Below are positions 1-64,000 of a stretch of DNA of 64,000 nucleotides, in pieces; positions within the stretch are counted from its first letter, which is position 1, and each line of letters starts with the position of its first letter. The notes under the pieces are model-generated. The model was not told the origin of the DNA. It was given only the letters and a program-made list of their open reading frames with translations, and did no database searches. Source of the DNA: Candidatus Woesearchaeota archaeon (GTDB lineage: Archaea; Nanobdellota; Nanobdellia; SCGC-AAA011-G17; JACPIM01). Location of the stretch: the NCBI GenBank assembly GCA_043817645.1, contig JBDRGP010000034.1:15020-79019 (forward strand). Direction: 5' to 3'. Position numbers and translations under genes: made by a program.

Positions 1-542
1 AAAACAGGAAAAACACTATCCCCAATCTTAGTTTGCCTTAAACTTTCTTCCAAGATAATATCCCAATTAATTTTAAATTTTTCAACCAAAGACTTGCCAT
101 CGTCTCTATCTCCTGTTCTTTCAGTAGTACATTTCATCAAAATAATATCCTCAGGACTTAAAACCTTAACAACTAACTTTCCAAATTGGTGCACTTCTTT
201 TACTCTCTCTAAAATACTTTCAGTAATTTTAATACAAACTACTTCCTTAAAAAACAAATCAAACCTAGTATTCATACCTTCCAAAAAAGTTGGATTAATT
301 TTAGGTTCGTAATCTCCTCTAATAATTCTCAGTCTTTTCTCAGTAAACCCATTTTTTTTCAATATTTTCTTAATTAATAAAAAATCTTCCTCTCTCATAA
401 GAACTAAATCAATATCCTTAGTTTCAGTTTTAGCACCCAAAAACATCATAGCACTCCCACCGATAACAAGAGCTTCTATCTTCCTCTCTAAGTCGGCCCC
501 AATCGTCTTCAATAAGTTAATCTGTTCATCAAGGGTTACCAT
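1..542 (-). CDS. AbiEii-like nucleotidyltransferase (minimal NTase fold), N-terminal part; C-terminus runs off window start
   Basis: Hand translation of minus strand from ATG (plus 540-542): MVTLDEQINLLKTIGADLERKIEALVIGGSAMMFLGAKTETKDIDLVL... The GGSA...TKDIDL segment matches the GS...D.D nucleotidyltransferase motif of AbiEii/DUF1814-type proteins. Absent from the ORF track because its stop lies outside the window. Confidence 0.5.
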   Translation of the reverse strand, partial: MVTLDEQINLLKTIGADLERKIEALVIGGSAMMFLGAKTETKDIDLVLMREEDFLLIKKILKKNGFTEKRLRIIRGDYEPKINPTFLEGMNTRFDLFFKEVVCIKITESILERVKEVHQFGKLVVKVLSPEDIILMKCTTERTGDRDDGKSLVEKFKINWDIILEESLRQTKIGDSVFPV

Positions 543-1171
543 TCTCTATACCTCATCAAATCAGCCCTATTAAAAGGTACATAAACCTCCCATAATTTTT
601 CAATATCATTAAAGTGTCCTAACTTGCCTCTCAGATTCTTTATAACGTACTTACTTTTGACCTTACTATTCAACAAAGCTTTCCTAGTTCTTAAATCCAT
701 TCTTCTTACCCTTATAAATTTCCTGGCAACATCATACAGTGCACCAACCTTTCTTCCAAGTTTATTTTTCACCGCCAAGGTTTTTAATTTACTCCAATCT
801 CTCACTTTCCCAAAAAGATCTAAACTAGCCAAAATTGTTCTGTACTCTCCAGTATTAACTGCTTCTACAATCACCTCTTCAATACTTAAGGGTCTTCCAT
901 GAACTCTATACCTTGCTCTAGTTATCAATCCAATCCTCGAATTTTTGTTTATAACCTCATATAAACCAGGATATCCAACCTCTCTCCTTTTCAAAGGATC
1001 AATAATATAGAACCTTACTTTTCTACCACCGTTATAATTCCTTAAAAACCCCTCCTTCCTTAATTTAGAAACGTAATTAATTGCAGTCCTTCTTTTAATC
1101 CCTAATTTTTTTGATATAGTGCTAACTGTCTGCATCCCCTCCAATCTTTTAGCCATATCCAAAGACTCCAT
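536..1171 (-). CDS. AbiEi-like HTH transcriptional regulator/antitoxin candidate
   Basis: 211 aa with an N-terminal HTH-like segment (TVSTISKKLGIKRRTAINYVSKLRKEGFL). It overlaps the downstream NTase gene by 7 nt. The HTH-then-NTase order on one strand is the AbiEi-AbiEii arrangement. Confidence 0.4.
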   Translation of the reverse strand: MESLDMAKRLEGMQTVSTISKKLGIKRRTAINYVSKLRKEGFLRNYNGGRKVRFYIIDPLKRREVGYPGLYEVINKNSRIGLITRARYRVHGRPLSIEEVIVEAVNTGEYRTILASLDLFGKVRDWSKLKTLAVKNKLGRKVGALYDVARKFIRVRRMDLRTRKALLNSKVKSKYVIKNLRGKLGHFNDIEKLWEVYVPFNRADLMRYREW

Positions 1172-1227
1172 TTTACATCACAAAAACTATTAATAATATA
1201 TTACCTAAAAGAACTAATATATAAACT

Positions 1228-1491
1228 TTACGCTTTATTACCTTTCTGGATACTACAAGATTCTTTAATTATCCTCTTAAACAAATCCTCCACCAACCTT
1301 GGATTCAACCCCAATTTCTTTCCAAGTTTTTTCTTTCCATCAATAATCTTTTTCTCCCTCTCAGGCTGGCATACCAAAATCTTATTCTTTTTTTTATATT
1401 CAGCCAATTTCTGAATCAAACTCATTCTCTCAGCAAGCAGAATAACAAGTTCCTTATCCAACCGATCTAAACGTTTTCTTATCTCTCTCAC
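1228..1491 (-). CDS. chorismate mutase (AroQ class) domain protein, stand-alone
   Basis: 87 aa: MREIRKRLDRLDKELVILLAERMSLIQKLAEYKKKNKIL..QPEREKKII...LGLNPRLVEDLFKRIIKESCSIQ fits the AroQ helical chorismate-mutase pattern (R..ID.ID..L..LL.eR..l...i...K; dp.RE; ..f..i...s...Q). Confidence 0.65.
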   Translation of the reverse strand: MREIRKRLDRLDKELVILLAERMSLIQKLAEYKKKNKILVCQPEREKKIIDGKKKLGKKLGLNPRLVEDLFKRIIKESCSIQKGNKA

Positions 1492-1862
1492 TTTTCAAAT
1501 CTCAACTCAAACCATTCCACTTTCCCGCTCTCAATCAATCTCTTGACCTGTTTCTGCTTCTCATTCAAACCACTTTTCCCAGTCTTAACTTCAATAAATT
1601 TCACAGAGTCATCATCAAAACTAATAAAATCAATAGGATTCCCTAAAAAAACAGTATTTTCTTTCTCACCAGGATAATCTTCCATAAAAGGAACAAAACT
1701 TTCAAAATGTTTACCATGCTTAACATTCATACTCTTATAATCAAATTTCAGTCTTTCATGCCCTTCCTTCAACTCAAAAACCTTCCTCCTCAGTCTAGAA
1801 TAAAGATAAATAAAAATAATTAAAAGAATAATTAAAACCAATACGAAATAACCCAAAGCCAT
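1488..1862 (-). CDS. membrane-anchored PD-(D/E)xK nuclease, Hjc (Holliday-junction resolvase)-like
   Basis: 124 aa. N-terminal TM helix (ALGYFVLVLIILLIIFIYL), then D (GNPIDFISF), E-x-K (FIEVKTGKS) and Q (NEKQKQVKRL) in the order of Hjc/restriction-endonuclease-fold enzymes. Its stop overlaps the chorismate-mutase start (ATGA). Confidence 0.45.
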   Translation of the reverse strand: MALGYFVLVLIILLIIFIYLYSRLRRKVFELKEGHERLKFDYKSMNVKHGKHFESFVPFMEDYPGEKENTVFLGNPIDFISFDDDSVKFIEVKTGKSGLNEKQKQVKRLIESGKVEWFELRFEK

Positions 1863-1986
1863 TATTTAACAAAATCCAACAAGACCGCAAAACCAATTCT
1901 TCAAACTATAAAAAACACCGGGCGCAAAATAATACAACAAAACTAAAATAACAACTATTAAAATAATCCACGTTGTTATTTTCATT

Positions 1987-2985
1987 TTAAGAAACTTTCT
2001 CCACCTCTTTTACCAGTTCATCAGGATTAACGTCTATAACCCTCTGAACCATCATCTCATTTCTATCAAAGAACTCATTCCTTATAACCCTTCCTACTAA
2101 AATCAATTGCCTTCCCAAAAGCCCATCTCTAATTTTATTAAATTCTTCTAAATTATCCCTAGCCTTCAAAAGTTCATCTTTATTTAAATTCAATAAACTC
2201 TCAGCATGATTCCTAAAAGCCACAGCCCGAATATTCTCGCTACCATCATCAATAAAAACATTCACAATAGGAACTAACTCTTGCTCAACCTTGCCATGCT
2301 CCTTACAAGAAGCACTATCACCAACAGCCTCTAATTTCTTACCACATCTAGGACAGGCCTCATAAAATCTAGGTTCAAACACTTGAACTATAGTCCCAAC
2401 AACACCAACCCCAACATCACCCATTTGCAATTCGCTAATTTTTTTCTTTTCAAAATCATAACTCCTCTCATTCTTAACCTCGACCTCAACACCACTAGGA
2501 TTAAGTTCCAATTCGGCCCTATTACCCAAATGAACTTCTTTATACGCATTATTGCTTTTCACATAAGCATTAGTTATTTTCAAAATAGTATCTTCCTTAA
2601 TTTTTCCATCTTCAACATCCTTAATATGGTTAGTATCCCAAAAAACAACTCTGACAACCCCAGTATCATCCCCAAACAAAATACTCACAACCTTCCCTTC
2701 CCTATCATTTTTTTTAAAATTAACAACATCATTAACTTGAACAACTTTTCCCAGTAAAGAAACACCATTCATCCCTGTTAAAAGTCTATTAATTTTTACT
2801 TCCTTAGAAACATCTAGAATCTTAACTCCAAGCTCATTAGCCACTATATGCGCAGCACCCTCCTTGCTTATCAAATCGCTCAATTGCACTAATTTCTCTT
2901 TAATCTTTAACTGAATTTCTTCTTCAGAAAGCTGTTTTTCCTCTTGTATTCTAGAGATTATCTCTTTATAACTCAAATTAAACAT
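1987..2985 (-). CDS. replication protein A (RPA)-like ssDNA-binding protein with OB folds and Zn-ribbon
   Basis: 332 aa with OB-fold-like segments and a CPRCGKK...C..H Zn-ribbon (ACPRCGKKLEAVGDSASCKEHG), as in archaeal RPA/RFA. Confidence 0.7.
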   Translation of the reverse strand: MFNLSYKEIISRIQEEKQLSEEEIQLKIKEKLVQLSDLISKEGAAHIVANELGVKILDVSKEVKINRLLTGMNGVSLLGKVVQVNDVVNFKKNDREGKVVSILFGDDTGVVRVVFWDTNHIKDVEDGKIKEDTILKITNAYVKSNNAYKEVHLGNRAELELNPSGVEVEVKNERSYDFEKKKISELQMGDVGVGVVGTIVQVFEPRFYEACPRCGKKLEAVGDSASCKEHGKVEQELVPIVNVFIDDGSENIRAVAFRNHAESLLNLNKDELLKARDNLEEFNKIRDGLLGRQLILVGRVIRNEFFDRNEMMVQRVIDVNPDELVKEVEKVS

Positions 2986-3110
2986 AACATCAATAAAAAT
3001 TTAATCGCTTTAAAAACATTATTATCTTTTAGTCTTCATGTACCAAAAACCTCTTTGATTTCTCTTAGTTTAAAGCAAAAATTCCAGTAACCACTCCAAA
3101 ATCAAGAACT

Positions 3111-3530
3111 CTAAAGTAGCTTTCTTATAACATCAATATACTCCTCAATCAAAACAATCAGTTTTTGTATATCTTTTTCATCTGATTCAACTTCTTCAAA
3201 ACCATAAAAAATCTCATGCCTTTCAAGCCTTAGCATATTCAGTTCGTTTAAAAATTTTGGTTCTATCTTATCAGAATATTTCTCTCGGATGTATACATAC
3301 AGGGCATAATGACTTTTTTCTTTAAATCCATCTCTAAACAACAAAGCCCTAGAAGAATGAAACATTGATGAATACAAATTAACACTAGCCATATCCAAAA
3401 CCTTTAAATTTATCAGTTTCTTGGCCTTTTCTAATTTTATTTCAGATATCTTTATAGACTTTCTTGCTTTTTCCAAACTAGGACTATCTTTCTTTAATAA
3501 CCCTCCCTCTATACATTCCTTAATATCCAT
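3111..3530 (-). CDS. HEPN-domain protein (partner of adjacent MNT nucleotidyltransferase)
   Basis: 139 aa all-helical small protein with an R..H-type motif (NMLRLERHEIFYG). It lies 1 nt downstream of an MNT gene, the usual HEPN/MNT pairing. Confidence 0.45.
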   Translation of the reverse strand: MDIKECIEGGLLKKDSPSLEKARKSIKISEIKLEKAKKLINLKVLDMASVNLYSSMFHSSRALLFRDGFKEKSHYALYVYIREKYSDKIEPKFLNELNMLRLERHEIFYGFEEVESDEKDIQKLIVLIEEYIDVIRKLL

Positions 3531-3531
3531 C

Positions 3532-4077
3532 TCACATCACAATAGGTTTTTCCCCATAAAGAGAAATACAATTTAAGATGACATCATAATAAAAAGCCTT
3601 ATCCTTCTCAGCTTTTTCTTTCCATTCCTTATAGCTATAATTAATTACTGTTAATTCTCTTTTAAGTTTTTTTTCACTTCTTATATCAAGTATCCTAATT
3701 TTATTTTTTGAAATTATGAGCATGTCTATATCGCTATTTTTATCATCATTCCCCCTTGCAACAGATCCATAGAGTATAATACTCAGAATACTTGAATTCT
3801 TTGATACAACTTCTTCCACAAATCCGCTAGAATTTATTTCAGATAATGAATAAAGGATTTTCATAATTCTCGTAAGAAAACCATCCTTAACTTTAAAAAG
3901 ATGACTTCGCCCAACATTTCTTTTTTTCAAAATACCTTGGGATAGCAAAAAATCTAAGGCTCCCTTCGCAGTGCTTGGCCCAACATTTGCCTTTCTAGCT
4001 ACATCTCTTATGCTATACTCCTCATTTTCTCTAATTATTGTTTTAACAACCTTCATCAAAGCATATTTGTTTATCAT
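3532..4077 (-). CDS. HTH + minimal nucleotidyltransferase (MNT) domain protein
   Basis: 181 aa with an N-terminal HTH-like region and the NTase signature ILYGSVARGNDDKNSDIDMLII (GS...D.D). Confidence 0.6.
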   Translation of the reverse strand: MINKYALMKVVKTIIRENEEYSIRDVARKANVGPSTAKGALDFLLSQGILKKRNVGRSHLFKVKDGFLTRIMKILYSLSEINSSGFVEEVVSKNSSILSIILYGSVARGNDDKNSDIDMLIISKNKIRILDIRSEKKLKRELTVINYSYKEWKEKAEKDKAFYYDVILNCISLYGEKPIVM

Positions 4078-4161
4078 GCAATATATAGAACATATGTCCT
4101 TTATAAAATTTTCTAAAAGAGATTGTCCTATAAATAGAACATATAGTCCCTATAAAAAACA

Positions 4162-4890
4162 TTATCCGCCAAATAATTCACCAGTTTTTCTAATTTTAAA
4201 CTTGATTACAGGCTCAACATAACCCAAATCCTTAGTAACCCCTTCAAAATCAAGAAAATCACCTTCTTCTCTACAACTCACTTTAAAACCCTCAAACAAA
4301 TCCTCATTCAAAAGACATTTTTTATCCTTTCCCCATTCAGAATATCTTTTATAAAGTCCATCAAAAACCTTCAGATCGAGATCTATCTCATAAGTATAAT
4401 TTAAGGTCTTATTATAAAAAATTCTTGGCACCAAACCCTCCTTCAGACTATCTACATTAGTAATTTGCTCTGGATAATAAACATTAATCAAAAGAGTATC
4501 ATCTTTTTCAATTATACCCACTTCATGTTTTCCTCTCAATTTAGGCCTCTTTTCAACTTCAAACACAAAATCTTTAGACATCTCCTTTTTAAGATTCTCA
4601 ATTAATCTATCATAAGGATTAAAATCCCACACACCATTCTCGGTTTCTAAAACTCCACCCTTGTTTAAAAACCCATCAAATCTTTTCAAAGTTTCAAACT
4701 TAATTCTCTGCTCAAAATAAAACACAGATTCCTCCATAAGTATATCTTCAAAAATCAAATCTTGACTTAACTTACCAACAGCTCTTGCTTTCGCATCAGT
4801 TACGACCTCATCTTTAACAACTAATGCAAATAAAACTATTCCTAATAACGCCAAAGCTAACATAGGCACAATAATTCCTCTCTTGTTCAT
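4162..4890 (-). CDS. pilin-like protein with class III (type IV prepilin-like) signal peptide
   Basis: N-terminus MNKRG|IIVPMLALALLGIVLFALVV: basic residues, then Gly, then about 20 hydrophobic residues. Last gene of the pilus operon; overlaps the upstream gene by 4 nt. Confidence 0.45.
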   Translation of the reverse strand: MNKRGIIVPMLALALLGIVLFALVVKDEVVTDAKARAVGKLSQDLIFEDILMEESVFYFEQRIKFETLKRFDGFLNKGGVLETENGVWDFNPYDRLIENLKKEMSKDFVFEVEKRPKLRGKHEVGIIEKDDTLLINVYYPEQITNVDSLKEGLVPRIFYNKTLNYTYEIDLDLKVFDGLYKRYSEWGKDKKCLLNEDLFEGFKVSCREEGDFLDFEGVTKDLGYVEPVIKFKIRKTGELFGG

Positions 4891-5399
4891 TCTGGTCTTC
4901 CCTCCAAAATCTTTAAAGTCACCGTTATGTCCTTTGCATTAGGTGAAGGAATAATCATCGCGCCCATATTTTTTCCTAAATTCTTTGGATCCAAAACATC
5001 AAATGCCTTAAAAGTTCCTTCTTCATATACTCCAACCCAGCCTGGTTTTGTAAACTCAATAGAAGGACTTCTCTCTTTCCTGTAGTAAAAAGAATAATAA
5101 AAATCAGAATCTTCAAAAAGACTATGAATTTCATTTTCTAACCTCTCAAAACTTTCCGGATCATCAAAACTCAAACTTACCAAATCACCAATATTAAGAT
5201 TCTTATCAACAGGTGTTTTTAATAAAGAAAGCAGCATATAGTCCAAAGAAACCTCACTCTCACTCTGAAGCACGCCCTTACCACCACTCTTAAACGCATC
5301 CATATTTAGCGCAACAAGAACAAGAACTATAATCACAACAATCAGAATAATAGAGGCGATAGCCATCAATCCAAATCCTAAAAACCCCTTTTTACCCAT
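4887..5399 (-). CDS. pilin-like protein with class III signal peptide
   Basis: N-terminus MGKKG|FLGFGLMAIASIILIVVIIVLVLVAL. Overlaps neighbours on both sides. Confidence 0.45.
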   Translation of the reverse strand: MGKKGFLGFGLMAIASIILIVVIIVLVLVALNMDAFKSGGKGVLQSESEVSLDYMLLSLLKTPVDKNLNIGDLVSLSFDDPESFERLENEIHSLFEDSDFYYSFYYRKERSPSIEFTKPGWVGVYEEGTFKAFDVLDPKNLGKNMGAMIIPSPNAKDITVTLKILEGRPE

Positions 5400-5805
5400 T
5401 CTTAATTAACACCTCAATCTTAACTAAGTTTCTTTCTAAAAAATAATGCCCCCCGCTACAAGCATAATTAAAATCACAAAAATCTCTATTAAAAGCGAAT
5501 TCTTCATTCTCAAAAAGCATTTTTTCACCAGAACTTATCTTAATACCGAATTTGTCCAAATCGAAACAATTCTTAAAGTTTATGACAGAAAAATCATAAA
5601 AAGAATTTTTTTCTAAACATTTTTGAGCATTAACAATAGCATACTCTAATTTAGCATCTTCAGTATTAATCTCAAAAACCATAATCTTGCTTATTACAAG
5701 CAGTATAATCAAAGAAAAAATCACTAAAAAAATAATTCTATAAATCCAAGTAATCTGCTCCTTAGCATGCGTAAACAACCCACCCTTCTTATTCATTTTT
5801 CTCAA
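5392..5805 (-). CDS. pilin-like protein with class III-like signal peptide
   Basis: N-terminus MRKMNKKGG|LFTHAKEQITWIYRIIFLVIFSLIILLVISKI, with several Cys in the mature part. The hydrophobic segment is less canonical than in the neighbours. Confidence 0.35.
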   Translation of the reverse strand: MRKMNKKGGLFTHAKEQITWIYRIIFLVIFSLIILLVISKIMVFEINTEDAKLEYAIVNAQKCLEKNSFYDFSVINFKNCFDLDKFGIKISSGEKMLFENEEFAFNRDFCDFNYACSGGHYFLERNLVKIEVLIKNG

Positions 5806-6127
5806 TTCTCAAATCCTTACCTCTTCTAAAAACCTTAAGATCAGAATCAAAAGAATTTATCTCTTTAACAACACCTTTTCTTGATATAAAAACAACATCT
5901 CCAGCCTTTTTTACATCATATTCATCATCAATAGCATAAACAACAGTAATATTTCCTTCCAGATTATTTAAAGCACTAAACAAAAAATAAAGATCCTCTT
6001 GCACAACCTTATTTTCTAACGCACTTCCATCTCTAAAAGAATCAATCCAAGCATAAGTTCCATAAATAATAACAGCAGCAATCAACAAATACATAACCCA
6101 ATACCCTAGAACATCAGTATCTGCCAT
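5789..6127 (-). CDS. pilus-operon membrane protein (single N-terminal TM, no KRG motif)
   Basis: MADTDVLGYWVMYLLIAAVIIYGTYAW... hydrophobic N-terminus. Sits inside the operon with gene overlaps. Confidence 0.3.
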   Translation of the reverse strand: MADTDVLGYWVMYLLIAAVIIYGTYAWIDSFRDGSALENKVVQEDLYFLFSALNNLEGNITVVYAIDDEYDVKKAGDVVFISRKGVVKEINSFDSDLKVFRRGKDLRIEKNE

Positions 6128-6130
6128 ATC

Positions 6131-6952
6131 TTAACCCTCTCCAAAACAAGGAAGCTCCGCACAAATACCAAGATCATTACCTTTTTTTTCAAGGTATACA
6201 AAACCAGCAGCAACCTGTTCTCTAGGACCTATATCCCATGGCCAAAAACCCTGTTCTTTTTTAGGAACAAATATACCTTTATAATTCATAATCGGGGTAT
6301 CCTCCTCAATATCAAAATAATCCCCATAAGCTCCAACTAAAAAGAACCCTTCTTGAAAACTCATTAAAAAAGAATAACGAATATCTTGTTCATACCAAAG
6401 CTGGCTTTTTTCAAGAGTAAATCCGTGCTTATCTTCATTTATAAATTTATTAACATATAAGGGCTTACAAGAAAGAACCTTCTCGCAACCAAATTCAAAA
6501 ACAGTATTAACTTCATCTCCAGCATCTATATCTGGTCTAGAATAAGATATCAAACTGAGTCTTGAACACATACAAGCACACGACCTATCTTCAGAACATC
6601 CAGCACCAATCGGTTTATGTGCATAAATATAAGCATCATGTTCTTTGGATCCATCAGCAAACCCCACAATCTTATCATATCCTTTATCAAAAAACAAGAA
6701 AGTTACACCCTCTTCTAAAAAAATATCAGATTGATCAAATGTCCTCTCCCTATCTCTAAGCAACCCATCAATAACCCCTAAAAATCTATCTAACTGAGTA
6801 ACATACTTATCTTCATCGATTTTATCCTCAGTCTCCAAAAGCCCGAGCAGATCAAAAGTCTTATCAAACAAAACAAGAACCACCAAAGCACTAATCACTA
6901 TTACTCCTACAATCATAATCATAGACCCAGAAGTACCTCTTTTTCCAATCAT
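6131..6952 (-). CDS. pilin-like protein with class III signal peptide, Cys-rich mature domain
   Basis: MIGKRG|TSGSMIMIVGVIVISALVVLVLF; mature region contains GAGCSEDRSCACMCSRL and further Cys. Confidence 0.45.
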   Translation of the reverse strand: MIGKRGTSGSMIMIVGVIVISALVVLVLFDKTFDLLGLLETEDKIDEDKYVTQLDRFLGVIDGLLRDRERTFDQSDIFLEEGVTFLFFDKGYDKIVGFADGSKEHDAYIYAHKPIGAGCSEDRSCACMCSRLSLISYSRPDIDAGDEVNTVFEFGCEKVLSCKPLYVNKFINEDKHGFTLEKSQLWYEQDIRYSFLMSFQEGFFLVGAYGDYFDIEEDTPIMNYKGIFVPKKEQGFWPWDIGPREQVAAGFVYLEKKGNDLGICAELPCFGEG

Positions 6953-7008
6953 AAAAATAAAAAAGAATTAAGAAATATATAAATTAGTTGGTTTGTTTAC
7001 ACTAATTC

Positions 7009-7413
7009 TTAAGCGTTTTTCTTCCACGTCTCCTGTCCTTCCACTGCATTAGTACAAGCTCCATAAGAACAACCAACACTTATAGGAGTGTCCTTACAAT
7101 AATAATCATTAGGCACGCCATCCATCTCCTCAGCGTTTCCATCTCCATCAATATCCAATCTAAACGGAGTATCACAATATGCAGTTCTCTGACCTGTTGG
7201 AACACCAGCCGCAGCCTCACACCTCTGTTCACATATTTCTCTAGCCAAACTTAAATCAGTTCCAGCAGTTGCACCAAAAAATACACTCCTAATGCTCTTA
7301 CTTAAGTTACTTGTACCACCTAAAAAGAAAAATGCAACAACAAGCAAAACAATTACAACCAGAACAATTATAATTAAAGTATTTATAGGCATTCCTTGAC
7401 CTTTTTTATTCAT
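7009..7413 (-). CDS. pilin-like protein with class III signal peptide, Cys-rich
   Basis: MNKKGQG|MPINTLIIIVLVVIVLLVVAFFFLGG, followed by 8 Cys (CEQRCEAAAG..YCDTP..YYCKD..GCSYGAC). Confidence 0.5.
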   Translation of the reverse strand: MNKKGQGMPINTLIIIVLVVIVLLVVAFFFLGGTSNLSKSIRSVFFGATAGTDLSLAREICEQRCEAAAGVPTGQRTAYCDTPFRLDIDGDGNAEEMDGVPNDYYCKDTPISVGCSYGACTNAVEGQETWKKNA

Positions 7414-7467
7414 TAAGCATCACCTTCTTTTTGATTATTTTATATAAATATCCAACATATATAAAGC

Positions 7468-9090
7468 TTACTGTGTTTGCACCATAGCATTTACTATAGC
7501 CATAGAATCTGGTTTATACAGTCCCCGGGTTACTGCCAAACTAAAAACAACTTCAGTAGAGGTAGGATCTCCTTCGCCCTGCACAGCCTCTGCATGTATT
7601 TTATAAAAAACAATGTTGGCAGGAAAACTATCAAGAGAACCACAAAGATCGTCTTTCCTATATCTGAGTTTCGCATCTTCTTCACTAGAAAAACCACCGT
7701 GCACACTCAAGATATAATCACCATCAGGAGCACCACAAATAACATTCCCAGCGAAATCCCGAATCCTATAATTCAATTGGAATCCCTCCTCTAACTCAAG
7801 ATAGTCCAAATTATTCCATTCTTCAGGGTTCTCCTTAATATACCCTCCAGAATCACTACCAGTTATACCATTCGCAACCGGACTTTTGGTGTCATCAGTT
7901 TTAATTTCTAAAAGATATCGAATTTCCCCTGGATATAGCTCTACATCACCAGTATAAGTCCACTTATAGTCATCACCTAACAGTTTAGTCGAATCAAAAC
8001 GCCCTACAAATTCATACTCAAAAATCATCTTAGAAAACTTAATTCTCCTAGAATATCCAGGATCTCGAGTATACACTTCTTTCAATTTAGCAGCAGCAAC
8101 ACCACCAACATCCAATCCCAAAACCAAAACATCTTCATACAAATTTAAAGCCTCGTTCTCCCTTCCTAATTTTTGCAAACTCTCTGCTGCACCCAAGTAA
8201 TATTCGGCCTTATCTTCTTCATCTTGCAATAAGTTTAATATTTGTTTATACTTTATCAAAAGTTGATCATACTGACCAGTTCTTTTAAATTCTACAATTT
8301 CACACTTAACACCATCAAAAATACTAAACTTAGTTCTAGCCAAGTTCTCGCATTCAGGCCATAAAATATGATATCTCCTAAGTTCTAACTCAAAATTATC
8401 CTTATCAATCTTCTGTCCCACCGCTAAAAGTCTAGAATCAATGTCTATAGAGGGCGCCTTTTTTTCTTGAGCCTCTTGATAAAATTTCTGTGCATCCCCA
8501 TATCTCTTCTCATCCATAGCTTTATCTCCAGCTTCAATCAATCTCCTCCATTCCCCCTCCAAAGCCACCTCTGCATGTTTTTCTCTTTCTTCTTTTGCTT
8601 TCATCAAATATCCGTATACATCTCTCCTCGTTTTTTCATCACACTTTTCTCTTAATCCATTATACTCTTCTTCCTTTAGCTTAGTTTTTCCAGAACGATA
8701 TTTTGTATTATAATCACTTAAACTCAAACCGGGTTTTAAGACCCCTTCTTCAACACCACCACAAATATCTAAATAATGCTCAAACTCCTTCTGAGCTAAA
8801 TCATATTTACTTTCACCCATAAGATCGTTTCCTCTACTAATCAAGCTATTAAGATACCCACCAGGATCACTCCTGATAAACTCCAAATCCTCCTCTTCTT
8901 TCGGAGTAAATAAACCAAAAAAATTCTTAAACTTTTCAACTCCAGATTTGCTTTCTTCAGTCACAGTTTTAATAGTTCCTCCTTCAGCTTCATTAGCGCC
9001 ACGATAAAGGAATACAACAACAATAATTACAGCTACAACTCCAACTAATAAACTAAAAAGATTATTCCAATGAAATTCTCCTCTTTTCAT
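7468..9090 (-). CDS. large pilin-like/pilus-associated protein (class III-like N-terminus, helical-repeat middle, beta-rich C-terminus)
   Basis: MKRG|EFHWNNLFSLLVGVVAVIIVVVFLY; 540 aa with a TPR-like helical region (YGDAQKFYQEAQEK, AEYYLGAAESLQKLGRENEALNLYEDVL). Confidence 0.4.
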   Translation of the reverse strand: MKRGEFHWNNLFSLLVGVVAVIIVVVFLYRGANEAEGGTIKTVTEESKSGVEKFKNFFGLFTPKEEEDLEFIRSDPGGYLNSLISRGNDLMGESKYDLAQKEFEHYLDICGGVEEGVLKPGLSLSDYNTKYRSGKTKLKEEEYNGLREKCDEKTRRDVYGYLMKAKEEREKHAEVALEGEWRRLIEAGDKAMDEKRYGDAQKFYQEAQEKKAPSIDIDSRLLAVGQKIDKDNFELELRRYHILWPECENLARTKFSIFDGVKCEIVEFKRTGQYDQLLIKYKQILNLLQDEEDKAEYYLGAAESLQKLGRENEALNLYEDVLVLGLDVGGVAAAKLKEVYTRDPGYSRRIKFSKMIFEYEFVGRFDSTKLLGDDYKWTYTGDVELYPGEIRYLLEIKTDDTKSPVANGITGSDSGGYIKENPEEWNNLDYLELEEGFQLNYRIRDFAGNVICGAPDGDYILSVHGGFSSEEDAKLRYRKDDLCGSLDSFPANIVFYKIHAEAVQGEGDPTSTEVVFSLAVTRGLYKPDSMAIVNAMVQTQ

Positions 9091-9093
9091 ATC

Positions 9094-9261
9094 TTAACCA
9101 AATCCTAAGAAATTTATAAAAGTATCTATCAAATCAAACACTATCTCCATAACAGATGAAAAACCCATTAAAGCCATGGCCCCCACTAAAACAACTACAA
9201 CTACAACTAATATGAGAGTTAACACCTTAGTTATAGCTATTTCGCCTTTATTCCCTATCAT
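9094..9261 (-). CDS. unannotated mini-pilin (55 aa) with class III signal peptide
   Basis: Hand translation: MIGNKG|EIAITKVLTLILVVVVVVLVGAMALMGFSSVMEIVFDLIDTFINFLGFG. Not in the ORF track (under 60 aa). Stop is 3 nt from the next start. Confidence 0.4.
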   Translation of the reverse strand: MIGNKGEIAITKVLTLILVVVVVVLVGAMALMGFSSVMEIVFDLIDTFINFLGFG

Positions 9262-9401
9262 CTTAAAGTAAATTTATCTAAAAACCCCACACCTTTTTGA
9301 GTTAAAGCCATTATTATCAAAACCACAATTATCACTATCACTAAAAATATCAAAAGCTCTCCAATTATTTTTAATTCTAAACCTTTTTTATTCAAAGTCA
9401 T
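9258..9401 (-). CDS. unannotated mini-pilin (47 aa) with class III signal peptide
   Basis: Hand translation: MTLNKKG|LELKIIGELLIFLVIVIIVVLIIMALTQKGVGFLDKFTLR. Its stop TGA overlaps the ATG of the 55-aa ORF (ATGA). Confidence 0.4.
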   Translation of the reverse strand: MTLNKKGLELKIIGELLIFLVIVIIVVLIIMALTQKGVGFLDKFTLR

Positions 9402-10263
9402 CACACCTCTGTAAAATTTCTATAGCTCTCTCTGAGCCAGAAGCAATAAGCAAAGCAGGATAAAACTCAGTAGCGCGTGCACCAAGAGCATAAACATCCC
9501 ATCCTACCAAAGCAATCCCAACAGGCCCAAGCAATTTTGTACTAGCTTTCGTCCCAAGCGCAGTGGCCACTTTTCTAGCAGCCACCCCATAACCAACTCT
9601 GCCAGCAGCGCCCCCTGCAGCAGCCGCAGGCGCCTCTAGCTGGCCAACATCACCACCAAGTAACTCTTTCCAAAACTCACTTTTCTTATTAGCCACAAAG
9701 AGCACATAAAAATTATTTTGAGTATCAATCCTAATGTTTCCATCGCCCAAATCCAACCTACTTTTTTCAACCTTAGTAAAAAATTCTGAGTAAGTTACCT
9801 TGCCAGTGGGTATCTTTTCATTATCTAAAAAATCTTGTAAATCATCCAGCGGAATCTCGCCTTCAAAACCATTACTACTATACCTCCGAATAGAACAAAT
9901 ACGACAATAAAGATCAGAACCAAACCAATCAATATCACTTAAAAAATCTATCTCCCCTTCGCCAAACTGCCACCAACAAGCGTACATATCTCTAGCAATC
10001 TCCTCCAAAACCTGTCTCTTAACTAAAGTTTCACTAGTCTCTCTTTTTGTCTCACACTTCAACTTAAATGGAGACTCCTTACCAATATAAGGTAATTTAG
10101 TACTATAATGAAGCTCAACACTTGTTCTACAAGTAGCTGGATCATATTTACCAGTACCAAAAGATTCATACCATTTAATAGCTAACAAAACAAGTGCAAC
10201 TAAAGCAACTACAGCAAGAAGCACTCCAGCAAACTCCTTCCAAGCCAGTCCTCTTTTATCCAT
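9388..10263 (-). CDS. pilin-like protein with class III-like signal peptide
   Basis: MDKRG|LAWKEFAGVLLAVVALVALVLLAI; mature part has several Cys and an Ala/Gly-rich C-terminal stretch. Confidence 0.4.
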   Translation of the reverse strand: MDKRGLAWKEFAGVLLAVVALVALVLLAIKWYESFGTGKYDPATCRTSVELHYSTKLPYIGKESPFKLKCETKRETSETLVKRQVLEEIARDMYACWWQFGEGEIDFLSDIDWFGSDLYCRICSIRRYSSNGFEGEIPLDDLQDFLDNEKIPTGKVTYSEFFTKVEKSRLDLGDGNIRIDTQNNFYVLFVANKKSEFWKELLGGDVGQLEAPAAAAGGAAGRVGYGVAARKVATALGTKASTKLLGPVGIALVGWDVYALGARATEFYPALLIASGSERAIEILQRCDDFE

Positions 10264-10375
10264 TCAGAGCACCTTTAAAATAGATATTATACACTAAAAA
10301 AAGAATCAAACAAATTGTAATAACAAATATTATAAAACTAACCAAACTAACACCTTGCAAACCCTTTTTCATCAT
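10256..10375 (-). CDS. unannotated mini-pilin (39 aa) with class III signal peptide
   Basis: Hand translation: MMKKG|LQGVSLVSFIIFVITICLILFLVYNIYFKGALNG. Its ATG overlaps the stop of the upstream 62-aa ORF (ATGA), and its own stop overlaps the ATG of the 291-aa pilin. Confidence 0.35.
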   Translation of the reverse strand: MMKKGLQGVSLVSFIIFVITICLILFLVYNIYFKGALNG

Positions 10376-10560
10376 CTTAATCTTGCTTTTTCCCTGCTCC
10401 TCAAATTAACAACCAAAATTATAATTCCAATAACAATTACGATCCCATTATAAACAGAACCAGAACTAATTTTACTCAAACCTTCAAAACTATCTTCAAA
10501 AAAAGGAAACAAACCAACCGCTATAACCACTAGTCCCAAAAAAACATTTAACCATTTCAT
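10372..10560 (-). CDS. small two-TM membrane protein, pilus operon
   Basis: 62 aa with two hydrophobic helices; overlaps genes on both sides. Confidence 0.3.
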   Translation of the reverse strand: MKWLNVFLGLVVIAVGLFPFFEDSFEGLSKISSGSVYNGIVIVIGIIILVVNLRSREKARLR

Positions 10561-11207
10561 TCTGTCCCCCTAATCCACTTCCATCCAAACACAACAACAA
10601 AGATAGCAGCAACCAAGGCCAGAATATTCAAAACCGACATTACAAAAAACGGACTTAAAGGCAGATAATAAAACAACCCACTCAATTGATATCCGCCTTC
10701 ACTCTGCATCCAAAACCAAAACAACAAATAAGCCAATCCAACAACAGTTCTTGTAGCATTACTTCCCTTCAAGGCTGCAAACAAGCCGATTATTATCAAC
10801 AAAATGAATATCAAACCAAGAAATCCGCCAAACAAACCTCCAAAAATATCTCCTAAACCGCAAACTAAAGAAAACCCGCTTGTAGCTTCCCACCTAACAA
10901 TACCTATAGCCAAAGCAAAAGCAATAACCACTGCCAGAATATCACTTTTACTTCTAGCAGGACCCTTAAAAGCCCAATGACCAAAAACAAAAAACACTAC
11001 AAATAAAACAAAGAATTCAAACCATTCAGCATAATTATCACATAAATTTGAAATAAATCCAAACCCAAATCCCTCGCCAGAACCAAATCCTCCACCATAA
11101 TCATATCCATAATCAAAATAATGGGTTTGTCCAAAAACAATAGGTAACAAACTAAGCAAGCTAAAAATCACTAAAAGAATCACCATCTTTTTGCTTAACA
11201 TATTCAT
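10557..11207 (-). CDS. polytopic membrane protein with Gly/aromatic-rich N-terminal segment, pilus operon
   Basis: 216 aa. Signal-like N-terminus, then YFDYGYDYGGGFGSGEGFGFGF, then at least 5 TM helices; contains a GLGDIFGG segment. Confidence 0.35.
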   Translation of the reverse strand: MNMLSKKMVILLVIFSLLSLLPIVFGQTHYFDYGYDYGGGFGSGEGFGFGFISNLCDNYAEWFEFFVLFVVFFVFGHWAFKGPARSKSDILAVVIAFALAIGIVRWEATSGFSLVCGLGDIFGGLFGGFLGLIFILLIIIGLFAALKGSNATRTVVGLAYLLFWFWMQSEGGYQLSGLFYYLPLSPFFVMSVLNILALVAAIFVVVFGWKWIRGTE

Positions 11208-11236
11208 ATTTCACCCTGCAAATTATTTAAAGCTTT

Positions 11237-13477
11237 CTACACTCCAGTACCCCTGGCAACCTGCACAACCCCTCCAGCTAAAACACTGAATATAACTATA
11301 CTAATCAAAGCAATCAAAAAATACAATCCAACAGCTATAAACAAATTCCTACCTATAACATACCTATGAGTTACTCTATCAATCCCATTTTCTATACCAC
11401 TACTTAAAATACTCAAAATGATAACAACCTCAACAACAAACAGCCCAACAACAATTTGAAATTGATAACCGGGGATAATATCAGTAATAGTCAAAATTTT
11501 AGTGATATTCTCAAAACCGCCAAATCCTGCCGCTGCAGCACCTTCTTGATCTCCCATCTCGCTCAAAATCAAAGTCAAATTGTTAATAATAGAAATCATC
11601 ATACTAGTCACACCAACTACGATACCAGCAATCATCGGAGTCAAAAAAGTAATTTGCCCTTTCATACTACTCAAAATATCAGCCAACAAATCTTTCAATC
11701 TCTCTGTAATACTCCTAACTCTATTAACATAATCAGAAATTGTTATCAAACTTTTAGCAACTATTTGAGGTCCTTTCTTAGCACTCTCAACTAAAACCTT
11801 CATACTACTTTTTATCAGATTGCTAGGAAAATAAACTATGGACCCTCTGTGTGAATCAAAAATAGCATCCTTAACACTCATCCCCATTTTTCTAATATTT
11901 GCATCAGTCATTCTTAAGAAATCGCCACTTGGAGTTCCCTGAACATTTTCAGCCACACTACTAATCGCTCTCTCAACAGGCAACCCATCACCTACCCTAT
12001 TACCTAACTGAAAAATAGCACCAGAAAACTCTCTTTCCATATCAGAAGTTCTTTTACGAATCCTAATCAACTGTTTACTCCAAATATAATAATAAGTCCC
12101 AATACCCAAAGCAATCCCTAAAGGAATAAACAAACTCAAGATCATACTAAAAACACTATAAGGGCCAATACAAGTTTCATCACACTTATAATCTAACAAC
12201 TTGCTCTCAAGAATACTTCCTTCAAACAAAGTATAATCAAAACCTTGAGGAGTAGCATAAAACAGAAGCAAGGGTATCAATCCAATTATAACTAATATTC
12301 CCCCAATAAAAAGAGCAAACATCCCAGGACTAAATCCCATCCCGCCAACCTTCATTTTAGTAAACTCTTCAAACTCAGGATGCTCTTTCAGAATATCTTC
12401 ACTTCCGTACCCAGTAGGTCTTTTCTCGAGTAAATTCATTCCATAAAAATAAACAAAAACAGGCAAAAATAAATTATACAAAAGAGCTAAATGCCACCAC
12501 TTAACCAAACCTTCTAAAAATCCGCTCATCAAAGGAAAAACAACCAGCCCCAAAACAGGCAAGATCACACCCAACATATAAACCATAGTAATAGGGCTTC
12601 TCAAATCATGAGCATAATGCAACATCTTTTCATAAGTCCCATTCAAGATAACTTCCAAAGCCTTCTCTAATTGGCCTATTCTTCTTTCGTCACTAGGCTC
12701 ATACAAACTCCCTTCAATCAAATGCATACTTTCAACAAACTCTAAACTATGGTCCTTCCACCCAACTAAATAAGAATCTAAACTTTCTTTAATACTCATA
12801 AACTTACCATTCTCCACATCCCAAAGAATTTTCCTCAAATCCAAAGCTAAAGGAGCGCCAACATGCTCTCCAGCAAATTTAATAGCATGCTCCAAATTGC
12901 TTGTATGTCTCATATACATAACCATATACAAAATACAAAGCACCATTTGGTTACTTGCCCTTAAACGCCATCTCGCAGCAATCCTCAAAGGATACTTAGA
13001 TAAAAGCCCCATCAACAAAGCACCAAACAACACAATAATCAACGGAATAAAGACTACACCCAAGCTAACACTTTTCAATCCGCCTTCAGGACTAAAAAAC
13101 CCAACAGCGTCTCCACTAAAAAGATACATCCCAACCCCAGAAAATACCCCAAGCAAAACAATCAAAAACACCAAAATAGCAGCAAAACTAGTTGCTCCTT
13201 CAACAGTCATATCCAAATGTGCAATATCAATTGCTCCCTGTATCTTTTCTCTATCTTTCTCTTTTGGTTTAACTCTTAAAGTCCTCTCAGCAAATCTGCA
13301 TAACTTCTCATATCTGGAAACATATCTCTCTAAATTTTCTCTTCTAAAAATCTCATACTCCTGAGAAAAAGAATCTCCTGGAAAGTGCTCCATCTCATCA
13401 AGTTCTATACTTCTACCCAACCTTTTCTCAGCCTTTCCCAAGATTTCCTTAATTTCCTCACCAGTAATTCTTCTCAT
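11237..13477 (-). CDS. TadC/PilC/FlaJ-family membrane platform protein of type IV pilus/archaellum-like systems
   Basis: 746 aa polytopic membrane protein immediately downstream of the secretion ATPase. Two large cytoplasmic helical domains are each followed by TM clusters, as in T2SS-F proteins. Confidence 0.6.
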   Translation of the reverse strand: MRRITGEEIKEILGKAEKRLGRSIELDEMEHFPGDSFSQEYEIFRRENLERYVSRYEKLCRFAERTLRVKPKEKDREKIQGAIDIAHLDMTVEGATSFAAILVFLIVLLGVFSGVGMYLFSGDAVGFFSPEGGLKSVSLGVVFIPLIIVLFGALLMGLLSKYPLRIAARWRLRASNQMVLCILYMVMYMRHTSNLEHAIKFAGEHVGAPLALDLRKILWDVENGKFMSIKESLDSYLVGWKDHSLEFVESMHLIEGSLYEPSDERRIGQLEKALEVILNGTYEKMLHYAHDLRSPITMVYMLGVILPVLGLVVFPLMSGFLEGLVKWWHLALLYNLFLPVFVYFYGMNLLEKRPTGYGSEDILKEHPEFEEFTKMKVGGMGFSPGMFALFIGGILVIIGLIPLLLFYATPQGFDYTLFEGSILESKLLDYKCDETCIGPYSVFSMILSLFIPLGIALGIGTYYYIWSKQLIRIRKRTSDMEREFSGAIFQLGNRVGDGLPVERAISSVAENVQGTPSGDFLRMTDANIRKMGMSVKDAIFDSHRGSIVYFPSNLIKSSMKVLVESAKKGPQIVAKSLITISDYVNRVRSITERLKDLLADILSSMKGQITFLTPMIAGIVVGVTSMMISIINNLTLILSEMGDQEGAAAAGFGGFENITKILTITDIIPGYQFQIVVGLFVVEVVIILSILSSGIENGIDRVTHRYVIGRNLFIAVGLYFLIALISIVIFSVLAGGVVQVARGTGV

Positions 13478-13653
13478 CTTTTTTTCCTATCCCTTTTTCT
13501 TTTTCCGCCAACGCTTTTTCCAAAAGGGTTGTTTAAATAGTATTCAATCAAGTATAGAACCAAATCACTCTCAGATTGTCTTTTAACAAAATCCAATTCT
13601 AAGAGTTTTTTCTTAACCTCTTTTTTAATTCGTATAGAAGTATCTTCAGACAT
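13474..13653 (-). CDS. unannotated 59-aa ribbon-helix-helix-like protein, translationally coupled to platform gene
   Basis: Hand translation: MSEDTSIRIKKEVKKKLLELDFVKRQSESDLVLYLIEYYLNNPFGKSVGGKRKRDRKKR. Beta-strand plus two helices resembles RHH (CopG/Arc). Its stop TGA overlaps the platform ATG (ATGA). Confidence 0.4.
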   Translation of the reverse strand: MSEDTSIRIKKEVKKKLLELDFVKRQSESDLVLYLIEYYLNNPFGKSVGGKRKRDRKKR

Positions 13654-13728
13654 AAAAAAACATTTAATCTTTAATTATATAAATGTATGCATAGTATACC
13701 ATGTATGAGGTGTATGCAGAAAGATAAC

Positions 13729-15999
13729 TCAACCCAATCTCTTCTTCTTAATTTCTCTTTTAACCCAAGTATCCCACTCAAAAAAGATTCTTTTATGATC
13801 CAAGTGACCAATCTCTTCTTTTAATTCATCAGAAACCCTATGAAACTCATCATTCGCAGAGATCACAAAAGGAGCCTCAAGTAGATCCAACATCTTAGCT
13901 TTATTCGCATAATCAACAATAGCCTTTTTCATCTTAGCTCTTACTTGTATATTCTCCCAAATAGCATCCCAATCGCCCACAAATTCTCTAACATTCCCAG
14001 CAATTCTTTTCAAAGTTTCACTATCACCATTAATCAATTCATCAGTTGGCACTAATAGATCCTTCTTAGCATCATACTTCATCAAATCAACAAAACCATG
14101 TTCTCTTAAAGGATCATCTTCCCAATGTTTCCTTACCTCCGTAATACTCCTCACTCTTCTAAGGCTATGTAAACCATCAGCACTCTTAACAGGATTTGTA
14201 ATAACAATTATATCGGTAGCCTTAAAACTAGTCCTTGGAACTCCCAAATCATTCACAACCCTATCAAAAACACCATAAGGAGAATCAGCATGCAAAGTAC
14301 CAGCAACAACATTAGCCATAGCACCAATTCTCATAGCTTCATAGAGTGCTTTTGCTTCGATGCTCCTAATTTCACCCACAATCAAAGCACTATCCCCCAT
14401 TCTTAAACTTGTTCTAATACCTTCATCCGCAGCAATCTCAGTACCACCAGTAGTTAAAGCACTCCTAACTTTCATCTGTTGTATATTATAACCTAAATCT
14501 CTTAAAGCGCCCGTGGGTAATTCCAAAGTGTCCTCCAGGGTAATCACTCTATATCGTCTCATAATCTCAACTAAAAAACTCCCCAAAACTGAAGTTTTTC
14601 CAGAACTTCTAGTCCCAGCAACTAATAAAGTTCTAGCACCATCAATCAAAAAACTCATCAAACCAGCACCAAGAGGATCAATCATTTTATTATTAATAAA
14701 CAAAGGCAATGTCCAAGGTTTATCTCTATGTCTCCTTAAAGAAAAAGCCAACCCATGCGGATTCAACGGATTTGAAATAATAGCAACTCTTGCTCTAACT
14801 CCAGGAATCTCAAGCTCAGTATCCAAAATAGGATTAGCCTCGTCCAAGGGCCTTGCACTTAATAATCTAAACTTAGATGCCCATCCTTCAGAATCCTCAA
14901 TACTCGGAACAATATTAGTAACACAGTCACCATAATCGGCATGAACAATAAAAATAGGATTTTTACCAACAGGACTGTTTACAGAAATGTCTTGCACTTT
15001 AGGATCCTGTAACAGAATCTCAACCATCCCAAATCCAATAGTATACCTAACAAGTATTTTCGCTAATTTTCTAATCCTTCCAATATCAAGATCATAACCC
15101 TTATGCTCGGCCAGTTCCATCAACAAATCTCTCCCAATATTCAAAAAAGTCCTTCTCATTCTATCCGGCTCTAAAAACTCTTCTTCCTTAGGTCTATGCT
15201 CAGCTAAAACAGTTCTTGCTAAATCAATTAGTTCATACTCATCCTCTGTAACTTTTAATTCTGGAGGAACAACATGATACATTAACTTAATATCATCCTT
15301 TAATTTCAGTAGAGTCACCGTATTATCAAAAACAGCATAACTGTCAACAAATTCTGCATCCAAAGGAATAGTGCTCATCAACTGAGTATACATAAAATCA
15401 GGGCTAACTACTGGCCTAAAAACTTCAACATAGAGCCCCCTATCTCCAATTCTATGTCCTGCAAGTCTATTCTTCACTCTCTTAATCAAACTCGTATTCT
15501 CTAAATTATTTTTAATATACTGCAAAACATCAATATACCTTCTCTCATCTTCTGCTTGAGCAGGATCACCAATATCCTCAACCCTAATGTTCCCTTCTCG
15601 GATTAATCTTTTTAATTCAACATAAGCACCAACCGGATCACTTCTTAACAAATTATAAATAACATATTGGATAGTTGCATACTTATTAGATACATCAGTA
15701 CCATAACCCAGCTGACTCAAACTAAGTAATCTTTTCTGCTTAGTTAAATTACTAAAAACAGTAGCAACCTCAACCAACAAGGCAGTTTGATCTCTAGAAT
15801 AATTAAAGTTTCTTTTCTGGTTCAAAATAATCCTGGCAACAGAAGGCATTTCAGCCAAATAACCAATAACCCTAACCATCACTAAAGGATTTCCTTCAAT
15901 ACTGGGAGAATACGGCCATGTATTTGCATCAATCTTAAGAACCTCTTCTCCACCCTCTAATACAATCCCATATCCACTCCCTTTTTTAGAAACTGCCAT
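13729..15999 (-). CDS. type II/IV secretion family ATPase (PilB/FlaI/VirB11-like) for type IV pilus assembly
   Basis: 756 aa; Walker A GTRSSGKTSVLGSFLVE, then VITLEDTLELP and the C-terminal region typical of GspE/FlaI hexameric ATPases. Confidence 0.8.
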   Translation of the reverse strand: MAVSKKGSGYGIVLEGGEEVLKIDANTWPYSPSIEGNPLVMVRVIGYLAEMPSVARIILNQKRNFNYSRDQTALLVEVATVFSNLTKQKRLLSLSQLGYGTDVSNKYATIQYVIYNLLRSDPVGAYVELKRLIREGNIRVEDIGDPAQAEDERRYIDVLQYIKNNLENTSLIKRVKNRLAGHRIGDRGLYVEVFRPVVSPDFMYTQLMSTIPLDAEFVDSYAVFDNTVTLLKLKDDIKLMYHVVPPELKVTEDEYELIDLARTVLAEHRPKEEEFLEPDRMRRTFLNIGRDLLMELAEHKGYDLDIGRIRKLAKILVRYTIGFGMVEILLQDPKVQDISVNSPVGKNPIFIVHADYGDCVTNIVPSIEDSEGWASKFRLLSARPLDEANPILDTELEIPGVRARVAIISNPLNPHGLAFSLRRHRDKPWTLPLFINNKMIDPLGAGLMSFLIDGARTLLVAGTRSSGKTSVLGSFLVEIMRRYRVITLEDTLELPTGALRDLGYNIQQMKVRSALTTGGTEIAADEGIRTSLRMGDSALIVGEIRSIEAKALYEAMRIGAMANVVAGTLHADSPYGVFDRVVNDLGVPRTSFKATDIIVITNPVKSADGLHSLRRVRSITEVRKHWEDDPLREHGFVDLMKYDAKKDLLVPTDELINGDSETLKRIAGNVREFVGDWDAIWENIQVRAKMKKAIVDYANKAKMLDLLEAPFVISANDEFHRVSDELKEEIGHLDHKRIFFEWDTWVKREIKKKRLG

Positions 16000-16080
16000 T
16001 TTACCTCTTAGTAATACTCACATAAGTTTTAACAAACAATATAAATATAAATCATAAGATTAAATAACTTTCTATACAAT
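16000..16080. promoter_or_regulatory. divergent promoter region with A/T-rich TATA-like boxes
   Basis: Intergenic sequence between the pilus ATPase (-) and the coiled-coil gene (+) contains aatataaatataaat TATA-like elements. Confidence 0.3.
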
Positions 16081-16467
16081 ATGGCAGAAGCAACATACCA
16101 GGATCCGAACCAGGTATTCTCAGAAATAATCAACAGAATGCGTGCTTTAGAAAGCAAATACAATCTTCTCGGAGAAAGGCTCTTAGTAGTAAATCAGAAC
16201 ATGATATCAGAATTCAAAAAAAATTCAACAGAGTTCCGGGCAACAAATGATGATTTAAAAGAAATAAGAACAGAACTATTTAAAACAAAAGAAACAATTA
16301 AAGACCTTTCAAGAGAACTAAAATTTTTCGCAACCAAAGAGCACATAAAAGCATTAGAAAAGTATATTAAGATATGGGACCCTATGAAATTCATAACACA
16401 AGAGGACCTAGACAAATTCCTTGAAAGGGGAGGCCTAGTAAAAAAGAAAAAAGATGGTAGAACCTAA
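16081..16467 (+). CDS. coiled-coil protein
   Basis: 128 aa, predominantly heptad-like helical (LKEIRTELFKTKETIKDLSRELKFF). Confidence 0.4.
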   Translation: MAEATYQDPNQVFSEIINRMRALESKYNLLGERLLVVNQNMISEFKKNSTEFRATNDDLKEIRTELFKTKETIKDLSRELKFFATKEHIKALEKYIKIWDPMKFITQEDLDKFLERGGLVKKKKDGRT

Positions 16468-17008
16468 AACTAACCAAACAAGAAGGATGATGGAAGAAGA
16501 ATCTCCTGCTCCAGGCCCATCTAGTGGTACAGACCTAGGACCATCGGCTCAAAGTCCAGATCTAGAACCTTCTGTTTTATATTCACCAGCACCTTCACCA
16601 GGACAAGAAGCACAACTGGCAACACAAGCCCAACAACAAACAATGCCTCAACAACCAGTATCTTTAGGTTATAATCCTACAGCAATAGATGAAGTAGAAG
16701 AACTAGTAGAATCCGTAGTAGAAGAAAAATGGCGCTCCTTCATGGAAAGCTTTGGCGACATAGCCCTTTGGAAAGAAAGAACAAGAATTGATTTAGCTGC
16801 AGTAAAACAAGAACTTATAAGAATCCAAACCAGATTTGATAATCTTCAAAAAGCAGTTCTAGGAAGAATACAAACTTATGATAAAAACATAACAGAAGTC
16901 ACATCAGAAATAAAAGCACTTGAACAGGTATTCGAAAGGATCCTTAATCCATTAACTTCAAACATAAAAGAACTAGATAAAATTACTAAAGAATTAAAAA
17001 AGAGATAA
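16454..17008 (+). CDS. protein with Pro/Ser/Gln-rich disordered N-terminal half and coiled-coil C-terminal half
   Basis: 184 aa: ESPAPGPSSGTDLGPSAQSPDLEPSVLYSPAPSPGQEAQLATQAQQQTMPQQP, then a heptad region. Overlaps the upstream gene by 14 nt. Confidence 0.4.
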   Translation: MVEPKTNQTRRMMEEESPAPGPSSGTDLGPSAQSPDLEPSVLYSPAPSPGQEAQLATQAQQQTMPQQPVSLGYNPTAIDEVEELVESVVEEKWRSFMESFGDIALWKERTRIDLAAVKQELIRIQTRFDNLQKAVLGRIQTYDKNITEVTSEIKALEQVFERILNPLTSNIKELDKITKELKKR

Positions 17009-17557
17009 CTACTTCTTCGTACCCACAGCTTTCACTAAAAAATAACTCACAACAAAAATGAATATAATGCCCAGAACCTTAGGATTAAAAATTACTCTTC
17101 TAGCCTCTGCACCAATACCTGTCTGGCTAGCAGAAGGAAAACCCACAAAACTAGGAAATATTTTTCCAACACCAATCAAAAAAATAATAACAACAATAAC
17201 TATAACAATTACAGTAATAGCAGGCGTACCTTTAATATAGCTCGTAATATCTTCCTGCTTCATTCCAAGAAGCATAACCCCTATAAAAATAATAGCCATA
17301 ATAATAAAAAACAAAACAAAAAAAGGAACAATTAACGTCAATAAATTCCTTAAATCAGCAACCAAGACAAAAAGCAGAGCCAATATAAAAGCTATCAATG
17401 CGTGTATACCCCTATCCTCTCCAAGTATACTATACCTGTTAAAAAGCGCATAAATTATCAAAAAAACAAAGAAAAATACAAATAAGGGGATTAAATAAGT
17501 AAGCACCCCAAAATCTAATAACGTTGCCATTTTATTTCTTAAAGATTGCGTCTCCAA
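17009..17557 (-). CDS. membrane protein, member of tandem paralog triplet
   Basis: 182 aa, 4-5 TM helices. N-terminal segment LDFGVLTYLIPLFVFFFVFLIIYALFNRYSILGEDRG resembles the two upstream paralogs. Confidence 0.4.
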   Translation of the reverse strand: METQSLRNKMATLLDFGVLTYLIPLFVFFFVFLIIYALFNRYSILGEDRGIHALIAFILALLFVLVADLRNLLTLIVPFFVLFFIIMAIIFIGVMLLGMKQEDITSYIKGTPAITVIVIVIVVIIFLIGVGKIFPSFVGFPSASQTGIGAEARRVIFNPKVLGIIFIFVVSYFLVKAVGTKK

Positions 17558-18068
17558 AATTCTTAAATGTTTCCCCAGCAGGTTTATCTTTTCCTTCCCT
17601 TGTCACAAAGAAAACAATAATAATCAGTACAGCCAAAAACGTCAAAACTCCTTTGGTCTCAGAACTCAATCCAGCAAAGATGTTAGGAATACCATACCTT
17701 GACCAGTAGCTCTCTCCAAAAATCCATAACACCACAATAACAGCCAAAACAGCAGCAAGTCCTTTCATCCCAGAAGACCATCCGTAATCTTCTCCAACAA
17801 AAACACCAACAACTAAAAGTATCATCAACAATACCACAATCAACAAAGCAACATTAGGTAAAAATCTATTGATCGTGCTAACCACAACGCCATTTCTTAT
17901 CAATAAAAAGCCAAAAACAAGCGCAATGATCGCATCAATATTCTTCTTACCTCCAAGTATTTTTGTAGATTGCATGATAGCAAACACAATAGTAAAGATT
18001 AATACAAACGGCAAAACTATATCAAACAGAGAATCATTTCCCAATAAAAAATTTAAATCAACAGCCAT
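17532..18068 (-). CDS. membrane protein, member of tandem paralog triplet
   Basis: 178 aa: FDIVLPFVLIFTIVFAIMQSTKILG, paralogous to 18068-18622 (FFDIVLPFILVFTLVFAILEKTRILGEE). Confidence 0.45.
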   Translation of the reverse strand: MAVDLNFLLGNDSLFDIVLPFVLIFTIVFAIMQSTKILGGKKNIDAIIALVFGFLLIRNGVVVSTINRFLPNVALLIVVLLMILLVVGVFVGEDYGWSSGMKGLAAVLAVIVVLWIFGESYWSRYGIPNIFAGLSSETKGVLTFLAVLIIIVFFVTREGKDKPAGETFKNFGDAIFKK

Positions 18069-27800: not shown

Positions 27801-30800
27801 GCTCTGATCATGTTATTGATAGTAATAACATCAGCGTGGCGGCAATTGCAGGTTCTTATGGAATCTATATGGACTTATTCTCAAACAACAATAATATAAC
27901 AAATAATGAAATACTAAGCAGAGGCGATGATAATATAAGAATTCGTGCTTCTTTAGGTAACATAATCAAAAACAACACACTATGCGATTCTGATGATTAT
28001 GGAATCTATATCTATGAAGGCTCAGAAGAAAATGAAATAATAGAAAATACCATTTGCAGCAATACTGACGATGGGATATATATACTTAGTTCAAATGACA
28101 ACGAAATAGTTTCCAATAATATATCATCGAATACAAATGGTATAACCCTCATAGACTCTATATGGAACAAAATAGAAAAAAATAATATTTTTAGTAATAG
28201 TGCTATAGGCCTTAACATAGGTGACGGTTCAACAGGCGGCTCTACTTTTGCTAATGGTGAACTTATCGACACCACTATTAGTGACTCTGGTACAAATGAT
28301 ATTGTATTAGTTGCATCAACTATCAACGCTATTAACCTATCTTTTGATGAAGCAGCAATATCTATTGATGCCGATAGCTCAGCCATATTCAATTGGTGGG
28401 TAGACGTAAATGTAACAGACACAATAACCCAAGTGCCAAGTGCAACAGTCAATATTTACGACAATAATACTAACTTTATTGTTAGTTCGATAACTGATGC
28501 AAGCGGGTACATAGCAAAACTTAATCTAACAGAATACTACCAAGATTCAACAGACAAAATATACTATAGCAATTATACCTTTAATACATCCGCCACAAAT
28601 TATTTCGACGCTACAGACAGCCTTAACGTCTCAACAAACTCTATTTTAGATATACTCTTACTAGAATCCCTACCGCCCGTACTCCAGTCAATTAGTCTAA
28701 ATCCTAGTGACCAAGATAATATAGACCCAAACATAGAAATTAATGTCACAGCAAATGTTACAGACTACATAGCAGTTGATACAGTCATACTTCAGTACAA
28801 AGAAGATAATAATACATTATGGTCTAATAGCAGCATGGTTTACAATAGTAATACCCTATCTTACGAAAATGGATTGTTTACTCCAATAAACAATAACACC
28901 TGGAATTATAGAATCTGGGCAAATGACACGTATGGCAGTTCAAATTTCTCAGAGTATTTTAACGTAAATGTGCAATATGATTATACTTGGAACAGATCTC
29001 CTTTAGATTTCGGAACAATAATAGGTATAATAGACACAACAGGGCCTATAGGTACTTTAACTATCAACAATACTGGTGATTTTAATCTTACAATAGATCT
29101 ATCCTCAACATGGGATGACACAACCTACAACCTATCAGAACCGTTTAACATCGCCCCCAAGGAAAATATCACAATTGGAATAAACGTAACATTTGATGAT
29201 GACATAACTGACATAGATTCAGTAATATCAACCACAGCATCCAACGATAATGAAATACCGTCTCCGCTCCAGCTAAACACTAGTGTAGAGATTTCTTCCT
29301 ACACTGGCGGACCATATCTTATACTGACTCTGGATACTTATCCAACAACAGCCAAGCAAACAAGTATACAAACACTTAAATCAAAGATACAAAACCTTGC
29401 TAAATATGCAGATGAAACAGTTTTCAACATAACCTTAAATTGGAGCTTGCCTCCTGGTTGGTCACTCCTTACTGGAAATATTTCAAGCAATTTTTCCAAT
29501 TTAACTGCACAATCAATCGAATGGGCAAATCTGTCCCTTATAGTTGGCACAAGCGCCCCTTATGATGAAAATGGAACAAATACCACTATTAGTGTAAGTG
29601 TAATTTCTGATTCAGATACAAGTGATGCGTTATCTCAAAATGTAATTCTCCTCTGTAATGGAGCTGATGGTGTTTGTGGAGAAGGGTGTTGGGATGATGT
29701 AGACTCTGACTGTCTAAACACTGCGCCTATAACCAGTGGTGGAGGAAGCACGGGTGGCGCAGCAGGTGGGGGCGCAGCAGGTGGCTCAAGCGGACAAGTT
29801 AGTACAGAAAGAGCACTACAAATAAAAGAAAGCTCAGAAACGGTAGAAGTCTTAAAGGGCGAATCCAATTTTTTCAATATAGATATTGCAAATATTTATC
29901 CCAACTCAGTTTTAAAAGATATTACTCTTAAAGTCGAAGGTTTCCTAGAACAATACCTCACAATAAAACCAATAACAATTTCACAAATAATCTACCAAGG
30001 AAAAGATAAATTTACTGTATATATTGATACTCCCAAATATTTAAGTTTCGGAATTTATCAACTGGAAGCAACAATTGAAGGCAATCTTGTAAAAGGCCAA
30101 ACCTCCCAAAAGATAGTAGAAAAAAGAACAATCAACCTAGTAGTGCATGAAATAAAAGGGGAGGTAGCATTAGAAGCAATTTCAAAAGGAGAACAAATAA
30201 TAACAGAAATGGAAAAAGAAGGCTTTGCAACAAAACTCATTTCTTGGTCATTAAATGAAGCAAGGAATGCATTTGAAAATAAACAATATAAACAAGCAAA
30301 GGACATAATAGATGGCCTCATAGAAAAGAAAGACAGAGCCTATGAAGCAAAAACCTTAATGAAAGACGTTGAGAAAAGGATAGAAGATGCGAAGAAAGAA
30401 GGCTTAGACGTAAGTACAACTGAAAAACTTTACACTCTTGCGCTTGCAGCATTTGATAGAGAGGACTATGAAACGGCAGCAAAGAACCTAAAAGAAGCCC
30501 AGCTAACAGAACTTTTAGAAACAAAGGGAAGAATAAATATTCTTAAAGCTATTATTAATCATTGGCTGGCAATTTTAATATCCCTCCTAGGGCTATCAGT
30601 AGTAACCACAATTCTCTACAAAAAAATACACGCACTAATAATTAAATACAAAATCTTTTACCTAAACAAAGAAGAAGAAAATGTTATCAGTTTAATCAAA
30701 GAAGCACAAAGAGGGTATTATGTAAAAAAAGAAATAGATTTTGCTAATTTTTCCAAAACCATTGAACAATACGGCCTGCGGATAGCAAAGATAAGACAAA

Positions 30801-31210
30801 AAAGATTAGAACTAATAAGCAAAAGAATGGCAGCCCTGACAGCCAAGCTAGCAAAAAGAAGAATGGAGAGCGAAAGAAGAAAAATACTCAAAGACATAAA
30901 GCTTTCTCAGAAAGGTTACTTTGTAGAGAACAAGCTAGGTCAGGCAGAGTATGCCACAGTAAGCAGGATTAACCAAGAGAGACTAGTAGAATTGGATAAG
31001 AACCTCGAAATACTCGCTTCAAGGATTGAAAAAGAAAGGGGGTCTTTCTGGTCAAGGACTAAAAATATGACGTTAAATATCCTGCACAGGGCTTCAACTT
31101 TCAACCATAAGGAAAGAAAAAGCCTTAAAGAAAGAAGAAAGATTGAAAAAGACGTAGAGAATAGAATAAAAAAAGAACTTAAAAAAAGATTAAAAAATGA
31201 AAAAAAGTAG
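24845..31210 (+). CDS. giant (2121 aa) surface protein: signal/anchor, long parallel beta-helix (PbH1-type) repeat array with very dense N-glycosylation sequons, Gly/Ala linker, C-terminal TM and basic coiled-coil cytoplasmic tail
   Basis: Hydrophobic N-terminus (IGVILFAIIILFLISQV). Dozens of roughly 22-aa repeats of the form N.I..N.F......YG(I/L)Y(L/F), e.g. IENNTIIGT, NNNISGGTYGLYLS, as in pectate-lyase-like beta-helices. NxT/S tripeptides throughout. CNGADGVCGEGCWDDVDSDC and a GGGSTGGAAGGGAAGGSSG linker near aa 1610-1650. TM segment ILISLLGLSVVTTILY, then a K/R-rich coiled-coil tail. Its start is 3 nt after the KaiC-like stop. Confidence 0.65.
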   Translation: MKNFPKIDWKNKEIGVILFAIIILFLISQVPLNPLPEQETDKQLGEIKFPSKYMPSITGLTVEDIYEFIIPNETQEENIIIPSENETTVEEPSTNGTEELFEIPQDLTDIEIEIPPVEEPIFEIPINETNISEGITFRDTQPSIKILNSELNNGNWIITFNTTGIANLTITPTNGTTWTNKNETADLKLLELNCGSNPINYKWINDSIFIEDYQCNETGYKTSEILTEKNHNLEFKFGTHKIIIQSSPGFNQQEFATHSTTISACATLSIADEEYLLDSDIPNDDGTCFTIGATGITFDCQGHTIDGDADPSGYGIIINNANYDDLTIKNCIIQEFARNLYVGANSDNIRIENSSLLDGYYDGILTYSTDNMYIVNSTFTGVTEYGAYFTYSGTNENNNWTIINSTFRGGTTTSDYGARLRLMANVTIKESNFTGGAAASSYGLYVEMGENVTVVNNTIHSPIYIGLRFHRVNNSRVQQNNLTSGTSYGFYFADYNNRNKIENNLFSGAYAMYQAYSDNNTFVNNNFTSTTQYTYMRYSNDYNNYSYNNFSSTTHGIYLRDGSEHNDFIGNKITTSSDYGVYFLHSNNNTRFINNNISGGTYGLYLSQSAISDNIKIINNEIESSTDSIYLLGANNATIENNTIIGTQGRLVLNRVYNSTIKNQEFRDTQALSQTLSDNNVFENNNFTSTTSYTYITYSNNNNYTDNNFTSTSSYGMWLRYDSKDNNFVDNDFISGTNYGAYIREDCLRNNFTTNRFISGTSFGARFYDNNDNNIIYYNNFSSGNNWALYFDNGNDNNIFKFNNFSSTNAGALAILTRSSNNILDNNSFYGDASASDDAVYIATSSNNNTISNSTLEGNRYGLYINNADNNKIENNKINASVSDAIYLYFTTKGNVINNNVLGAPRYPIYMLYGAQYNNITNNYLKSDTSFFYLNTACDNNVIENNTIASGTADADYGIYVAYSDGNKIINNNITSGDYGIYLYSSSDHVIDSNNISVAAIAGSYGIYMDLFSNNNNITNNEILSRGDDNIRIRASLGNIIKNNTLCDSDDYGIYIYEGSEENEIIENTICSNTDDGIYILSSNDNEIVSNNISSNTNGITLIDSIWNKIEKNNIFSNSAIGLNIGDGSTGGSTFANGELIDTTISDSGTNDIVLVASTINAINLSFDEAAISIDADSSAIFNWWVDVNVTDTITQVPSATVNIYDNNTNFIVSSITDASGYIAKLNLTEYYQDSTDKIYYSNYTFNTSATNYFDATDSLNVSTNSILDILLLESLPPVLQSISLNPSDQDNIDPNIEINVTANVTDYIAVDTVILQYKEDNNTLWSNSSMVYNSNTLSYENGLFTPINNNTWNYRIWANDTYGSSNFSEYFNVNVQYDYTWNRSPLDFGTIIGIIDTTGPIGTLTINNTGDFNLTIDLSSTWDDTTYNLSEPFNIAPKENITIGINVTFDDDITDIDSVISTTASNDNEIPSPLQLNTSVEISSYTGGPYLILTLDTYPTTAKQTSIQTLKSKIQNLAKYADETVFNITLNWSLPPGWSLLTGNISSNFSNLTAQSIEWANLSLIVGTSAPYDENGTNTTISVSVISDSDTSDALSQNVILLCNGADGVCGEGCWDDVDSDCLNTAPITSGGGSTGGAAGGGAAGGSSGQVSTERALQIKESSETVEVLKGESNFFNIDIANIYPNSVLKDITLKVEGFLEQYLTIKPITISQIIYQGKDKFTVYIDTPKYLSFGIYQLEATIEGNLVKGQTSQKIVEKRTINLVVHEIKGEVALEAISKGEQIITEMEKEGFATKLISWSLNEARNAFENKQYKQAKDIIDGLIEKKDRAYEAKTLMKDVEKRIEDAKKEGLDVSTTEKLYTLALAAFDREDYETAAKNLKEAQLTELLETKGRINILKAIINHWLAILISLLGLSVVTTILYKKIHALIIKYKIFYLNKEEENVISLIKEAQRGYYVKKEIDFANFSKTIEQYGLRIAKIRQKRLELISKRMAALTAKLAKRRMESERRKILKDIKLSQKGYFVENKLGQAEYATVSRINQERLVELDKNLEILASRIEKERGSFWSRTKNMTLNILHRASTFNHKERKSLKERRKIEKDVENRIKKELKKRLKNEKK

Positions 31211-32531
31211 AAGATTAATAATAATTCTTATTTGTATGAGTTTAGCATATTCAGTACAGGCACAGCTAACCTTATCTGAAAAAGAGACTAGAGCCAATCA
31301 ACTCATGGACGAAATAAATGACTACGTAAATGAAGTCAACGACAAAGGCTACCCAGATGACACAATAAACCGCCTATACAAACAAGCACAGGAAGACTAC
31401 AAAAACTTCAAAGATGAATTCAGTCTTGCAGAATTAGGGGAACTATCTGTTCAAATCAAAAAAAGAAAAGATAACATTCTAGAGATCAATAGGTTCATTG
31501 AACAAGTAAACAAAAATGTCGAAAAATACGCAAATAACAAAAGATTGAATACTAGCCAATATGAAACCACTAGAATAGAAATTTCTAGATTACTACTCAA
31601 AAGAGAATATACCCTGGCATATTCTTTAGCCTTAACCATAGAAACAGATATGGAACTAACCGTTCTAGATTATATCTTTGAATCAGAGGTGGAAGTTGAT
31701 AAATTAAAAAGTAGTAATTTTTCCACCATCTATTTCGAAGATTTATTGCTCTCAATGAAAAACGCCTTTAGCGGAGCAAAAACAGAGGGGATATCACTTA
31801 AAATAAAAGGACAGGAAGATAGCTTCAAAAAAGATTATGCCCAGGGACTAGTCAAAAACATCGAGAATAAAAAGAACAATCTAAAATTTGTGGATTATTC
31901 CTTAATTTTACAGAACACAGAGGAAGTAATTTTCAAAAAAGAGCAGGTGTACAGCATTAAAAGTAGGATGGATAAATTAAAATCAAAAATTGATGAGTAC
32001 TCCGCACAAGATATTGATACATCAAAAACCTCAGCAATATTCGAAGAGGCAATAGTCGCATTCAATGAAGAAAATTTGGATAAAGCAGATGTCTTGCTTA
32101 TAGAAGGAGAGAATGGACTAGACGCTGAAAAAGCAAAACTAAACATAACCCAACTTATTGCAAGAGAAAGTGTAGGCCTCTTAAAAAAACATTGGAAAAG
32201 TATAACGATAGGCTTGGCAACTGTTTTCCTTTTAAGTTATATTATTTATAAAAAAGAAAAAGTAAATAGATTAAAAAGGAGACTGCAAAGATTAAAAATA
32301 GAAAAAGACGCTATAATAGACCTAATAAAAGAAAGCCAAAAAGAGAGATTTATCAAAAAAACATTGGCTGAGTCTCACTACAGGATAAAAATGGAAAAAT
32401 ATGATGAGAGATTAAATGAAGTCAAGAAGGATATCAAAACTATTGAAACGGTTTTAATAAACCTTGCCCGAGGGAAAGACAAACAAAAAGATGAAGATAA
32501 AAATGATAAAAATAAAAGAAAGGTCAATTAA
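31197..32531 (+). CDS. secreted coiled-coil protein with C-terminal TM anchor and cytoplasmic tail homologous to the tail of the giant protein
   Basis: 444 aa with signal peptide MKKSRRLIIILICMSLAYSVQAQ, a long coiled coil and the TM ITIGLATVFLLSYIIY. The post-TM segment (RLKRRLQRLKIEKDAIIDLIKESQKERFIKKTLAES) parallels that of the giant protein (KIFYLNKEEENVISLIKEAQRGYYVKKEIDF). Overlaps the giant gene by 14 nt. Confidence 0.5.
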   Translation: MKKSRRLIIILICMSLAYSVQAQLTLSEKETRANQLMDEINDYVNEVNDKGYPDDTINRLYKQAQEDYKNFKDEFSLAELGELSVQIKKRKDNILEINRFIEQVNKNVEKYANNKRLNTSQYETTRIEISRLLLKREYTLAYSLALTIETDMELTVLDYIFESEVEVDKLKSSNFSTIYFEDLLLSMKNAFSGAKTEGISLKIKGQEDSFKKDYAQGLVKNIENKKNNLKFVDYSLILQNTEEVIFKKEQVYSIKSRMDKLKSKIDEYSAQDIDTSKTSAIFEEAIVAFNEENLDKADVLLIEGENGLDAEKAKLNITQLIARESVGLLKKHWKSITIGLATVFLLSYIIYKKEKVNRLKRRLQRLKIEKDAIIDLIKESQKERFIKKTLAESHYRIKMEKYDERLNEVKKDIKTIETVLINLARGKDKQKDEDKNDKNKRKVN

Positions 32532-33087
32532 AAATTATTTTAAATATAACAAGTTTAATCTTTTAGCCATAGTCCTATTCTCTCTCCTTTGGTCTCTAGC
32601 CTACTACTTAATAGACTCCATACCAAACAGTTTTTTCAAACTAGTTCTTTTTATGTTTTTTCTTAATATTATCTTAGCCCTACTGATACTTTTTGTACAA
32701 AGATTTGGAGCCGTTTTATTATTTTATCTTATAGAAGCTGTCAAACAATTTAAGGTACCTTATCTAGAAAGCTTTCAACAAGACACAATATTAGTTCTCA
32801 TCATTATTGGTTTAATCTTCGAATTATTATTATTTATTAGTCAAACTACTTTCAAAAAGAGTAGTTACCATGAAATCTTTGTCCTTGCAATCTCAAATGC
32901 TATCATGCCAATTTTATTTAGTTTCTTCATATCTTTCGACTTCATAATAGAAAATTTAGGCAACGTTCTCAACTTATCCCTAATCTTTTTCATAATCAAT
33001 CTGATCGGGTGCGCTTGTGGTTTTTTAATTTGGCAACATATAAGAAGCTCCAAAAAGATTCTCAAATTTGAATACCTAAATAGTTAA
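32464..33087 (+). CDS. polytopic membrane protein (unknown); real start probably at an internal Met
   Basis: 207 aa ORF with at least 5 TM helices. Its first about 20 codons overlap the preceding gene, so an internal start (MKIKMIKIK...) is likely. Confidence 0.3.
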   Translation: MPEGKTNKKMKIKMIKIKERSIKNYFKYNKFNLLAIVLFSLLWSLAYYLIDSIPNSFFKLVLFMFFLNIILALLILFVQRFGAVLLFYLIEAVKQFKVPYLESFQQDTILVLIIIGLIFELLLFISQTTFKKSSYHEIFVLAISNAIMPILFSFFISFDFIIENLGNVLNLSLIFFIINLIGCACGFLIWQHIRSSKKILKFEYLNS

Positions 33088-34085
33088 TCTTCAATTTCGC
33101 CCAGTCCATAAACCCTCTCAAACTCCTCAACAAACAAACCAGCCACACTAGAATCATGAACAATCAAAACATTCTCATCATTCTTGCTATCCCCAGATTT
33201 AGAAGGATTATAACTGCCAAAAACAACAATATCATCAACAATAAACACCTTATGATGCATTGCTCCTTTATTAACATCCAATTTAACATCCATTCCTAAT
33301 TCCTTAAACTTTTCATATTCAGAATATTTACTTCCTGCCTGAGTTCTTTCAAAAACACCTTTTATATCAACACCATAATGATAATTTTTAATAATCTCTT
33401 CGCCAATACCATCAGAAGTAAAAGAAAAAGTCATAAAATAAATCCTACCCTTAGCTCCGTTCAAAATTTCAATTACCCTATTTTCACACCCATCATCGGG
33501 ACAAAACAAATTTTCTATTAAAAAACTATTAAACATAACTCTAGGATTTCGAACCTTATCACCCTTACCAAAACTTCCTCCCCACATCTCATTAAATTCA
33601 TCCAAATAATTATCAGCCAAAGTTCTACTCTCTATCAAAACTAGATTATTATTATTTCTAGAAACACCATTTTTAGTAGGATTCATACTTCCAGTAACTA
33701 CCTTAGAACCATCCAAAATACAGAACTTATTATGCATTAATCCTTGTTTACCATCTTTTCTAACAAAATCCATTTCAACCTTATCAAAATTAGCATCATC
33801 AATAATAAGCTTATGCTCCTTCAACCTTATTGCCTCAATAACACTTTCTAAATTTAAATCAAAAAAAGCACAATAAACTAAATTTGAATCTTCAATCTCC
33901 CTTAAAAGAATATTTTCACAATCCTCTTGAGGACAAAAATAAACATTAATATTTCCAAAATCTTGGGAAAGCATTTCTTTATTTTCTTCAAATACAACTT
34001 CGCCAATAAAAAAACCATCAAACCTATCTCTAACAAAAAAAGCAACCACAAACAAAACCAAAAACACTAATAATATTTTTTTCAT
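33084..34085 (-). CDS. secreted phospholipase D-superfamily protein with two HKD motifs (PLD/Nuc-like phosphodiesterase)
   Basis: 333 aa with an N-terminal signal/anchor (MKKILLVFLVLFVVAFFV) and two H.K....D motifs: GLMHNKFCILDGSKVVTGSMNPT and AMHHKVFIVDDIVVFGSYNPS. Confidence 0.65.
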   Translation of the reverse strand: MKKILLVFLVLFVVAFFVRDRFDGFFIGEVVFEENKEMLSQDFGNINVYFCPQEDCENILLREIEDSNLVYCAFFDLNLESVIEAIRLKEHKLIIDDANFDKVEMDFVRKDGKQGLMHNKFCILDGSKVVTGSMNPTKNGVSRNNNNLVLIESRTLADNYLDEFNEMWGGSFGKGDKVRNPRVMFNSFLIENLFCPDDGCENRVIEILNGAKGRIYFMTFSFTSDGIGEEIIKNYHYGVDIKGVFERTQAGSKYSEYEKFKELGMDVKLDVNKGAMHHKVFIVDDIVVFGSYNPSKSGDSKNDENVLIVHDSSVAGLFVEEFERVYGLGEIED

Positions 34086-34090
34086 AAAAT

Positions 34091-35179
34091 TTAATCTATA
34101 AAATCCTTAGCCTTAATCTTGGTCGGAAGATAAGTGTCAGAAATAAAACTTATACCCCTGGCACTTAGCGCCTGTATCTCCGCCTTAGCATCAATTTTTT
34201 TCATCATAATAAATTGTTTCAACCAAGCCGTATTATCTCTAAACCAAGCATATTGAGAAACCTGCTTAATTCTCGCTTTATCTGTATCCTTCAGCTTAAT
34301 CAAATGTTTTTGCAACCCATAATTCTCTATATCCTGATAGGTAATACCTAAGTACCTTACCCCTGGAATAGCCATTTTTTCAGATAAATGCGCGAGTGCA
34401 ATAGAACCGTATTTTATAACAGAATAAATGTACGCGCCATAAATGTCCCAATCCGCCAATACATAAATCGGTAACTTATGCTCATTATACAATCTCTGTA
34501 ATAATCTTCTAATGCCTCTAGTAGTCTGGCCTTGCGAACTCATAATTATACAATTTTGTTTATCCCAAAATCGATCTTCATGCAGCCTCTCCCAGACAGC
34601 ACTCTTCTCCATATACAAAACATATTTCGCAGCCACTTTCTTAAATTTAATATCCTCAACATTACTAGGAATGCTCCACCCTCCAGAACCCATCTTGCTC
34701 CAATCAATAGTATCGCCCTTATCCTCAACAACAACCTTGCCAGCAACACTCCCCATCTTATTAGCGTTTACGTTTAACTGCTCTCTAGATTTTCCAACAA
34801 TCAACTCCATATCCTCAATTACAGAATCACTCTCACTTTGATCATCCACAACATTAACTTTGGTTCCTGGAATAGTTCTCTTAACCATGTAAAATACATC
34901 TCTTAGACTAGCATGCTTTTTCTCTTTCAATAAATCGCCACTTACCTTAGCAACTTCTAAAGTCTGTAAAAACTTTTTAGCATGAGCAACATTAAAGAAT
35001 TGTCTACTTGCCATTTTATTCCCTAAAACTAATGTCCTAGATTTCTTATCAAATTCAACATTACTCAAAGATCTAACTGGCAATTCAATCAGAGGATTTT
35101 TTCCTTTTTTAACCTGACCAACTAAATCTTTCCCAAATTTCTTCAATTCATCCTTAGAACTAACTTTCTTTTTTTTCAT
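34091..35179 (-). CDS. top6A: DNA topoisomerase VI subunit A (Spo11-like)
   Basis: 362 aa with a CAP-like N-terminal region and a Toprim-type acidic cluster (PIYVLADWDIYGAYI, compare D.D.YG of Top6A/Spo11). Overlaps the Top6B stop by 20 nt. Confidence 0.65.
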   Translation of the reverse strand: MKKKKVSSKDELKKFGKDLVGQVKKGKNPLIELPVRSLSNVEFDKKSRTLVLGNKMASRQFFNVAHAKKFLQTLEVAKVSGDLLKEKKHASLRDVFYMVKRTIPGTKVNVVDDQSESDSVIEDMELIVGKSREQLNVNANKMGSVAGKVVVEDKGDTIDWSKMGSGGWSIPSNVEDIKFKKVAAKYVLYMEKSAVWERLHEDRFWDKQNCIIMSSQGQTTRGIRRLLQRLYNEHKLPIYVLADWDIYGAYIYSVIKYGSIALAHLSEKMAIPGVRYLGITYQDIENYGLQKHLIKLKDTDKARIKQVSQYAWFRDNTAWLKQFIMMKKIDAKAEIQALSARGISFISDTYLPTKIKAKDFID

Positions 35180-36728
35180 TTAGTATCGCCTTCGCATTTT
35201 TTTTCAATATAGAATTTAATTTTTTCTCAATCAAAACCTTATTCTCGCCACTTAAAATAGCTAAATCGCGAGCAACTTCAGGAATATACTTACCAAACAA
35301 ATTTACTCTTTCTTGCTGCTCCTTAGCTTTAACAGTTTTTCTAATAAAACTTCCTAACTTTCTACCAACATCCTGTAAAGCCAATTTTAATTCCTTAATA
35401 ATCTCAGGATAGTGCGCGATGGCGTCCTTGGCCTCAGAAGTAAAAGGTACCCACACTGAGGCAATGTGCACCAATAAATAAACAGGACCAACAGGCAACG
35501 CCCCTTTACTCTGACTCAGCCCGTAATTTCTCCAGCTTGTCTGTAAAACACTCTTAGTTATTGAACAAGCCCCTTGCTGGTACTGCAAAGGAACCTTATT
35601 AGCCAACCTCACTAATCTGATTGAATCATCAGAAGGTATCTCTCCCCCATATGCCAAACCAGCCTCAATTTGAAACGGAAAACCCCTATAAACTTTAGGT
35701 CTTCTAGTAATGGCCGCGTAAAAATCTGCCTTAATCTCCTTCTTCAAACCATCTATAACAGCCTTTTCACCAATAGGACTCAAACAATCTAAAGGAGGAG
35801 CCATAATTTTAGTTTCCCTAATACTTTTAATCAACGACTCAGCTTGCACATGACCAAGTTCCTTTGGTTTCATTCTGCAATCAACCAAAGCTCTATCACA
35901 AATCTGTTTAGCTAAATTGCTAGAAACTCTTGAAAATTCAGAAGACATAAACCCCTGCAAGTTTCTTGCCTTGCTCTGATGAGCCATCCTCAATAAAATG
36001 CCAACTTCAACACCATAAGGATGCGGCTTAATCGCCTTTGGCTCTTTCGGCAGTTTCTGCACAACTCTCTTAAAAACAGTTTTTTTCTTATCAGGGCCAA
36101 TAAAAATTACCTCAGCATGTGGGTTTGCAATAGCAGTCTGTCTTAAATATTCCTCAACACCTTGTTTTCCTTTCTGATACTTTCCTTCCAACTCAATCTC
36201 AACTCTAGTCCCATGGTCCAAAGAAAAATCAACTATGTGATCCTTAATAATATGAGGTTCATTTTTATTAATATCAATTTTCAAATGATAATGATGCGCT
36301 GGCCTTTTCTTCCCAATTTTAGAAGTAATAATTGCAGGTTTACCTGTAGTTAACTGACCATACAACGTACTAGCACTAACGCCGATTCCTTGTTGCCCCC
36401 TAGACATTTGATATCTAAAGAACTTACTCCCATACAATAATTTCGCAAAAACTTTTGGTATCTGTTCCTTAACTATCCCAGGCCCATTATCCTGTACGGA
36501 CACAACGAACCTTGTTTCCCCCAACTGCCTAAGCTCTATCTTAATCTCTGGCAAAACCCTCATCTCTTCAGTAGCATCCAAAGAATTATCAACCAATTCC
36601 TTAACAGTCGTACTCAGAGCTCTCAATAGATTATCGAATCCTAACAAATGCCTATTTTTCTCAAAGAATGCTGCAACAGAAATCTCTCTCTGTTCTTTCG
36701 CCAGTTCTTCAGCTCGGTGTTTCACCAT
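35160..36728 (-). CDS. top6B: DNA topoisomerase VI subunit B (GHKL/Bergerat ATPase)
   Basis: 522 aa; N-box ELVDNSLDA, G-boxes DNGPGI and GSKF..GQQGIGVS, then H2TH and transducer regions. Confidence 0.8.
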   Translation of the reverse strand: MVKHRAEELAKEQREISVAAFFEKNRHLLGFDNLLRALSTTVKELVDNSLDATEEMRVLPEIKIELRQLGETRFVVSVQDNGPGIVKEQIPKVFAKLLYGSKFFRYQMSRGQQGIGVSASTLYGQLTTGKPAIITSKIGKKRPAHHYHLKIDINKNEPHIIKDHIVDFSLDHGTRVEIELEGKYQKGKQGVEEYLRQTAIANPHAEVIFIGPDKKKTVFKRVVQKLPKEPKAIKPHPYGVEVGILLRMAHQSKARNLQGFMSSEFSRVSSNLAKQICDRALVDCRMKPKELGHVQAESLIKSIRETKIMAPPLDCLSPIGEKAVIDGLKKEIKADFYAAITRRPKVYRGFPFQIEAGLAYGGEIPSDDSIRLVRLANKVPLQYQQGACSITKSVLQTSWRNYGLSQSKGALPVGPVYLLVHIASVWVPFTSEAKDAIAHYPEIIKELKLALQDVGRKLGSFIRKTVKAKEQQERVNLFGKYIPEVARDLAILSGENKVLIEKKLNSILKKNAKAILNEKKES

Positions 36729-36757
36729 CTTTTACCTTAAGATTTTTAGATTCTTTT

Positions 36758-38068
36758 ATAAAATTTGTTATTCTAGACAATCTCAACAGTTAATCCGAAG
36801 TAGTTTTTATTATTCTTAAATTAATAGAAAAAAGCAAGTATGAGCTATGCTCAGTACTTGCTTCATGATACATAGAATAAAATGGGTGAAGAAGAAACTA
36901 AAAAAACTTTTCTCTTACCTCTTTGGTAAGAACAAAGCACCAAAGTATGTTCAACCAATCATAGATGCTGCCAGCAACAAAGGCTATGTTGAAAGCTATA
37001 GCAATAAAACAGATTCCCTTCATTTAGATATCAAGAAGAAGATCTATGAAGAAGATCTGCAGGAAACCTTTCTTAAATTGATGAATAAATTAGCTCCTCA
37101 TTTCAGGAAGACTAAAGTAAGGCTTGCTGTTGACTTTCAAGAACAAGGATTTTATGGCAAAACCGATAAGCTGCACATTATAGAGACATCATATAACGGC
37201 AAATCGTATCCGAAAGCATTCAAGTTTGTTACAATCAGTGTTCTAACAGGAAATAAAGAGGAGAGAATTCCCTTGTTTGCCTTGCCTTGGCACATTGGAC
37301 AGGATTTAACTGAAAGTATAGCCTTGCTATTATCGACTGTCAAGCCTTGGCTAGGAAAGATTGAAGTTGTTCAGTTTGATAGAGGCTTCTTCAGCAAGGA
37401 ACTAATTTATTTTCTAACAGAAAATAAATTTCCTTATTTGATACATATTCCTTGTTATGGCAAATATTCCAAGGAGCTTATCAAGGAAACTAAGAATTTT
37501 CATCATGAGAAATATCCTATGAAGCTTAATGTGAATAAAAGCACGTATAAGGTTGAGTCTAACTTGTATGTGTGTAAGGATATAGAAAAGAAGGATTGGT
37601 TATTTCTCTCTTCTCTCAAGTTTAATAATAAATGGGGTGTTAGAAATATGTATCGGAATAGATGGCAGATTGAGACTAATTATGCTGTGCATAATTCTGC
37701 TCGTATTATGAGCAGAAGTGCTGATTACGTAATAAGATATTTCTATTACCTTGTTGATGTTTTACTGCAGGTTTTATGGAGATTGTGTGCTAGCAAGATT
37801 CCTTTTAGGACATTCTTGTTCAGCATGGTTATTGGTGTTGAAAAAATGCTGATGAAGAAGCCTAATTTTGCTGGTACTTGACTAGTTCTGTATTTTTCAA
37901 TATGCTGGTGTAGCGAAAGCTTTCTTAGAAGCGAGGGATTGGCTTCTAATAACTTTATTTTAGAAGGGAAATCATAAGAACCGTTGGTTCTTGTTGTATC
38001 TAAAGATGGGCTGGTAGCCTATCTAATTCAATGATTTGATTTACTTTCGGAGATACAGCTCAAACCAA
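36758..38068 (+). mobile_element. putative IS4-family insertion sequence; boundaries tentative
   Basis: Single transposase ORF. Candidate imperfect terminal inverted repeats: left tttataaaatttgtt (about 36758) against the reverse complement of right aacacatttttataaa (about 38052-38068). Match is only about 13 of 15. Confidence 0.25.
36847..37881 (+). CDS. IS4/ISH-type DDE transposase
   Basis: 344 aa with RLAVDFQEQGFYG (D), VQFDRGFFSKELIYFL (D) and YRNRWQIETNYAVHNSA (the Y..R..E...K block typical of the IS4 family). The start codon sits in the loop of an imperfect 12/13-bp hairpin (36834-36861). Confidence 0.55.
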   Translation: MLSTCFMIHRIKWVKKKLKKLFSYLFGKNKAPKYVQPIIDAASNKGYVESYSNKTDSLHLDIKKKIYEEDLQETFLKLMNKLAPHFRKTKVRLAVDFQEQGFYGKTDKLHIIETSYNGKSYPKAFKFVTISVLTGNKEERIPLFALPWHIGQDLTESIALLLSTVKPWLGKIEVVQFDRGFFSKELIYFLTENKFPYLIHIPCYGKYSKELIKETKNFHHEKYPMKLNVNKSTYKVESNLYVCKDIEKKDWLFLSSLKFNNKWGVRNMYRNRWQIETNYAVHNSARIMSRSADYVIRYFYYLVDVLLQVLWRLCASKIPFRTFLFSMVIGVEKMLMKKPNFAGT

Positions 38069-38103
38069 CACATTTTTATAAACAAAAATATTAAAAAACA
38101 ACA

Positions 38104-38313
38104 ATGGTAATCTCAGTAGAACACGGAATACAAAAAACTTTTCTATTTATACTTTCAGTAATTTTACTTGCTTTGGCCCTATACCCACTAGTACTTCCAA
38201 GCATGCCTTCAATCAAAATATTCGATCCTCAATACACAAACTATCTGATCGTAATAATTACAATAATCTTGCTCATAACAGTAATAAAATTAAAACGCCC
38301 GCGCATCTACTAA
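38104..38313 (+). CDS. small two-TM membrane protein (hypothetical)
   Basis: 69 aa hydrophobic ORF. Confidence 0.2.
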   Translation: MVISVEHGIQKTFLFILSVILLALALYPLVLPSMPSIKIFDPQYTNYLIVIITIILLITVIKLKRPRIY

Positions 38314-38819
38314 ATTACTATTCTTTTCATTTCTCTTTCTACAAAACCATAAACCTTTCCATGCGGACTTCCATGCAATAATTTCTCAATAGCCCTATGA
38401 CAAACACTTAGTCTATCAACCCGTCCAATAGTAGAAACAGTTTTCCCATAAATACAGATATTACACCCAGTCAATCTTTCAATAATCGTCCTTGCCTTTC
38501 CCTCGCTCCCAATTAATCGGGATTTAACCCTAATAATCTTTTTCTTACTCCCAGCACAAAACTCCTTAATATCAATAATTTCAAGTTCATAATCATCTCT
38601 TACTAAATTCAAAGCAATTTCAGGATTAAATCCTCTTCCCACAGCCTTAACAATTTTCTCACAAATAAACCCCCCTAAACCCTCTCCTTCTATCTCAACA
38701 TCACCTTCTCTAGAAACCCTTATTCTACTTTTAGTGCTTCTTTCTATTATCTTTTTAATCTCTCCTTTCTTTCCGATTAAACATCCAACCCTTCCCTTAG
38801 GAATCTTTAATTCATACAT
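38310..38819 (-). CDS. KH-domain RNA-binding protein (Dim2/Pno1-like, two KH modules)
   Basis: 169 aa; two I.G..G..I. cores (KIPKGRVGCLIGKKGEIKKIIERS; LIGSEGKARTIIERLTGCNI). Confidence 0.55.
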   Translation of the reverse strand: MYELKIPKGRVGCLIGKKGEIKKIIERSTKSRIRVSREGDVEIEGEGLGGFICEKIVKAVGRGFNPEIALNLVRDDYELEIIDIKEFCAGSKKKIIRVKSRLIGSEGKARTIIERLTGCNICIYGKTVSTIGRVDRLSVCHRAIEKLLHGSPHGKVYGFVEREMKRIVI

Positions 38820-38924
38820 TTTCAGAATCTATTTTTGGGGTCTTAGCACTTTTCCAAAGTTTTTTTCAATTTTCCGCCAATTTTTGCCAACCTTTTTCCA
38901 AAAGACTGTTTTAAAAGGGCTATT

Positions 38925-39299
38925 CTAAAATTCCTCAGCTTCTAATTGTTTTAAATGGCCACTTCTTTTTAGCCAATTCACCTGGCTAGGCCTGTATTTA
39001 AACACAACATCCCCTTTTTCATCGCCCCCAAGCTCCCAAGGTTCAATTAAAAGTATGTCTCCTTCTCTAACCCACAATCTCCGTTTAAGTCTGCCAGGAA
39101 CTCTACAAATTCTAGTTTTTCCATCCATGCACCTTACCCTCATCCTACTGGCACCAAGTCTCTGATCCAGAACACCCATGGTCTCTCTTCCCCTAGGCAA
39201 TCTAATCCTACGAATCTCTAGCTGCTCCACTTCTTCCTGAGATAATTCTCTTCCACCTTTATCCCTAAAAACCCTTGGCTTTCTTTCCATGAAATACAC
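38925..39299 (-). CDS. eif1a: translation initiation factor 1A (aIF-1A/eIF-1A)
   Basis: 124 aa: GVLDQRLGASRMRVRCMDGKTRICRVPGRLKRRLWVREGDILLIEPWEL matches the S1-like OB core of aIF-1A. Confidence 0.75.
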   Translation of the reverse strand: MYFMERKPRVFRDKGGRELSQEEVEQLEIRRIRLPRGRETMGVLDQRLGASRMRVRCMDGKTRICRVPGRLKRRLWVREGDILLIEPWELGGDEKGDVVFKYRPSQVNWLKRSGHLKQLEAEEF

Positions 39300-39377
39300 T
39301 CAAGAAATTTGGTATATAAAGGTTACCCTAGCCAAAAACCATTTTACCTAAATTTTTTATGCAATCCTTAAAAAGGA

Positions 39378-40118
39378 TTAAAAACAAGAATCTTCTTCTG
39401 GGATGCAGCGTCCATCAGCGCACCTCTCCATGCCCAAAAAATAGCCACAATGGTCGTAGCAGCAACCACAATAATTGCCACCTTCACTTTCACAACATTG
39501 ATTCACACAGCCATCACACGGCGGAACACATCCAGTATTGCATCTTCCCGGGTCATTAACACAAGATCCAGCATTAGCAGTACCCGGAGGGCAAATTATC
39601 CAACCCCCAAATCGAGTTTCACAAACGCCATCCCTGCACCTTTCCGTACACTCATTACAAGAAGGGTTACAAGGCGAACAACTGTCACTTTCGGGGCGAC
39701 ATGTGCCATCAGGACAGTATTTCCTAGCCATATATCCCACTTCTCCTCGGAGCCTACATTGACCACCATAACATACTGCGATACAAGGATCACAGGGGTA
39801 GGGACACTCGCAAACTTCATAATTCGAAGCACAAATTCCATTGGGGCACTTCACCTTACCACTAGGCATACAAGTATAAGTCACAGTCCCGCCTCTGGGG
39901 GTACCACCTTCCATAACACAAACCTCCACACAAGGTTCACAAGGAGGGACACAATTTTCTGCTGAAACAGAAGTAGGAGAAGATGTTGGTTGTGTAGTTG
40001 GTTGACTAGATTGCTTAAAAACAGAACTACCAGAAAGATCCAAACTAAAAAAAGCAATAAAAATAATCACCACTAAAGCAACAATCAATATGGCCGTAGT
40101 TTTTCCAAATCTATTCAT
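39378..40118 (-). CDS. secreted/anchored cysteine-rich protein (over 40 Cys) with Pro/Thr/Ser linker
   Basis: 246 aa with N-terminal TM (TAILIVALVVIIFIAFFSL), a QPTTQPTSSPTSV linker, then repeated C.PPCEPC, CPNGIC, CECPYPCDPC-type Cys patterns. The region is locally GC-richer. Confidence 0.5.
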   Translation of the reverse strand: MNRFGKTTAILIVALVVIIFIAFFSLDLSGSSVFKQSSQPTTQPTSSPTSVSAENCVPPCEPCVEVCVMEGGTPRGGTVTYTCMPSGKVKCPNGICASNYEVCECPYPCDPCIAVCYGGQCRLRGEVGYMARKYCPDGTCRPESDSCSPCNPSCNECTERCRDGVCETRFGGWIICPPGTANAGSCVNDPGRCNTGCVPPCDGCVNQCCESEGGNYCGCCYDHCGYFLGMERCADGRCIPEEDSCF

Positions 40119-40177
40119 AAAATAAAAAAGAATTTACTTCTTTAAATAATTTGCCAAACTACTCCATAAGGATTAAA

Positions 40178-40492
40178 TTAGTCTTCCTCTTCCTTCAACC
40201 TAAAACAAACAGTAACTCTATAGACATTCTTAGAAGTTTGCCTATCTCTGCTATACAATTTTTTACTCTCTTTCAACTCACCTTTAAAACTCCGCGTCAT
40301 CATCTTCCCTATTTGTCTTGCAATTTTATTAGAAGAAATATAATAATCAACACCAGTTTTCAAAAATTTCTTTTTAGAAATCCAAGCACCAGTCTTAGAG
40401 ATTCTTTTCTCAAAAAACTTCATTAATTCTTCATCAGCAGGCCTCAACTGAACTATTGCCTGAAAATAATCAGCATGATATTCTTTGCGCAT
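40178..40492 (-). CDS. hypothetical basic protein
   Basis: 104 aa; no motif assigned with confidence. Confidence 0.25.
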   Translation of the reverse strand: MRKEYHADYFQAIVQLRPADEELMKFFEKRISKTGAWISKKKFLKTGVDYYISSNKIARQIGKMMTRSFKGELKESKKLYSRDRQTSKNVYRVTVCFRLKEEED

Positions 40493-40760
40493 GTGGCACT
40501 CCCTGGATCATCATAACATTTTCCTTATTAATAATCCCCAATTTAACAGCCAATCCAACACTCTCTTTACCAATCAAATTCAGATTATCACTTTCCTTCA
40601 TAATCTCACTAACTTCTTCTTTGGTTTTTTCCTCACCACCATAAAAATACTCACTCACCTTAATTTCAAAATCACCTTCACTGAAAGTCTTTCCAATTAA
40701 GTCCTTATCACAAATAGCCACAACGCAATTACCATCCTTATGAAACTTAACTAACATCAT
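40470..40760 (-). CDS. small conserved-archaeal-type hypothetical protein (DUF424-like)
   Basis: 96 aa: MMLVKFHKDGNCVVAICDKDLIGK... resembles the archaeal DUF424 pattern. Confidence 0.3.
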   Translation of the reverse strand: MMLVKFHKDGNCVVAICDKDLIGKTFSEGDFEIKVSEYFYGGEEKTKEEVSEIMKESDNLNLIGKESVGLAVKLGIINKENVMMIQGVPHAQRISC

Positions 40761-40838
40761 TTTTTCCGTTAATTTTCCGCTAACGTTTTCTCGTGGGTTG
40801 ACAAAGGCTTGTTCTCGTGGGTTGATAAGGGTAAACCC

Positions 40839-41252
40839 TTATATTTTAGTCCTAACAGGATGCCTCGCCCCACAAGCAGTACATCTTACAAACAAAACCC
40901 TATCTTCTTTCTCAAGCTGAGTATCTGGTTTTCCACATTCTTTACACAAAACAAAATCCCTGGCGAATTGCTCAATCTTCTGATTAATAAAAGCAGAAGT
41001 TATTTTTCTTCCTAAAACCAATCTCTGCCCATCCAGAACAGCAGGAGTAGCCAATTCTCTTTGTAAATATTTCAATAATTTTTCTTGCCCTCTACCAAGA
41101 ATTTTAGCTATAGTAGCAAAATTGTTTATTATTGTCTTATTTCCCTGCAAATGGCCACTAACCTTAGGAATCTCAAACCTCTCACTAGAAGATTTTACCT
41201 CAGGCATGCTTTCTTTAGCCTTTTTCAATAATTGCTCATATTCCATAAACAA
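40839..41252 (-). CDS. eif2b: translation initiation factor 2 beta subunit (aIF-2 beta)
   Basis: 137 aa with a C-terminal C..C...(16)...C..C zinc ribbon (LCKECGKPDTQLEKEDRVLFVRCTACGA) and the preceding helical domain typical of aIF2-beta. Confidence 0.75.
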   Translation of the reverse strand: MFMEYEQLLKKAKESMPEVKSSSERFEIPKVSGHLQGNKTIINNFATIAKILGRGQEKLLKYLQRELATPAVLDGQRLVLGRKITSAFINQKIEQFARDFVLCKECGKPDTQLEKEDRVLFVRCTACGARHPVRTKI

Positions 41253-41293
41253 TCAGATAATAAGAAAATTTTTAAAAGTTTGTATAAAAAACC

Positions 41294-41968
41294 CTAGATA
41301 CCCCTCAAATAATTAGGCCTAGGAGTATAAATCTCGCCTTCCTTGATCAATTCCTTAACGAGATTTTCAACCTCTTCTGAATCCAAACCGCTCTTAGAAA
41401 CCACCTCATCATACGTAATCTCATCAGCACTTCCAATTATATTTAATATTTTCTGCCTAACTGTCTGAGTAACATTCCCAACAGACTCCACAGCAACTTT
41501 TTCCTGGTTTTGAACATTTTCAACAACATCCTCTCTTTTTGAAGGCTCTCCATAGAGGTTAGTCAATTCTATCTTTCTTAATTTCGCCCAAGCAAGATTA
41601 TCCAATTTTTTAACAATTTCAGGAGTCAAATAAATTTCTCCACTAAATTCTCTTACCCTCCCAATAAATAAAATCAGATCACCTAAACCAACATCACCAA
41701 TCAAACTAATATCATCTTTCCAAGCCTTAACTCTTATCTTACCCGAACCATCATCAAGCTCAATATAAGCATAACCAAAGTCTCCTTCAGAAGATTTATC
41801 TAAAACAGTAGCAATCACGTTTACTCTAGAAATTTTCTTATCCTTAACCAAAACATAATTAGGATCCCACTCGCCTTGCTCCTTACGATACTCCCCACTA
41901 ATCAAATCACTTATCCAAACCTTATAGGCAGTCTGCCTAGCTTGTACCACTCTCAGCCCATAAAACAA
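41294..41968 (-). CDS. OB-fold + C-terminal winged-helix protein (RPA32-like)
   Basis: 224 aa with an OB-like core (VNVIATVLDKSSEGDFGYAYIELDDGSGKIRVKAW) and a C-terminal wH-like segment (ITYDEVVSKSGLDSEEVENLVKELIKEGEIY). Confidence 0.4.
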   Translation of the reverse strand: MFYGLRVVQARQTAYKVWISDLISGEYRKEQGEWDPNYVLVKDKKISRVNVIATVLDKSSEGDFGYAYIELDDGSGKIRVKAWKDDISLIGDVGLGDLILFIGRVREFSGEIYLTPEIVKKLDNLAWAKLRKIELTNLYGEPSKREDVVENVQNQEKVAVESVGNVTQTVRQKILNIIGSADEITYDEVVSKSGLDSEEVENLVKELIKEGEIYTPRPNYLRGI

Positions 41969-42022
41969 AATAATAGTTTTAAAGATTCTTATCTTAGAAC
42001 CCCTATTTTACAAAAAAGTGGC

Positions 42023-44149
42023 TCAAAAAATATTTGTTTCACATTCAGTATCAAACTGATTCCCGCCCCCCTCCACTCCAGAACTCCGAATATCCAAATC
42101 ACACCAAAGAGTATCACCAAAAACATTATTATTAAAATCAACTTCCAAATAACCCTCCCTTATTAAAATCCCTCTCTTCCCGCCACTAATACTATTTCCC
42201 ACTATATCAATAAAAGTATTTCCAGGATTACTTTCATTCAAAGACCCTAGCCTTATCCCTTGCTCAACCATGTCAGAGATTTGATTATCAATTACCTCGA
42301 CATTTCGAACATCTCCTGGAATCTGCCAGGACTCTAAATGGACTCCATAATCCTGTAGAGTCACACCCTCAGAATTATAAATTTCATTTCCCTGAATCAA
42401 TATATCACTACCCCTCTCAACAACAACTCCAGAATTGTAATTATCATAAATTTCATTATCAATAACTCTCCAATTCTTAGCACTAACCACATAAACACCA
42501 CTCGCACCATTAGAGTAAATAACATTATTTCTAACTTCAATATTTTCCGGATAAACTTCTGGACCGTCCATATAATCTGTATCACTTTGTATCCCCTGCC
42601 ATTTAGAGTCATATATCAAGTTGTCCCTAATAACCAAATTCTTAGAAACTGCTGTTACAAAATTATCTCCAACCACCGCAATCCCAGACCCCTCAAACGG
42701 ATTCCCTTTAAGTTCATTATCGTAAATCTCTCCGTTCACAGCACACACGTTTATCGAAGTAAATTTGTTATCATAAAAAAAGTTACCTCGAACAGTTATA
42801 TCCTCAGTTTTAGAATCAGCCTCCCTTGCATGCCCGATAGCAAATCCCCTATGATTGTTATGAACCAGATTTCCCTCTATTAAATTATCACCGCCTCCGG
42901 TAATAAACAAGGGACCTGTTTGAAAAATAGTTGTAGAAGGACCCCATCCAAAAAATTCACAATCCACTACATCCAAACCATCAACATGCTGGATATCTAA
43001 CCCCATAACATCTTGGATATTACCCCCATCAAAAATCAAATTACTGAACTTAATGTCTTGTGAGTTCTTAACAAGAAAAAAAGTATCCACATCCCCCCTA
43101 TATTTAAATACCTGGTCCGGTCTTACCAATAACTTAAATCCAGAATTTTGGTCTTTCCCCTTGATTGTTATGTCTTCATAACCTTCCAAAGTAAATCCTT
43201 GCCAACCAGTATGGCCGACAGCACAAATTCCTTCAACCACCAAAGTTTGCCCAGGCGCCAATAAATCCAAAGCGGTTGTTACAGCCCCAGAATCATCTGT
43301 TATACCATCACAAACTGCTCCAAAATCACTTAAATACACTGAACCACATTCCTCATCAACACTTCCATCACAATCATTATCCAACCCATCTTCACAAATC
43401 TCTTCAGTTGGTTGTTTATCTTGTACACAGTCCCCCCATTCACCACCAACACAAGTTCTTACACCACCAGAACAAATTCCTAAAAGTCCAGTATTGCAAG
43501 TCTCAGTGTCTTCTTCCGTACATTCCTCATCATCTCCATTTTGATCTCCATTTTGATCTCCATTTTGATCTTCATCAGTAACTACAACGCAGTCACCAGG
43601 ACAATTACTTACTGTTTCCCCCAGATCCTCTTCACATATACCATTATTATTGCAAACCACTGCAGAAGTAAGAACCCTTTCATCACTTTTCTCTTCTAAA
43701 GTTAACTCCCCAATTTCAGAAACAAAAAACGTAGGTATTATCTTAACTTTATTAATCCCAGACCAGGTATCTTCACTAAATTCTATTTTAACCAGTTTAG
43801 TCTCTCTTGACCTAATTAATATATCTCCTCCATCCTGAGAGACCACCCTAGGAGTTACTTCAGAACTTATTTCATCTATTTCCTGTTGATTACTAAGCCC
43901 GATAATTCTTAAACCCACAATATCATACTCTCCACTATTGAAAATAACAATTTGTCCCTTAATCTCTCCAACAATAGGCCTCACAGCAGCCAAGACTTGT
44001 ATCCCTGCATCTTCACCTATCTCTTTTACCAAATCTTCTGAAACGCCTCCCCCAACATACCTAACTCCGAAATATATAAGCAAAGCAACAAACACCGTAG
44101 CTAAAACAATTGAAAAGAACATAATCCAATAAGCCGCTTTTTCTTGCAT
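42023..44149 (-). CDS. membrane-anchored extracellular right-handed beta-helix (PbH1) protein with acidic DQNG repeats and DNDCDG-type Cys motifs
   Basis: 708 aa with N-terminal TM. (DQNG)x3 is encoded by the 12-bp tandem repeat. Contains CEDGLDNDCDGSVDEEC and CNTGLLGICSGGVRTCVGGEWGDC. Many N.IY.N..SGV.V repeats (NNVIYSNGASGVYV, IDNEIYDNYNSGVVV, QGNEIYNSEGV). Confidence 0.55.
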   Translation of the reverse strand: MQEKAAYWIMFFSIVLATVFVALLIYFGVRYVGGGVSEDLVKEIGEDAGIQVLAAVRPIVGEIKGQIVIFNSGEYDIVGLRIIGLSNQQEIDEISSEVTPRVVSQDGGDILIRSRETKLVKIEFSEDTWSGINKVKIIPTFFVSEIGELTLEEKSDERVLTSAVVCNNNGICEEDLGETVSNCPGDCVVVTDEDQNGDQNGDQNGDDEECTEEDTETCNTGLLGICSGGVRTCVGGEWGDCVQDKQPTEEICEDGLDNDCDGSVDEECGSVYLSDFGAVCDGITDDSGAVTTALDLLAPGQTLVVEGICAVGHTGWQGFTLEGYEDITIKGKDQNSGFKLLVRPDQVFKYRGDVDTFFLVKNSQDIKFSNLIFDGGNIQDVMGLDIQHVDGLDVVDCEFFGWGPSTTIFQTGPLFITGGGDNLIEGNLVHNNHRGFAIGHAREADSKTEDITVRGNFFYDNKFTSINVCAVNGEIYDNELKGNPFEGSGIAVVGDNFVTAVSKNLVIRDNLIYDSKWQGIQSDTDYMDGPEVYPENIEVRNNVIYSNGASGVYVVSAKNWRVIDNEIYDNYNSGVVVERGSDILIQGNEIYNSEGVTLQDYGVHLESWQIPGDVRNVEVIDNQISDMVEQGIRLGSLNESNPGNTFIDIVGNSISGGKRGILIREGYLEVDFNNNVFGDTLWCDLDIRSSGVEGGGNQFDTECETNIF
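43531..43578 (-). repeat. in-frame 12-bp tandem repeat (atctccattttg x3 plus a degenerate fourth copy) encoding DQNG repeats
   Basis: Three perfect 12-bp units at 43531-43566 plus a degenerate unit to 43578, inside the beta-helix gene. Confidence 0.7.
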
Positions 44150-44193
44150 AAGATTAATAAGAATCTGCTCTTATTTAAAGTTTATACTAACTC

Positions 44194-46212
44194 TCAGACC
44201 CTACTCAGAACATTTTTTCTTGGCTCAAAAATTTCACCCTCTCTCTTCAACTTATTTATAGCCTCTTCAACATCACTTTCACTCAAATTTTTATTCGCAG
44301 CTTCAGAAATAATATCCTCCAAAGGAATTGCTTTCTTCCCTAAACTTTTTTCCAAAGCAACAATAAGATCTTTAACAACCAAAATCTTATTTCTTTGTGA
44401 AGCAGTAATTCCAGTACTTATTCTATCAATATCAATTTGTCCTGTTTCAGGATCAACACCAACTTGGTGCAAACAATACTTCAAGATCCTTATAGCTCTC
44501 CTAGCATCAGATCGATTCGCCTTATTACTTAACCTAACTCTTGCACTCGCCTCAGCCAATCTAATCAAGGCCTCCAATTGTCTTGCAGTAATAGGTATTG
44601 GCCTAACAACTTGCTCTTCACCAAAACTTCCTGAATTCCTTAAACTAACATAAAAATCCTTGATCTCATCCATTGCCCCCTTATCCAACTTAGGAAAAAT
44701 CTTTTGCCTTACATAAGAAATATATTTTTTAAATAAAATCTTATCAATCTCCGGCTCTCCTAAACTCCGATTATACTGCAATTCTAAAACATGACTTGCA
44801 ATTTTAGTATCCGTATCCTTTGCAGGAACATCCCTCACAGGAAAAATCAAATCAAATCTGTTTATCAAAGCAGGAGGCATATCAATCTGTCCTGCAACTG
44901 GTTGATAAGGATCAAACCTCCCCAATTTAGGATTGGCAGCAGCCAGCACAGTCGTCTCAGCTCTTAAAGTGGCCTGTATATTCGCCTTTGCTATTGTAAC
45001 CTGCTGTTGTGCCATCGCTTCATGCAATGCACTAGTATCCTCTGGAGCCATCTTATCCATTTCATCCAACAACAAAAATCCTTTATTTGCCAAAACCAAA
45101 GCACCCGCCTCCAAAGCCCAACCCTTCAAAAATTCATCCTTAACAACGCTCGCACTAATCCCTGCACCACTCGCACCCTTACCCGCGATATATCTCGCCC
45201 TAGGAGCATTCTTACTAATATAAGTCAACAGCATTGATTTTGCTGATCCAGGATCACCCACAATAAGAACATGCACGTCACCCTTAACCATTGTACCATC
45301 AGCCCTTTCTTTTTTCACACCGCCCATCAGCATCAAAACCAAGGCCTCCTTAATATCCTCATGGCCATAAATAGTCGGAGCAATACTATTCCTAAACTTT
45401 TCATACACCTTAGGATCTCTAGCCAATCTCAAAATTTCTTCCTCATCCTCTTTACCAATATCAGTTTCTTCAAAGGTTTCTTCAACAGGCTCAATAAAAT
45501 TTGATTCCAACATCAGATCATACCTTATAGACTGCGCACCTGTTCTCAAAAACACAGGCACTTCTTTCAACACCCCAGTAATTCTAACCAAACTTCCGGG
45601 AGTGGTTTTTTTCTCCATTATTGGCTCAACCAAATCTTCTCTTAAAAAAACACTTAATCTCTTAGGCTGTTCACCACCAACCAAACTTTCAGGACTCTCC
45701 TCTATTACCAATCTTTGAGCATCAACCAAACTTTTATTTAACAATCTAAATTTTCCCCGCCTACCACAACTGCATCTTGTCGGCTCTTTAAATTTAGTAT
45801 CCACTTGCAAAATGGAAATATTATTCCCGCAACTGGGACACTCAAACTTTGCACTTACAACCTGCGGCCTGACATCACTAGCTTGCCTCACAATACCATC
45901 AAAAGCAATAAACAGGCCCAAATGCTCACTCCTAATATTTTTTATTTCTATTTTTTCAGAATCTGGCAAATTCCTAAACCTAACCCTTAAACTTTTTCCT
46001 AAATCAAATTGATCAACAGCCATCTCGGCAGCCTTAATACAATCCTCTGGCTCAGCCAATAATTGCTCAGCCAATTCCGGGTCAAATCTAACTAACTCAG
46101 AAAAATCAATCACTAAAGCCCCTCTACCTTTCCTAACCTGTTTATGCAAGTCCTTAAGATAATTCAATTCAATAAATTCCTTAAACTTCTCAATCTGTTC
46201 TGAAATCTCCAC
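44194..46212 (-). CDS. mcm: MCM replicative helicase
   Basis: 672 aa: Zn-finger region (CPSCGNN...C.CGRRGK), Walker A GDPGSAKS, Walker B LLLDEMDKM, arginine-finger SRFDLIF, C-terminal wH. Confidence 0.85.
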   Translation of the reverse strand: MEISEQIEKFKEFIELNYLKDLHKQVRKGRGALVIDFSELVRFDPELAEQLLAEPEDCIKAAEMAVDQFDLGKSLRVRFRNLPDSEKIEIKNIRSEHLGLFIAFDGIVRQASDVRPQVVSAKFECPSCGNNISILQVDTKFKEPTRCSCGRRGKFRLLNKSLVDAQRLVIEESPESLVGGEQPKRLSVFLREDLVEPIMEKKTTPGSLVRITGVLKEVPVFLRTGAQSIRYDLMLESNFIEPVEETFEETDIGKEDEEEILRLARDPKVYEKFRNSIAPTIYGHEDIKEALVLMLMGGVKKERADGTMVKGDVHVLIVGDPGSAKSMLLTYISKNAPRARYIAGKGASGAGISASVVKDEFLKGWALEAGALVLANKGFLLLDEMDKMAPEDTSALHEAMAQQQVTIAKANIQATLRAETTVLAAANPKLGRFDPYQPVAGQIDMPPALINRFDLIFPVRDVPAKDTDTKIASHVLELQYNRSLGEPEIDKILFKKYISYVRQKIFPKLDKGAMDEIKDFYVSLRNSGSFGEEQVVRPIPITARQLEALIRLAEASARVRLSNKANRSDARRAIRILKYCLHQVGVDPETGQIDIDRISTGITASQRNKILVVKDLIVALEKSLGKKAIPLEDIISEAANKNLSESDVEEAINKLKREGEIFEPRKNVLSRV

Positions 46213-46316
46213 CTAAATCACCATCTAGCCTAATCCTTTCTAGAACAAGCCCCAATATAAGAATTTATATCAAAAAGAATATAACTATTCCACTAAATCT
46301 ACAAAAAAAGAAAAAA

Positions 46317-46913
46317 TTATTTCCTCTTTAACTTAGTCAATTTCTTAACCAATAAATCAACAGCTTCCTTTAGCTTGTTCTCGCTCCTAGTACCTGTACA
46401 GACTATTTTTCCATTACTAAAAAGCAAAAAAGTAGCCCTTGTCCCTTCCAATTTATACACTAATCCAGGAAACTGCTCTGGCTCATATTCTGTATTCTCT
46501 AACTCCATCGCCAAAGAATTCAAATTTAGGTCCATTCCTATACCCCCAGAAGCAACCATATTCTGAACGACAATTTTAGGCTTAATTTTAATCTTAATTT
46601 TCACCTTAGCCAAATGCTTAATAATCGCCTCAACGGCCAGTTTAACCTTACCCAAACTCTTAGCTCCAGTACAAACAATCTTACCAGAACTAAATATCAA
46701 AGCACTAGTTTTAGGCTCTTTTATCCTCATAACCAATCCAGGAAACTGCTCAGGATTATACTCTGTATTTGGCAATGCCTCAGCCAATTTGATTAAAGGA
46801 ATATCATGTTCTAAAGAAGCTGAAACAACAATGTTCTGTACCTTATACCATACTTTCTTATCAGTTTTTGTTACCATAATTTGTCCCCCATAAAATAATT
46901 CATTTATAAACAA
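46317..46913 (-). CDS. tbp: TATA-box binding protein
   Basis: 198 aa with two direct repeats (VQNIVVSASLEHDIPL...EYNPEQFPGLVMRI / VQNMVASGGIGMDLNL...EYEPEQFPGLVYKL). Confidence 0.85.
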   Translation of the reverse strand: MFINELFYGGQIMVTKTDKKVWYKVQNIVVSASLEHDIPLIKLAEALPNTEYNPEQFPGLVMRIKEPKTSALIFSSGKIVCTGAKSLGKVKLAVEAIIKHLAKVKIKIKIKPKIVVQNMVASGGIGMDLNLNSLAMELENTEYEPEQFPGLVYKLEGTRATFLLFSNGKIVCTGTRSENKLKEAVDLLVKKLTKLKRK

Positions 46914-47751
46914 AGTAGAAAAACTTATAAGCTTGTTTATAAAGCGGCTTTCCAGTAAATACCCATTTAAAGAAGCTCGCGACCTTCTCCAAAAACGTCA
47001 GTTCGTCCTTCTCAGGCTCTAAAACAATAATCTCCTCCTCTACCTCTTCCACAACCCCACATTTGCCATAAGTCATACAGTCTAAACCTTCTGGACACCC
47101 ACAAAGACTACAAACCTCTTTTAGCTCTCCTTGAAAACAATAATTCGGCCTATTATTTGAACAAGAACCATAAACAGTACCCTCACTACACCTTCTTGTC
47201 AAACAACTACCATCCGGCTGACATAGCCCCTCAGCATCACAGCCACACTTCTGGCAATTATCTTTTAAAACACCACTATCACAATACAGAGGTTTATTTC
47301 TAGAACACTCGAAATAATCAGTACCATCAGAACAAACCTTCTCCTCAGTATTCAAAAAAAATCTATTTGCATCACTAATTTTGCTTCCAAACTCATTAAC
47401 TACCTGTACTCTCCACCAATACTCGCCACCTTCATCCAATCTTATCTTAAAACTCTCTCCTTGAACCTTATAATTTACTGGAGAAAAAAACCCTCTATGA
47501 TCATCTATCTGAACAATAGAATATTCTAACTCATCACCTTCAGCATCAAAATAATTCCAAACAAAAGTAACAGGATTATTTACAGCCCCACTATCTCTGG
47601 GCGCATTTAAAGTCACGCTTGGTTCTCTATTGTTAGTAGCATAACCCGTCATAAAATTATTAAAAGTTTCAGCAAAAGAAAATGCAGACACCAGAGTCAT
47701 ACCTAACAGAAATACTGTAAAAAACACAAATACTTTTTTCTCAATCACCAC
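46900..47751 (-). CDS. secreted protein: FN3/Ig-like beta domain followed by duplicated Cys-rich module
   Basis: 283 aa with signal peptide and a beta-rich region (EYWWRVQVVNEFG), then two similar Cys modules (CSDGTDYFECSRNKPLYCDSG...CQKCGC / CSEGTVYGSCSNNRPNYCFQG...CSLCGC). Confidence 0.45.
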   Translation of the reverse strand: MVIEKKVFVFFTVFLLGMTLVSAFSFAETFNNFMTGYATNNREPSVTLNAPRDSGAVNNPVTFVWNYFDAEGDELEYSIVQIDDHRGFFSPVNYKVQGESFKIRLDEGGEYWWRVQVVNEFGSKISDANRFFLNTEEKVCSDGTDYFECSRNKPLYCDSGVLKDNCQKCGCDAEGLCQPDGSCLTRRCSEGTVYGSCSNNRPNYCFQGELKEVCSLCGCPEGLDCMTYGKCGVVEEVEEEIIVLEPEKDELTFLEKVASFFKWVFTGKPLYKQAYKFFYFVYK

Positions 47752-47778
47752 TTTATTTTTAAAAACAAATCAATTTAT

Positions 47779-50595
47779 TTAAACCTTTTGGAAGCTAATT
47801 TCAAAACTTTTACCCTTTATTTTCTCAACACTATTAGCCCTATATTTTTTCTCATTAAAACCTACTTGTTTAGCCCCAACTTTCTCTATAATCTCCTTTC
47901 TAAATAAACCCAAATCAAAATCAGAAGCAATATTCAATAAAATTCTATCTTTAACATTCAATCCTTCTTTCTTCCTTAAAGCCTGAACCCTCCTTAAAAC
48001 CTCTCTCAAATAACCCTCTCTTTCCAATTCTTTTGTTATTTTTGTATCTAACTTAACTGAAAAATTTCCTTTCTTGAATTCAACTTTCTTAACATTAACT
48101 TGTTTCATAACTATCTCCATAAATTCCTTCAAATTTTCTTCAGTACTAACTTCTAATTTAGGCAAAGGCCACCTGACCCCATAACCAGATTTCTCTCTCT
48201 GCGCTAAAGCTTCTTTCACAACTTGAAAAACCAAATCGAACTTATCTTCCAGTTTTTTATCAATCAATTTTTTATCAAACTTAGGCCATTCAAACATATG
48301 GATACTTTCTTCTTTCAGTTTATATTTTTCCTTCAAATCCAAATAAATTTTCTCAGTGATAAAGGGACAAGTAATTGAAAACATTTTCAAACTTTCAAAT
48401 AAAACCTTAAAAATAATTTCATAAACCTCTTTCTCACCAACCCTGGCCCTAACTAATTGAATATACTTTCTACTTAAATCCAAATACAACCCCTCAACCA
48501 AAATGGGAACCGGATCCAACTCATAATTCTCCATTAACTCAGTAACTTTTTCAACAGTAGAATTCAACCTTGAAAGAATATATCTATCCTCTACCTCTTT
48601 AGACTTAACTCTAAAACTTAACTTATCTGCATAATTCATCAAATAACTTCCAATATTACAAAGTATTACCAGGTTTCTATTCCTCTGTTTAATTTCATCC
48701 CAAGAAAAATTCATATCTTCTCCAGCATTCTGTGTAGAAGTATAGTATCTCAAGGTATCAATACCATACTTATCAACTATATCATAAGGGCTTATAATAT
48801 TTCCAAGAGATTTAGACATCTTAACGCCTTCAACATCCCTTAACATGCCGTGCATATACACATTCTTAAAAGAGGGTTTACCAAAAGCAACAGCAGAAGC
48901 TAAGTGCAGCATATAAAACCATAATCTTGTATGTTCAGTTCCTTCTAAAACCAAATCCGCAGGCCACAATTTGTCCATCAAATCTTTTCTTTGTGGAAAA
49001 TACAAACAAGTCCATGAAGTTATTCCAGAATCTATCCAAACATCCAACACATCACTAATTCTTTCCTTTTTAGAACCACATTTGCAAGGTAATTCTACTT
49101 TGTCAATCCAGGGCCTATGCAAATCCTCAGGAACCTTACCTCCCAATTTCTTCAATTCATCAGCACTTCCAACCACAACATAATCTCCACACTCCTTACA
49201 TTTCCACAAAGGCACAGGAGCTCCCCAATATCTCTGCCTAGTAATAGAATTGTCTTTCACATTAGAAATCCAGGCATTAAAAGAAGCCTCCCCATCCTTA
49301 GGAACCCATTTGATCTTAGGAATTTCCTCAACCATCTTAGGAACCAAATCTTCCACTTTCAAAAACCACTGTTTCGTAGCTCTATAAATCACAGGACTTC
49401 TACATCTCCAACAATGGGCATAATCGTGCTCCACTTCAGTTTTAGCAATTAATTTTCCTGTATCAACCAAAGCACCCATAAACTTTTCACTATCTTTTTT
49501 AGCATTCCACCCAGAGAATTTTCCCATATCTTCAGCATAATCGCCATTCTCCTTCAAATTATTAAAAGCAGGAATTCCATTTCTTCTACCAACCTCAAAA
49601 TCTTCTGGTCCGCAACCAGGAGCCATATGCACCAATCCAGTACCAGCACTCAAATCTACATATTCCTCAGAAAGAACAACAGTAAAGGCCTTCTTAGACT
49701 CCTTCATTATTTTATCATACTTCTCTTTCAATTCCTTATAATACAAGGGCTCATATCTTAACCCTTCTAATTTATTACCTTTAAACTCATCAATAATTTT
49801 TAATTTCTCATCAACAACACCCTGAATAAACGCACCAGCCAAACCTTTTGCAACAACCCAAACTTCATCTTTAACTTTCACTCTAACATAATCCAAATCA
49901 GGATGTACCATAACACCCAGATTAAAACAAAGAGTCCAAGGAGTAGTTGTCCAAATTATCAGGTATTCATTTTCAGTATCTTTAACCTTGAACTTAACAA
50001 AAACAGAATCTTCCAAAACATTCTCATATTCAAGTTCATGTTTGGCTAAAGAAGTTTCACAAGAATAACACCAAGTTACAGTTTTCAAACCCTCATAAAT
50101 TCTTCCAGCGTCATGAGCTTTTTTAATAAACCACCATTCTCCCTCAATAAAATCATTTTCTATAGGCATATACGCGTGTTCATGATCCATCCAAACACCA
50201 AAATTCACCAAATCCCTACTCATCTGCTGAGCCATATCAAAAGAGAATTTTTTACATTTGCTAACAAATTTATCAATCCCGTATTTTTCAATTTCTTTCT
50301 TATCCTTCAATCCAAGAGTTTTCTGTACCTTATTCTCCGTTGGCAACCCATGCATATCATAACCATTTCTATCCCAAACATTAAACCTATTCATTCGTTT
50401 ATATCTCAAAATCTGGTCTTTCAAAGCATGATTCCACGCGTGCCCAATATGCAATCTTCCAGACGTATACGGTGGCCCCTGTAAAAAGTAAAATGACTTA
50501 CCCTTAGAATTTCTTTTCTTTATCTTCTCATAAATCTTCTTATTTTCCCAATACTTCAAAATCTCCTTTTCAACATTCTTAAACTCATATACCAT
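47779..50595 (-). CDS. ileS: isoleucyl-tRNA synthetase
   Basis: 938 aa class I aaRS: HIGH (PPYTSGRLHIGHAW), KMSKS (VKMSKSLGN), and the IleRS-type HCWRCRSPVIYRATKQWF editing/zinc block. Confidence 0.8.
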   Translation of the reverse strand: MVYEFKNVEKEILKYWENKKIYEKIKKRNSKGKSFYFLQGPPYTSGRLHIGHAWNHALKDQILRYKRMNRFNVWDRNGYDMHGLPTENKVQKTLGLKDKKEIEKYGIDKFVSKCKKFSFDMAQQMSRDLVNFGVWMDHEHAYMPIENDFIEGEWWFIKKAHDAGRIYEGLKTVTWCYSCETSLAKHELEYENVLEDSVFVKFKVKDTENEYLIIWTTTPWTLCFNLGVMVHPDLDYVRVKVKDEVWVVAKGLAGAFIQGVVDEKLKIIDEFKGNKLEGLRYEPLYYKELKEKYDKIMKESKKAFTVVLSEEYVDLSAGTGLVHMAPGCGPEDFEVGRRNGIPAFNNLKENGDYAEDMGKFSGWNAKKDSEKFMGALVDTGKLIAKTEVEHDYAHCWRCRSPVIYRATKQWFLKVEDLVPKMVEEIPKIKWVPKDGEASFNAWISNVKDNSITRQRYWGAPVPLWKCKECGDYVVVGSADELKKLGGKVPEDLHRPWIDKVELPCKCGSKKERISDVLDVWIDSGITSWTCLYFPQRKDLMDKLWPADLVLEGTEHTRLWFYMLHLASAVAFGKPSFKNVYMHGMLRDVEGVKMSKSLGNIISPYDIVDKYGIDTLRYYTSTQNAGEDMNFSWDEIKQRNRNLVILCNIGSYLMNYADKLSFRVKSKEVEDRYILSRLNSTVEKVTELMENYELDPVPILVEGLYLDLSRKYIQLVRARVGEKEVYEIIFKVLFESLKMFSITCPFITEKIYLDLKEKYKLKEESIHMFEWPKFDKKLIDKKLEDKFDLVFQVVKEALAQREKSGYGVRWPLPKLEVSTEENLKEFMEIVMKQVNVKKVEFKKGNFSVKLDTKITKELEREGYLREVLRRVQALRKKEGLNVKDRILLNIASDFDLGLFRKEIIEKVGAKQVGFNEKKYRANSVEKIKGKSFEISFQKV

Positions 50596-50777
50596 TTATA
50601 TACACCCTCACAGACATATATTTAATACTTATCATAGTTTTAAAGACCCAGAAAATCAGGCCTCTCCTAAATAATAATAACTATTAAAATTCCAATAGCC
50701 TCTAAAAAAATAGGCAAATTCATAAGAAAAATCACAATAAAACAGGTTTATAAACTTTATCCACCTAAATACTAAGT

Positions 50778-51563
50778 ATGAAAAAAGATCCTCTCGGGTA
50801 TAGAAGTCGGGGCCTCAAACGTATGGAAAAGAGATTTGGTAATAATTTAATTAAAAAATTCATCAAATCACGTATAAACAACCAAAAGACCGTTAGAATT
50901 CTTGAAATTGGTTTTGGCGAAGGAAAATGTTTATTAGATTTAAATCACCTTTTTAAAAACAAAATTGAATTACACGGTATAAGTGAAAAAAAGACCCTTA
51001 GTATGTCCAACCAAAGAGATTTTATAAAAAATGCTAAAAAATTTAGGATTCCTATCTCACGGCCTCTTCCAAGGCCCCATTTTTATGATATCGGAGAGGG
51101 CATAAAATTTAAGCGAAACTTTTTTGACATAGTCCTAAGTCAAGCCGCTTTTCATTATATAGGAAATAAGGCAAAACTAATTGAAGAAATTTGGAGAGTT
51201 TTAAAACCCAGGGGTCGAGCATTCATTCATTTTGACATAAAGTTTGAAGAAAATTATCCAGACTTCATGAAAACCAATCCAGAAACTCCAAGATTTATAA
51301 TCTACAAAAAAAACAAAGTAATAAAATTTAGCCAATATATTAAAAAATATAACAAAAAATACAATATTAGACTTACAAAAGCCAAAAACAATCCAGACCA
51401 ATATAACCTACTTATAAACAAAAATAGAATCAGCCCACTAAATTTAAAATTAGAATATGACGGAAATTCTACAATTTACCTAACTAAGCTTAAGGGGACA
51501 GATAGATACAAAAAAGACAGCTCTGCATGGTGGGGTACACGAAGCGTGTTCAACACCAAATAA
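50778..51563 (+). CDS. SAM-dependent methyltransferase-like protein
   Basis: 261 aa; ILEIGFGEGKCLLDL glycine-rich motif I and VLKPRGRAFIHF. Confidence 0.45.
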   Translation: MKKDPLGYRSRGLKRMEKRFGNNLIKKFIKSRINNQKTVRILEIGFGEGKCLLDLNHLFKNKIELHGISEKKTLSMSNQRDFIKNAKKFRIPISRPLPRPHFYDIGEGIKFKRNFFDIVLSQAAFHYIGNKAKLIEEIWRVLKPRGRAFIHFDIKFEENYPDFMKTNPETPRFIIYKKNKVIKFSQYIKKYNKKYNIRLTKAKNNPDQYNLLINKNRISPLNLKLEYDGNSTIYLTKLKGTDRYKKDSSAWWGTRSVFNTK

Positions 51564-51564
51564 T

Positions 51565-53067
51565 ATGCCCCAAATCAGATTTACCCTAAGAGAATATCAG
51601 AAAAACATAGTAGAGACAGCAAAGAATAAGAATACTCTAGTAGTACTTCCAACAGGCCTGGGAAAAACCAAAATCGCAATAGCTCTGGCAATAGAAAGAC
51701 TAAACAAATTTCCAGAATCTCAAATTCTAATGTGCTCCCCAACAAGACCATTATCAAATCAAATAAAAAATGAATTTCTAGATTCCACAAGCATAGATGA
51801 ATCCAAAATAATTTTACTCACCGGAATGATCTCTCCTAAAAAAAGGACAGATCTTTATAAAAAATCAAAAATAATAGTAGCAACGCCCCAAACAATAGCA
51901 AAAGATTTAGAAAATAAAAGAATAAACTTAGAAAATTTCTCACTACTTGTTTTAGATGAAGCACATCGTAGTAGAATGAAGTATGCAAACACAATAGTGA
52001 CCCAAAGTTACATGAAACAATCTCAATTTCCAAGAATTCTGGCATTAACAGCATCGCCCGGTTCGACAAAAGAAAAAATAAATGAAATAAAAGAAAATCT
52101 TTTCATAGAAGCAATAGAACTAAGAGATGAAGAATCCAAAGACGTAAAGCAATACATCCAAAAAAAGAACATAGAACTTATAGAAGTGGAACTTCCAAAA
52201 GAATTTTTAGAGATTCATGCGTTATTATCAGAAGTCTACAAAAAAAGATTAAAACAACTTAAAGAATTCGGATTAACAAAACCACTCTCTATCATAAACA
52301 AAAGAGATTTACTAGATTTCCAAAATTACTTATTCTCAGAAGCAAAATCTGGAAATAGAGCTTCTTATTACGGAGTTTCATTAACAGCAGCAGCAATCAA
52401 ATTATCTCACGCACTAGAACTTTTAGAAACACAGGGGTTATCTTCATTTTCAAAATTCTTAAAAAAATTAGAAACAGAAACATCAAAAGCGTCCAAAAAC
52501 ATAAACCAAGAACCCCAAACAAAAAAAGCAAAACAATTATTAGAAAAACTTCAAGAAAAAGATTTAGATCATCCAAAACTAACTAAATTAGCTGAAATAA
52601 TAAAAACAGAATTAAAAAACAACATCAACTCAAAAATAATTATCTTCGCAAATTTCAGAGACACAGTAAAAAATATTGTAAAAGAGCTCGACAAAATTCC
52701 AGAAGCCTCCCCAGTAGAATTAATAGGTCAAAAAGAAGGAATAACCCAAAAAAAACAATTAGAAACAATAAAACAATTTGAAGAAGGGAAATATAACATA
52801 ATAGTGGGGACCCAAATAACAGAAGAGGGTTTGGACCTAAAGGGAGGGCTCTCAATAGCCATCTTTTTCGATCAAGCAGCCTCAGCAATCAGAAAAATCC
52901 AAAGAACTGGCCGTGTGGGAAGATTAGAAGCAGGAAAAATAATCCACTTAATAACAAAAGGAACAAGAGACCAAGGATATTTCTGGAAATCTCACAAAGA
53001 TGTAAAAAAAATGAAAAATATAATCTCTAGAATGAAAACTAAATTAGATAAACAAACTACACTTTAA
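51565..53067 (+). CDS. Hef/FANCM-like DEAH-box helicase (SF2), no fused nuclease domain
   Basis: 500 aa: Walker A LPTGLGKT, DEAH (LLVLDEAHRS), SAT-like TASPGS, and a helicase C motif VI (QRTGRVGR). Confidence 0.65.
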   Translation: MPQIRFTLREYQKNIVETAKNKNTLVVLPTGLGKTKIAIALAIERLNKFPESQILMCSPTRPLSNQIKNEFLDSTSIDESKIILLTGMISPKKRTDLYKKSKIIVATPQTIAKDLENKRINLENFSLLVLDEAHRSRMKYANTIVTQSYMKQSQFPRILALTASPGSTKEKINEIKENLFIEAIELRDEESKDVKQYIQKKNIELIEVELPKEFLEIHALLSEVYKKRLKQLKEFGLTKPLSIINKRDLLDFQNYLFSEAKSGNRASYYGVSLTAAAIKLSHALELLETQGLSSFSKFLKKLETETSKASKNINQEPQTKKAKQLLEKLQEKDLDHPKLTKLAEIIKTELKNNINSKIIIFANFRDTVKNIVKELDKIPEASPVELIGQKEGITQKKQLETIKQFEEGKYNIIVGTQITEEGLDLKGGLSIAIFFDQAASAIRKIQRTGRVGRLEAGKIIHLITKGTRDQGYFWKSHKDVKKMKNIISRMKTKLDKQTTL

Positions 53068-53076
53068 TCTATTTTA

Positions 53077-53685
53077 TTATTCTCTCTCCGCCAGTCTCTT
53101 CTGAAATTCTCTGACTCTCTCTTCAGCCCCCGCATCAATCTCGGCTTGCTCTCTCAACCTTTCTGCACGTTCTTCCTCTGTTTCTCCACTGTCCACTCTA
53201 AAAGTATTCAACTCTCTCCACTTAGCCTGTGCCTCTGCTTGCTTTTCCTCCAAACCAAGCATTCCATAAATCCTGCCTGCATAACTCAATGCTCTATTCA
53301 GTTGCTCTCTATGAAGTTGTCTCGGAAAATTTGCTGGAGGATTTACACTATATCTTAAATTCATGTCTGCCAAATTTTCAAGTGCTTTTTTCTGCTCATC
53401 GGTTCCTCTTTCAACAATTCCCTGAAAAATCCCTTCAGGCTCACAAAGACATGGACCTCGGTAATCTTCATAACCCTCTCTTGTGAGATAATGACACATC
53501 TTCCCAGGCTCGTACTCTGTAAACGGATAAACAGGGCACCACTTCCCCATCCAAGAAACCTGCGCACAGAAAGGTTCCACTAAGAAAGGCTTCTGCTCTT
53601 CTCTATCCCTTCCAAACGTTCTATCCGTGGCTGTTTCCCAAGCCCTTGACGTTGCATCCCAATCAATTTCTTGTTCATCCACCAT
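53077..53685 (-). CDS. hypothetical protein in locally GC-rich island (Cys/Trp-containing N-domain plus Glu/Ala/Arg-rich coiled coil)
   Basis: 202 aa, lysine-poor, unlike its neighbours. A hand count of one 60-nt stretch (53101-53160) gave 31 of 60 G+C, against roughly one third elsewhere. Confidence 0.4.
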   Translation of the reverse strand: MVDEQEIDWDATSRAWETATDRTFGRDREEQKPFLVEPFCAQVSWMGKWCPVYPFTEYEPGKMCHYLTREGYEDYRGPCLCEPEGIFQGIVERGTDEQKKALENLADMNLRYSVNPPANFPRQLHREQLNRALSYAGRIYGMLGLEEKQAEAQAKWRELNTFRVDSGETEEERAERLREQAEIDAGAEERVREFQKRLAERE

Positions 53686-53748
53686 AAACCTATCTAGAAC
53701 CCCGAGTATTTAAACCTTTCTATTTGTAACCACTGAAAAGAGACAATT

Positions 53749-54336
53749 TCATTTCAACCTCTTTTTCAAATCTCGAAGAAGCTGGGAATTATTCTTAAAT
53801 AAAATAATCTCCATCCCCAATTTTTTTGCTACATTCAAATTCTTCTGTCTATAATCTATGTAAATGCATTCTTTAGCCTTAACTCTCAATTTTCTTAATG
53901 CTCCCACATATATTTTTCTATTGCCGACTAAAACTCCAACCCTATATGTCAAAATGACTGGTCCATATTTTTTATAAAGAGCTTTCTCCACAGATAAGGA
54001 AGAGTACAGCGCTGTAGAGGTCCCTATCAAGAGTACCTTACAATTATCGCTCTTTAGTTTATCAATGTTCTTTAGAACCTCTTTATTAGTTTCTAATAAT
54101 CTGCCCCCGCGTTCATATTCTTCTTTCATGTATTTTTTTGTCACATTAAACTCTTTAGCCATATTCGTCAAGAGTCCATCTTTAGATATTTTCCCTTTTT
54201 TCTTGAAATATTTATTAATAAGTTTCTCCTCACTTTTCCAAAGTCCATCTTCAGCTTTCCTAATATAAAGTTCTTGAGCACCCTTATCAGAAAATTCATC
54301 AATCACGAGTTTTTTTAGTTCAGTTTTCATCTTCAA
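53749..54336 (-). CDS. HAD-like hydrolase candidate (weak)
   Basis: 195 aa; C-terminal [25 protein letters not shown] resembles HAD motif IV. The N-terminal DxD motif is not clear. Confidence 0.25.
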
Positions 54337-56141
54337 CCCTTCCTATGATACTCCCTCCAAATTCTTTGAAAACTTTTATTCTTCATTAATCCCTTCAAAG
54401 TGCCCTCAGCAACAATTTTACCATCCCAAAAATAATAAATGTAATCAAAAAATTTCAACAAGTGCAATCTATGAATCGAAGAAATAATCGTTTTCTGAGA
54501 ATATTTTTTCAGTAAATCTTGATATATCCTTAATTCATTCTTACTATCCACACTACTTGTAGGCTCATCCAATAACAAAATATCACTTTTCTCACCAGCA
54601 AGCAAACCTCTAGCTAAAGCCAATCTCTGTTTTTCTCCACCGCTCAAATTAACACCCTTTTCAGAAATACTAGACCTTAATCCCTTAGGCAATCTTTTAA
54701 TTACAGGATCAAAAGCAGCAATCTTAGTTACATCCCCAACAGCAGAATCTGAAAATCTCAAACCCAAAGTAATATTGTTCTTAATAGTATTATTAAAAAT
54801 CTCTGGTTCTTGCGGTATCAAAGTCACATGTTCACTTAAATGTTTTAATCCAAACTCCATTTTTTTATCATCTACGTAAACATCAACAAATCTAGTATGA
54901 TACAACCCTCTCAACAAAGCCAATAAAGTACTCTTACCGCTTCCGCTTTCTCCTACAAAAGCGATCCTTTGTTTTCTTCTCAAAATCACATCAATGTTAT
55001 TCATATGGTGCCTTTTATGCTTTTTATCCTCATAACTAAAGTACAAACTCTTAATCTCAATTTTTTTCCAATTCACAGGAAGTTTAGGTTGTTTTTCAAC
55101 CAGAGGAACTTTTCCATAAGCTTGTTTTAAAGGATCCATAGCTACAACCGAAGCGTTTTGCTCAATCATATCCCCATAACGATAAGCAAATTCAAAAAAA
55201 GTATCACCAATTCTATCAACATACCTGTACAACATAAACAAAGTTCCAATTAACACAGTCCCGGTCGTAGTAATCTGATCATAAGAGTATAAAATCAACA
55301 CAACAACAATCATAGTTGTCACACCCATACTAGCAAAAAACCATTTTATCTCATTTAGCACAATATTTTTATGATACAACCTAAACGGCTTCAACATACG
55401 CACCAATACCTCCTTAGAAGCCATTTTCTTTAATCTCAAAGTAATTATAGTAACAATATTCGAAACAAAATCATGCACGGCAGAAGCTATAAAGTTCTCA
55501 TGTAAATAAAGTCGTTTATACTGTTTAGACAAAACATTATCGAACCTGTAAATAATAAAAATAGATACCGCACTAAAAACAATAGCTATTAAGGCAGATT
55601 TCAAATCAATAAAGGCAAGTATAATAAACGCCCCAGTTAATACAAGGATGGCTTGGATAGGCGCAAACAACAAGCCAGAGAATCTGCCCATTGCGCTTGC
55701 AGCACGATTAATCTTATCTATAGTATCTCCAGAATGATGATCTCTATGCCAGCCAGGGCTTAACTCCAAAACTTGATTAATTGCTTCTTTTTTATAGTTC
55801 AATTTTACATAAAAAGCATTTTTTCTTTCCAGAATCCTCCCAGTACCATGAAACCCCCAAAACCCAATCTGCAAGATTACTAGTAAACTTAAATGGAATA
55901 AGATAGTCCGAAATAGTGCCTTTCCGCCCTCAGACTCTTGGATAGCATTAAAGATTCTTCCGATAATATAAGGAGTTAAAAGCTCAATACCAACAGCAAT
56001 CGTAAACAATACAAAAACCAAAATAACCAAATGGCGTCTTCCGAGGCTATACTTCCAAGTAAGTCTAAACAGGTTTAATATAGGATTTGGCCCTTTTTTC
56101 TCTTCTGCCATATCAGTCTCTCCTTCCAGTTTTATTAACAA
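54333..56141 (-). CDS. ABC exporter, fused permease + ATP-binding domains
   Basis: 602 aa with 6 N-terminal TM helices; Walker [10 protein letters not shown], signature [13 protein letters not shown], Walker [10 protein letters not shown]. Confidence 0.8.
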
Positions 56142-56183
56142 AAAACAACAATTATAAATCTTCTTATCCTCTTCTAAAGCAAA

Positions 56184-56776
56184 ATGAGACTAATCCTAAC
56201 CAGACATGGAGAAACAGAAGAAAACAAAAAAGACATCATGCAAGGTTGGTTACCAGGACATCTAACCACAAATGGAAAAAACAAGCTAAAATTCTCGCAG
56301 AAAGATTAAAAGATATCAAAATTGATATTATCTTTACTAGCGACCTAAAAAGATTTGTTGAAACTGCAAAAGAAATTGCAAAATATCACTCAAAAACAAA
56401 ATTCATGAAAGAAAAACTATTGAGAAAGATGGGTAAAGGAATATTTGAAGGTAAAAAACGAAACGAGATAAACTGGGAATCGGTTCCTGGTGATTTTTTT
56501 GTTAAAAAGGCCGAGGGGGGCGAAAGTTTTACTGGACTATGGGACAGGCTAAAAAAATTCTATTCCTATTTATTAAAAACATATGATGTTGAAACTATTT
56601 TAATTGTAACGCATGGAGGGTCCTTGTGTTTCCTACAAGGACTGATTCTTCGCAAAGACATGAAAGAGTCTATCAAAATTAAAAATCAAAAAAATACAGC
56701 CATGTCTGAATTTGAAATAAACAAAAAAGGGAATTACAAAATTATCTGTCTTGATTGTGATAAACATCAAAAATGA
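56184..56776 (+). pseudogene. histidine phosphatase (phosphoglycerate-mutase family) split by a -1 frameshift in an A6 run (56276-56281); may be a sequencing error
   Basis: Frame 1: MRLILTRHGETEENKKDIMQGWLPGHLTTNGKNKLKFSQKD*. Frame +1 continues KQAKILAERLKDIKIDIIFTSDLKRFVETAKEI...VTHGGSLCFLQGL (the RHGE and HGG blocks of PGAM-like enzymes). One extra A would fuse the frames. Confidence 0.5.
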
Positions 56777-56892
56777 CAAAACTCCTCACAAAAAAAGAAT
56801 TTTTACTAAAGAAAATGTCAACCGGAGAATGGCACGTTTCCTTAAACCCCAGAAAAAAACAAGAGATTATAAGGTTTCTTGGACCATAAAAG

Positions 56893-57549
56893 ATGACGAA
56901 TATCATAATAGACCACAGAGAACCAAAATCACTAATCAAAGAACTAGCAAAAAATCACAAGATAGAAGTAAAACAACTAATCACAGCAGATATAATAATC
57001 CAAGGAAAAGATCCAGAAGGAAACGATTTGAACATAGGAATTGAAAGAAAAACAAAAAATGATTTCTTAAATTCAATTATAGACAAAAGAATAATCCAAC
57101 AATTAATTTACCTAAAAGAAAATTTCACAACAACTTTACTAATAATAGAGGGAACAGAAAACATTTACTCAATTAGAAAATTTCATCCAAACGCAATAAG
57201 AGGAATGCTTGCCTCAATAACCATTGATTTCCAAATACCAACATTACAAACAAGAAATTATAGAGACACCGCGGCATTGATAAACACAATAGCAACAAGG
57301 CTAGAAAAACCAAAAAAATTATTTCCTTTACTAAAAAAAAGAAAGCCTGCAACATTAAAAGAACAACAAGAATTAATAATAGAGTCTTTACCAACACTAG
57401 GACCAACATTAGCAAGATCCTTATTAAAAAAATTCAAAACAGTAAAAAAAGTAATAAACGCATCAGAAGAACATTTACAAAAAGTAAAAAAGATTGGAAA
57501 AAAGAAAGCTGAAGAAATAAAAAAAGTTATTGACTCTGAGTACGAGTAA
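56893..57549 (+). CDS. XPF/ERCC4-type structure-specific nuclease (short archaeal form) with C-terminal HhH2
   Basis: 218 aa: IIIDHREPKSLIKEL (D..RE), GIERKTKNDFLNSI (ERK block), C-terminal LPTLGPTLARSLLKKFKTVKKVINASEEHLQKVKKIGKKKAEEI (tandem HhH). Confidence 0.7.
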   Translation: MTNIIIDHREPKSLIKELAKNHKIEVKQLITADIIIQGKDPEGNDLNIGIERKTKNDFLNSIIDKRIIQQLIYLKENFTTTLLIIEGTENIYSIRKFHPNAIRGMLASITIDFQIPTLQTRNYRDTAALINTIATRLEKPKKLFPLLKKRKPATLKEQQELIIESLPTLGPTLARSLLKKFKTVKKVINASEEHLQKVKKIGKKKAEEIKKVIDSEYE

Positions 57550-57868
57550 ACCGATCCCAATACCCAGTATCTCGACCATATACTCTATTTACTAAGTTTG
57601 CAAATTCCGCGGTATCTGCACCTACAGGAAGACGTAATGTCTCAAAAAGACTACCTAATTCAACATAAAACTCCATCTCCAGTCGATCAGCTATTCCCTC
57701 AACTTCGCCTCCTAGCCCGGAATTAAATCGTAGAACCGCTCCAGCCAAAGAGGCTCTAAATCTTTCATCAATAAAAAGTCTCTGACCCTCTCGCCCTATA
57801 TCCTCCCAAACTCGATCAACAATATACTGTAAAAAAATCTTTCCTCTAGAATTTCCATCCTCACCCAT
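57527..57868 (-). CDS. hypothetical protein in second GC-richer patch
   Basis: 113 aa, lysine-poor and Arg/Gly/Glu-rich; composition differs from the surrounding genes. Confidence 0.3.
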   Translation of the reverse strand: MGEDGNSRGKIFLQYIVDRVWEDIGREGQRLFIDERFRASLAGAVLRFNSGLGGEVEGIADRLEMEFYVELGSLFETLRLPVGADTAEFANLVNRVYGRDTGYWDRFTRTQSQ

Positions 57869-57913
57869 AAATCATCAAAAAGTAAAAGCGGCTAATAGAG
57901 TTTATAATAATTT

Positions 57914-58453
57914 TTATTCTAAATCATACCTCTCCAAGACACTATATTTAGGACCATCTTTACTCAATTCACTTTTTACCAAAGAAAAATCTTTAACAGT
58001 AAAACTCTCCCAAGGAAGTTTAACGTTCTTTAAGGCATCCAAAAACTTTTTCTTATCCTTAACAAACTTAACTCTTCCTAAAGTAACATGAACAGAAAAT
58101 CTTTCCTCTTTCTCAAATAAACTACCCAATTTCAACTCAATATCCCCATGCAGCCCCATAACTTCCTTTTCAGGCCTCAAACTAACCCACACCACATTAA
58201 TTCTTTGATCACTAGGAAACCAACCGACTTTATCTAAACTAACAACAAACTTCTTAAATTTAAGCTCCTTTAATATTTTTCTTACCAACTCAATATCTTT
58301 TTCATCAACAGAACCTAAAAATTTTAAAGTCTGATGTAAATTTTTTTTAGCAACCCAATTTACTTTAGCAAATTCATTCCCAACAGTTTTTTGTAAAGAA
58401 TATAATACCGCCTTAATTTTCAAAGGCAATTCAATTCCAATAAAAATTCTCAT
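57914..58453 (-). CDS. 2H phosphoesterase (RNA 2',3'-cyclic phosphodiesterase / LigT-like)
   Basis: 179 aa with two H.T. motifs (HQTLKFLG and HVTLGRV). Confidence 0.65.
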   Translation of the reverse strand: MRIFIGIELPLKIKAVLYSLQKTVGNEFAKVNWVAKKNLHQTLKFLGSVDEKDIELVRKILKELKFKKFVVSLDKVGWFPSDQRINVVWVSLRPEKEVMGLHGDIELKLGSLFEKEERFSVHVTLGRVKFVKDKKKFLDALKNVKLPWESFTVKDFSLVKSELSKDGPKYSVLERYDLE

Positions 58454-58476
58454 AAAGCAAACTCTAACTTCCCCAT

Positions 58477-58956
58477 TTATATTTTTATCTCAACAAAATC
58501 TCCAGATTCAATACCTTTCTCCATACTATATCCCTTATTCACTTCCAAAACATACTTGACGTCCTTCAAAGAATCATAAGTCCTACAAGGATCTTCTTCA
58601 CAAGGCACAGCCACTTCAATATTAATTATCCTAAAATCTTCTGAAATAAAAATAATATCTAAAGGAATCAAAGTATTCTTCATCCAAAAACTTCTAATTT
58701 TAGAATCTTCATAAACAAATAACATTCCTTCATTTTTTTTTAAAGATTCTCTAAACATTAAACCTTTGGATCTTTCTTCAGGAGCATCAGCAATCTCAAC
58801 ATCAATCACCTTTCCATTAATAACAACCTTATTACTAAAACCACAACCAGTAACGAACATCAAAAAAATAAACAAAAAAACAAACAAATACTTTTTCATC
58901 TTATCTCTCAATTTCCCCAGCAATAAATCTCTCCACCCTCTGTCTAGCTTCTTCAT
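58477..58956 (-). CDS. DUF192-family protein (secreted/anchored)
   Basis: 159 aa with N-terminal TM; GLMFRESLKKNEGMLFVYE...PLDIIFI matches the DUF192 (COG1430) pattern. Confidence 0.5.
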   Translation of the reverse strand: MKKLDRGWRDLLLGKLRDKMKKYLFVFLFIFLMFVTGCGFSNKVVINGKVIDVEIADAPEERSKGLMFRESLKKNEGMLFVYEDSKIRSFWMKNTLIPLDIIFISEDFRIINIEVAVPCEEDPCRTYDSLKDVKYVLEVNKGYSMEKGIESGDFVEIKI

Positions 58957-60010
58957 CAGAATACTGCTTAATAGGATGTTTCATAAAATAAGCAGATACA
59001 GATTCCAATACGCCACCAACCGGTCTATCCAGGGCCAACTTACAACACCTTATAGCATCAACAGTTATGCCTGCACTATTCGGAGAATCCTCCACACTCA
59101 ACCTCAATTCTAATTCAAGAGGCACATCACCAAAATTTTTTCCTTCTATCCTTAAAAAACAAACTTTGTTATCCAACAGCCAAGGAATATAATCAGAAGG
59201 CCCTATATGAATATTCTCAGGCTCCAAGGACGCAGGCAACTGAGATTGAACAGCCTCTGTTTTACTTTTTCTCTTTAATTCTAACCTGGATCTCTCAAGC
59301 ATATTTAAAAAATCAGTATTTCCCCCAGTATTCAATTGATAAGTTCTAGAAATTTCTACACCTCTCTGAGAAAAAAGTTTTGCCAAAACCCTATGTATTA
59401 TTGTTGCCCCTACCTGGCTCTTAACATCATCTCCAACAATAGGCAACCGTCTTTTCTCAAATCTGCCAGCCCACTCAGCATCAGAAGCAATAAAAACAGG
59501 CACGCAATTTATCATTGCAACCCCAGCACTCAAACAAGCATTAGCATATAATTCCGTTGCTTTTTGAGAACCAACCGGCATATAGTTTATCAAGACTTCT
59601 GCACCAGATTGTCTCAAAACATCAACAATATTAACGGGCCCCTTACTAGAGATCACAAATCTCTTATCCTCAGGATATTCCTTCATATGCTCAGCAACTC
59701 CATCCAAAACCGGAGCCATTTGAACCAAAACTTCTAATTTAGGAACATCGCCACAAAAAATCTTAGTACAATTAGGTTTAGCAAAGATTGCCTCAGAAAG
59801 ATCTCTCCCAACCTTCCTAGCATCAATATCAAAAGCAACAACAGGTTTTATATCTAAGATCTTATATCCTCCCAAAACAGGATGCATAAGCCCAGGCACA
59901 ACACCACCGGTAACATTCTTGTAATAGAATAATCCTTGAATCAAAGAACTAGCACAATTTCCAACTCCGGCAATAGCAATTTTTATCTCGCCCATGGAAC
60001 CACAACCCAT
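58901..60010 (-). CDS. myo-inositol-1-phosphate synthase (archaeal-type)
   Basis: 369 aa with an N-terminal Rossmann IKIAIAGVGNCASSLIQG and archaeal IPS-like organisation. The true start is probably MGEIKIA, a few codons in. Confidence 0.6.
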   Translation of the reverse strand: MGCGSMGEIKIAIAGVGNCASSLIQGLFYYKNVTGGVVPGLMHPVLGGYKILDIKPVVAFDIDARKVGRDLSEAIFAKPNCTKIFCGDVPKLEVLVQMAPVLDGVAEHMKEYPEDKRFVISSKGPVNIVDVLRQSGAEVLINYMPVGSQKATELYANACLSAGVAMINCVPVFIASDAEWAGRFEKRRLPIVGDDVKSQVGATIIHRVLAKLFSQRGVEISRTYQLNTGGNTDFLNMLERSRLELKRKSKTEAVQSQLPASLEPENIHIGPSDYIPWLLDNKVCFLRIEGKNFGDVPLELELRLSVEDSPNSAGITVDAIRCCKLALDRPVGGVLESVSAYFMKHPIKQYSDEEARQRVERFIAGEIER

Positions 60011-60059
60011 CCAAATAACGGATAATCAGTCAAGAGAATATATAAAGATTTAGCAAGTT

Positions 60060-60839
60060 TTACACAAAAATCTCAAGTATCTTCTGACCAGCCCCAACAG
60101 TAACCCCATTAATATCCTTATCCGGATTAATCTCAACCAAATCAACCCGTTTTAAGTTACGTAAGTTACGTATCCTTTTCAAAAAATAAAGTAACTCCAG
60201 ACTACTCATCCCACCGGGCTCTAAATAACCCGTTCCCGGAGCAAAAGCAGGATCCAAAACATCAATATCAACACTTAGATACAATCCATCAAATTCCCTA
60301 GCCATTTCCATAACGGCATCACAAATATTCTCTTCATTATTAAATAATTGCTCCATAGTAAAGTATTTTATCTTATTTTTATCCAAAAACATCTTCTCCT
60401 TAGCATCAATAGCTCTCAAACCAATAAAAATAGTATTTTCTTTCTTCAAAACACCCTCCTTAATCAACCAATAAACCCAATTTTCATGATTCACAAACTC
60501 TTCAGGATAGCAATCTGGATGTGCATCAAAAATTACAATCCCAGCATTACTAAACTTTTTAGCAAACCCCCTAAAACATCCATAAGTTATACTATGATCC
60601 CCACCCAAAAAAATATCACCATTACTTTTTTCAATATTTTCCATAACATCATCAACATTAGATTTATTTATTTTAATTTCTTCCTCATCAAACTTTTTCC
60701 CAGAGGCTTCTCGCCAGCCTTTTTCCAAAAGAATATCTGGTGCTTTCTCACAACCAAGATTCATTTCCAAACATCCGCCAGAATACTTAATTTTCAAAAT
60801 TTTCATATTAACCAAACAAAGAAGTAAAAGTAGTAACAA
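60060..60839 (-). CDS. ureohydrolase (arginase/agmatinase family)
   Basis: 259 aa ORF: GGDHSITYG, DAHPD, SVDIDVLDPAFAPGTG (the Mn-binding blocks of arginase/agmatinase). Start probably at the internal MKILKIK. Confidence 0.65.
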   Translation of the reverse strand: MLLLLLLCLVNMKILKIKYSGGCLEMNLGCEKAPDILLEKGWREASGKKFDEEEIKINKSNVDDVMENIEKSNGDIFLGGDHSITYGCFRGFAKKFSNAGIVIFDAHPDCYPEEFVNHENWVYWLIKEGVLKKENTIFIGLRAIDAKEKMFLDKNKIKYFTMEQLFNNEENICDAVMEMAREFDGLYLSVDIDVLDPAFAPGTGYLEPGGMSSLELLYFLKRIRNLRNLKRVDLVEINPDKDINGVTVGAGQKILEIFV

Positions 60840-60929
60840 CTATAAAAACAATAAACAATAAGATTATCAATATCGCAGTAATAAAGATATTCTTAAAAAG
60901 TCCTGGCCAAAATTTTCTTTCTTTTCGTT

Positions 60930-61940
60930 TCATTTTGGATAAGCTCCCTTTGAAAGGTGGTTTAGTTCTTTAATATTTTTTCTAATTGGCCTTAATAATG
61001 TATTAATTTCAAAAGCTAAGGCCTCTTTCAGATCCAAAGGATGAAGTTCTTTTTTAACAAAGGCCTCTTCAATTTCTTTATAATTTTTAAAAACCAGATC
61101 TCCTCCATACTTCTTATCTCTTTTAACAACAAAAGTTTTATTACAATCTTCCTTAATAACCAGCACCACATACTCCAAAAAAGCCAAAACACCATTGTCT
61201 TTTACAGCGCCGGCTTCACAATAAGCTTTTCTAACCTTACTATTAACTGTTTTTTCATCATCCAATAAATCTATTTTACTGCTCTCAACAGACGCACTCA
61301 TTTTACCACCTTCTAATCCAGGTATCATCGGTGTCATAATCTCAACTCTAGGTTTATAACCAATCTTCGGCAAGTTTTCTCTTGCAAACATAAGCAATTT
61401 CCTCTGATCCAACCCACCATATTGCATATCAACATTCAAATAAACTTCATCAATAGCCTGCATTATCGGATAAATCAAGCCAGACAACTTAGGATTGTCT
61501 CCGAATTTCACAACCTCTGAAGCAGCCCTTTTGCAATCGTTAATATTCGTAAAACTAGACATCTTCAAAACATCCAAAACATAATCTTTTTTTAATTGGA
61601 AGTCAGAACCCTTCATAATTTTAAAATTCTTAATGTCTGCACCAATAGCCTTAAACATCAGAGGAATTAATTTGTTATAATATTTATACCTCTTCTCCAA
61701 AACATCCCAAGGAGTGTTATCCAAAGCACCATGCAAGTCCGCCAACAACAATGTAACTTTAAATCCCGCTTTCAAAAAATCAGCAAGTTTCAAAACCCAT
61801 AAAAAATAAGCAACGTGCGGCCTCCCAGTAATAGCAGTACCCAAATAAACACTCGGATTTTTTTTCTTTAAACGCTCTTTAAGTTCTTTCTCAGTAACAA
61901 TCTCTTCAGTATTTCTCTTAACAAGTTCTAACCTATCCAT
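60930..61940 (-). CDS. tyrS: tyrosyl-tRNA synthetase (archaeal type)
   Basis: 336 aa: YLGTAITGRPHVAYFL, LLADLHGALDN, KMSASVESSK, and a C-terminal KYGGDLVFKNYKEIEEAFVKKELHPLDLKEALAFEINTLLRPIRK, closely following the archaeal TyrRS pattern. Confidence 0.8.
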   Translation of the reverse strand: MDRLELVKRNTEEIVTEKELKERLKKKNPSVYLGTAITGRPHVAYFLWVLKLADFLKAGFKVTLLLADLHGALDNTPWDVLEKRYKYYNKLIPLMFKAIGADIKNFKIMKGSDFQLKKDYVLDVLKMSSFTNINDCKRAASEVVKFGDNPKLSGLIYPIMQAIDEVYLNVDMQYGGLDQRKLLMFARENLPKIGYKPRVEIMTPMIPGLEGGKMSASVESSKIDLLDDEKTVNSKVRKAYCEAGAVKDNGVLAFLEYVVLVIKEDCNKTFVVKRDKKYGGDLVFKNYKEIEEAFVKKELHPLDLKEALAFEINTLLRPIRKNIKELNHLSKGAYPK

Positions 61941-61980
61941 TACAAAATAAAGCCCACCTAATTAATATAAAGGTTTCTAA

Positions 61981-62849
61981 TCAAATTTTAAGACATCTAT
62001 ACTCCCCACCAATATCAAATTCTCTATGCATGTTTCTTATAGCCCCAATAGTGGCATCCGCAAGTTCTCTTGAAGAAAGCCCTCTAACATCTAAAGGCTC
62101 TCCAAAATTAACATACCCCTTTAACACGCCAAGCCTAGAACGAGAAGAAGAATACCAAACAAAATCAGTTCCCAAGTATATTCCTCTCCCCAACAAGTAT
62201 TTCAACTTAGCACTCACCCTATGTAAATGTCCTGTTGGCCCATCAGCATTTGCAGAAGCCATAATCTTCTTGCCTAGTTTCAACAAACCATAAGATCTGT
62301 CTTCAATCCTTTTAGAATACCTAACATGAACAGGAATAACCTGACACTCTTTTTCCATAACTTCCTGCGCCCTCGTTACAGAAGCAAAAAACATGCTCTT
62401 AAATTCACCTAAATCAGAAAATCCGGGAGTATACGTCCTACCGGGTTGCGCAAAAAAGAAAAAGTCTCTTCTTTTTATAATTTCAACAATTTTTTTAATT
62501 AAACCGACCCTATTCTTAGAATTTCTATCAAAAGAGACAGCACCAAACCTCTTAAAGAACTTTCTCAAAGGCCAAAACATCATATTCTCTCCTGCCAAAG
62601 TAACAGGCAAACTATCAACCCCATTCAAAAACCAGTAAAGACTAAGACCAATAGCAAATTCATCCGTATGACTAAAATGACTTGGCACATAAATCCTTCT
62701 CGTTTCCCCCCTGTGTTTATTTGACTCTCTCCAGATACTAAAACCTCATCCACCAAATTTCCCACCGCCCTCCTAACCACAGACCCCCGACTACACACAC
62801 GGTTACAATAGTCCTCAGCAAAATCAAACGCCACATCTTCCAAATTCAT
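61981..62849 (-). pseudogene. PlsC-like acyltransferase (H..xxD and FxxPGRT blocks) split by a frameshift in a C6 run (62706-62711); may be a sequencing error
   Basis: Downstream frame: ...IYVPSHFSHTDEFAIG...FFAQPGRTYTPG (compare NHQSxxD and FPEGTR). The upstream 74-aa ORF (62625-62849) reads ...LVSGESQINTGG in another frame. Adding one G (7 G on the coding strand) joins them into an ORF of about 300 aa. Without the fix the downstream part can only start at GTG. Confidence 0.4.
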
Positions 62850-62907
62850 TTTCGTGCTCAGTAGTTACATAACAATTTATAATTCTTTTCATATAACTTA
62901 AAGGTAC

Positions 62908-63252
62908 ATGGAAGAACGATCTCTTTTCAAATTAGCCCTTATAGTCTCATTAACAGGGCTACTTCTATTAATCTTCATATCAGACAAAATAGAGATAGAA
63001 GAATATGATATAAAAGACATTAATAAAAAATTAGTAAACAAACAAATAAAAGTTTCAGGAACAATAGAAAGAGTAACAGAAACACCTGGCCTAGTTATTT
63101 TTGACATCAAAGACAAAACAGGAACAATAACCGCAATAGCTTTCAAAGAGTCTTTCATAAATCTAACCAAAAACCGACATGTAGAGATAGAAGGACAGGT
63201 AATTACTTACAAAGACAAATTAGAAATTCAAGTAGATCAAATACTAACATGA
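62908..63252 (+). CDS. membrane-anchored OB-fold protein
   Basis: 114 aa with N-terminal TM plus an OB-like module (KQIKVSGTIERVTETPGLVIFDIKDKTGTITAIAFKE). Confidence 0.35.
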   Translation: MEERSLFKLALIVSLTGLLLLIFISDKIEIEEYDIKDINKKLVNKQIKVSGTIERVTETPGLVIFDIKDKTGTITAIAFKESFINLTKNRHVEIEGQVITYKDKLEIQVDQILT

Positions 63253-63285
63253 TACATAATAAAAAATCAAAGAGGTGAACGAGGC

Positions 63286-64000
63286 TTGTTTTTTGCAATT
63301 ATATTGGCCATTATTTTCGGTTTGATATTTGGCGTGCTGACGGGCCTCTTGCCCCGGCCTCCACCCAAATACAGTAGTTGTGGGCCTACTTGCAGTCTCC
63401 CCATTACTTCTTTCATTTACACCCCCTTTAATTTTAGCCGTCTTCATTATTTCAGTTGCAACGTCTAATACTTTCCTCGATTCAATTCCAAGCGCATATT
63501 TAGGCGCACCAGAAGAATCGACCGCATTAGGCGTTTTGCCAATGCATCGTTTTCTCTTAGCAGGCAAGGGTCATGAAGCAATAATCCTCACAGTAATGGG
63601 TGGGTTACTCGCATTAATTCTCGGAGTTTTTTTAATCTTCCCCCTGATCTACACTATAAAAACAATTTTCCCATTCCTACAAAAATCCATACCCTATATC
63701 TTAATCATCTCTGTAATATTCCTAATTTACAGAGAGAAAAAATCAAGATCCCTGGCCTTAGTAGTGTTTTTCCTTTCAGGCATTTTAGGTATGATAACCA
63801 TAAACTTTCCAAACCTGCCTCAGCCTTTATTTCCATTATTTTCCGGATTATTTGGTATATCAACACTCGTAATAAGCCTAAATTCGGATTCAAAAATTCC
63901 AAAACAACAAATAACATTCCCAAAAATAACAAAAAAAGAAATATTAAAAACAACACCTATAAGTGTTTTCTCAGGGGGTTTAGTATCAACTTTGCCGGCA
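63286..64000 (+). pseudogene. TctA/DUF112-family membrane transporter subunit, frameshifted at a C4 run (63352-63355), 3' end beyond window
   Basis: Frame A: MFFAIILAIIFGLIFGVLTGLLPRPPPKY..* (60 aa). Frame B from the same point: GLLPGLHPNTVVVGLLAVSPLLLSFTPPLILAVFIISVATSNTFLDSIPSAYLGAPEESTALGVLPMHRFLLAGKGHEAI... runs to the window end and matches TctA blocks (PG.hp...; PGE.aS...LDGh...r.G.a..A). Deleting one C merges the frames. Confidence 0.45.

Follow-up and report, generated by a model that had tools for sequence, protein, structure and literature searches.

The question raised by this locus is whether its genes make up one defence system or several unrelated pieces. The locus is the first 4 kb of the window, i.e., the 64-kb stretch of DNA that was analysed, which comes from a Woesearchaeota (DPANN) MAG. 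An earlier note had described it as three two-gene modules. All seven genes described there, with the motifs quoted for them, were found in place on the minus strand; a 39-aa micro-ORF between the RPA and nuclease genes is absent from that note. Two of the three claimed modules, HTH + NTase and MNT + HEPN, stand as toxin-antitoxin-like gene pairs, but the third, nuclease plus chorismate mutase (CM), does not. Most likely the 4-kb stretch is a composite of a conserved archaeal backbone and three accessory pieces, and not one system. The backbone would be vertically inherited and Woesearchaeal, in the order 242-aa gene, RPA, 39-aa membrane micro-protein and COG4741/PF10107 membrane-tethered nuclease. 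The accessory pieces on it would be the wHTH-MNT + HEPN pair, the 211-aa wHTH + DUF6036 NTase pair and the 87-aa AroQ CM. Coordinates are collected in Table 1.

Table 1. Features of the locus, numbered from the first nucleotide of the window.
Position	Strand	Feature	Evidence or remark
1..542	-	NTase, first 180 codons of 230 aa, DUF6036/DUF2204, putative toxin	Pfam; cut by window edge
536..1171	-	211-aa protein with MarR-like N-terminal wHTH, putative antitoxin/regulator	weak Pfam HTH matches
1172..1227	-	intergenic region with A/T-rich TATA-like element AAAGTTTATATATT ahead of HTH gene	putative promoter
1228..1491	-	87-aa stand-alone AroQ (type II) CM, lineage-specific, between nuclease and HTH gene	Pfam CM_2
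1488..1862	-	124-aa COG4741/PF10107 nuclease	TM helix, helical linker, predicted minimal PD-(D/E)xK core
1866..1985	-	39-aa hydrophobic membrane micro-ORF MKITTWIILIVVILVLLYYFAPGVFYSLKNWFCGLVGFC	conserved directly upstream of nuclease
1987..2985	-	RPA, 332 aa, backbone gene	NCBIfam replication factor A and Pfam Rep_fac-A_C
3010..3108	-	decayed duplicate of 242-aa gene 3′ end plus original pre-RPA intergenic region	cassette right edge
3111..3530	-	139-aa HEPN-domain protein, putative toxin	Pfam HEPN
3532..4077	-	181-aa wHTH + MNT protein, putative antitoxin	NTP_transf_2 (PF01909), Polbeta, PADLOC
4162..4890	-	242-aa backbone gene, function unassigned	phmmer matches in L001, L012-L016, L052

The RPA gene lies between the pairs, as had been claimed. 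It matches the NCBIfam replication factor A model with an E value of 7e-44, its 150 bits falling short of the curated 442, and Pfam Rep_fac-A_C above that model's cutoff. Four related lineages also have RPA upstream of the nuclease; in all four the 242-aa gene is directly upstream of RPA, and MNT/HEPN is found in none of them. The phmmer homologs of the 242-aa gene each stop 7-33 nt ahead of the RPA ORF. In addition, homologous ORFs of 33-39 aa occupy the position of the micro-ORF in L001/L015, L012/L052/L053, L013/L014 and L016.

The nuclease matches Pfam Endonuc_Holl (PF10107) with an E value of 3e-16 (60.1 bits vs a cutoff of 23.8), and so do all of its homologs (67/67), which are mostly from DPANN. 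Across 38 homologs no variation is seen at E54, P76, D78, E91, K93 or Q103 (P76-I-D78 and E91-V-K93). Residues from about 4 to 22 are hydrophobic and are followed by RLRRK, a feature conserved in the homolog alignment, and the AF2 model displays a helix spanning residues 2-45. Gene, TM helix and invariant residues are thus all present for the TM-anchored nuclease with a D...EVK...Q motif that had been proposed. Foldseek gave weak matches for the fold, the best being VRR_NUC (E 1.7), with Hjc at E 8.7, and PADLOC matches were marginal only. In many marine viral contigs, PF10107 nucleases are located within ribonucleotide-reductase (RNR) clusters; RNR linkage holds for 67 of 80 viral loci. It is also seen in one isolated phage, immuto (gp009-gp012), and in loci L003 and L022.

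The nuclease/CM couple had been said to lack an obvious described counterpart; for the nuclease there is one, the COG4741/PF10107 family, which was described in 2005 as membrane-anchored, minimal and uncharacterised, with a predicted cytosol-facing orientation (PMC1189080). Its relatives are located with RPA and RadA, or within RNR/dNTP clusters of marine phages and DPANN archaea; the settings include a place between NrdA and thioredoxin and one beside an EndoG-like nuclease. To our knowledge no function has been shown experimentally for the family. The protein is probably a housekeeping or salvage enzyme and not a toxin. Membrane-proximal DNA cleavage that feeds recombination or nucleotide salvage would fit, because the relatives keep company with RPA/RadA or with RNR/dNTP clusters. 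It is put forward tentatively that the 39-aa micro-protein and the PF10107 nuclease form a DNA-degrading nucleotide-salvage device, common to host-dependent DPANN and marine phages; such a unit would deliver deoxynucleotide precursors at the membrane.

The CM protein matches Pfam CM_2 (PF01817) over profile positions 1-80 of 80 (3.7e-23, 82 bits vs a cutoff of 27), and its sequence matches in the PDB are M. jannaschii CM (2gtv), PchB and E. coli 1ecm. No curated NCBIfam CM subfamily was reached, the closest being TIGR01803 (61 vs 73.35) and the other models also falling below their cutoffs; the PADLOC search gave no match. R5, R22, K33, Q42 and E46 are invariant across nine aligned sequences. 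The active-site residues of EcCM (1ECM) we take to be Arg11′, Arg28, Lys39, Asp48, Glu52, Ser84 and Gln88. With the register set by the 1ecm match (query 4-82 = chain 10-88), the equivalents R5, R22, K33, E46, S78 and Q82 are present, and the Asp48 position is occupied by Q42, a Gln that is invariant in the DPANN/CPR clade. Because of this Asp48-to-Gln42 difference, activity is given here as a prediction: judged from its sequence, the protein is an ordinary AroQ enzyme that most likely converts chorismate to prephenate.

The CM had been considered an odd partner, but its homologs show ordinary Phe/Tyr-branch synteny. Prephenate dehydrogenase (PDH) or PDT adjoins CM homologs in 10 of 15 metagenome loci, the CM homolog overlaps the PDH gene by 4 nt in L008/L009, and a fused dehydrogenase-dehydratase protein with PDH_N, PDH_C, PDT and ACT domains is also found beside CM homologs. 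In related DPANN/CPR-like genomes the CM would act with the adjacent PDH or the dehydrogenase-dehydratase fusion. No PDH, PDT, tyrA/pheA or shikimate genes were found within the 64-kb window. Here the CM gene fills exactly the space from the nuclease stop to the putative HTH-gene promoter. Having no promoter of its own, it would thus probably be translated by coupling to the nuclease transcript, through the overlap of the two genes.

The MNT-HEPN pair is a lineage-specific insertion, flanked by a duplication of the 242-aa gene's 3′ end. The HTH-MNT protein with a GS..D.D motif, followed by a HEPN-like helical protein, was correctly recognised in the earlier note. The MNT protein matches Pfam NTP_transf_2 (PF01909; 1.7e-10) and Polbeta (4e-10), has the motif GSx10DxD, and matches the PADLOC candidate PDC-M05A at 3.6e-19; the match to the NCBIfam MntA equivalog NF047752 (1.3e-06, 28.3 bits) is below the cutoff of 60. 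The HEPN gene lies 1 nt away and its product matches PF05168 (2.7e-10, profile positions 2-116 of 117). Rx4-6H is the textbook HEPN RNase motif, whereas this protein reads LRLERHEIFYG, i.e., Rx3H or R-x4-Y. At the edges of the cassette, a direct repeat (D10) is found at 3086-3108 and 4234-4256, with 91% identity. The duplicate was aligned to the L052 stretch between the 242-aa gene's end and RPA, with a score of 63.5 vs 42.0 +/- 4.7 for the shuffle control. The insertion site of the pair would have been the 3′ end of this gene, about 95 bp of which were duplicated in the event. It offers a clean example, in a DPANN genome, of an MNT-HEPN cassette insertion with target duplication.

In the remaining pair, an HTH protein overlaps an NTase with a GGSA...TKDIDL motif, as had been reported: the end of the HTH gene and the start of the NTase gene share 7 nt (ATGGTAA), and the NTase has GGSA as residues 28-31 and TKDIDL as residues 41-46. 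The full-length NTase of 230 aa is found on L006 (11321-12013). It matches DUF6036 (1e-09) and DUF2204 (5e-08), and no PF08843 (DUF1814/AbiEii) match was found for the window NTase at E<=1. Among 50 family members, DUF6036 is matched by 50, DUF2204 by 42 and AbiEii (PF08843) weakly by 18 (best 5.1e-07). G28-G-S, K42-D43-x-D45, D95, K137, R142, D145 and D148 show little or no variation in the family; among them are the residues of Pol-beta motifs I/II and C-terminal Lys and Asp that are candidates for motifs III/IV. The AF2 model (pLDDT 90.7) has MenT1 (8an5_B) as its best PDB match, with E 4.6e-07 and a TM score of 0.58 (query-normalised) or 0.70 (target-normalised), followed by JHP933 (E 9e-05) and then TM1012.

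The family profile of the HTH protein matches only MarR structures in the PDB, over residues 15-90. Matches of the 211-aa protein in Pfam, PADLOC and NCBIfam are generic wHTH only, with no AbiEi/COG5340/MenA match, and its C-terminal domain matched no known family. The family comprises 98 representative clusters, mostly of 190-225 aa, plus shorter fragments. In L047-L053 the NTase homologs are immediately preceded by a gene for 209-217 aa, which overlaps them or ends no more than 17 nt away, and the pair recurs in three other genomic contexts, AR20 (CP010426.1) and two more. The region preceding the HTH gene shares an identical stretch of 28 nt, AAAGCGTAAAGTTTATATATTAGTTCTT, with the relative L053/L052/L012. 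The AbiEi/AbiEii identity proposed earlier therefore needs to be divided: “AbiE-like” holds for architecture and fold, because the NTase model folds like MenT1/AbiEii toxins, but strict membership by sequence does not, with neither a PF08843 nor an AbiEi match. MenT1-4 are DUF1814/AbiE-like toxins that target tRNA acceptor stems (PMC7450476, PMC10435456). Given its modelled MenT/AbiEii-type fold, the NTase is most likely a nucleotidyltransferase toxin whose target, like that of MenT, is probably the 3′ end of tRNA. Its HTH partner would restrain it and probably autoregulate the operon. The pair moves between genomic contexts as a unit.

The nuclease and CM genes are the pair for which a novel toxin or abortive-infection module had been suggested. 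The CM GTG start does overlap the nuclease stop, as described (GTGA, 4 nt, same strand). Overlap and co-orientation are what a real operon partner would show, toxin-antitoxin-like pairs lie on either side, and the source contig carries both genes in independent assemblies (L006 and L007). A membrane nuclease with a CM-fold protein could thus be read as a new toxin/immunity or abortive-infection module, the CM being an antitoxin or inhibitor of the nuclease or its small-molecule sensor. This is highly improbable. The co-conservation that the earlier note itself proposed to look for was not found: in loci that are partly redundant, several being from the same populations, with the source contig excluded, CM at E<=1 is present in none of the 105 nuclease loci (25 cellular, 80 viral), and the nuclease in none of 21 further CM loci. 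In the nearest relative, whose nuclease is 75% identical, RPA, the 39-aa ORF, nuclease, HTH(211) and NTase(227) follow in the same order with CM absent, and an exact in-frame 249-bp gap is seen at the CM site with the nuclease intact. The relative reads GAGAAGTG followed directly by AAAAAAGCGTAAAGTTTATATATT; in the window, GTG and AAAGCGTAA are separated by a further 249 bases, in frame. The indel represents either an insertion in the window or a deletion in the relative. An intact nuclease alone would be lethal if CM were its antitoxin, so that the CM-less relative speaks against this role. Also against the module are the retained CM active-site residues, the pairing of CM homologs with PDH/PDT, the PADLOC results (none for CM, marginal for the nuclease) and the synteny of the nuclease family with housekeeping genes. 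Recruitment of the CM as nuclease partner in this one lineage has only the faintest chance of being correct, far less than the salvage device considered above. The adjacency is very probably an accident of insertion or deletion and not a functional couple. Since the tempting combination of a nuclease and a metabolic enzyme reflects such an accident, it is best dropped from further consideration as a defence system, and the main value of the result is as a negative one.

Another reading of the CM gene is that it no longer has a function and is decaying, carried along as the relic of a Phe/Tyr branch that was lost. PDH/PDT were not found in the 64 kb, the ORF is shorter than its homologs at both ends, its scores are under the NCBIfam subfamily cutoffs, and the gene was lost, or never gained, in the nearest relative. 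However the ORF is intact and CM_2 is matched over its full length, the six catalytic equivalents are retained and identical copies are found across independent assemblies, and we consider decay unlikely. For the locus as a whole, the presence of two toxin-antitoxin-like pairs within 4 kb and of an insertion scar adjoining MNT-HEPN might suggest a single integrated mobile defence island, with RPA, nuclease and CM carried along. That is very unlikely: the 242-aa gene, RPA, 39-aa ORF and nuclease are syntenic in the four related lineages without MNT/HEPN, no tRNA gene was found in the window, the repeats detected in window positions 1-5200 flank the MNT-HEPN cassette only, and the breadth of occurrence among relatives differs between the three accessory pieces. 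A composite locus remains the preferred reading.

Each component can be compared with a known system. The CM shares a single helical CM_2 domain of ~85 aa with the AroQ CMs (EcCM 1ECM, MjCM, PchB) and keeps six catalytic equivalents, but has Gln at the Asp48 position; members of its clade usually have an adjacent tyrA/pheA, whereas this gene has none and instead follows an unrelated nuclease gene. As in MNT-HEPN systems (MntA/HepT-type, type VII) and PADLOC PDC-M05, an MNT with GSx10DxD is directly followed by HEPN, and the insertion is cassette-like. The pair differs from MntA/HepT in the extra N-terminal wHTH on the MNT, the sub-cutoff MntA match, a HEPN of PF05168 and not DUF86/HepT type, and RLERH in place of the canonical Rx4-6H.

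The HTH + NTase pair shares with AbiE/MenAT (PMC7450476, PMC10435456) the overlapping genes with an HTH-containing partner upstream of the NTase, the Pol-beta motifs GGS...DxD, MenT1 as top match of the AF2 model, and varied genomic contexts; the invariant C-terminal Lys, Arg and Asp may be a further common feature. It differs in that the NTase, a putative toxin, is DUF6036/DUF2204 and not PF08843, the C-terminal domain of the partner belongs to no known family, and the hosts are DPANN archaea. The partner represents an uncharacterised wHTH family associated with MenT/AbiEii-like NTases and widespread in DPANN archaea.

The nuclease is a member of COG4741/PF10107 (PMC1189080; 2012, PMC3424549), from which it differs in nothing essential: both have an N-terminal transmembrane helix and a predicted minimal PD-(D/E)xK core of ~80 residues with the motif E...(V/I)D...E(V/I)K, and the family is mostly archaeal. 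Beyond that description are the upstream 39-aa micro-ORF, the synteny with RPA in Woesearchaeota and the synteny with RNR clusters in phages. From the RNR clusters of phages and DPANN, this 20-year-old orphan nuclease family gains a testable functional lead.

The seven genes that an earlier note had placed on the minus strand of the first 4 kb of the window are all present, and every sequence motif quoted for them is found. A hydrophobic 39-aa ORF between the RPA and nuclease genes had been overlooked and is included in the table.

Genes of window 1-4077 and copies of the 39-aa micro-ORF in comparison loci (L numbers)
Feature	Locus	Coordinates	Strand	Matches and remarks
NTase	window	<1-542	-	truncated at window edge, 230 aa on the source-contig copy L006; DUF6036 1e-09, DUF2204 5e-08
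Winged-HTH protein	window	536-1171	-	7-nt overlap with NTase start
AroQ chorismate mutase (CM)	window	1228-1491	-	CM_2 3.7e-23, full length
PF10107 nuclease	window	1488-1862	-	3e-16; GTGA overlap with CM start
39-aa hydrophobic ORF	window	1866-1985	-	
RPA	window	1987-2985	-	NCBIfam replication factor A, below cutoff; Pfam Rep_fac-A_C
HEPN	window	3111-3530	-	2.7e-10
wHTH-MNT	window	3532-4077	-	1.7e-10; PADLOC candidate PDC-M05A 3.6e-19
Micro-ORF copy	L001	5882-5998		
Micro-ORF copy	L012	1860-1976		
Micro-ORF copy	L013	2372-2488		
Micro-ORF copy	L016	4062-4160		

At NCBI, exact matches (100% identity) to the nuclease, CM and NTase belong to a Candidatus Woesearchaeota archaeon MAG, on a contig of 105,390 bp. 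The G+C content of the window is about 32-36%. GC skew is -0.4 to -0.55 in window 1-16000 and 38000-50000, wherever genes lie on the minus strand, i.e., the coding strand is G-rich and C-poor, and it is weaker at about 16-32 kb, where genes turn to the plus strand. At 24845-31210 the plus strand has one 2121-aa ORF and, after it, overlapping ORFs of 444 and 207 aa.

The overlapping nuclease and CM genes had been proposed as a novel toxin or abortive-infection module, with co-conservation of the two elsewhere as the test. Nuclease loci were gathered by exact-protein look-ups and by scans of GTDB genomes and IMG/VR, and CM loci by look-ups and a metagenome scan; six-frame ORFs of all loci were then searched with HMMs made from nuclease and CM alignments. 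Nuclease alignment A1 (49 sequences) was too diverse for the locus scan, and alignment A2 was used instead. Of the loci collected outside the source contig, 105 carry the nuclease and none of these has CM, even at E<=1; the nuclease is found in 0 of 21 CM loci. The couple is not co-conserved, and the module, the headline novelty of the earlier note, is refuted.

The nearest relative, Nanoarchaeota H51-bin130_1 (loci L012, L052 and L053; nuclease identity 75%), has the order RPA, 39-aa ORF, nuclease, HTH (211 aa) and NTase (227 aa), as in the window but without CM. At the CM site its DNA reads ...GAGAAGTG and continues across the junction with AAAAAAGCGTAAAGTTTATATATTAGTTCTT. Between GTG and AAAGCGTAA the window carries an extra 249 bases in frame, which form the body of the CM ORF, and the 28 nt immediately after this difference are identical in the two genomes. 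Since CM is precisely missing beside an intact nuclease, the nuclease is presumably functional without it, which is incompatible with CM as its antitoxin. The idea that CM inhibits the nuclease, in the manner of NucA/Nin, was likewise rejected, since the relative cleanly lacks CM and the active site of the enzyme is largely intact. As to how the difference arose, the window CM aligns as shorter than its homologs at either end, which would fit a 249-bp insertion in the window lineage; the relic GTG-AAA-AAA-GCG-TAA in the relative would fit a 249-bp deletion there.

Among proteins of solved structure, CM is closest in sequence to M. jannaschii CM, PchB and E. coli CM (EcCM). In the 1ecm register (offset 6), R5, R22, K33, E46, S78 and Q82 of the window protein correspond to catalytic residues of EcCM in 1ECM. 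At the position of EcCM Asp48 the window protein has Gln42, a residue invariant throughout its clade. Homologs show 43-64% identity, with one weaker match at 36%, and their neighbourhoods display ordinary Phe/Tyr-branch synteny. A prephenate dehydrogenase (PDH) or prephenate dehydratase (PDT) gene adjoins CM in 10 of 15 metagenome loci, and in two loci of archaeal context (L008 and L009) the CM gene overlaps the PDH gene by 4 nt. In five CM loci the neighbour is a fused PDH_N, PDH_C, PDT and ACT protein; two of these contigs look bacterial, L045 with sigma-70 and DnaG and L039 with Ddl and UvrC. The arrangement of CM followed by the fusion protein is found on low-GC metagenome contigs (L038, L039 at about 5270-6990, L042, L043 and L045), and in L039 and L045 the annotated neighbours of the cassette are unrelated housekeeping genes, with flanks free of other shikimate genes. 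No PDH or PDT gene was detected within the 64-kb window and no CM relatives in IMG/VR viral contigs, and a literature search for chorismate mutase in DPANN or CPR returned nothing relevant.

The nuclease is a member of COG4741/PF10107, a mostly archaeal, uncharacterised family described in 2005, with a transmembrane helix, a minimal PD-(D/E)xK core, an E-(V/I)D-E(V/I)K motif and a predicted cytosol-facing orientation (PMC1189080; PMC3424549). Residues E54, P76, D78, E91, K93 and Q103 are invariant among 38 homologs. In the AF2 model (pLDDT 84.7) the N-terminus forms a long helix, and the core is small and of alpha/beta type; the model gave only non-significant Foldseek matches, sequence and profile searches against the PDB gave none, and PHROGs holds no family for the nuclease, viral homologs included.

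Four related lineages share a gene order in which the 242-aa gene is succeeded by RPA, in some cases a 134-aa membrane protein, the 39-aa micro-ORF and the nuclease. One lineage (L001, 6727-8820; also L015) has a LAGLIDADG homing-endonuclease gene, a conserved 92-aa protein and RadA after the nuclease, and in L016 the 92-aa protein is again found there. The micro-ORF, kept directly upstream of the nuclease gene in the four lineages, encodes 33-39 aa, is hydrophobic and has a Cys-containing tail (…F/LCGL..C). Its product could act as a membrane partner for the nuclease.

In more distant DPANN genomes the nuclease is found beside dCMP deaminase, NrdR, ribonucleotide reductase (RNR) and dUTPase (L003, 6001-10343), and between dihydroorotate dehydrogenase and NrdR with a class II RNR (L022, 4820-10854). 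Full-length relatives, transmembrane helix included, are found on at least 82 IMG/VR contigs. Among 80 viral loci, 67 have the RNR large subunit and 62 the small subunit, a representative order being DnaB-like helicase, NrdF, NrdA, nuclease, thioredoxin, one unannotated ORF and QueC (L054). In the isolated Flavobacterium phage vB_FspM_immuto (NC_055915.1, 6895-10513), NrdF, NrdA, the PF10107 endonuclease and an EndoG-like nuclease are consecutive. A search of the 64-kb window for RNR, NrdR, dUTPase and dCMP deaminase found none. Because the gene neighbourhoods point there, we infer a role of the nuclease in DNA metabolism or nucleotide salvage, and not as a toxin. The tie of PF10107 nucleases to RNR clusters is the most useful lead from this analysis.

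MNT-HEPN is absent from the equivalent position in all four related lineages, where only 7-33 nt separate the end of the 242-aa gene from the RPA ORF. Downstream of HEPN, window 3010-3108 holds a decayed duplicate of the terminal ~95 bp of the 242-aa gene and then the original intergenic region; its alignment to the H51-bin130_1 sequence (L052) scores 63.5, compared with 42.0 +/- 4.7 for 300 shuffles. A 23-nt direct repeat (D10), 91% identical, has its copies 1148 nt apart. Judged from these sequence comparisons, MNT-HEPN is a cassette insertion with target duplication. The duplicated 3' end of the 242-aa gene brackets the cassette (3010-3108 and 4162-4256), and the intact window gene has a new C-terminus, …ELFGG* in place of the …ELFST* of the relative. 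This gene belongs to a run of five small minus-strand genes (4162-6952; 242, 170, 137, 112 and 273 aa), none of which has a Pfam match on record. In relatives, genes corresponding to at least two of them (242 and 137 aa) lie upstream of RPA. Several of the five start with a short basic stretch, K/R-G and a long hydrophobic segment, a pattern that recalls the class III signal peptides of archaeal type IV pilin-like proteins.

Overall, the region consists of a conserved backbone to which three accessory pieces were added independently, all of its components belonging to known kinds. Backbone synteny led to rejection of the whole region as a single mobile island. Scans of the window for tRNA and Rfam families found nothing, and so there is no tRNA-linked integration site.

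The toxin-antitoxin-like reading that the earlier note gave to the wHTH/NTase and MNT/HEPN pairs is reasonable. The NTase family is abundant among DPANN archaea (224 matches); among 50 members, all match DUF6036, 42 match DUF2204 and 18 match AbiEii weakly, and a literature search on the two DUFs yielded nothing relevant. A gene of 209-217 aa lies directly upstream of the NTase homolog, overlapping or at most 17 nt away, in three further contexts, one being the complete genome AR20 (CP010426.1). This partner family comprises 98 representative clusters and has an N-terminal MarR-like winged HTH and a C-terminal domain without any match. Sequence and profile searches against the PDB gave only generic MarR-type HTH matches for the HTH protein and none for the NTase. 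The NTase model (pLDDT 90.7) matches the MenT1 toxin best (E 4.6e-07), followed by JHP933 and TM1012. The toxins MenT1-4 are of the DUF1814/AbiE-like type and modify the acceptor stems of tRNAs (PMC7450476, PMC10435456). Of the AbiEi/AbiEii-like assignment made earlier, strict membership does not hold by sequence, but the arrangement of the pair and the model match to MenT1 make "AbiE-like" valid in the sense in which the window pair and AbiE are alike, namely in fold and architecture.

Follow-up and report, generated by a model that had tools for sequence, protein, structure and literature searches.

Introduction

Type IV pilus-like loci have already been reported in Woesearchaeota and other cluster-2 DPANN archaea (Hamm et al. 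2024, Nat Commun, PMC11291902). In the parts of that paper on which we draw, Woesearchaeota are explicitly among the taxa, the components given are CpaF, TadC and coiled-coil proteins, with FlaF and PilA in 'Locus 1', and several proteins from such loci were detected by proteomics in Ca. Nanohaloarchaeum antarcticus. The locus described here has the same core pair, an ATPase like CpaF and a platform like TadC, and in both cases coiled-coil genes adjoin the machine, with our genes at 16081-17008 compared by position and description only. Those parts of the paper do not describe an array of 11-12 prepilin genes in fixed order, mini-prepilins or hypervariability, and in the literature on such DPANN loci we found no description of the pilin array itself.

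The Epd pilus of Methanococcus maripaludis, which serves in attachment (PMC6668835), and the bacterial Tad (Flp) pilus (archaeal 'System 1') likewise combine a TadA/CpaF-related ATPase with a number of distinct pilin genes, some for very short pilins that are mostly helix. They differ in having two split platform genes, with one T2SSF domain each, and a FlaH/TadZ-type second NTPase, whereas our cluster has one 746-aa platform and no FlaH/TadZ-type NTPase. The T2SS pseudopilus, T4aP and comG systems invite comparison through their one major subunit and conserved row of four or five minor subunits. These bacterial systems differ in their class III leaders with a conserved Glu5, N-methylated residue and PilD-type cleavage, and in the secretins of diderms; no sequence or fold relationship was found between bacterial pilin or pseudopilin subunits and our array proteins.

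Sulfolobus Aap and Ups and Haloferax PilA/PilB-C resemble the present locus in having an archaeal ATPase, one long platform protein and K/R-G leaders of PibD type. Each Aap, Ups or Haloferax locus has a single pilin or a small number of them, assigned to recognised arCOG or Pfam families, whereas ours has 11-12 unclassified pilin-like genes, an ATPase longer than FlaI at both termini and a platform that Pfam does not detect. Roles of those pili include adhesion and cell-cell contact (PMC4858521).

Organization of the locus

The window, the whole 64-kb stretch of DNA that was analysed, comes from a Woesearchaeota MAG, that is, from an uncultivated tiny DPANN archaeon. We consider it very likely that this chromosomal operon encodes a machine for an archaeal type IV filament, similar to a type IV pilus, and that the machine is conserved across Woesearchaeota (DPANN). 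Its core pair, a FlaI/CpaF/GspE-type ATPase beside a polytopic membrane protein with a PilC/GspF cytoplasmic fold, is followed downstream by 12 co-directional minus-strand ORFs running from 10375 down to 4162. The features are listed below, with a slash at the end of each leader.

17009..18622, minus strand: three paralogous 5-TM proteins, 182, 178 and 184 aa, directly upstream of the ATPase on the same strand
16081..17008, plus strand: two overlapping predicted coiled-coil proteins, 128 and 184 aa, divergently transcribed (weak coiled-coil-type family matches)
13729..15999, minus strand: secretion/assembly ATPase of FlaI/CpaF/archaeal-GspE type, 756 aa (Pfam, NCBIfam and PDB sequence matches)
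13474..13653, minus strand: 59-aa basic ORF between ATPase and platform, lineage-specific, possibly RHH-like
11237..13477, minus strand: inner-membrane platform protein, 746 aa, strongly diverged GspF/PilC/FlaJ-TadC type (by fold)
10557..11207, minus strand: 216-aa Gly/aromatic-rich polytopic membrane protein, signal-like hydrophobic N terminus, 5 hydrophobic segments
10372..10560, minus strand: 62-aa 2-TM protein, optional, travelling with the 216-aa protein
10256..10375, minus strand: 39-aa mini-prepilin, MMKKG/LQG..., helix only (motif scan)
9388..10263, minus strand: 291-aa prepilin-like protein (p291), MDKRG/LAW..., Cys-rich, C-terminal part Gly/Ala-rich (motif)
9258..9404, minus strand: 45-48-aa mini-prepilin, MTLNKKG/LEL... 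(motif scan)
9094..9261, minus strand: 55-aa mini-prepilin, MIGNKG/EIA... (motif scan)
7468..9090, minus strand: 540-aa prepilin-like protein, MKRG/EFH..., hypervariable 'large subunit' position (motif scan)
7009..7413, minus strand: 134-aa prepilin (p134), MNKKG/QGMPINTL..., 6 Cys, DxDxDG loop (motif scan, alignment)
6131..6952, minus strand: 273-aa prepilin-like protein, MIGKRG/TSG..., 8 Cys, second hypervariable 'large subunit' position (motif scan)
5789..6127, minus strand: 112-aa protein with N-terminal hydrophobic helix, here without a K-G leader, in the terminal four-gene block
5392..5805, minus strand: 134-137-aa prepilin-like protein, MNKKG/GLF..., second gene of the terminal block (family in 31 loci)
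4887..5399, minus strand: 170-aa prepilin-like protein, MGKKG/FLG..., third gene of the terminal block (motif scan)
4162..4890, minus strand: 242-aa prepilin-like protein, MNKRG/IIV... (motif scan; 30 loci)

A sequence-only reading had already described 4162-15999 as a tightly packed 12-kb operon for a type IV pilus-like machine. The machine is borne out by the ATPase matches, the platform fold and the archaeal class III-type leaders downstream, and every ORF that had been named was found on the minus strand. The extent needs correction: the genes at 4162-15999 are present, but the conserved block reaches upstream to 18622, an extension that consists of the two coiled-coil genes and the three paralogous 5-TM genes. 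Packing is tight at most junctions (-14 to +3 nt), but gaps of 75, 29, 54 and 56 nt exist. The number and size spread of the pilin-like genes had seemed unusual; instead, they follow a conserved ground plan, with gene order downstream of the platform kept in 29 of the 32 full woesearchaeal loci, those with enough sequence. Relatives of the platform occur in at least 582 species genomes.

ATPase and platform

The ATPase carries the Walker A stretch AGTRSSGKTS and exceeds the Pfam cutoff for T2SSE (54.3 bits against 24.9), which upholds its reading as a secretion ATPase. Among NCBIfam models FlaI was the best match (9.8e-36; 123.6 bits, cutoff 550), with TadA next (1.5e-32; 113 bits, cutoff 373), both far under the equivalog cutoffs. 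Sequence matches in the PDB to archaeal GspE (2oap, 4.4e-26), CpaF (3e-20) and FlaI (1.5e-16) all cover residues about 238-650, and the protein exceeds FlaI by ~185 aa at the N terminus and ~100 aa at the C terminus. Scores against VirB11, TrbB, ComGA and PilT models were much lower than against GspE/CpaF/FlaI; clustering with T4SS or DNA-uptake ATPases, which would have told against the pilus reading, was not seen. Full-length identity is ~60% to homologues in Woesearchaeota, Pacearchaeota and Nanoarchaeia. Some sources label ATPase homologues 'FlaI'.

Both that label and the top NCBIfam match would suit an archaellum, a rotary motility filament, but the FlaI score falls far below its cutoff, no array protein has an archaellin domain, and ArlH, ArlF, ArlG, ArlCDE and ArlX are all missing from the cluster. 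The single KaiC-like gene (23727-24842) is ~8 kb distant, and relatives do not keep it in synteny. With its defining components missing, the archaellum is effectively refuted, and we give it next to no weight.

The order ATPase, platform, pilins is also that of the comG operon. A competence-type pilus of comG-like layout, taking up DNA for nucleotide scavenging by a genome-reduced symbiont, would fit this order, with multiple pilins last, as well as the reduced genomes and limited metabolic capacity described for DPANN archaea, and the ComGA model matches the ATPase weakly (1.5e-11). That match, however, reaches 43.8 bits against a cutoff of 300, far under the FlaI, TadA and GspE matches; no ComEC/ComEA-like gene was recognised among the scanned window genes, and subunit hypervariability is neither needed for nor explained by DNA binding. 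We regard DNA uptake as quite improbable.

The 746-aa protein, with ~8 hydrophobic segments, proved to be a platform by fold, as its TadC/FlaJ-like description had it, and no sequence profile reached threshold against it. A second GspF-like repeat did not emerge when its N-terminal half was aligned with its C-terminal half in hhalign (probability 0.4). The 59-aa ORF exists as described, but for its RHH-like nature we found a weak NCBIfam BfmA N-terminal match (E 0.028) alone. The closest relative, L084, is alone in conserving it (79% over 39 aa). At most other loci for which both the ATPase and the platform gene were recovered, the platform start directly adjoins the ATPase stop. The Gly/aromatic-rich membrane protein was recovered as the 216-aa ORF; it has no family in Pfam or NCBIfam and is present in 8 of 32 full loci. 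It is 75-79% identical in close relatives and therefore not hypervariable. Neither the 59-aa ORF nor the 216/62-aa membrane pair belongs to the core; they are sub-lineage accessories.

Class III signals and the genes of the array

We scanned all 64 kb in six frames, at every possible start and including short ORFs, for [KR][GA] followed by a hydrophobic helix. All 10 genuine ORF starts with this motif lie within 4162-10375; outside the array, the sole real gene start that fits is 42023-44149 (MQEKA/), and everything else that matched was an alternative start inside a gene or a short ORF. The proposed class III leaders are thus confined to array starts apart from one gene (10 of 11 array genes against ~1 of 56 elsewhere; Fisher test with approximate gene counts, p = 5e-10). 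Ten or eleven of the 12 array genes open with a basic leader of very few residues, consensus M-N-K-K-G, and then a single hydrophobic helix, the pattern of substrates of archaeal A24 prepilin peptidases. Across 65 related loci the motif occurs in 330 of 1151 ORFs downstream of the platform and 59 of 5594 elsewhere, with K at -3 in 89%, G (80%) or A (20%) at -1, and leaders mostly of 4-6 residues. Since no pilin-like array protein matched a Pfam or NCBIfam pilin or archaellin family, the label 'pilin' rests on signal motif, topology, context and conservation pattern.

The 39-aa mini-prepilin was missed by the ENA gene caller and is absent from the called genes of L001; in 25 loci an equivalent by position (mature ~34 aa) stands ahead of the p291 family. 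Of the large genes in an array, p291 usually comes first. Its family is single-copy in 39 loci (searched with the N terminus masked) with conserved Cys 96, 120, 123 and 287; p291 received no PDB or Pfam assignment, and DUF6861 was matched in 5 of 33 family members. Equivalents of the 9258..9404 mini-prepilin (~50 aa) follow p291 in 29 loci, and in L006, L023 and L039, as here, a pair of mini-prepilins occupies this place. The 540-aa position holds proteins of 195-560 aa in relatives, and the 273-aa position roughly 150-680 aa. A TPR-like domain suggested for the 540-aa protein did appear as a Pfam match, but below threshold (21.8 bits, cutoff 30.1). In the terminal block, 19 of 30 relatives' members of the 112-aa family have MNKRG- or MHKKG-type leaders, and the 5392..5805 protein fits the motif more loosely, with 13 residues between MNKKG and the helix. 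The 242-aa gene closes the array in nearly all relatives, with RPA directly next in many.

Candidate major pilin

We infer that p134 is the major pilin, because of its N-terminal helix conservation, a possible promoter and terminator of its own and its DxDxDG loop. In alignment there is almost no variation over the first ~65 residues, which take in the leader, the helix and the beginning of the Cys domain, and pairwise identity over the first 30 mature residues is 0.53, against 0.16-0.30 at all other array positions. The gene lies between the spacers of 54 and 56 nt; upstream are TATA-like and GGTGA elements, a possible promoter/SD, and downstream is a T-run, a possible terminator. The loop recalls GspG, a major subunit with a Ca-binding-type loop. 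At E<=1e-3 the family comprises 717 representative clusters, nearly all of 100-170 aa. An AF2 model (pLDDT 80.9) has a long N-terminal helix and a small domain; it found no fold match in the PDB, and the family profile found no solved pilin among solved structures.

Instead of a long adhesive pilus, the machine could build only a short pseudopilus or an assembly anchored in the membrane, comparable to the T2SS pseudopilus or the Sulfolobus bindosome, by which the large class III-signal proteins (291, 540, 273 and 242 aa) would be displayed or secreted as functional surface proteins. Most array members are much larger or smaller than typical pilins, they belong to no recognisable pilin family, modelled p134 lacks a PDB fold match, and the ATPase matches BasE (1.4e-16). 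Archaeal class III signals are also known on non-pilin substrate-binding proteins, which a 2026 preprint proposes to functionalise type IV filament machines (10.64898/2026.04.22.720090). However, the ATPase reaches just 60 bits with the BasE model (cutoff 1000), under the FlaI and TadA scores, no class III array protein has a substrate-binding or enzyme domain, and p134 has the conservation pattern of a polymerising major pilin. We consider such an assembly unlikely, though the strongest of the three alternatives.

Divergence among relatives

Two relatives whose platforms are 80% and 74% identical keep 74-85% identity in the machine proteins, and 61-85% when flanking proteins are included, whereas the pilin-like positional orthologues share 16-36%. 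The 540-aa protein is 24-26% identical to its positional orthologues, while the platforms of those relatives are at 74-80%; the 273-aa protein is at 16-19%, and the 242-aa protein shares 36% with its L086 orthologue. For p134 the values are 71% and 42%. Because the array except p134 diverges extremely fast while the motor is conserved, the array would be exposed at the cell surface and subject to diversifying pressure, most likely because it makes contact with surfaces or host cells or is used by viruses as a receptor. An attachment role for the filament would be plausible.

Proposed assembly and prepilin peptidase

In the mechanism we propose, an A24 peptidase encoded elsewhere in the genome would remove the leader from the prepilins, and the ATPase, acting via the platform, would pull the processed subunits out of the membrane. 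Stacked by their N-terminal helices, these would form a surface filament with p134 probably as its main subunit. The conserved block of four genes at the end of the array may, if bacterial minor pilins are a guide, make a priming or tip complex. The helix-only mini-prepilins probably serve, like the two large hypervariable subunits, as accessory components or as parts exposed at the tip.

The coiled-coil genes hold the same position in 59 of 80 loci (~44% identity; 61-80% among close relatives), and the 5-TM genes in about 50 of 80. This synteny could partly reflect a conserved chromosomal backbone, because the unrelated RPA gene is equally syntenic. A Pfam search gave no family for the 5-TM proteins. 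They were ruled out as A24-like peptidases, since their conserved motif, LPFlLvFti.FAilEKT.ilG, lacks GxGD.

As first read, the window has no A24 peptidase: none was found by Pfam on multi-TM proteins or by tblastn with a woesearchaeal A24 peptidase, nor in ~0.4 kb past the left edge. In three relatives such a gene lies some 3-4 kb past the array, L071 with a clear Peptidase_A24 match (58.3 bits, cutoff 26.5) and L043 and L033 with weaker matches in partial ORFs.

Gene content and setting of the locus

The locus is genuinely an operon for an archaeal type IV filament (TFF), and it is well conserved. Such a system is recognized by an ATPase of the PilB/GspE/FlaI (T2SSE) superfamily, a polytopic platform with GspF/PilC-type cytoplasmic domain(s), and subunits whose class III signal is a short basic leader ending in G/A at -1 and followed by a hydrophobic helix, and each was found here, the last by a custom rule. 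The sequence-only reading had described a type IV pilus-like operon, and its observation and most of its interpretation stand, but what it took for an oddity is the norm of the lineage. Every ORF that it named was found on the minus strand. Most junctions run from -14 to +3 nt, as in the tightly packed series it had described, but four wider gaps (75, 29, 54, and 56 nt) interrupt the packing. The main features are as follows:

4162-10375, minus strand: array of twelve pilin-like genes
5392-5805, minus strand: eleventh array protein, MNKKG with the helix only after a 13-residue spacer
5789-6127, minus strand: twelfth array protein, helix without a leader here (leader in 19 of 30 family members from relatives)
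7009-7413, minus strand: p134, a 134-aa subunit
9388-10263, minus strand: p291, a 291-aa subunit
10256-10375, minus strand: 39-aa mini-prepilin
11237-13477, minus strand: 746-aa polytopic platform
13729-15999, minus strand: 756-aa ATPase
16081-17008, divergently transcribed: two predicted coiled-coil proteins (in 59 of the best 80 of at least 582 loci)
17009-18622, minus strand: three tandem paralogous 5-TM proteins of 182, 178, and 184 aa (in about 50 of the best 80 of at least 582 loci)

Upstream of position 15999, the limit of the operon in the sequence-only reading, the conserved block continues in most of the best 80 of at least 582 loci. The 5-TM paralogues directly upstream of the ATPase share a conserved first helix (LPFlLvFti.FAilEKT.ilG) and belong to no known family; further out, synteny in 39 of the best 80 loci takes in a 212-aa membrane protein and a TraB/PrgY-like protein. 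The 59-aa ORF was found in the closest relative only. With a G+C content of about 34%, the window also encodes topoisomerase VI A and B, an RPA-like OB-fold protein, and a Holliday-junction resolvase, and these archaeal chromosomal genes therefore place the locus on the host chromosome of a DPANN archaeon and not on a mobile element.

Insertions were seen on both sides of the operon. Two DDE_Tnp_1 transposase genes are present (18720-19550 and 36847-37881, both plus strand), the first of which is an upstream insertion that splits the 5-TM and TraB/PrgY-like neighborhood, contiguous in the close relatives examined. Downstream, an inserted NTP-transferase (nucleotidyltransferase)/HEPN pair (3111-4077, minus strand) separates the RPA gene from the end of the array, and in the related locus L086 a ParE-toxin pair (16225-16690) lies inside the pilin array. 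Toxin-antitoxin-like modules seem to land in the hypervariable array region.

Class III leaders are concentrated in the array

The scan took in all starts in six frames and required [KR][GA] among the first 16 residues with a strongly hydrophobic stretch after it, a FlaFind-like custom rule distinct from published predictors. In the window, the motif was found at 10 genuine ORF starts within 4162-10375; outside the array it falls at one real gene start (42023-44149), and the other hits are internal alternative starts or short ORFs. By approximate counts, the motif is carried by 10 of 11 genes in the array and by about 1 of 56 in the rest of the window (Fisher p = 5e-10). The same enrichment was observed in 65 loci (330 of 1151 post-platform ORFs versus 59 of 5594 elsewhere), where the consensus leader is M-N-K-K-G, mostly 4-6 residues long, with K at -3 in 89%, G (80%) or A (20%) at -1, and Q, D, or E favored at +1. 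The window scan, the Fisher test, and the 65-locus counts rule out chance as the source of the cluster, and the class III pattern first picked out from the sequence alone holds under this rule in the window and in the 65 loci. None of the array proteins matched a pilin Pfam family. Each has one hydrophobic segment, at the N terminus, and several are Cys-rich (4 to 8 Cys), features that fit extracytoplasmic, helix-anchored proteins.

The gene order is fixed across relatives

When prokaryotes were scanned with each species represented by one genome, at least 582 loci with relatives of the platform were identified. The best 80 of these are nearly all from Woesearchaeota or 'Nanoarchaeia' and include the complete genomes CP010426 (GW2011_AR20) and CP066683. 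Among the 32 loci having at least 7 kb downstream of the platform, 29 share the following gene order:

Position 1 after the platform: 216-aa and 62-aa membrane pair, optional
Position 2: ~38-aa protein with K-G leader
Position 3: ~290-aa protein of the p291 family with K-G leader
Position 4: one or two ~50-aa proteins with K-G leader
Position 5: variable protein of ~195-560 aa
Position 6: ~125-aa protein of the p134 family with K-G leader
Position 7: ~60-aa protein with K-G leader, often present
Position 8: variable protein of roughly 150-680 aa
Position 9: terminal block of ~125, ~155, ~165, and ~245 aa

RPA is the next gene after the terminal block in many of the loci. The number of pilin-like genes had been called unusual; given this shared order and the motif enrichment in relatives, it is instead the lineage norm. 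The 39-aa mini-prepilin, missing from the ENA gene calls of the identical contig and with positional equivalents in 25 loci, is a conserved small ORF missed by gene callers. Iterative searches with full-length pilins drifted via the N-terminal helix that the subunits have in common and lumped the p291 family with the p134 family; the pilin family searches were redone with the N terminus masked.

The ATPase and platform

The ATPase, encoded on an ENA metagenome contig and identical to an NCBI protein labeled 'type II/IV secretion system ATPase subunit' from a Candidatus Woesearchaeota archaeon, scored 54.3 bits against Pfam T2SSE (cutoff 24.9). Its top matches were FlaI (9.8e-36) and TadA (1.5e-32) in NCBIfam and Archaeoglobus GspE (2oap, 4.4e-26), CpaF (3e-20), and Sulfolobus FlaI (1.5e-16) in the PDB. 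Scores for the VirB11, TrbB, ComGA, and PilT models were much lower than those for FlaI and TadA, and every NCBIfam score was far under the equivalog cutoff. From these top matches and sub-equivalog scores, the ATPase is therefore placed in the archaeal/Tad branch as a member of no named family. The PDB matches span residues ~238-650, and relative to FlaI the protein has ~185 extra N-terminal and ~100 extra C-terminal residues; a recent preprint makes the case that terminal domains of this kind are specific to subsystems. Several orthologues (P0002, P0012, P0036, and others, and the one at L086 6221-10000) owe their length of 1259-1280 aa to an intein with a LAGLIDADG homing endonuclease.

The platform had no Pfam or NCBIfam match at threshold, and its profile found nothing among PDB sequences. 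Homologues number more than 2,500 at ~50% identity and are 'hypothetical' in almost every source naming them. What settled its identity was an AlphaFold2 model (35 homologues as input; pLDDT 77.5, pTM 0.71), which Foldseek matched to EpsF and OutF domains with a probability of 1.00. Sub-threshold T2SSF matches in 8 of the 35 homologues map to residues 490-605 of the window protein, which has ~8 transmembrane segments. Based on the predicted fold, we read the platform as a probable diverged, long single-chain member of the FlaJ/TadC type. Alignment of its N- and C-terminal halves with hhalign was not significant (probability 0.4), and two GspF-like repeats are therefore not demonstrated.

Prepilin peptidase

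A further mark of TFF systems is an A24 prepilin peptidase in the genome. None is encoded in the 64-kb window, in agreement with the sequence-only reading, or in the ~0.4 kb beyond its left edge. Candidates were found in three related loci:

L071, 21254-22123, minus strand: A24 peptidase gene with GGGD[AS]K motif (Peptidase_A24, 58.3 bits; cutoff 26.5)
L043, 21296-22078, minus strand: A24 peptidase gene, partial ORF, weaker match than L071
L033, 21301-21960, minus strand: A24 peptidase gene, partial ORF, weaker match than L071

All three, which share the GGGD[AS]K motif, lie ~3-4 kb past the RPA gene flanking the array, and the two partial ORFs have sub-threshold matches to archaeal A24 C-terminal domains. 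Because relatives have Peptidase_A24 matches, we conclude that the lineage has the enzyme. Within the window, the 5-TM paralogues were rejected as the missing peptidase, as the GxGD motif is absent and a second conserved Asp is not apparent; the 216-aa membrane protein has G-x-G-D at residue 117, yet no A24 Pfam match.

Divergence of the subunits and a candidate major pilin

Window proteins were compared with those of two close relatives, L084 (the closest) and L086.

Identity of window proteins to their counterparts in L084 / L086
Platform: 80% / 74%
ATPase: 85% / 79% (aligned over part of the protein, 335 and 546 of its 756 residues)
5-TM paralogues, coiled-coil proteins, 216-aa protein, TraB/PrgY-like protein, RPA: 61-85%
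p134: 71% / 42%
All remaining pilin-like positional orthologues: 16-36% (global)

We read the fast divergence of the subunits other than p134 as suggesting that they are exposed on the surface and subject to diversifying pressure. An adhesin-like role is possible for the two large hypervariable positions, and the analogy of bacterial minor pilins suggests that the conserved terminal four-gene block may form a complex for priming or at the tip.

Subunit p134 behaves differently from the other array positions: over the first 30 mature residues, pairwise identity across 32 species is 53% for p134 versus 16-30% elsewhere in the array. Among 26 homologues, there is almost no variation in residues 1 to ~65, which comprise the leader, the helix, and the start of the Cys domain, and the C-terminal third is variable. 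A profile search gave 717 representative clusters, nearly all of 100-170 aa, and from these features we infer the pattern expected of a polymerizing major pilin. The gene sits between 54- and 56-nt spacers, with TATA-like elements and a GGTGA ribosome-binding site upstream and a T-run downstream, which, in a genome this rich in A+T, weakly supports the same view.

In its structural model, p134 has a long helix at the N terminus and a small domain with six Cys, and Foldseek found no match for this model in the PDB; family profiles of p134 and p291 likewise found no solved relatives. A conserved loop at residues ~82-95, FRLDIDGDGNAEEM (D-x-[DN]-x-D-G), is flanked by conserved cysteines and has weak EF-hand matches in 5 of 53 family members, suggesting that it may be a Ca2+ site.

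Relationship to known filament systems

Of the archaellum, Tad/Epd, and bindosome systems, the locus shows none of the defining features that were tested. Against the ArlI (FlaI) equivalog NF058587, the ATPase scored 123.6 bits with a cutoff of 550, and no cluster protein had a Pfam match to archaellins (PF01917), ArlH, ArlF, ArlG, or ArlCDE/X. A KaiC-like ATPase (23727-24842), ~8 kb off, was considered as a FlaH-like partner and rejected, being syntenic in 0 of the best 80 loci. Tad/Epd-like systems (System 1) have two platform genes, TadB and TadC, with one T2SSF domain each (PMC6668835), whereas the window and all 80 best loci have a single platform gene, of 746 aa in the window; the TadA/CpaF score (TIGR03819) was 113.2 bits with a cutoff of 373. 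For the bindosome (Bas), BasE (NF053672) scored 60.4 bits with a cutoff of 1000, and no substrate-binding domain was found in any class III-signal protein of the array.

The closest precedent comes from Hamm et al. 2024 (PMC11291902), which describes two conserved type IV pilus-like loci in cluster-2 DPANN, including Woesearchaeota, with CpaF, TadC, and adjacent coiled-coil proteins, and FlaF and PilA in one of them. In that study, several proteins encoded in the loci of Ca. Nanohaloarchaeum antarcticus were seen by proteomics. The Ca. Nanohaloarchaeum coiled-coil proteins (CCPs) have a sigma-1-like fold. The window, from a Woesearchaeote, has a CpaF-like ATPase and TadC-like platform beside coiled-coil genes and fits this description, so that the machine as such had already been reported. 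The advance over known DPANN loci is one of anatomy and scope; the ATPase, platform, and class III subunits are standard biology. By contrast, none of the papers that could be searched was found to describe the prepilin array and its fixed order, the mini-prepilins, or the hypervariability.

Archaeal TFF subsystems are currently classified as 1, 2, 4A-4I, and Aap (Makarova 2016; Sivabalasarma & Albers 2026), and Woesearchaeota are not named in the censuses of Makarova 2016, Denise 2019, or the 2026 TFF preprint (Sivabalasarma & Albers). We tentatively propose, with somewhat less than even confidence, that the Woesearchaeota locus represents a distinct TFF subsystem outside current classifications and that its array is a host- or surface-recognition organelle of episymbionts. 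Features that may set it apart are the profile-invisible platform, the ATPase that outruns FlaI at both termini, a fixed array of ~12 genes with one conserved, possibly Ca-binding, major pilin, and helix-only mini-prepilins (mature ~34-54 aa) that tend to precede fast-diverging large subunits. Under this proposal, the hypervariable subunits would be specificity determinants, comparable to phage tail fibers.

Woesearchaeota are abundant DPANN archaea of groundwater and sediment, and to our knowledge none has been cultured. The locus is a concrete candidate surface organelle in at least 582 species genomes, with the probable major pilin p134 and the two hypervariable large subunits, as candidate specificity determinants, offering handles. 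Its value lies in the annotation blind spot that it exposes and in a fast-diverging array that may be the organelle by which uncultivated episymbionts contact their hosts. The platform and p134 are labeled 'hypothetical' in sources naming them, the pilin-like proteins match no family, and the 39-aa subunit is uncalled; profile-based surveys can therefore be expected to undercount DPANN TFF systems. One groundwater study reported type IV pilus components to be missing in DPANN and hence assigned piliated ultra-small cells to CPR bacteria. That assignment is affected, its premise being that DPANN lack type IV pili; if the proposal above is true, pili on ultra-small groundwater cells give no basis for it.

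Other features of the window

The KaiC-like ATPase (371 aa) is followed at once by a 2121-aa right-handed beta-helix/NosD repeat protein (23727-31210, plus strand, for the two genes), and a second beta-helix protein (42023-44149) has a signal-anchor-like N terminus, MQEKA/AYW. GC skew of the plus strand, inspected at 1-16000 and 38000-50000, is -0.4 to -0.5 across minus-strand gene blocks and ~0 across plus-strand blocks, with the coding strand markedly richer in G than in C.

Follow-up and report, generated by a model that had tools for sequence, protein, structure and literature searches.

Conserved small genes for candidate pilin-like proteins in a type IV pilus-like operon of a Woesearchaeota archaeon

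Introduction

Bacterial Tad pilins are 40-60 amino acids (aa) long and have an alpha-1 helix and nothing else, with polar C-terminal residues forming the filament surface (PMC10710030). The PilA of Caulobacter, for example, is 45 aa when mature (PMC10710030). A different arrangement is found in Geobacter sulfurreducens, where the pilin is split. A helix-only PilA-N of 65 aa is followed by the gene for a larger partner, PilA-C (PMC10710030). In archaea, the Epd pilins are also very small subunits without a globular domain (PMC3875500; PMC4858521; bioRxiv 10.64898/2026.04.22.720090). The major pilin of Methanococcus maripaludis, MMP1685/EpdE, has a mature length of 62 aa and the minor ones are 54-63 aa (PMC3875500). 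In substrates of the Methanococcus peptidase EppA, the leader of 5-13 aa ends in Gly and the Glu at position +5 is conserved (PMC3875500).

Pilins of DPANN archaea are poorly catalogued. These archaea are thought to attach to host cells via pili (PMC9938205), and a 2016 census of archaeal type IV pili found no cognate pilins for one ATPase clade also present in nanoarchaea (PMC4858521). Here we describe a 64-kb stretch of DNA with 34% G+C (the window) from a MAG of Candidatus Woesearchaeota, an uncultured DPANN archaeon. On its minus strand is a type IV pilus-like operon with three small open reading frames (ORFs), p39, p47 and p55, whose products most likely belong to new families of a known kind, the headless type IV pilins.

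Results

The operon and its larger genes

The operon codes for a FlaI/CpaF-like ATPase and a large polytopic membrane protein, and for 10 or more proteins with a K/R-G leader and a hydrophobic helix (Table 1). The genes for the latter, at least 10 in a row on the same strand, are joined by overlaps. The ATPase gene, with its T2SSE domain, is 3.4 kb upstream of the small ORFs on the same strand, and the gene for the 746-aa membrane protein lies between. The ATPase also matched the NCBIfam models for FlaI (1e-35) and TadA (1.5e-32), both under their cut-offs, and the nearest solved chains in a PDB search were A. fulgidus GspE2 (2oap), CpaF, and FlaI. Directly downstream of the ATPase gene, the 746-aa protein is encoded in 57 of 64 related loci with 27-80% identity. 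It has 8 predicted transmembrane (TM) segments and is presumed from its gene position to be the platform protein. No Pfam or NCBIfam family matched it, and a PDB sequence search gave nothing meaningful. The 216-aa protein with five TM segments likewise matched no Pfam or NCBIfam family.

Table 1. Features of the pilus-like operon, in positions of the 64-kb window. L numbers are related loci; a slash follows the Gly of the leader.
Feature	Position	Strand	Remarks
Assembly ATPase, FlaI/TadA/CpaF type, 756 aa	13729..15999	-	Pfam T2SSE 54 bits, above cut-off
746-aa polytopic membrane protein, presumed platform (FlaJ/TadC analogue)	11237..13477	-	presumed from position
216-aa membrane protein, 5 TM	10557..11207	-	kept in L049 (79%), L002, L001
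62-aa two-TM protein	10372..10560	-	TGA stop overlaps p39 ATG; homologs in L049, L001, L002, L066
p39, family A, 39 aa	10256..10375	-	leader MMKKG, 22-residue hydrophobic core, 10-residue tail, predicted mature 34 aa; MMKKGLQGVSLVSFIIFVITICLILFLVYNIYFKGALNG
291-aa pilin-like protein	9388..10263	-	MDKRG/LAWKE..., Gly/Ala-rich hydrophobic C-terminal region; homologs in 15 loci
p47, family B, 47 aa	9258..9401	-	leader MTLNKKG (MNKKG from TTG), predicted mature 40 aa; MTLNKKGLELKIIGELLIFLVIVIIVVLIIMALTQKGVGFLDKFTLR
p55, family X, 55 aa	9094..9261	-	leader MIGNKG, predicted mature 49 aa; MIGNKGEIAITKVLTLILVVVVVVLVGAMALMGFSSVMEIVFDLIDTFINFLGFG
540-aa pilin-like protein	7468..9090	-	MKRG/EFHW..., weak TPR matches
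134-aa Cys-containing pilin-like protein	7009..7413	-	MNKKG/QGMPINTL..., best conserved pilin-like gene
Operon tail, five genes (273, 112, 137, 170, 242 aa)	4162..6952	-	K/R-G leaders in four
HEPN/nucleotidyltransferase pair	3111-4077		end of cluster

The three larger pilin-like genes nearest the small ORFs recur in other loci. Homologs of the 291-aa protein are flanked in every case by small ORFs of two families, A and B, described below. One of them, in L067, has a weak Gly-zipper match, and an exact look-up of the 291-aa sequence itself gave no match. The 540-aa gene has positional homologs in L001 (418 aa), L002 (377 aa), and L070 (498 aa). The 134-aa protein is 57% identical to its counterparts in L001 and L002 and has homologs in 17 loci. 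Its N-terminus was the top window match (E=2e-13) of the HMM for a further small family, C, and it is an equally good candidate for the major pilin as the small proteins. None of the five genes of the operon tail has a Pfam family.

No prepilin peptidase was detectable within the 64-kb window. A weak tblastn peptidase match at 61981-62688 was rejected, as Pfam makes that ORF an acyltransferase. In one relative, L072, the last gene of the operon codes for a Peptidase_A24 protein (32.7 bits, gathering threshold 26.5 bits), which has a homolog in L015. Searches for tRNA and Rfam elements found none within the window.

Three small ORFs with pilin-like N-termini

The first-pass annotation had proposed three small ORFs chained by ATGA overlaps, and all three are present on the minus strand where it placed them. 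The overlaps are also as it described. The ATG of p39 shares an ATGA with the TGA of the 62-aa ORF, and the TGA of p47 shares one with the ATG of p55. The 3' end of p39 extends 8 nt into the 291-aa gene, across its ATG (ATGGATAA). We further found that the start of p47 lies within the 3' end of the 291-aa gene and that the 540-aa gene starts 3 nt past p55. Two ATGs stand in succession at the beginning of p39. The start of p47 is ambiguous between GTG 9404, ATG 9401, and TTG 9395. A GAGGTG motif is 2 nt upstream of the ATG and 8 nt upstream of the TTG, the latter being the start of the 45-aa NCBI call (MNKKG...). As an SD-like motif is found for only 28% of the large window ORFs, start signals are weak evidence either way.

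The same annotation took all three to be unannotated, which is true of p39 only. Its sequence is absent from the public protein collection (NCBI, JGI, ENA, and Logan gene calls). The other two, p47 (MFH1592866.1) and p55 (MFH1592865.1), are already hypothetical proteins there. From the family of p39, only 3 of 13 sequences looked up (the window and relatives) are in the collection.

An N-terminus of the K/R-K-G type, claimed for all three, is found in p39 and p47, whereas p55 has N-K-G. To call these N-termini canonical for pilins was too strong, since a polar spacer of 2-9 residues separates the Gly from the hydrophobic core. The spacers are LQ (2 residues) in p39, LELKIIGE (8) in p47, and EIAITK (6) in p55. 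The hydrophobic cores span 19-26 residues and are followed by short amphipathic C-terminal tails of 10-18 residues. AlphaFold2 (AF2) models p47 as a single continuous helix (residues 6-44, pLDDT 77) and p55 as helices 5-32 and 34-52 with one kink (pLDDT 83), so a helix-only architecture is predicted for both. With the single-helix model of p47 as query, Foldseek found no match in the PDB. We conclude that the three are most likely pre-proteins of the class III signal type, with a basic leader of 5-7 residues ending in Gly, a helix of about 20 residues, and no globular domain. The spacers after the Gly are often multiply charged, a feature atypical of type IV pilins. The sequences of p39, p47, and p55 contain no N-glycosylation sequon.

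The small ORFs are conserved genes

To determine how often such ORFs arise, we scanned both strands of the window for ORFs of at most 75 aa with [KR][GA] and then a hydrophobic stretch of at least 17 residues. The scan returned exactly p39, p47, and p55. In 100 first-order Markov simulations the mean was 0.3 and the maximum 2, compared with the 3 seen within 1.3 kb. Across 1.04 Mb of related loci, 57 small pilin-like ORFs are on the operon strand and 6 on the other. The small matches of the four family HMMs among the 10,040 ORFs of these loci were all on the operon strand (25/25, 38/38, 35/35, and 21/21). When a small ORF precedes another such gene, the two overlap in 21 of 55 cases, 14 of them via a 4-nt ATGA.

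Compared with relatives, the small genes have syntenic orthologs in many Woesearchaeota and Nanoarchaeota loci. A recurring gene order of family A, the 291-aa family, family B, family X or C, a large pilin-like gene, and the 134-aa family is found in L001, L002, L007, L009, L011, L015, and L021, and also in L029, L051, L052, L067, L070, and L072. About 35 of the 64 loci found by the ATPase have no such small genes within 10 kb. Frame-specific conservation analysis gave a coding signal, with pN below pS in the informative pairs and substitutions by codon position in the order 3 > 1 > 2. The neighboring p291, p540, and p134 genes have w values of 0.24-0.39, similar to the small ORFs. The ORFs p39, p47, and p55 are genuine, conserved small genes; they are linked to the ATPase operon, and purifying selection acts on them.

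In about 20 loci, a family A counterpart of p39, 31-42 aa long, is directly before the 291-aa-family gene. One comparison is with L066, a 1.1-kb fragment that was the only return of a metagenome scan with the 291-aa query and covers p39 while ending short of p47 and p55. The L066 homolog is 67% identical to p39, with pS 0.60 and pN 0.19 (w=0.19) and 9, 4, and 15 mismatches at codon positions 1, 2, and 3. The family A homologs in L002, L013, and L066 keep the TM segment and tail without a K-G site, which means that processing is not indispensable throughout the family. The family A HMM, built from 11 short sequences, is unspecific. It ranked the 134-aa N-terminus first and p39 third in the window (E=0.037), and the case for p39 is therefore carried by synteny and by L066, L049, and L070. 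The NG86 estimate for p39 and L070 (26-30% identity, pS 0.81) is saturated or uninformative and was left out of the evidence.

At least 94 clusters, of about 50 aa, represent family B in the database. An HMM built without the window sequence ranked p47 first of 473 window ORFs (E=7.5e-8), and dN/dS for p47 is 0.19-0.37 against L067, L069, and L070. K-K-[GA] is present in 83 of 88 members, with a modal leader of 5 residues and a median mature length of 46 aa. After the presumed cleavage site, W is found at +4 in 63 of 83 sequences, E or D at +5 in 69, and E (32) or Y (18) at +6; Gln at +1 is found in 8. In the window, p47 has neither the +4 W nor the +5 E that mark its family.

Family X has ten members of 43-55 aa. 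Here also an HMM built without the window sequence ranked p55 first of 473 window ORFs (E=5.3e-6). The 43-aa L070 ortholog is in synteny with p55, flanked by the 498-aa gene and that of family B, and gives a dN/dS of 0.46. The NG86 comparisons, likewise at 26-30% identity, of p55 with L001 and L002 (w about 0.7) and of the L001-L002 family X pair (w=1.19) are saturated or uninformative and were left out of the evidence. An assignment of p55 to family C by position was rejected, as a family C HMM built without p55 gives E=0.59. Family C comprises small paralogs of the N-terminus of the 134-aa protein and occurs in other loci; 44 of 45 members have a leader ending in [KR][GA]. By hhalign, the profiles suggest that the small families are related to one another, with probabilities of 96.9% for X and B, 96.9% for X and C, and 89.6% for A and B.

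Matches to curated pilin families

None of p39, p47, and p55 matched a curated pilin family at E<=0.1 (Flp_Fap, Class_IIIsignal, Flp1_like, or any NCBIfam pilin model). For Flp_Fap (PF04964) there was no significant match. Three of 43 family C members reached E ~0.08, and none of the three window proteins was among them. Class_IIIsignal (PF04021) was not matched by p39, p47, or p55 or by the first member of each alignment, nor was it among the 25 families most matched by B and C. The NCBIfam scans of family B gave membrane-protein noise only.

In Pfam, Flp1_like (PF16982), which carries the name 'Putative Flagellin, Flp1-like, domain', was matched by more members of B (22 of 88) and C (18 of 43) than any other family. 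These matches cover the hydrophobic N-terminal region, with best E values of 7e-5 (B) and 5e-6 (C), and every match is below the 33.5-bit gathering threshold. In family X, 1 of 10 members matched at E=0.08.

Discussion

A proposed route to the filament

We favor, with some reserve, an explanation in which the small genes of this type IV filament operon encode proteins that are cleaved and polymerized. The mini pre-proteins would go into the membrane with the N-terminus inside. A prepilin peptidase of the A24 type, encoded elsewhere in the genome, would cut after the Gly to leave helices of 34, 40, and 49 residues. The FlaI/CpaF-like ATPase and the 746-aa membrane platform could then pull these helices out of the membrane. 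They would polymerize via their hydrophobic segments, joined by the operon's larger pilin-like proteins, and their polar tails would face the solvent as in Flp/Tad and Epd pili. Leader cleavage and incorporation into the filament are what we infer for these proteins, most strongly for p47 (family B), less so for p55 (family X), and least for p39 (family A).

The small genes might also encode real single-pass membrane accessory proteins of the pilus machine that stay in the membrane, cleaved or uncleaved, and are not filament subunits. They could act as partners of the assembly platform, as regulators, or as chaperones or anchors for the large pilin-like proteins encoded next to them. We consider this doubtful. 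Members of family A without a K-G site still have the TM segment and tail, and the gene of this family is always directly before, and overlapping, that of the 291-aa family, a constancy suggesting a stoichiometric partner. Consistent with such a role are also the polar or charged spacers after the Gly, the lack of a match to any curated pilin family, and mature peptides of 27-34 residues, below the 40-60 aa of Tad pilins (PMC10710030), which are the smallest among the documented pilins considered here. However, a plain anchor would not require Gly or Ala at -1 after K/R, a residue that 83 of the 88 family B members and 44 of the 45 in family C retain. The acidic +5 residue of family B is shared with Epd and Flp pilins, and in characterized type IV systems operon-encoded proteins with such a leader are pilins (PMC3875500). 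Much less probable is a split pilin of the Geobacter kind, with the mini helix as the alpha-1 core and the downstream protein as the outer domain. The precedent exists (PMC10710030), and p39 and p55 are each translationally coupled to a large downstream gene, by the 8-nt overlap with p291 and the 3-nt gap before p540. Yet the downstream proteins have their own K/R-G leader and hydrophobic helix and would not need a donated alpha-1. The gene after p47 is another small ORF rather than one for a domain protein, and the family B and C ORFs adjoin varied partners in other loci.

That the three arose by chance in short intergenic or overlapping DNA of an AT-rich genome (34% G+C) and are untranslated is very hard to sustain. 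The ORFs are indeed very short, p39 was called by no pipeline represented in the protein collection, and SD-like motifs, seen for only 28% of the large window ORFs, are of little help. The same frames nevertheless remain open in syntenic places across loci with near-saturated synonymous sites. Furthermore pN is below pS, and the 3 > 1 > 2 codon-position pattern holds. Profiles built without the window sequence give specific matches, the family HMMs match on the operon strand alone, and 0.3 ORFs are expected per window compared with 3 clustered in 1.3 kb. To judge from these patterns of conservation, the chance reading is effectively refuted.

Pilin candidates in DPANN archaea

Four families were delineated, A, B, and X in the window and the related C in other loci. 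All count as "hypothetical" and lack a model in Pfam or NCBIfam; most family A genes are uncalled. They offer concrete candidates for filament subunits and a rule for finding more: genes chained by ATGA downstream of ATPase and platform genes, each product with a K-K-G leader followed by a TM helix and a short tail. Profiles for the four families should be added to annotation pipelines, which should also accept genes of 30-40 codons in operons of this kind. Should family B make up an all-helix filament, the headless design of Flp and Epd pilins would extend to DPANN archaea, a result of relevance to the proposed origin of Tad pili in archaea.

A more speculative proposal is that Woesearchaeota and related DPANN archaea could make a Tad-like pilus built of helices only, with the family B mini-pilin (about 40-46 mature residues) as its main subunit. 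We hold this to be a long shot worth stating. It would be an archaeal, operon-encoded counterpart of Flp pili, close to the proposed archaeal root of Tad, and likely the attachment organelle of these episymbionts. The p39-type peptides of 27-34 residues would then be the smallest pilin-like proteins yet seen.

Comparison with known pilins

Like PilA-N and PilA-C of Geobacter, the window has a short helix-only gene and then a larger gene. In contrast to the Geobacter pair, each downstream protein here has a pilin-like leader and helix of its own. The Geobacter system is of type IVa, the present one archaeal and Tad/Epd-like.

The Epd pilins (arCOG06620, DUF361/Class_IIIsignal PF04021) are closer in being archaeal, in their short class III leader ending in Gly, and in having several paralogs per system. 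The window proteins are smaller, with predicted mature lengths of 34-49 aa, and their genes are inside the ATPase operon, whereas Epd genes stand alone. Of the EppA signature, Gln at +1 and Glu at +5, an acidic +5 residue is common in family B but absent from p39, p47, and p55.

Flp/Tad pilins such as Caulobacter crescentus PilA resemble p47 (40 aa mature) and p55 (49 aa), which are helix-only in AF2; the 34 aa of mature p39 is under the 40-60 aa range of Tad pilins (PMC10710030). Several differences are clear. The leader is 5-7 residues in the window proteins and long in Flp pilins, and unlike the latter the window proteins have a charged spacer ahead of the hydrophobic core. The EY of the Flp motif G/XXXXEY is absent from p47 (G/LELKIIGE), p55 (G/EIAITK), and p39 (G/LQGVSL), though the acidic +5 residue of family B, often with Y at +6, recalls it. 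The window platform is presumably a single 746-aa protein, unlike that of Flp/Tad systems, and secretin or Rcp components are not expected, as this archaeon has a single membrane. Both systems have tandem small paralogs and share a CpaF/TadA-like ATPase, CpaF being among the best PDB matches of the window enzyme. The size of the mini-proteins and their predicted helix-only design fit Flp-type major pilins. Most likely they form new families of headless pilin-like proteins that resemble the pilins of the bacterial Flp/Tad system.

Results

Three mini pilin-like ORFs in a pilus-like operon

A single gene cluster, all on the minus strand, occupies 4.1-16.0 kb of the window. Three small ORFs within it, p39, p47 and p55 (named, like their neighbors, by length in amino acids), and their overlaps are present as described in the first-pass annotation. 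The p62 stop and p39 start share an ATGA, as do the p47 stop and p55 start, and p39 runs 8 nt into the start of p291. Not listed there, p47 begins inside the final codons of p291, and a 3-nt gap separates p55 from the start of p540. After p55 the operon encodes p540, p134, p273 and several more products with a K/R-G start then a hydrophobic helix. Neither tRNAs nor Rfam elements were found in the window.

Features in and near the operon
Feature	Coordinates	Strand	Remarks
DDE transposase (IS element)	18720-19550	+	near operon head
Three tandem 5-TM paralogues (182, 178, 184 aa)	17009-18622	-	just upstream of ATPase
ATPase, 756 aa	13729-15999	-	first in cluster order
Basic ORF, 59 aa	13474-13653	-	between ATPase and platform gene; overlaps platform start
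Polytopic membrane protein, 746 aa	11237-13477	-	after 59-aa ORF
5-TM protein, 216 aa	10557-11207	-	after platform gene
p62, 2-TM protein, 62 aa	10372-10560	-	after 216-aa protein
p39	10256-10375	-	K/R-G start and hydrophobic helix
p291	9388-10263	-	K/R-G start and hydrophobic helix; between p39 and p47
p47	9258-9401	-	K/R-G start and hydrophobic helix
p55	9094-9261	-	K/R-G start and hydrophobic helix
HEPN/nucleotidyltransferase pair	3111-4077	-	cluster end
Hydrophobic ORF, 39 aa	1866-1985	-	between RPA-like and Holliday-junction-resolvase-like genes

The p39 ORF begins with two ATGs in succession. The p47 start is ambiguous, as a GAGGTG motif sits 2 nt upstream of the ATG at 9401 and 8 nt upstream of the TTG at 9395, where the 45-aa NCBI call starts. 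SD-like motifs are weakly used in the window (13 of 46 large ORFs versus 11% background).

A T2SSE domain is present in the 756-aa ATPase. In NCBIfam the protein best matches FlaI and TadA, each under cut-off, and among solved structures A. fulgidus GspE2, CpaF, and FlaI are closest to it. A search with the ATPase, using a single genome for each species, gave 64 loci, nearly all from Woesearchaeota, Nanoarchaeota and other DPANN MAGs. In 57 of them the 746-aa protein is encoded directly after the ATPase. As it matched no family and no PDB entry, its designation as the platform protein is purely positional.

The 59-aa ORF is conserved solely in the closest locus, L049 (77% over 39 aa), and could be a small DNA-binding regulator. 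In the 216-aa protein, the N-terminus is signal-like and a G/F/Y-rich stretch (GYDYGGGFGSGEGFGFGF) accompanies several TM segments. This protein is conserved in L049, L001, and L002, and less well matched in L006, L019, and L056; p62 is conserved in L049, L001, L002, and L066 and matches L006 weakly. Family scans assigned neither. The C-terminal region of p291 is Gly/Ala-rich and hydrophobic (…AAAAGGAAGRVGYGVAARK…GIALVGWDVYALGA…), which suggests a second membrane-interacting element, and the L067 homologue (7263-8171) has weak Gly-zipper_Omp and Rick_17kDa_Anti matches. The 5-TM paralogues gave no convincing Pfam family and may belong to the same surface system.

The mini ORFs are conserved and coding

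To ask how often such ORFs arise, both strands of the window were scanned for ORFs no longer than 75 aa that carry [KR][GA] close to their start and then a hydrophobic stretch, free of charges, of 17 or more residues. Exactly p39, p47, and p55 came back. In 100 Markov-1 simulations of the window the mean was 0.3 such ORFs (maximum 2), and across 1.04 Mb of related loci 57 were on the operon strand versus 6 on the opposite one. Taken with the conservation described next, this effectively excludes that the three are chance ORFs.

Downstream of the platform gene, relatives share a recurring order: a family A (p39-like) mini ORF of 31-42 aa that overlaps or abuts the next gene, a p291-family gene, a family B (p47-like) mini ORF of ~50 aa, a second mini ORF of family X (p55-like) or C, and larger pilin-like genes, among them the p134 family. 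Where another such gene follows a small ORF of this type, 21 of 55 overlap, 14 of the 21 by a 4-nt ATGA. L070, recovered via a family X protein, is syntenic with the window from the ATPase through the RPA gene and has all three counterparts, an uncalled 37-aa A (4712-4825), a 56-aa B and a 43-aa X. In roughly 35 of the 64 loci recovered with the ATPase, no mini pilin-like genes lie within 10 kb.

A profile search placed at least 94 database clusters in family B (47-81 aa), all hypothetical and none with a Pfam domain. With the window sequence left out, the family B HMM ranked p47 top of 473 window ORFs (E=7.5e-8). Family X, with ten representatives of 43-55 aa, is the home of p55, which its HMM ranked top among window ORFs when p55 was left out (E=5.3e-6); membership of p55 in family C was rejected, as the family C HMM did not pick it up (E=0.59). 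The family A HMM was too weak to single out p39 in the window. Support for p39 comes from the family A position recurring in about 20 loci, 37-aa counterparts in L049 and L070, and a homologue in metagenomic L066 67% identical over 33 codons. The four family HMMs, run over 10,040 six-frame ORFs from the loci, gave small matches solely on the operon strand. By hhalign, X-B and X-C each pair at 96.9% probability and A-B at 89.6%, though TM composition common to the families may raise these values. Conservation among the pilin-like genes is highest in the p134 family (57% identity to both L001 and L002), another candidate for the major subunit. Family C resembles the N-terminal helix of p134 standing alone. 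The additional 39-aa hydrophobic ORF (MKITTWIILIVVILVLLYYFAPGVFYSLKNWFCGLVGFC) matches the family X HMM (E=1e-4) yet has no K-G site; it could encode a small membrane protein or have arisen by chance.

The decisive test proposed at first pass, a frame-specific coding signal in relatives, is borne out: dN/dS (w) is 0.19-0.46 for p39, p47, and p55. Against L066, p39 has w=0.19 (pS 0.60, pN 0.19), with 9/4/15 mismatches at codon positions 1/2/3 in a frame-blind DNA alignment. For p47, w is 0.19-0.37 against L067, L069, and L070, and for p55 it is 0.46 against L070. Closer pairs inside families B and C give 0.14-0.38; pairs at 30% identity or less were saturated and left out. Compared with L070, p291, p540, and p134 have w=0.24-0.39 and the platform gene 0.06. 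The mini genes therefore evolve like the operon's other fast-evolving pilin-like genes.

The first-pass description of the three as mini-pilins stands in that they are real, conserved, pilin-like genes, but they are "unannotated" only as regards p39, and the major-subunit role suggested for them is hypothetical. NCBI lists p47 (45-aa start variant, MFH1592866.1) and p55 (MFH1592865.1) as "hypothetical protein"; the exact sequences sit on a 105-kb contig of Candidatus Woesearchaeota archaeon, and gene calls for the two also exist in JGI, ENA, and Logan assemblies. As 39 or 38 aa, p39 is absent from the protein collection. Look-ups of 13 family A sequences (both p39 forms and 11 from relatives) found three. 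Some pipelines call the 37-41-aa family A genes of L067 and L069; family A ORFs at L070:4712-4825, L002:~7790-7890, and L013:~8260-8355 are uncalled.

Pilin-like anatomy

Predicted anatomy of the mini proteins
Protein	Leader	Spacer	Core	Tail	Mature length
p39	MMKKG	LQ	22 residues	NIYFKGALNG	34 aa
p47	MTLNKKG	LELKIIGE	19 residues	QKGVGFLDKFTLR	40 aa
p55	MIGNKG	EIAITK	26 residues	EIVFDLIDTFINFLGFG	49 aa

The K/R-K-G leader ascribed to all three does not extend to p55, which reads N-K-G. AlphaFold2 with family alignments predicted one unbroken helix for p47 (residues 6-44, pLDDT 77) and a helix with one kink for p55 (5-32 and 34-52, pLDDT 83). Family B typically has a five-residue MxKKG leader, G or A at -1 (83/88), W at +4 (63/83), E/D at +5 (69/83), E or Y at +6, and frequently an LRFG end to the tail; neither the +4 W nor the +5 E is present in p47. 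Beyond this predicted architecture, the linkage and conservation of the minis are direct observations.

None of p39, p47, and p55 matched any curated pilin model. When every member of families B and C was scanned, Flp1_like (PF16982) was the commonest Pfam match (22 of 88 family B and 18 of 43 family C members, all below threshold) and Flp_Fap turned up only marginally; an NCBIfam scan of family B gave noise only. No A24 peptidase was found within the 64-kb window. The L072 operon ends in a Peptidase_A24 gene (15027-15869, +; PF01478, 32.7 bits, above the Pfam threshold), and a homologue at L015:3789-4574 is operon-linked. Given the curated-model, hhalign and A24 results, the minis are best filed as new families that would function in the manner of headless type IV pilins, and not under Flp_Fap, DUF361 or Flp1_like.

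Discussion

The minis are new protein families of a known kind, headless type IV pilin-like. As their design is shared with the Tad/Flp and Epd pilins, a mechanism of insertion, cleavage and polymerization is most likely. The pre-proteins would insert in the membrane N-in, an A24 peptidase would remove the leader, and the ATPase and platform protein would extract the minis from the membrane. Polymerization would then be via the hydrophobic helix with the tail exposed. Leader cleavage and filament assembly of the minis are what we infer from the analysis.

Instead of pilins, the p39-type peptides may be accessory proteins that partner the p291-family protein in the membrane, because family A homologues in L002 (MEFESLLK...), L013 (MKDTLKYIVG...) and L066 (441-545, MQHLSLVSF...) have no K-G site. 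A Geobacter-style split-pilin arrangement is unlikely as the downstream proteins own a leader and helix. The mini families are of use in DPANN genome annotation and offer a lead on attachment filaments in these archaea.

Tad/Flp pilins are 40-60 aa, consist of alpha-1 only and place a polar C-terminal patch at the filament surface; mature Caulobacter PilA is 45 aa (PMC10710030). In the Epd pilins of Methanococcus, the leader is 5-13 aa long and Gly-terminated and Glu is conserved at +5; the mature major pilin has 62 residues (PMC3875500; PMC4858521). On the grounds that it lacks a globular domain, the Epd pilin is tied to Tad in a recent survey (bioRxiv 10.64898/2026.04.22.720090). Type IV pilins do not typically have the polar or charged spacer that follows the Gly in the minis. 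In its family B leader and helix-only predictions, the mini-protein design is that of the Tad/Flp and Methanococcus Epd headless pilins, and family B would fit the Flp precedent for a major subunit.
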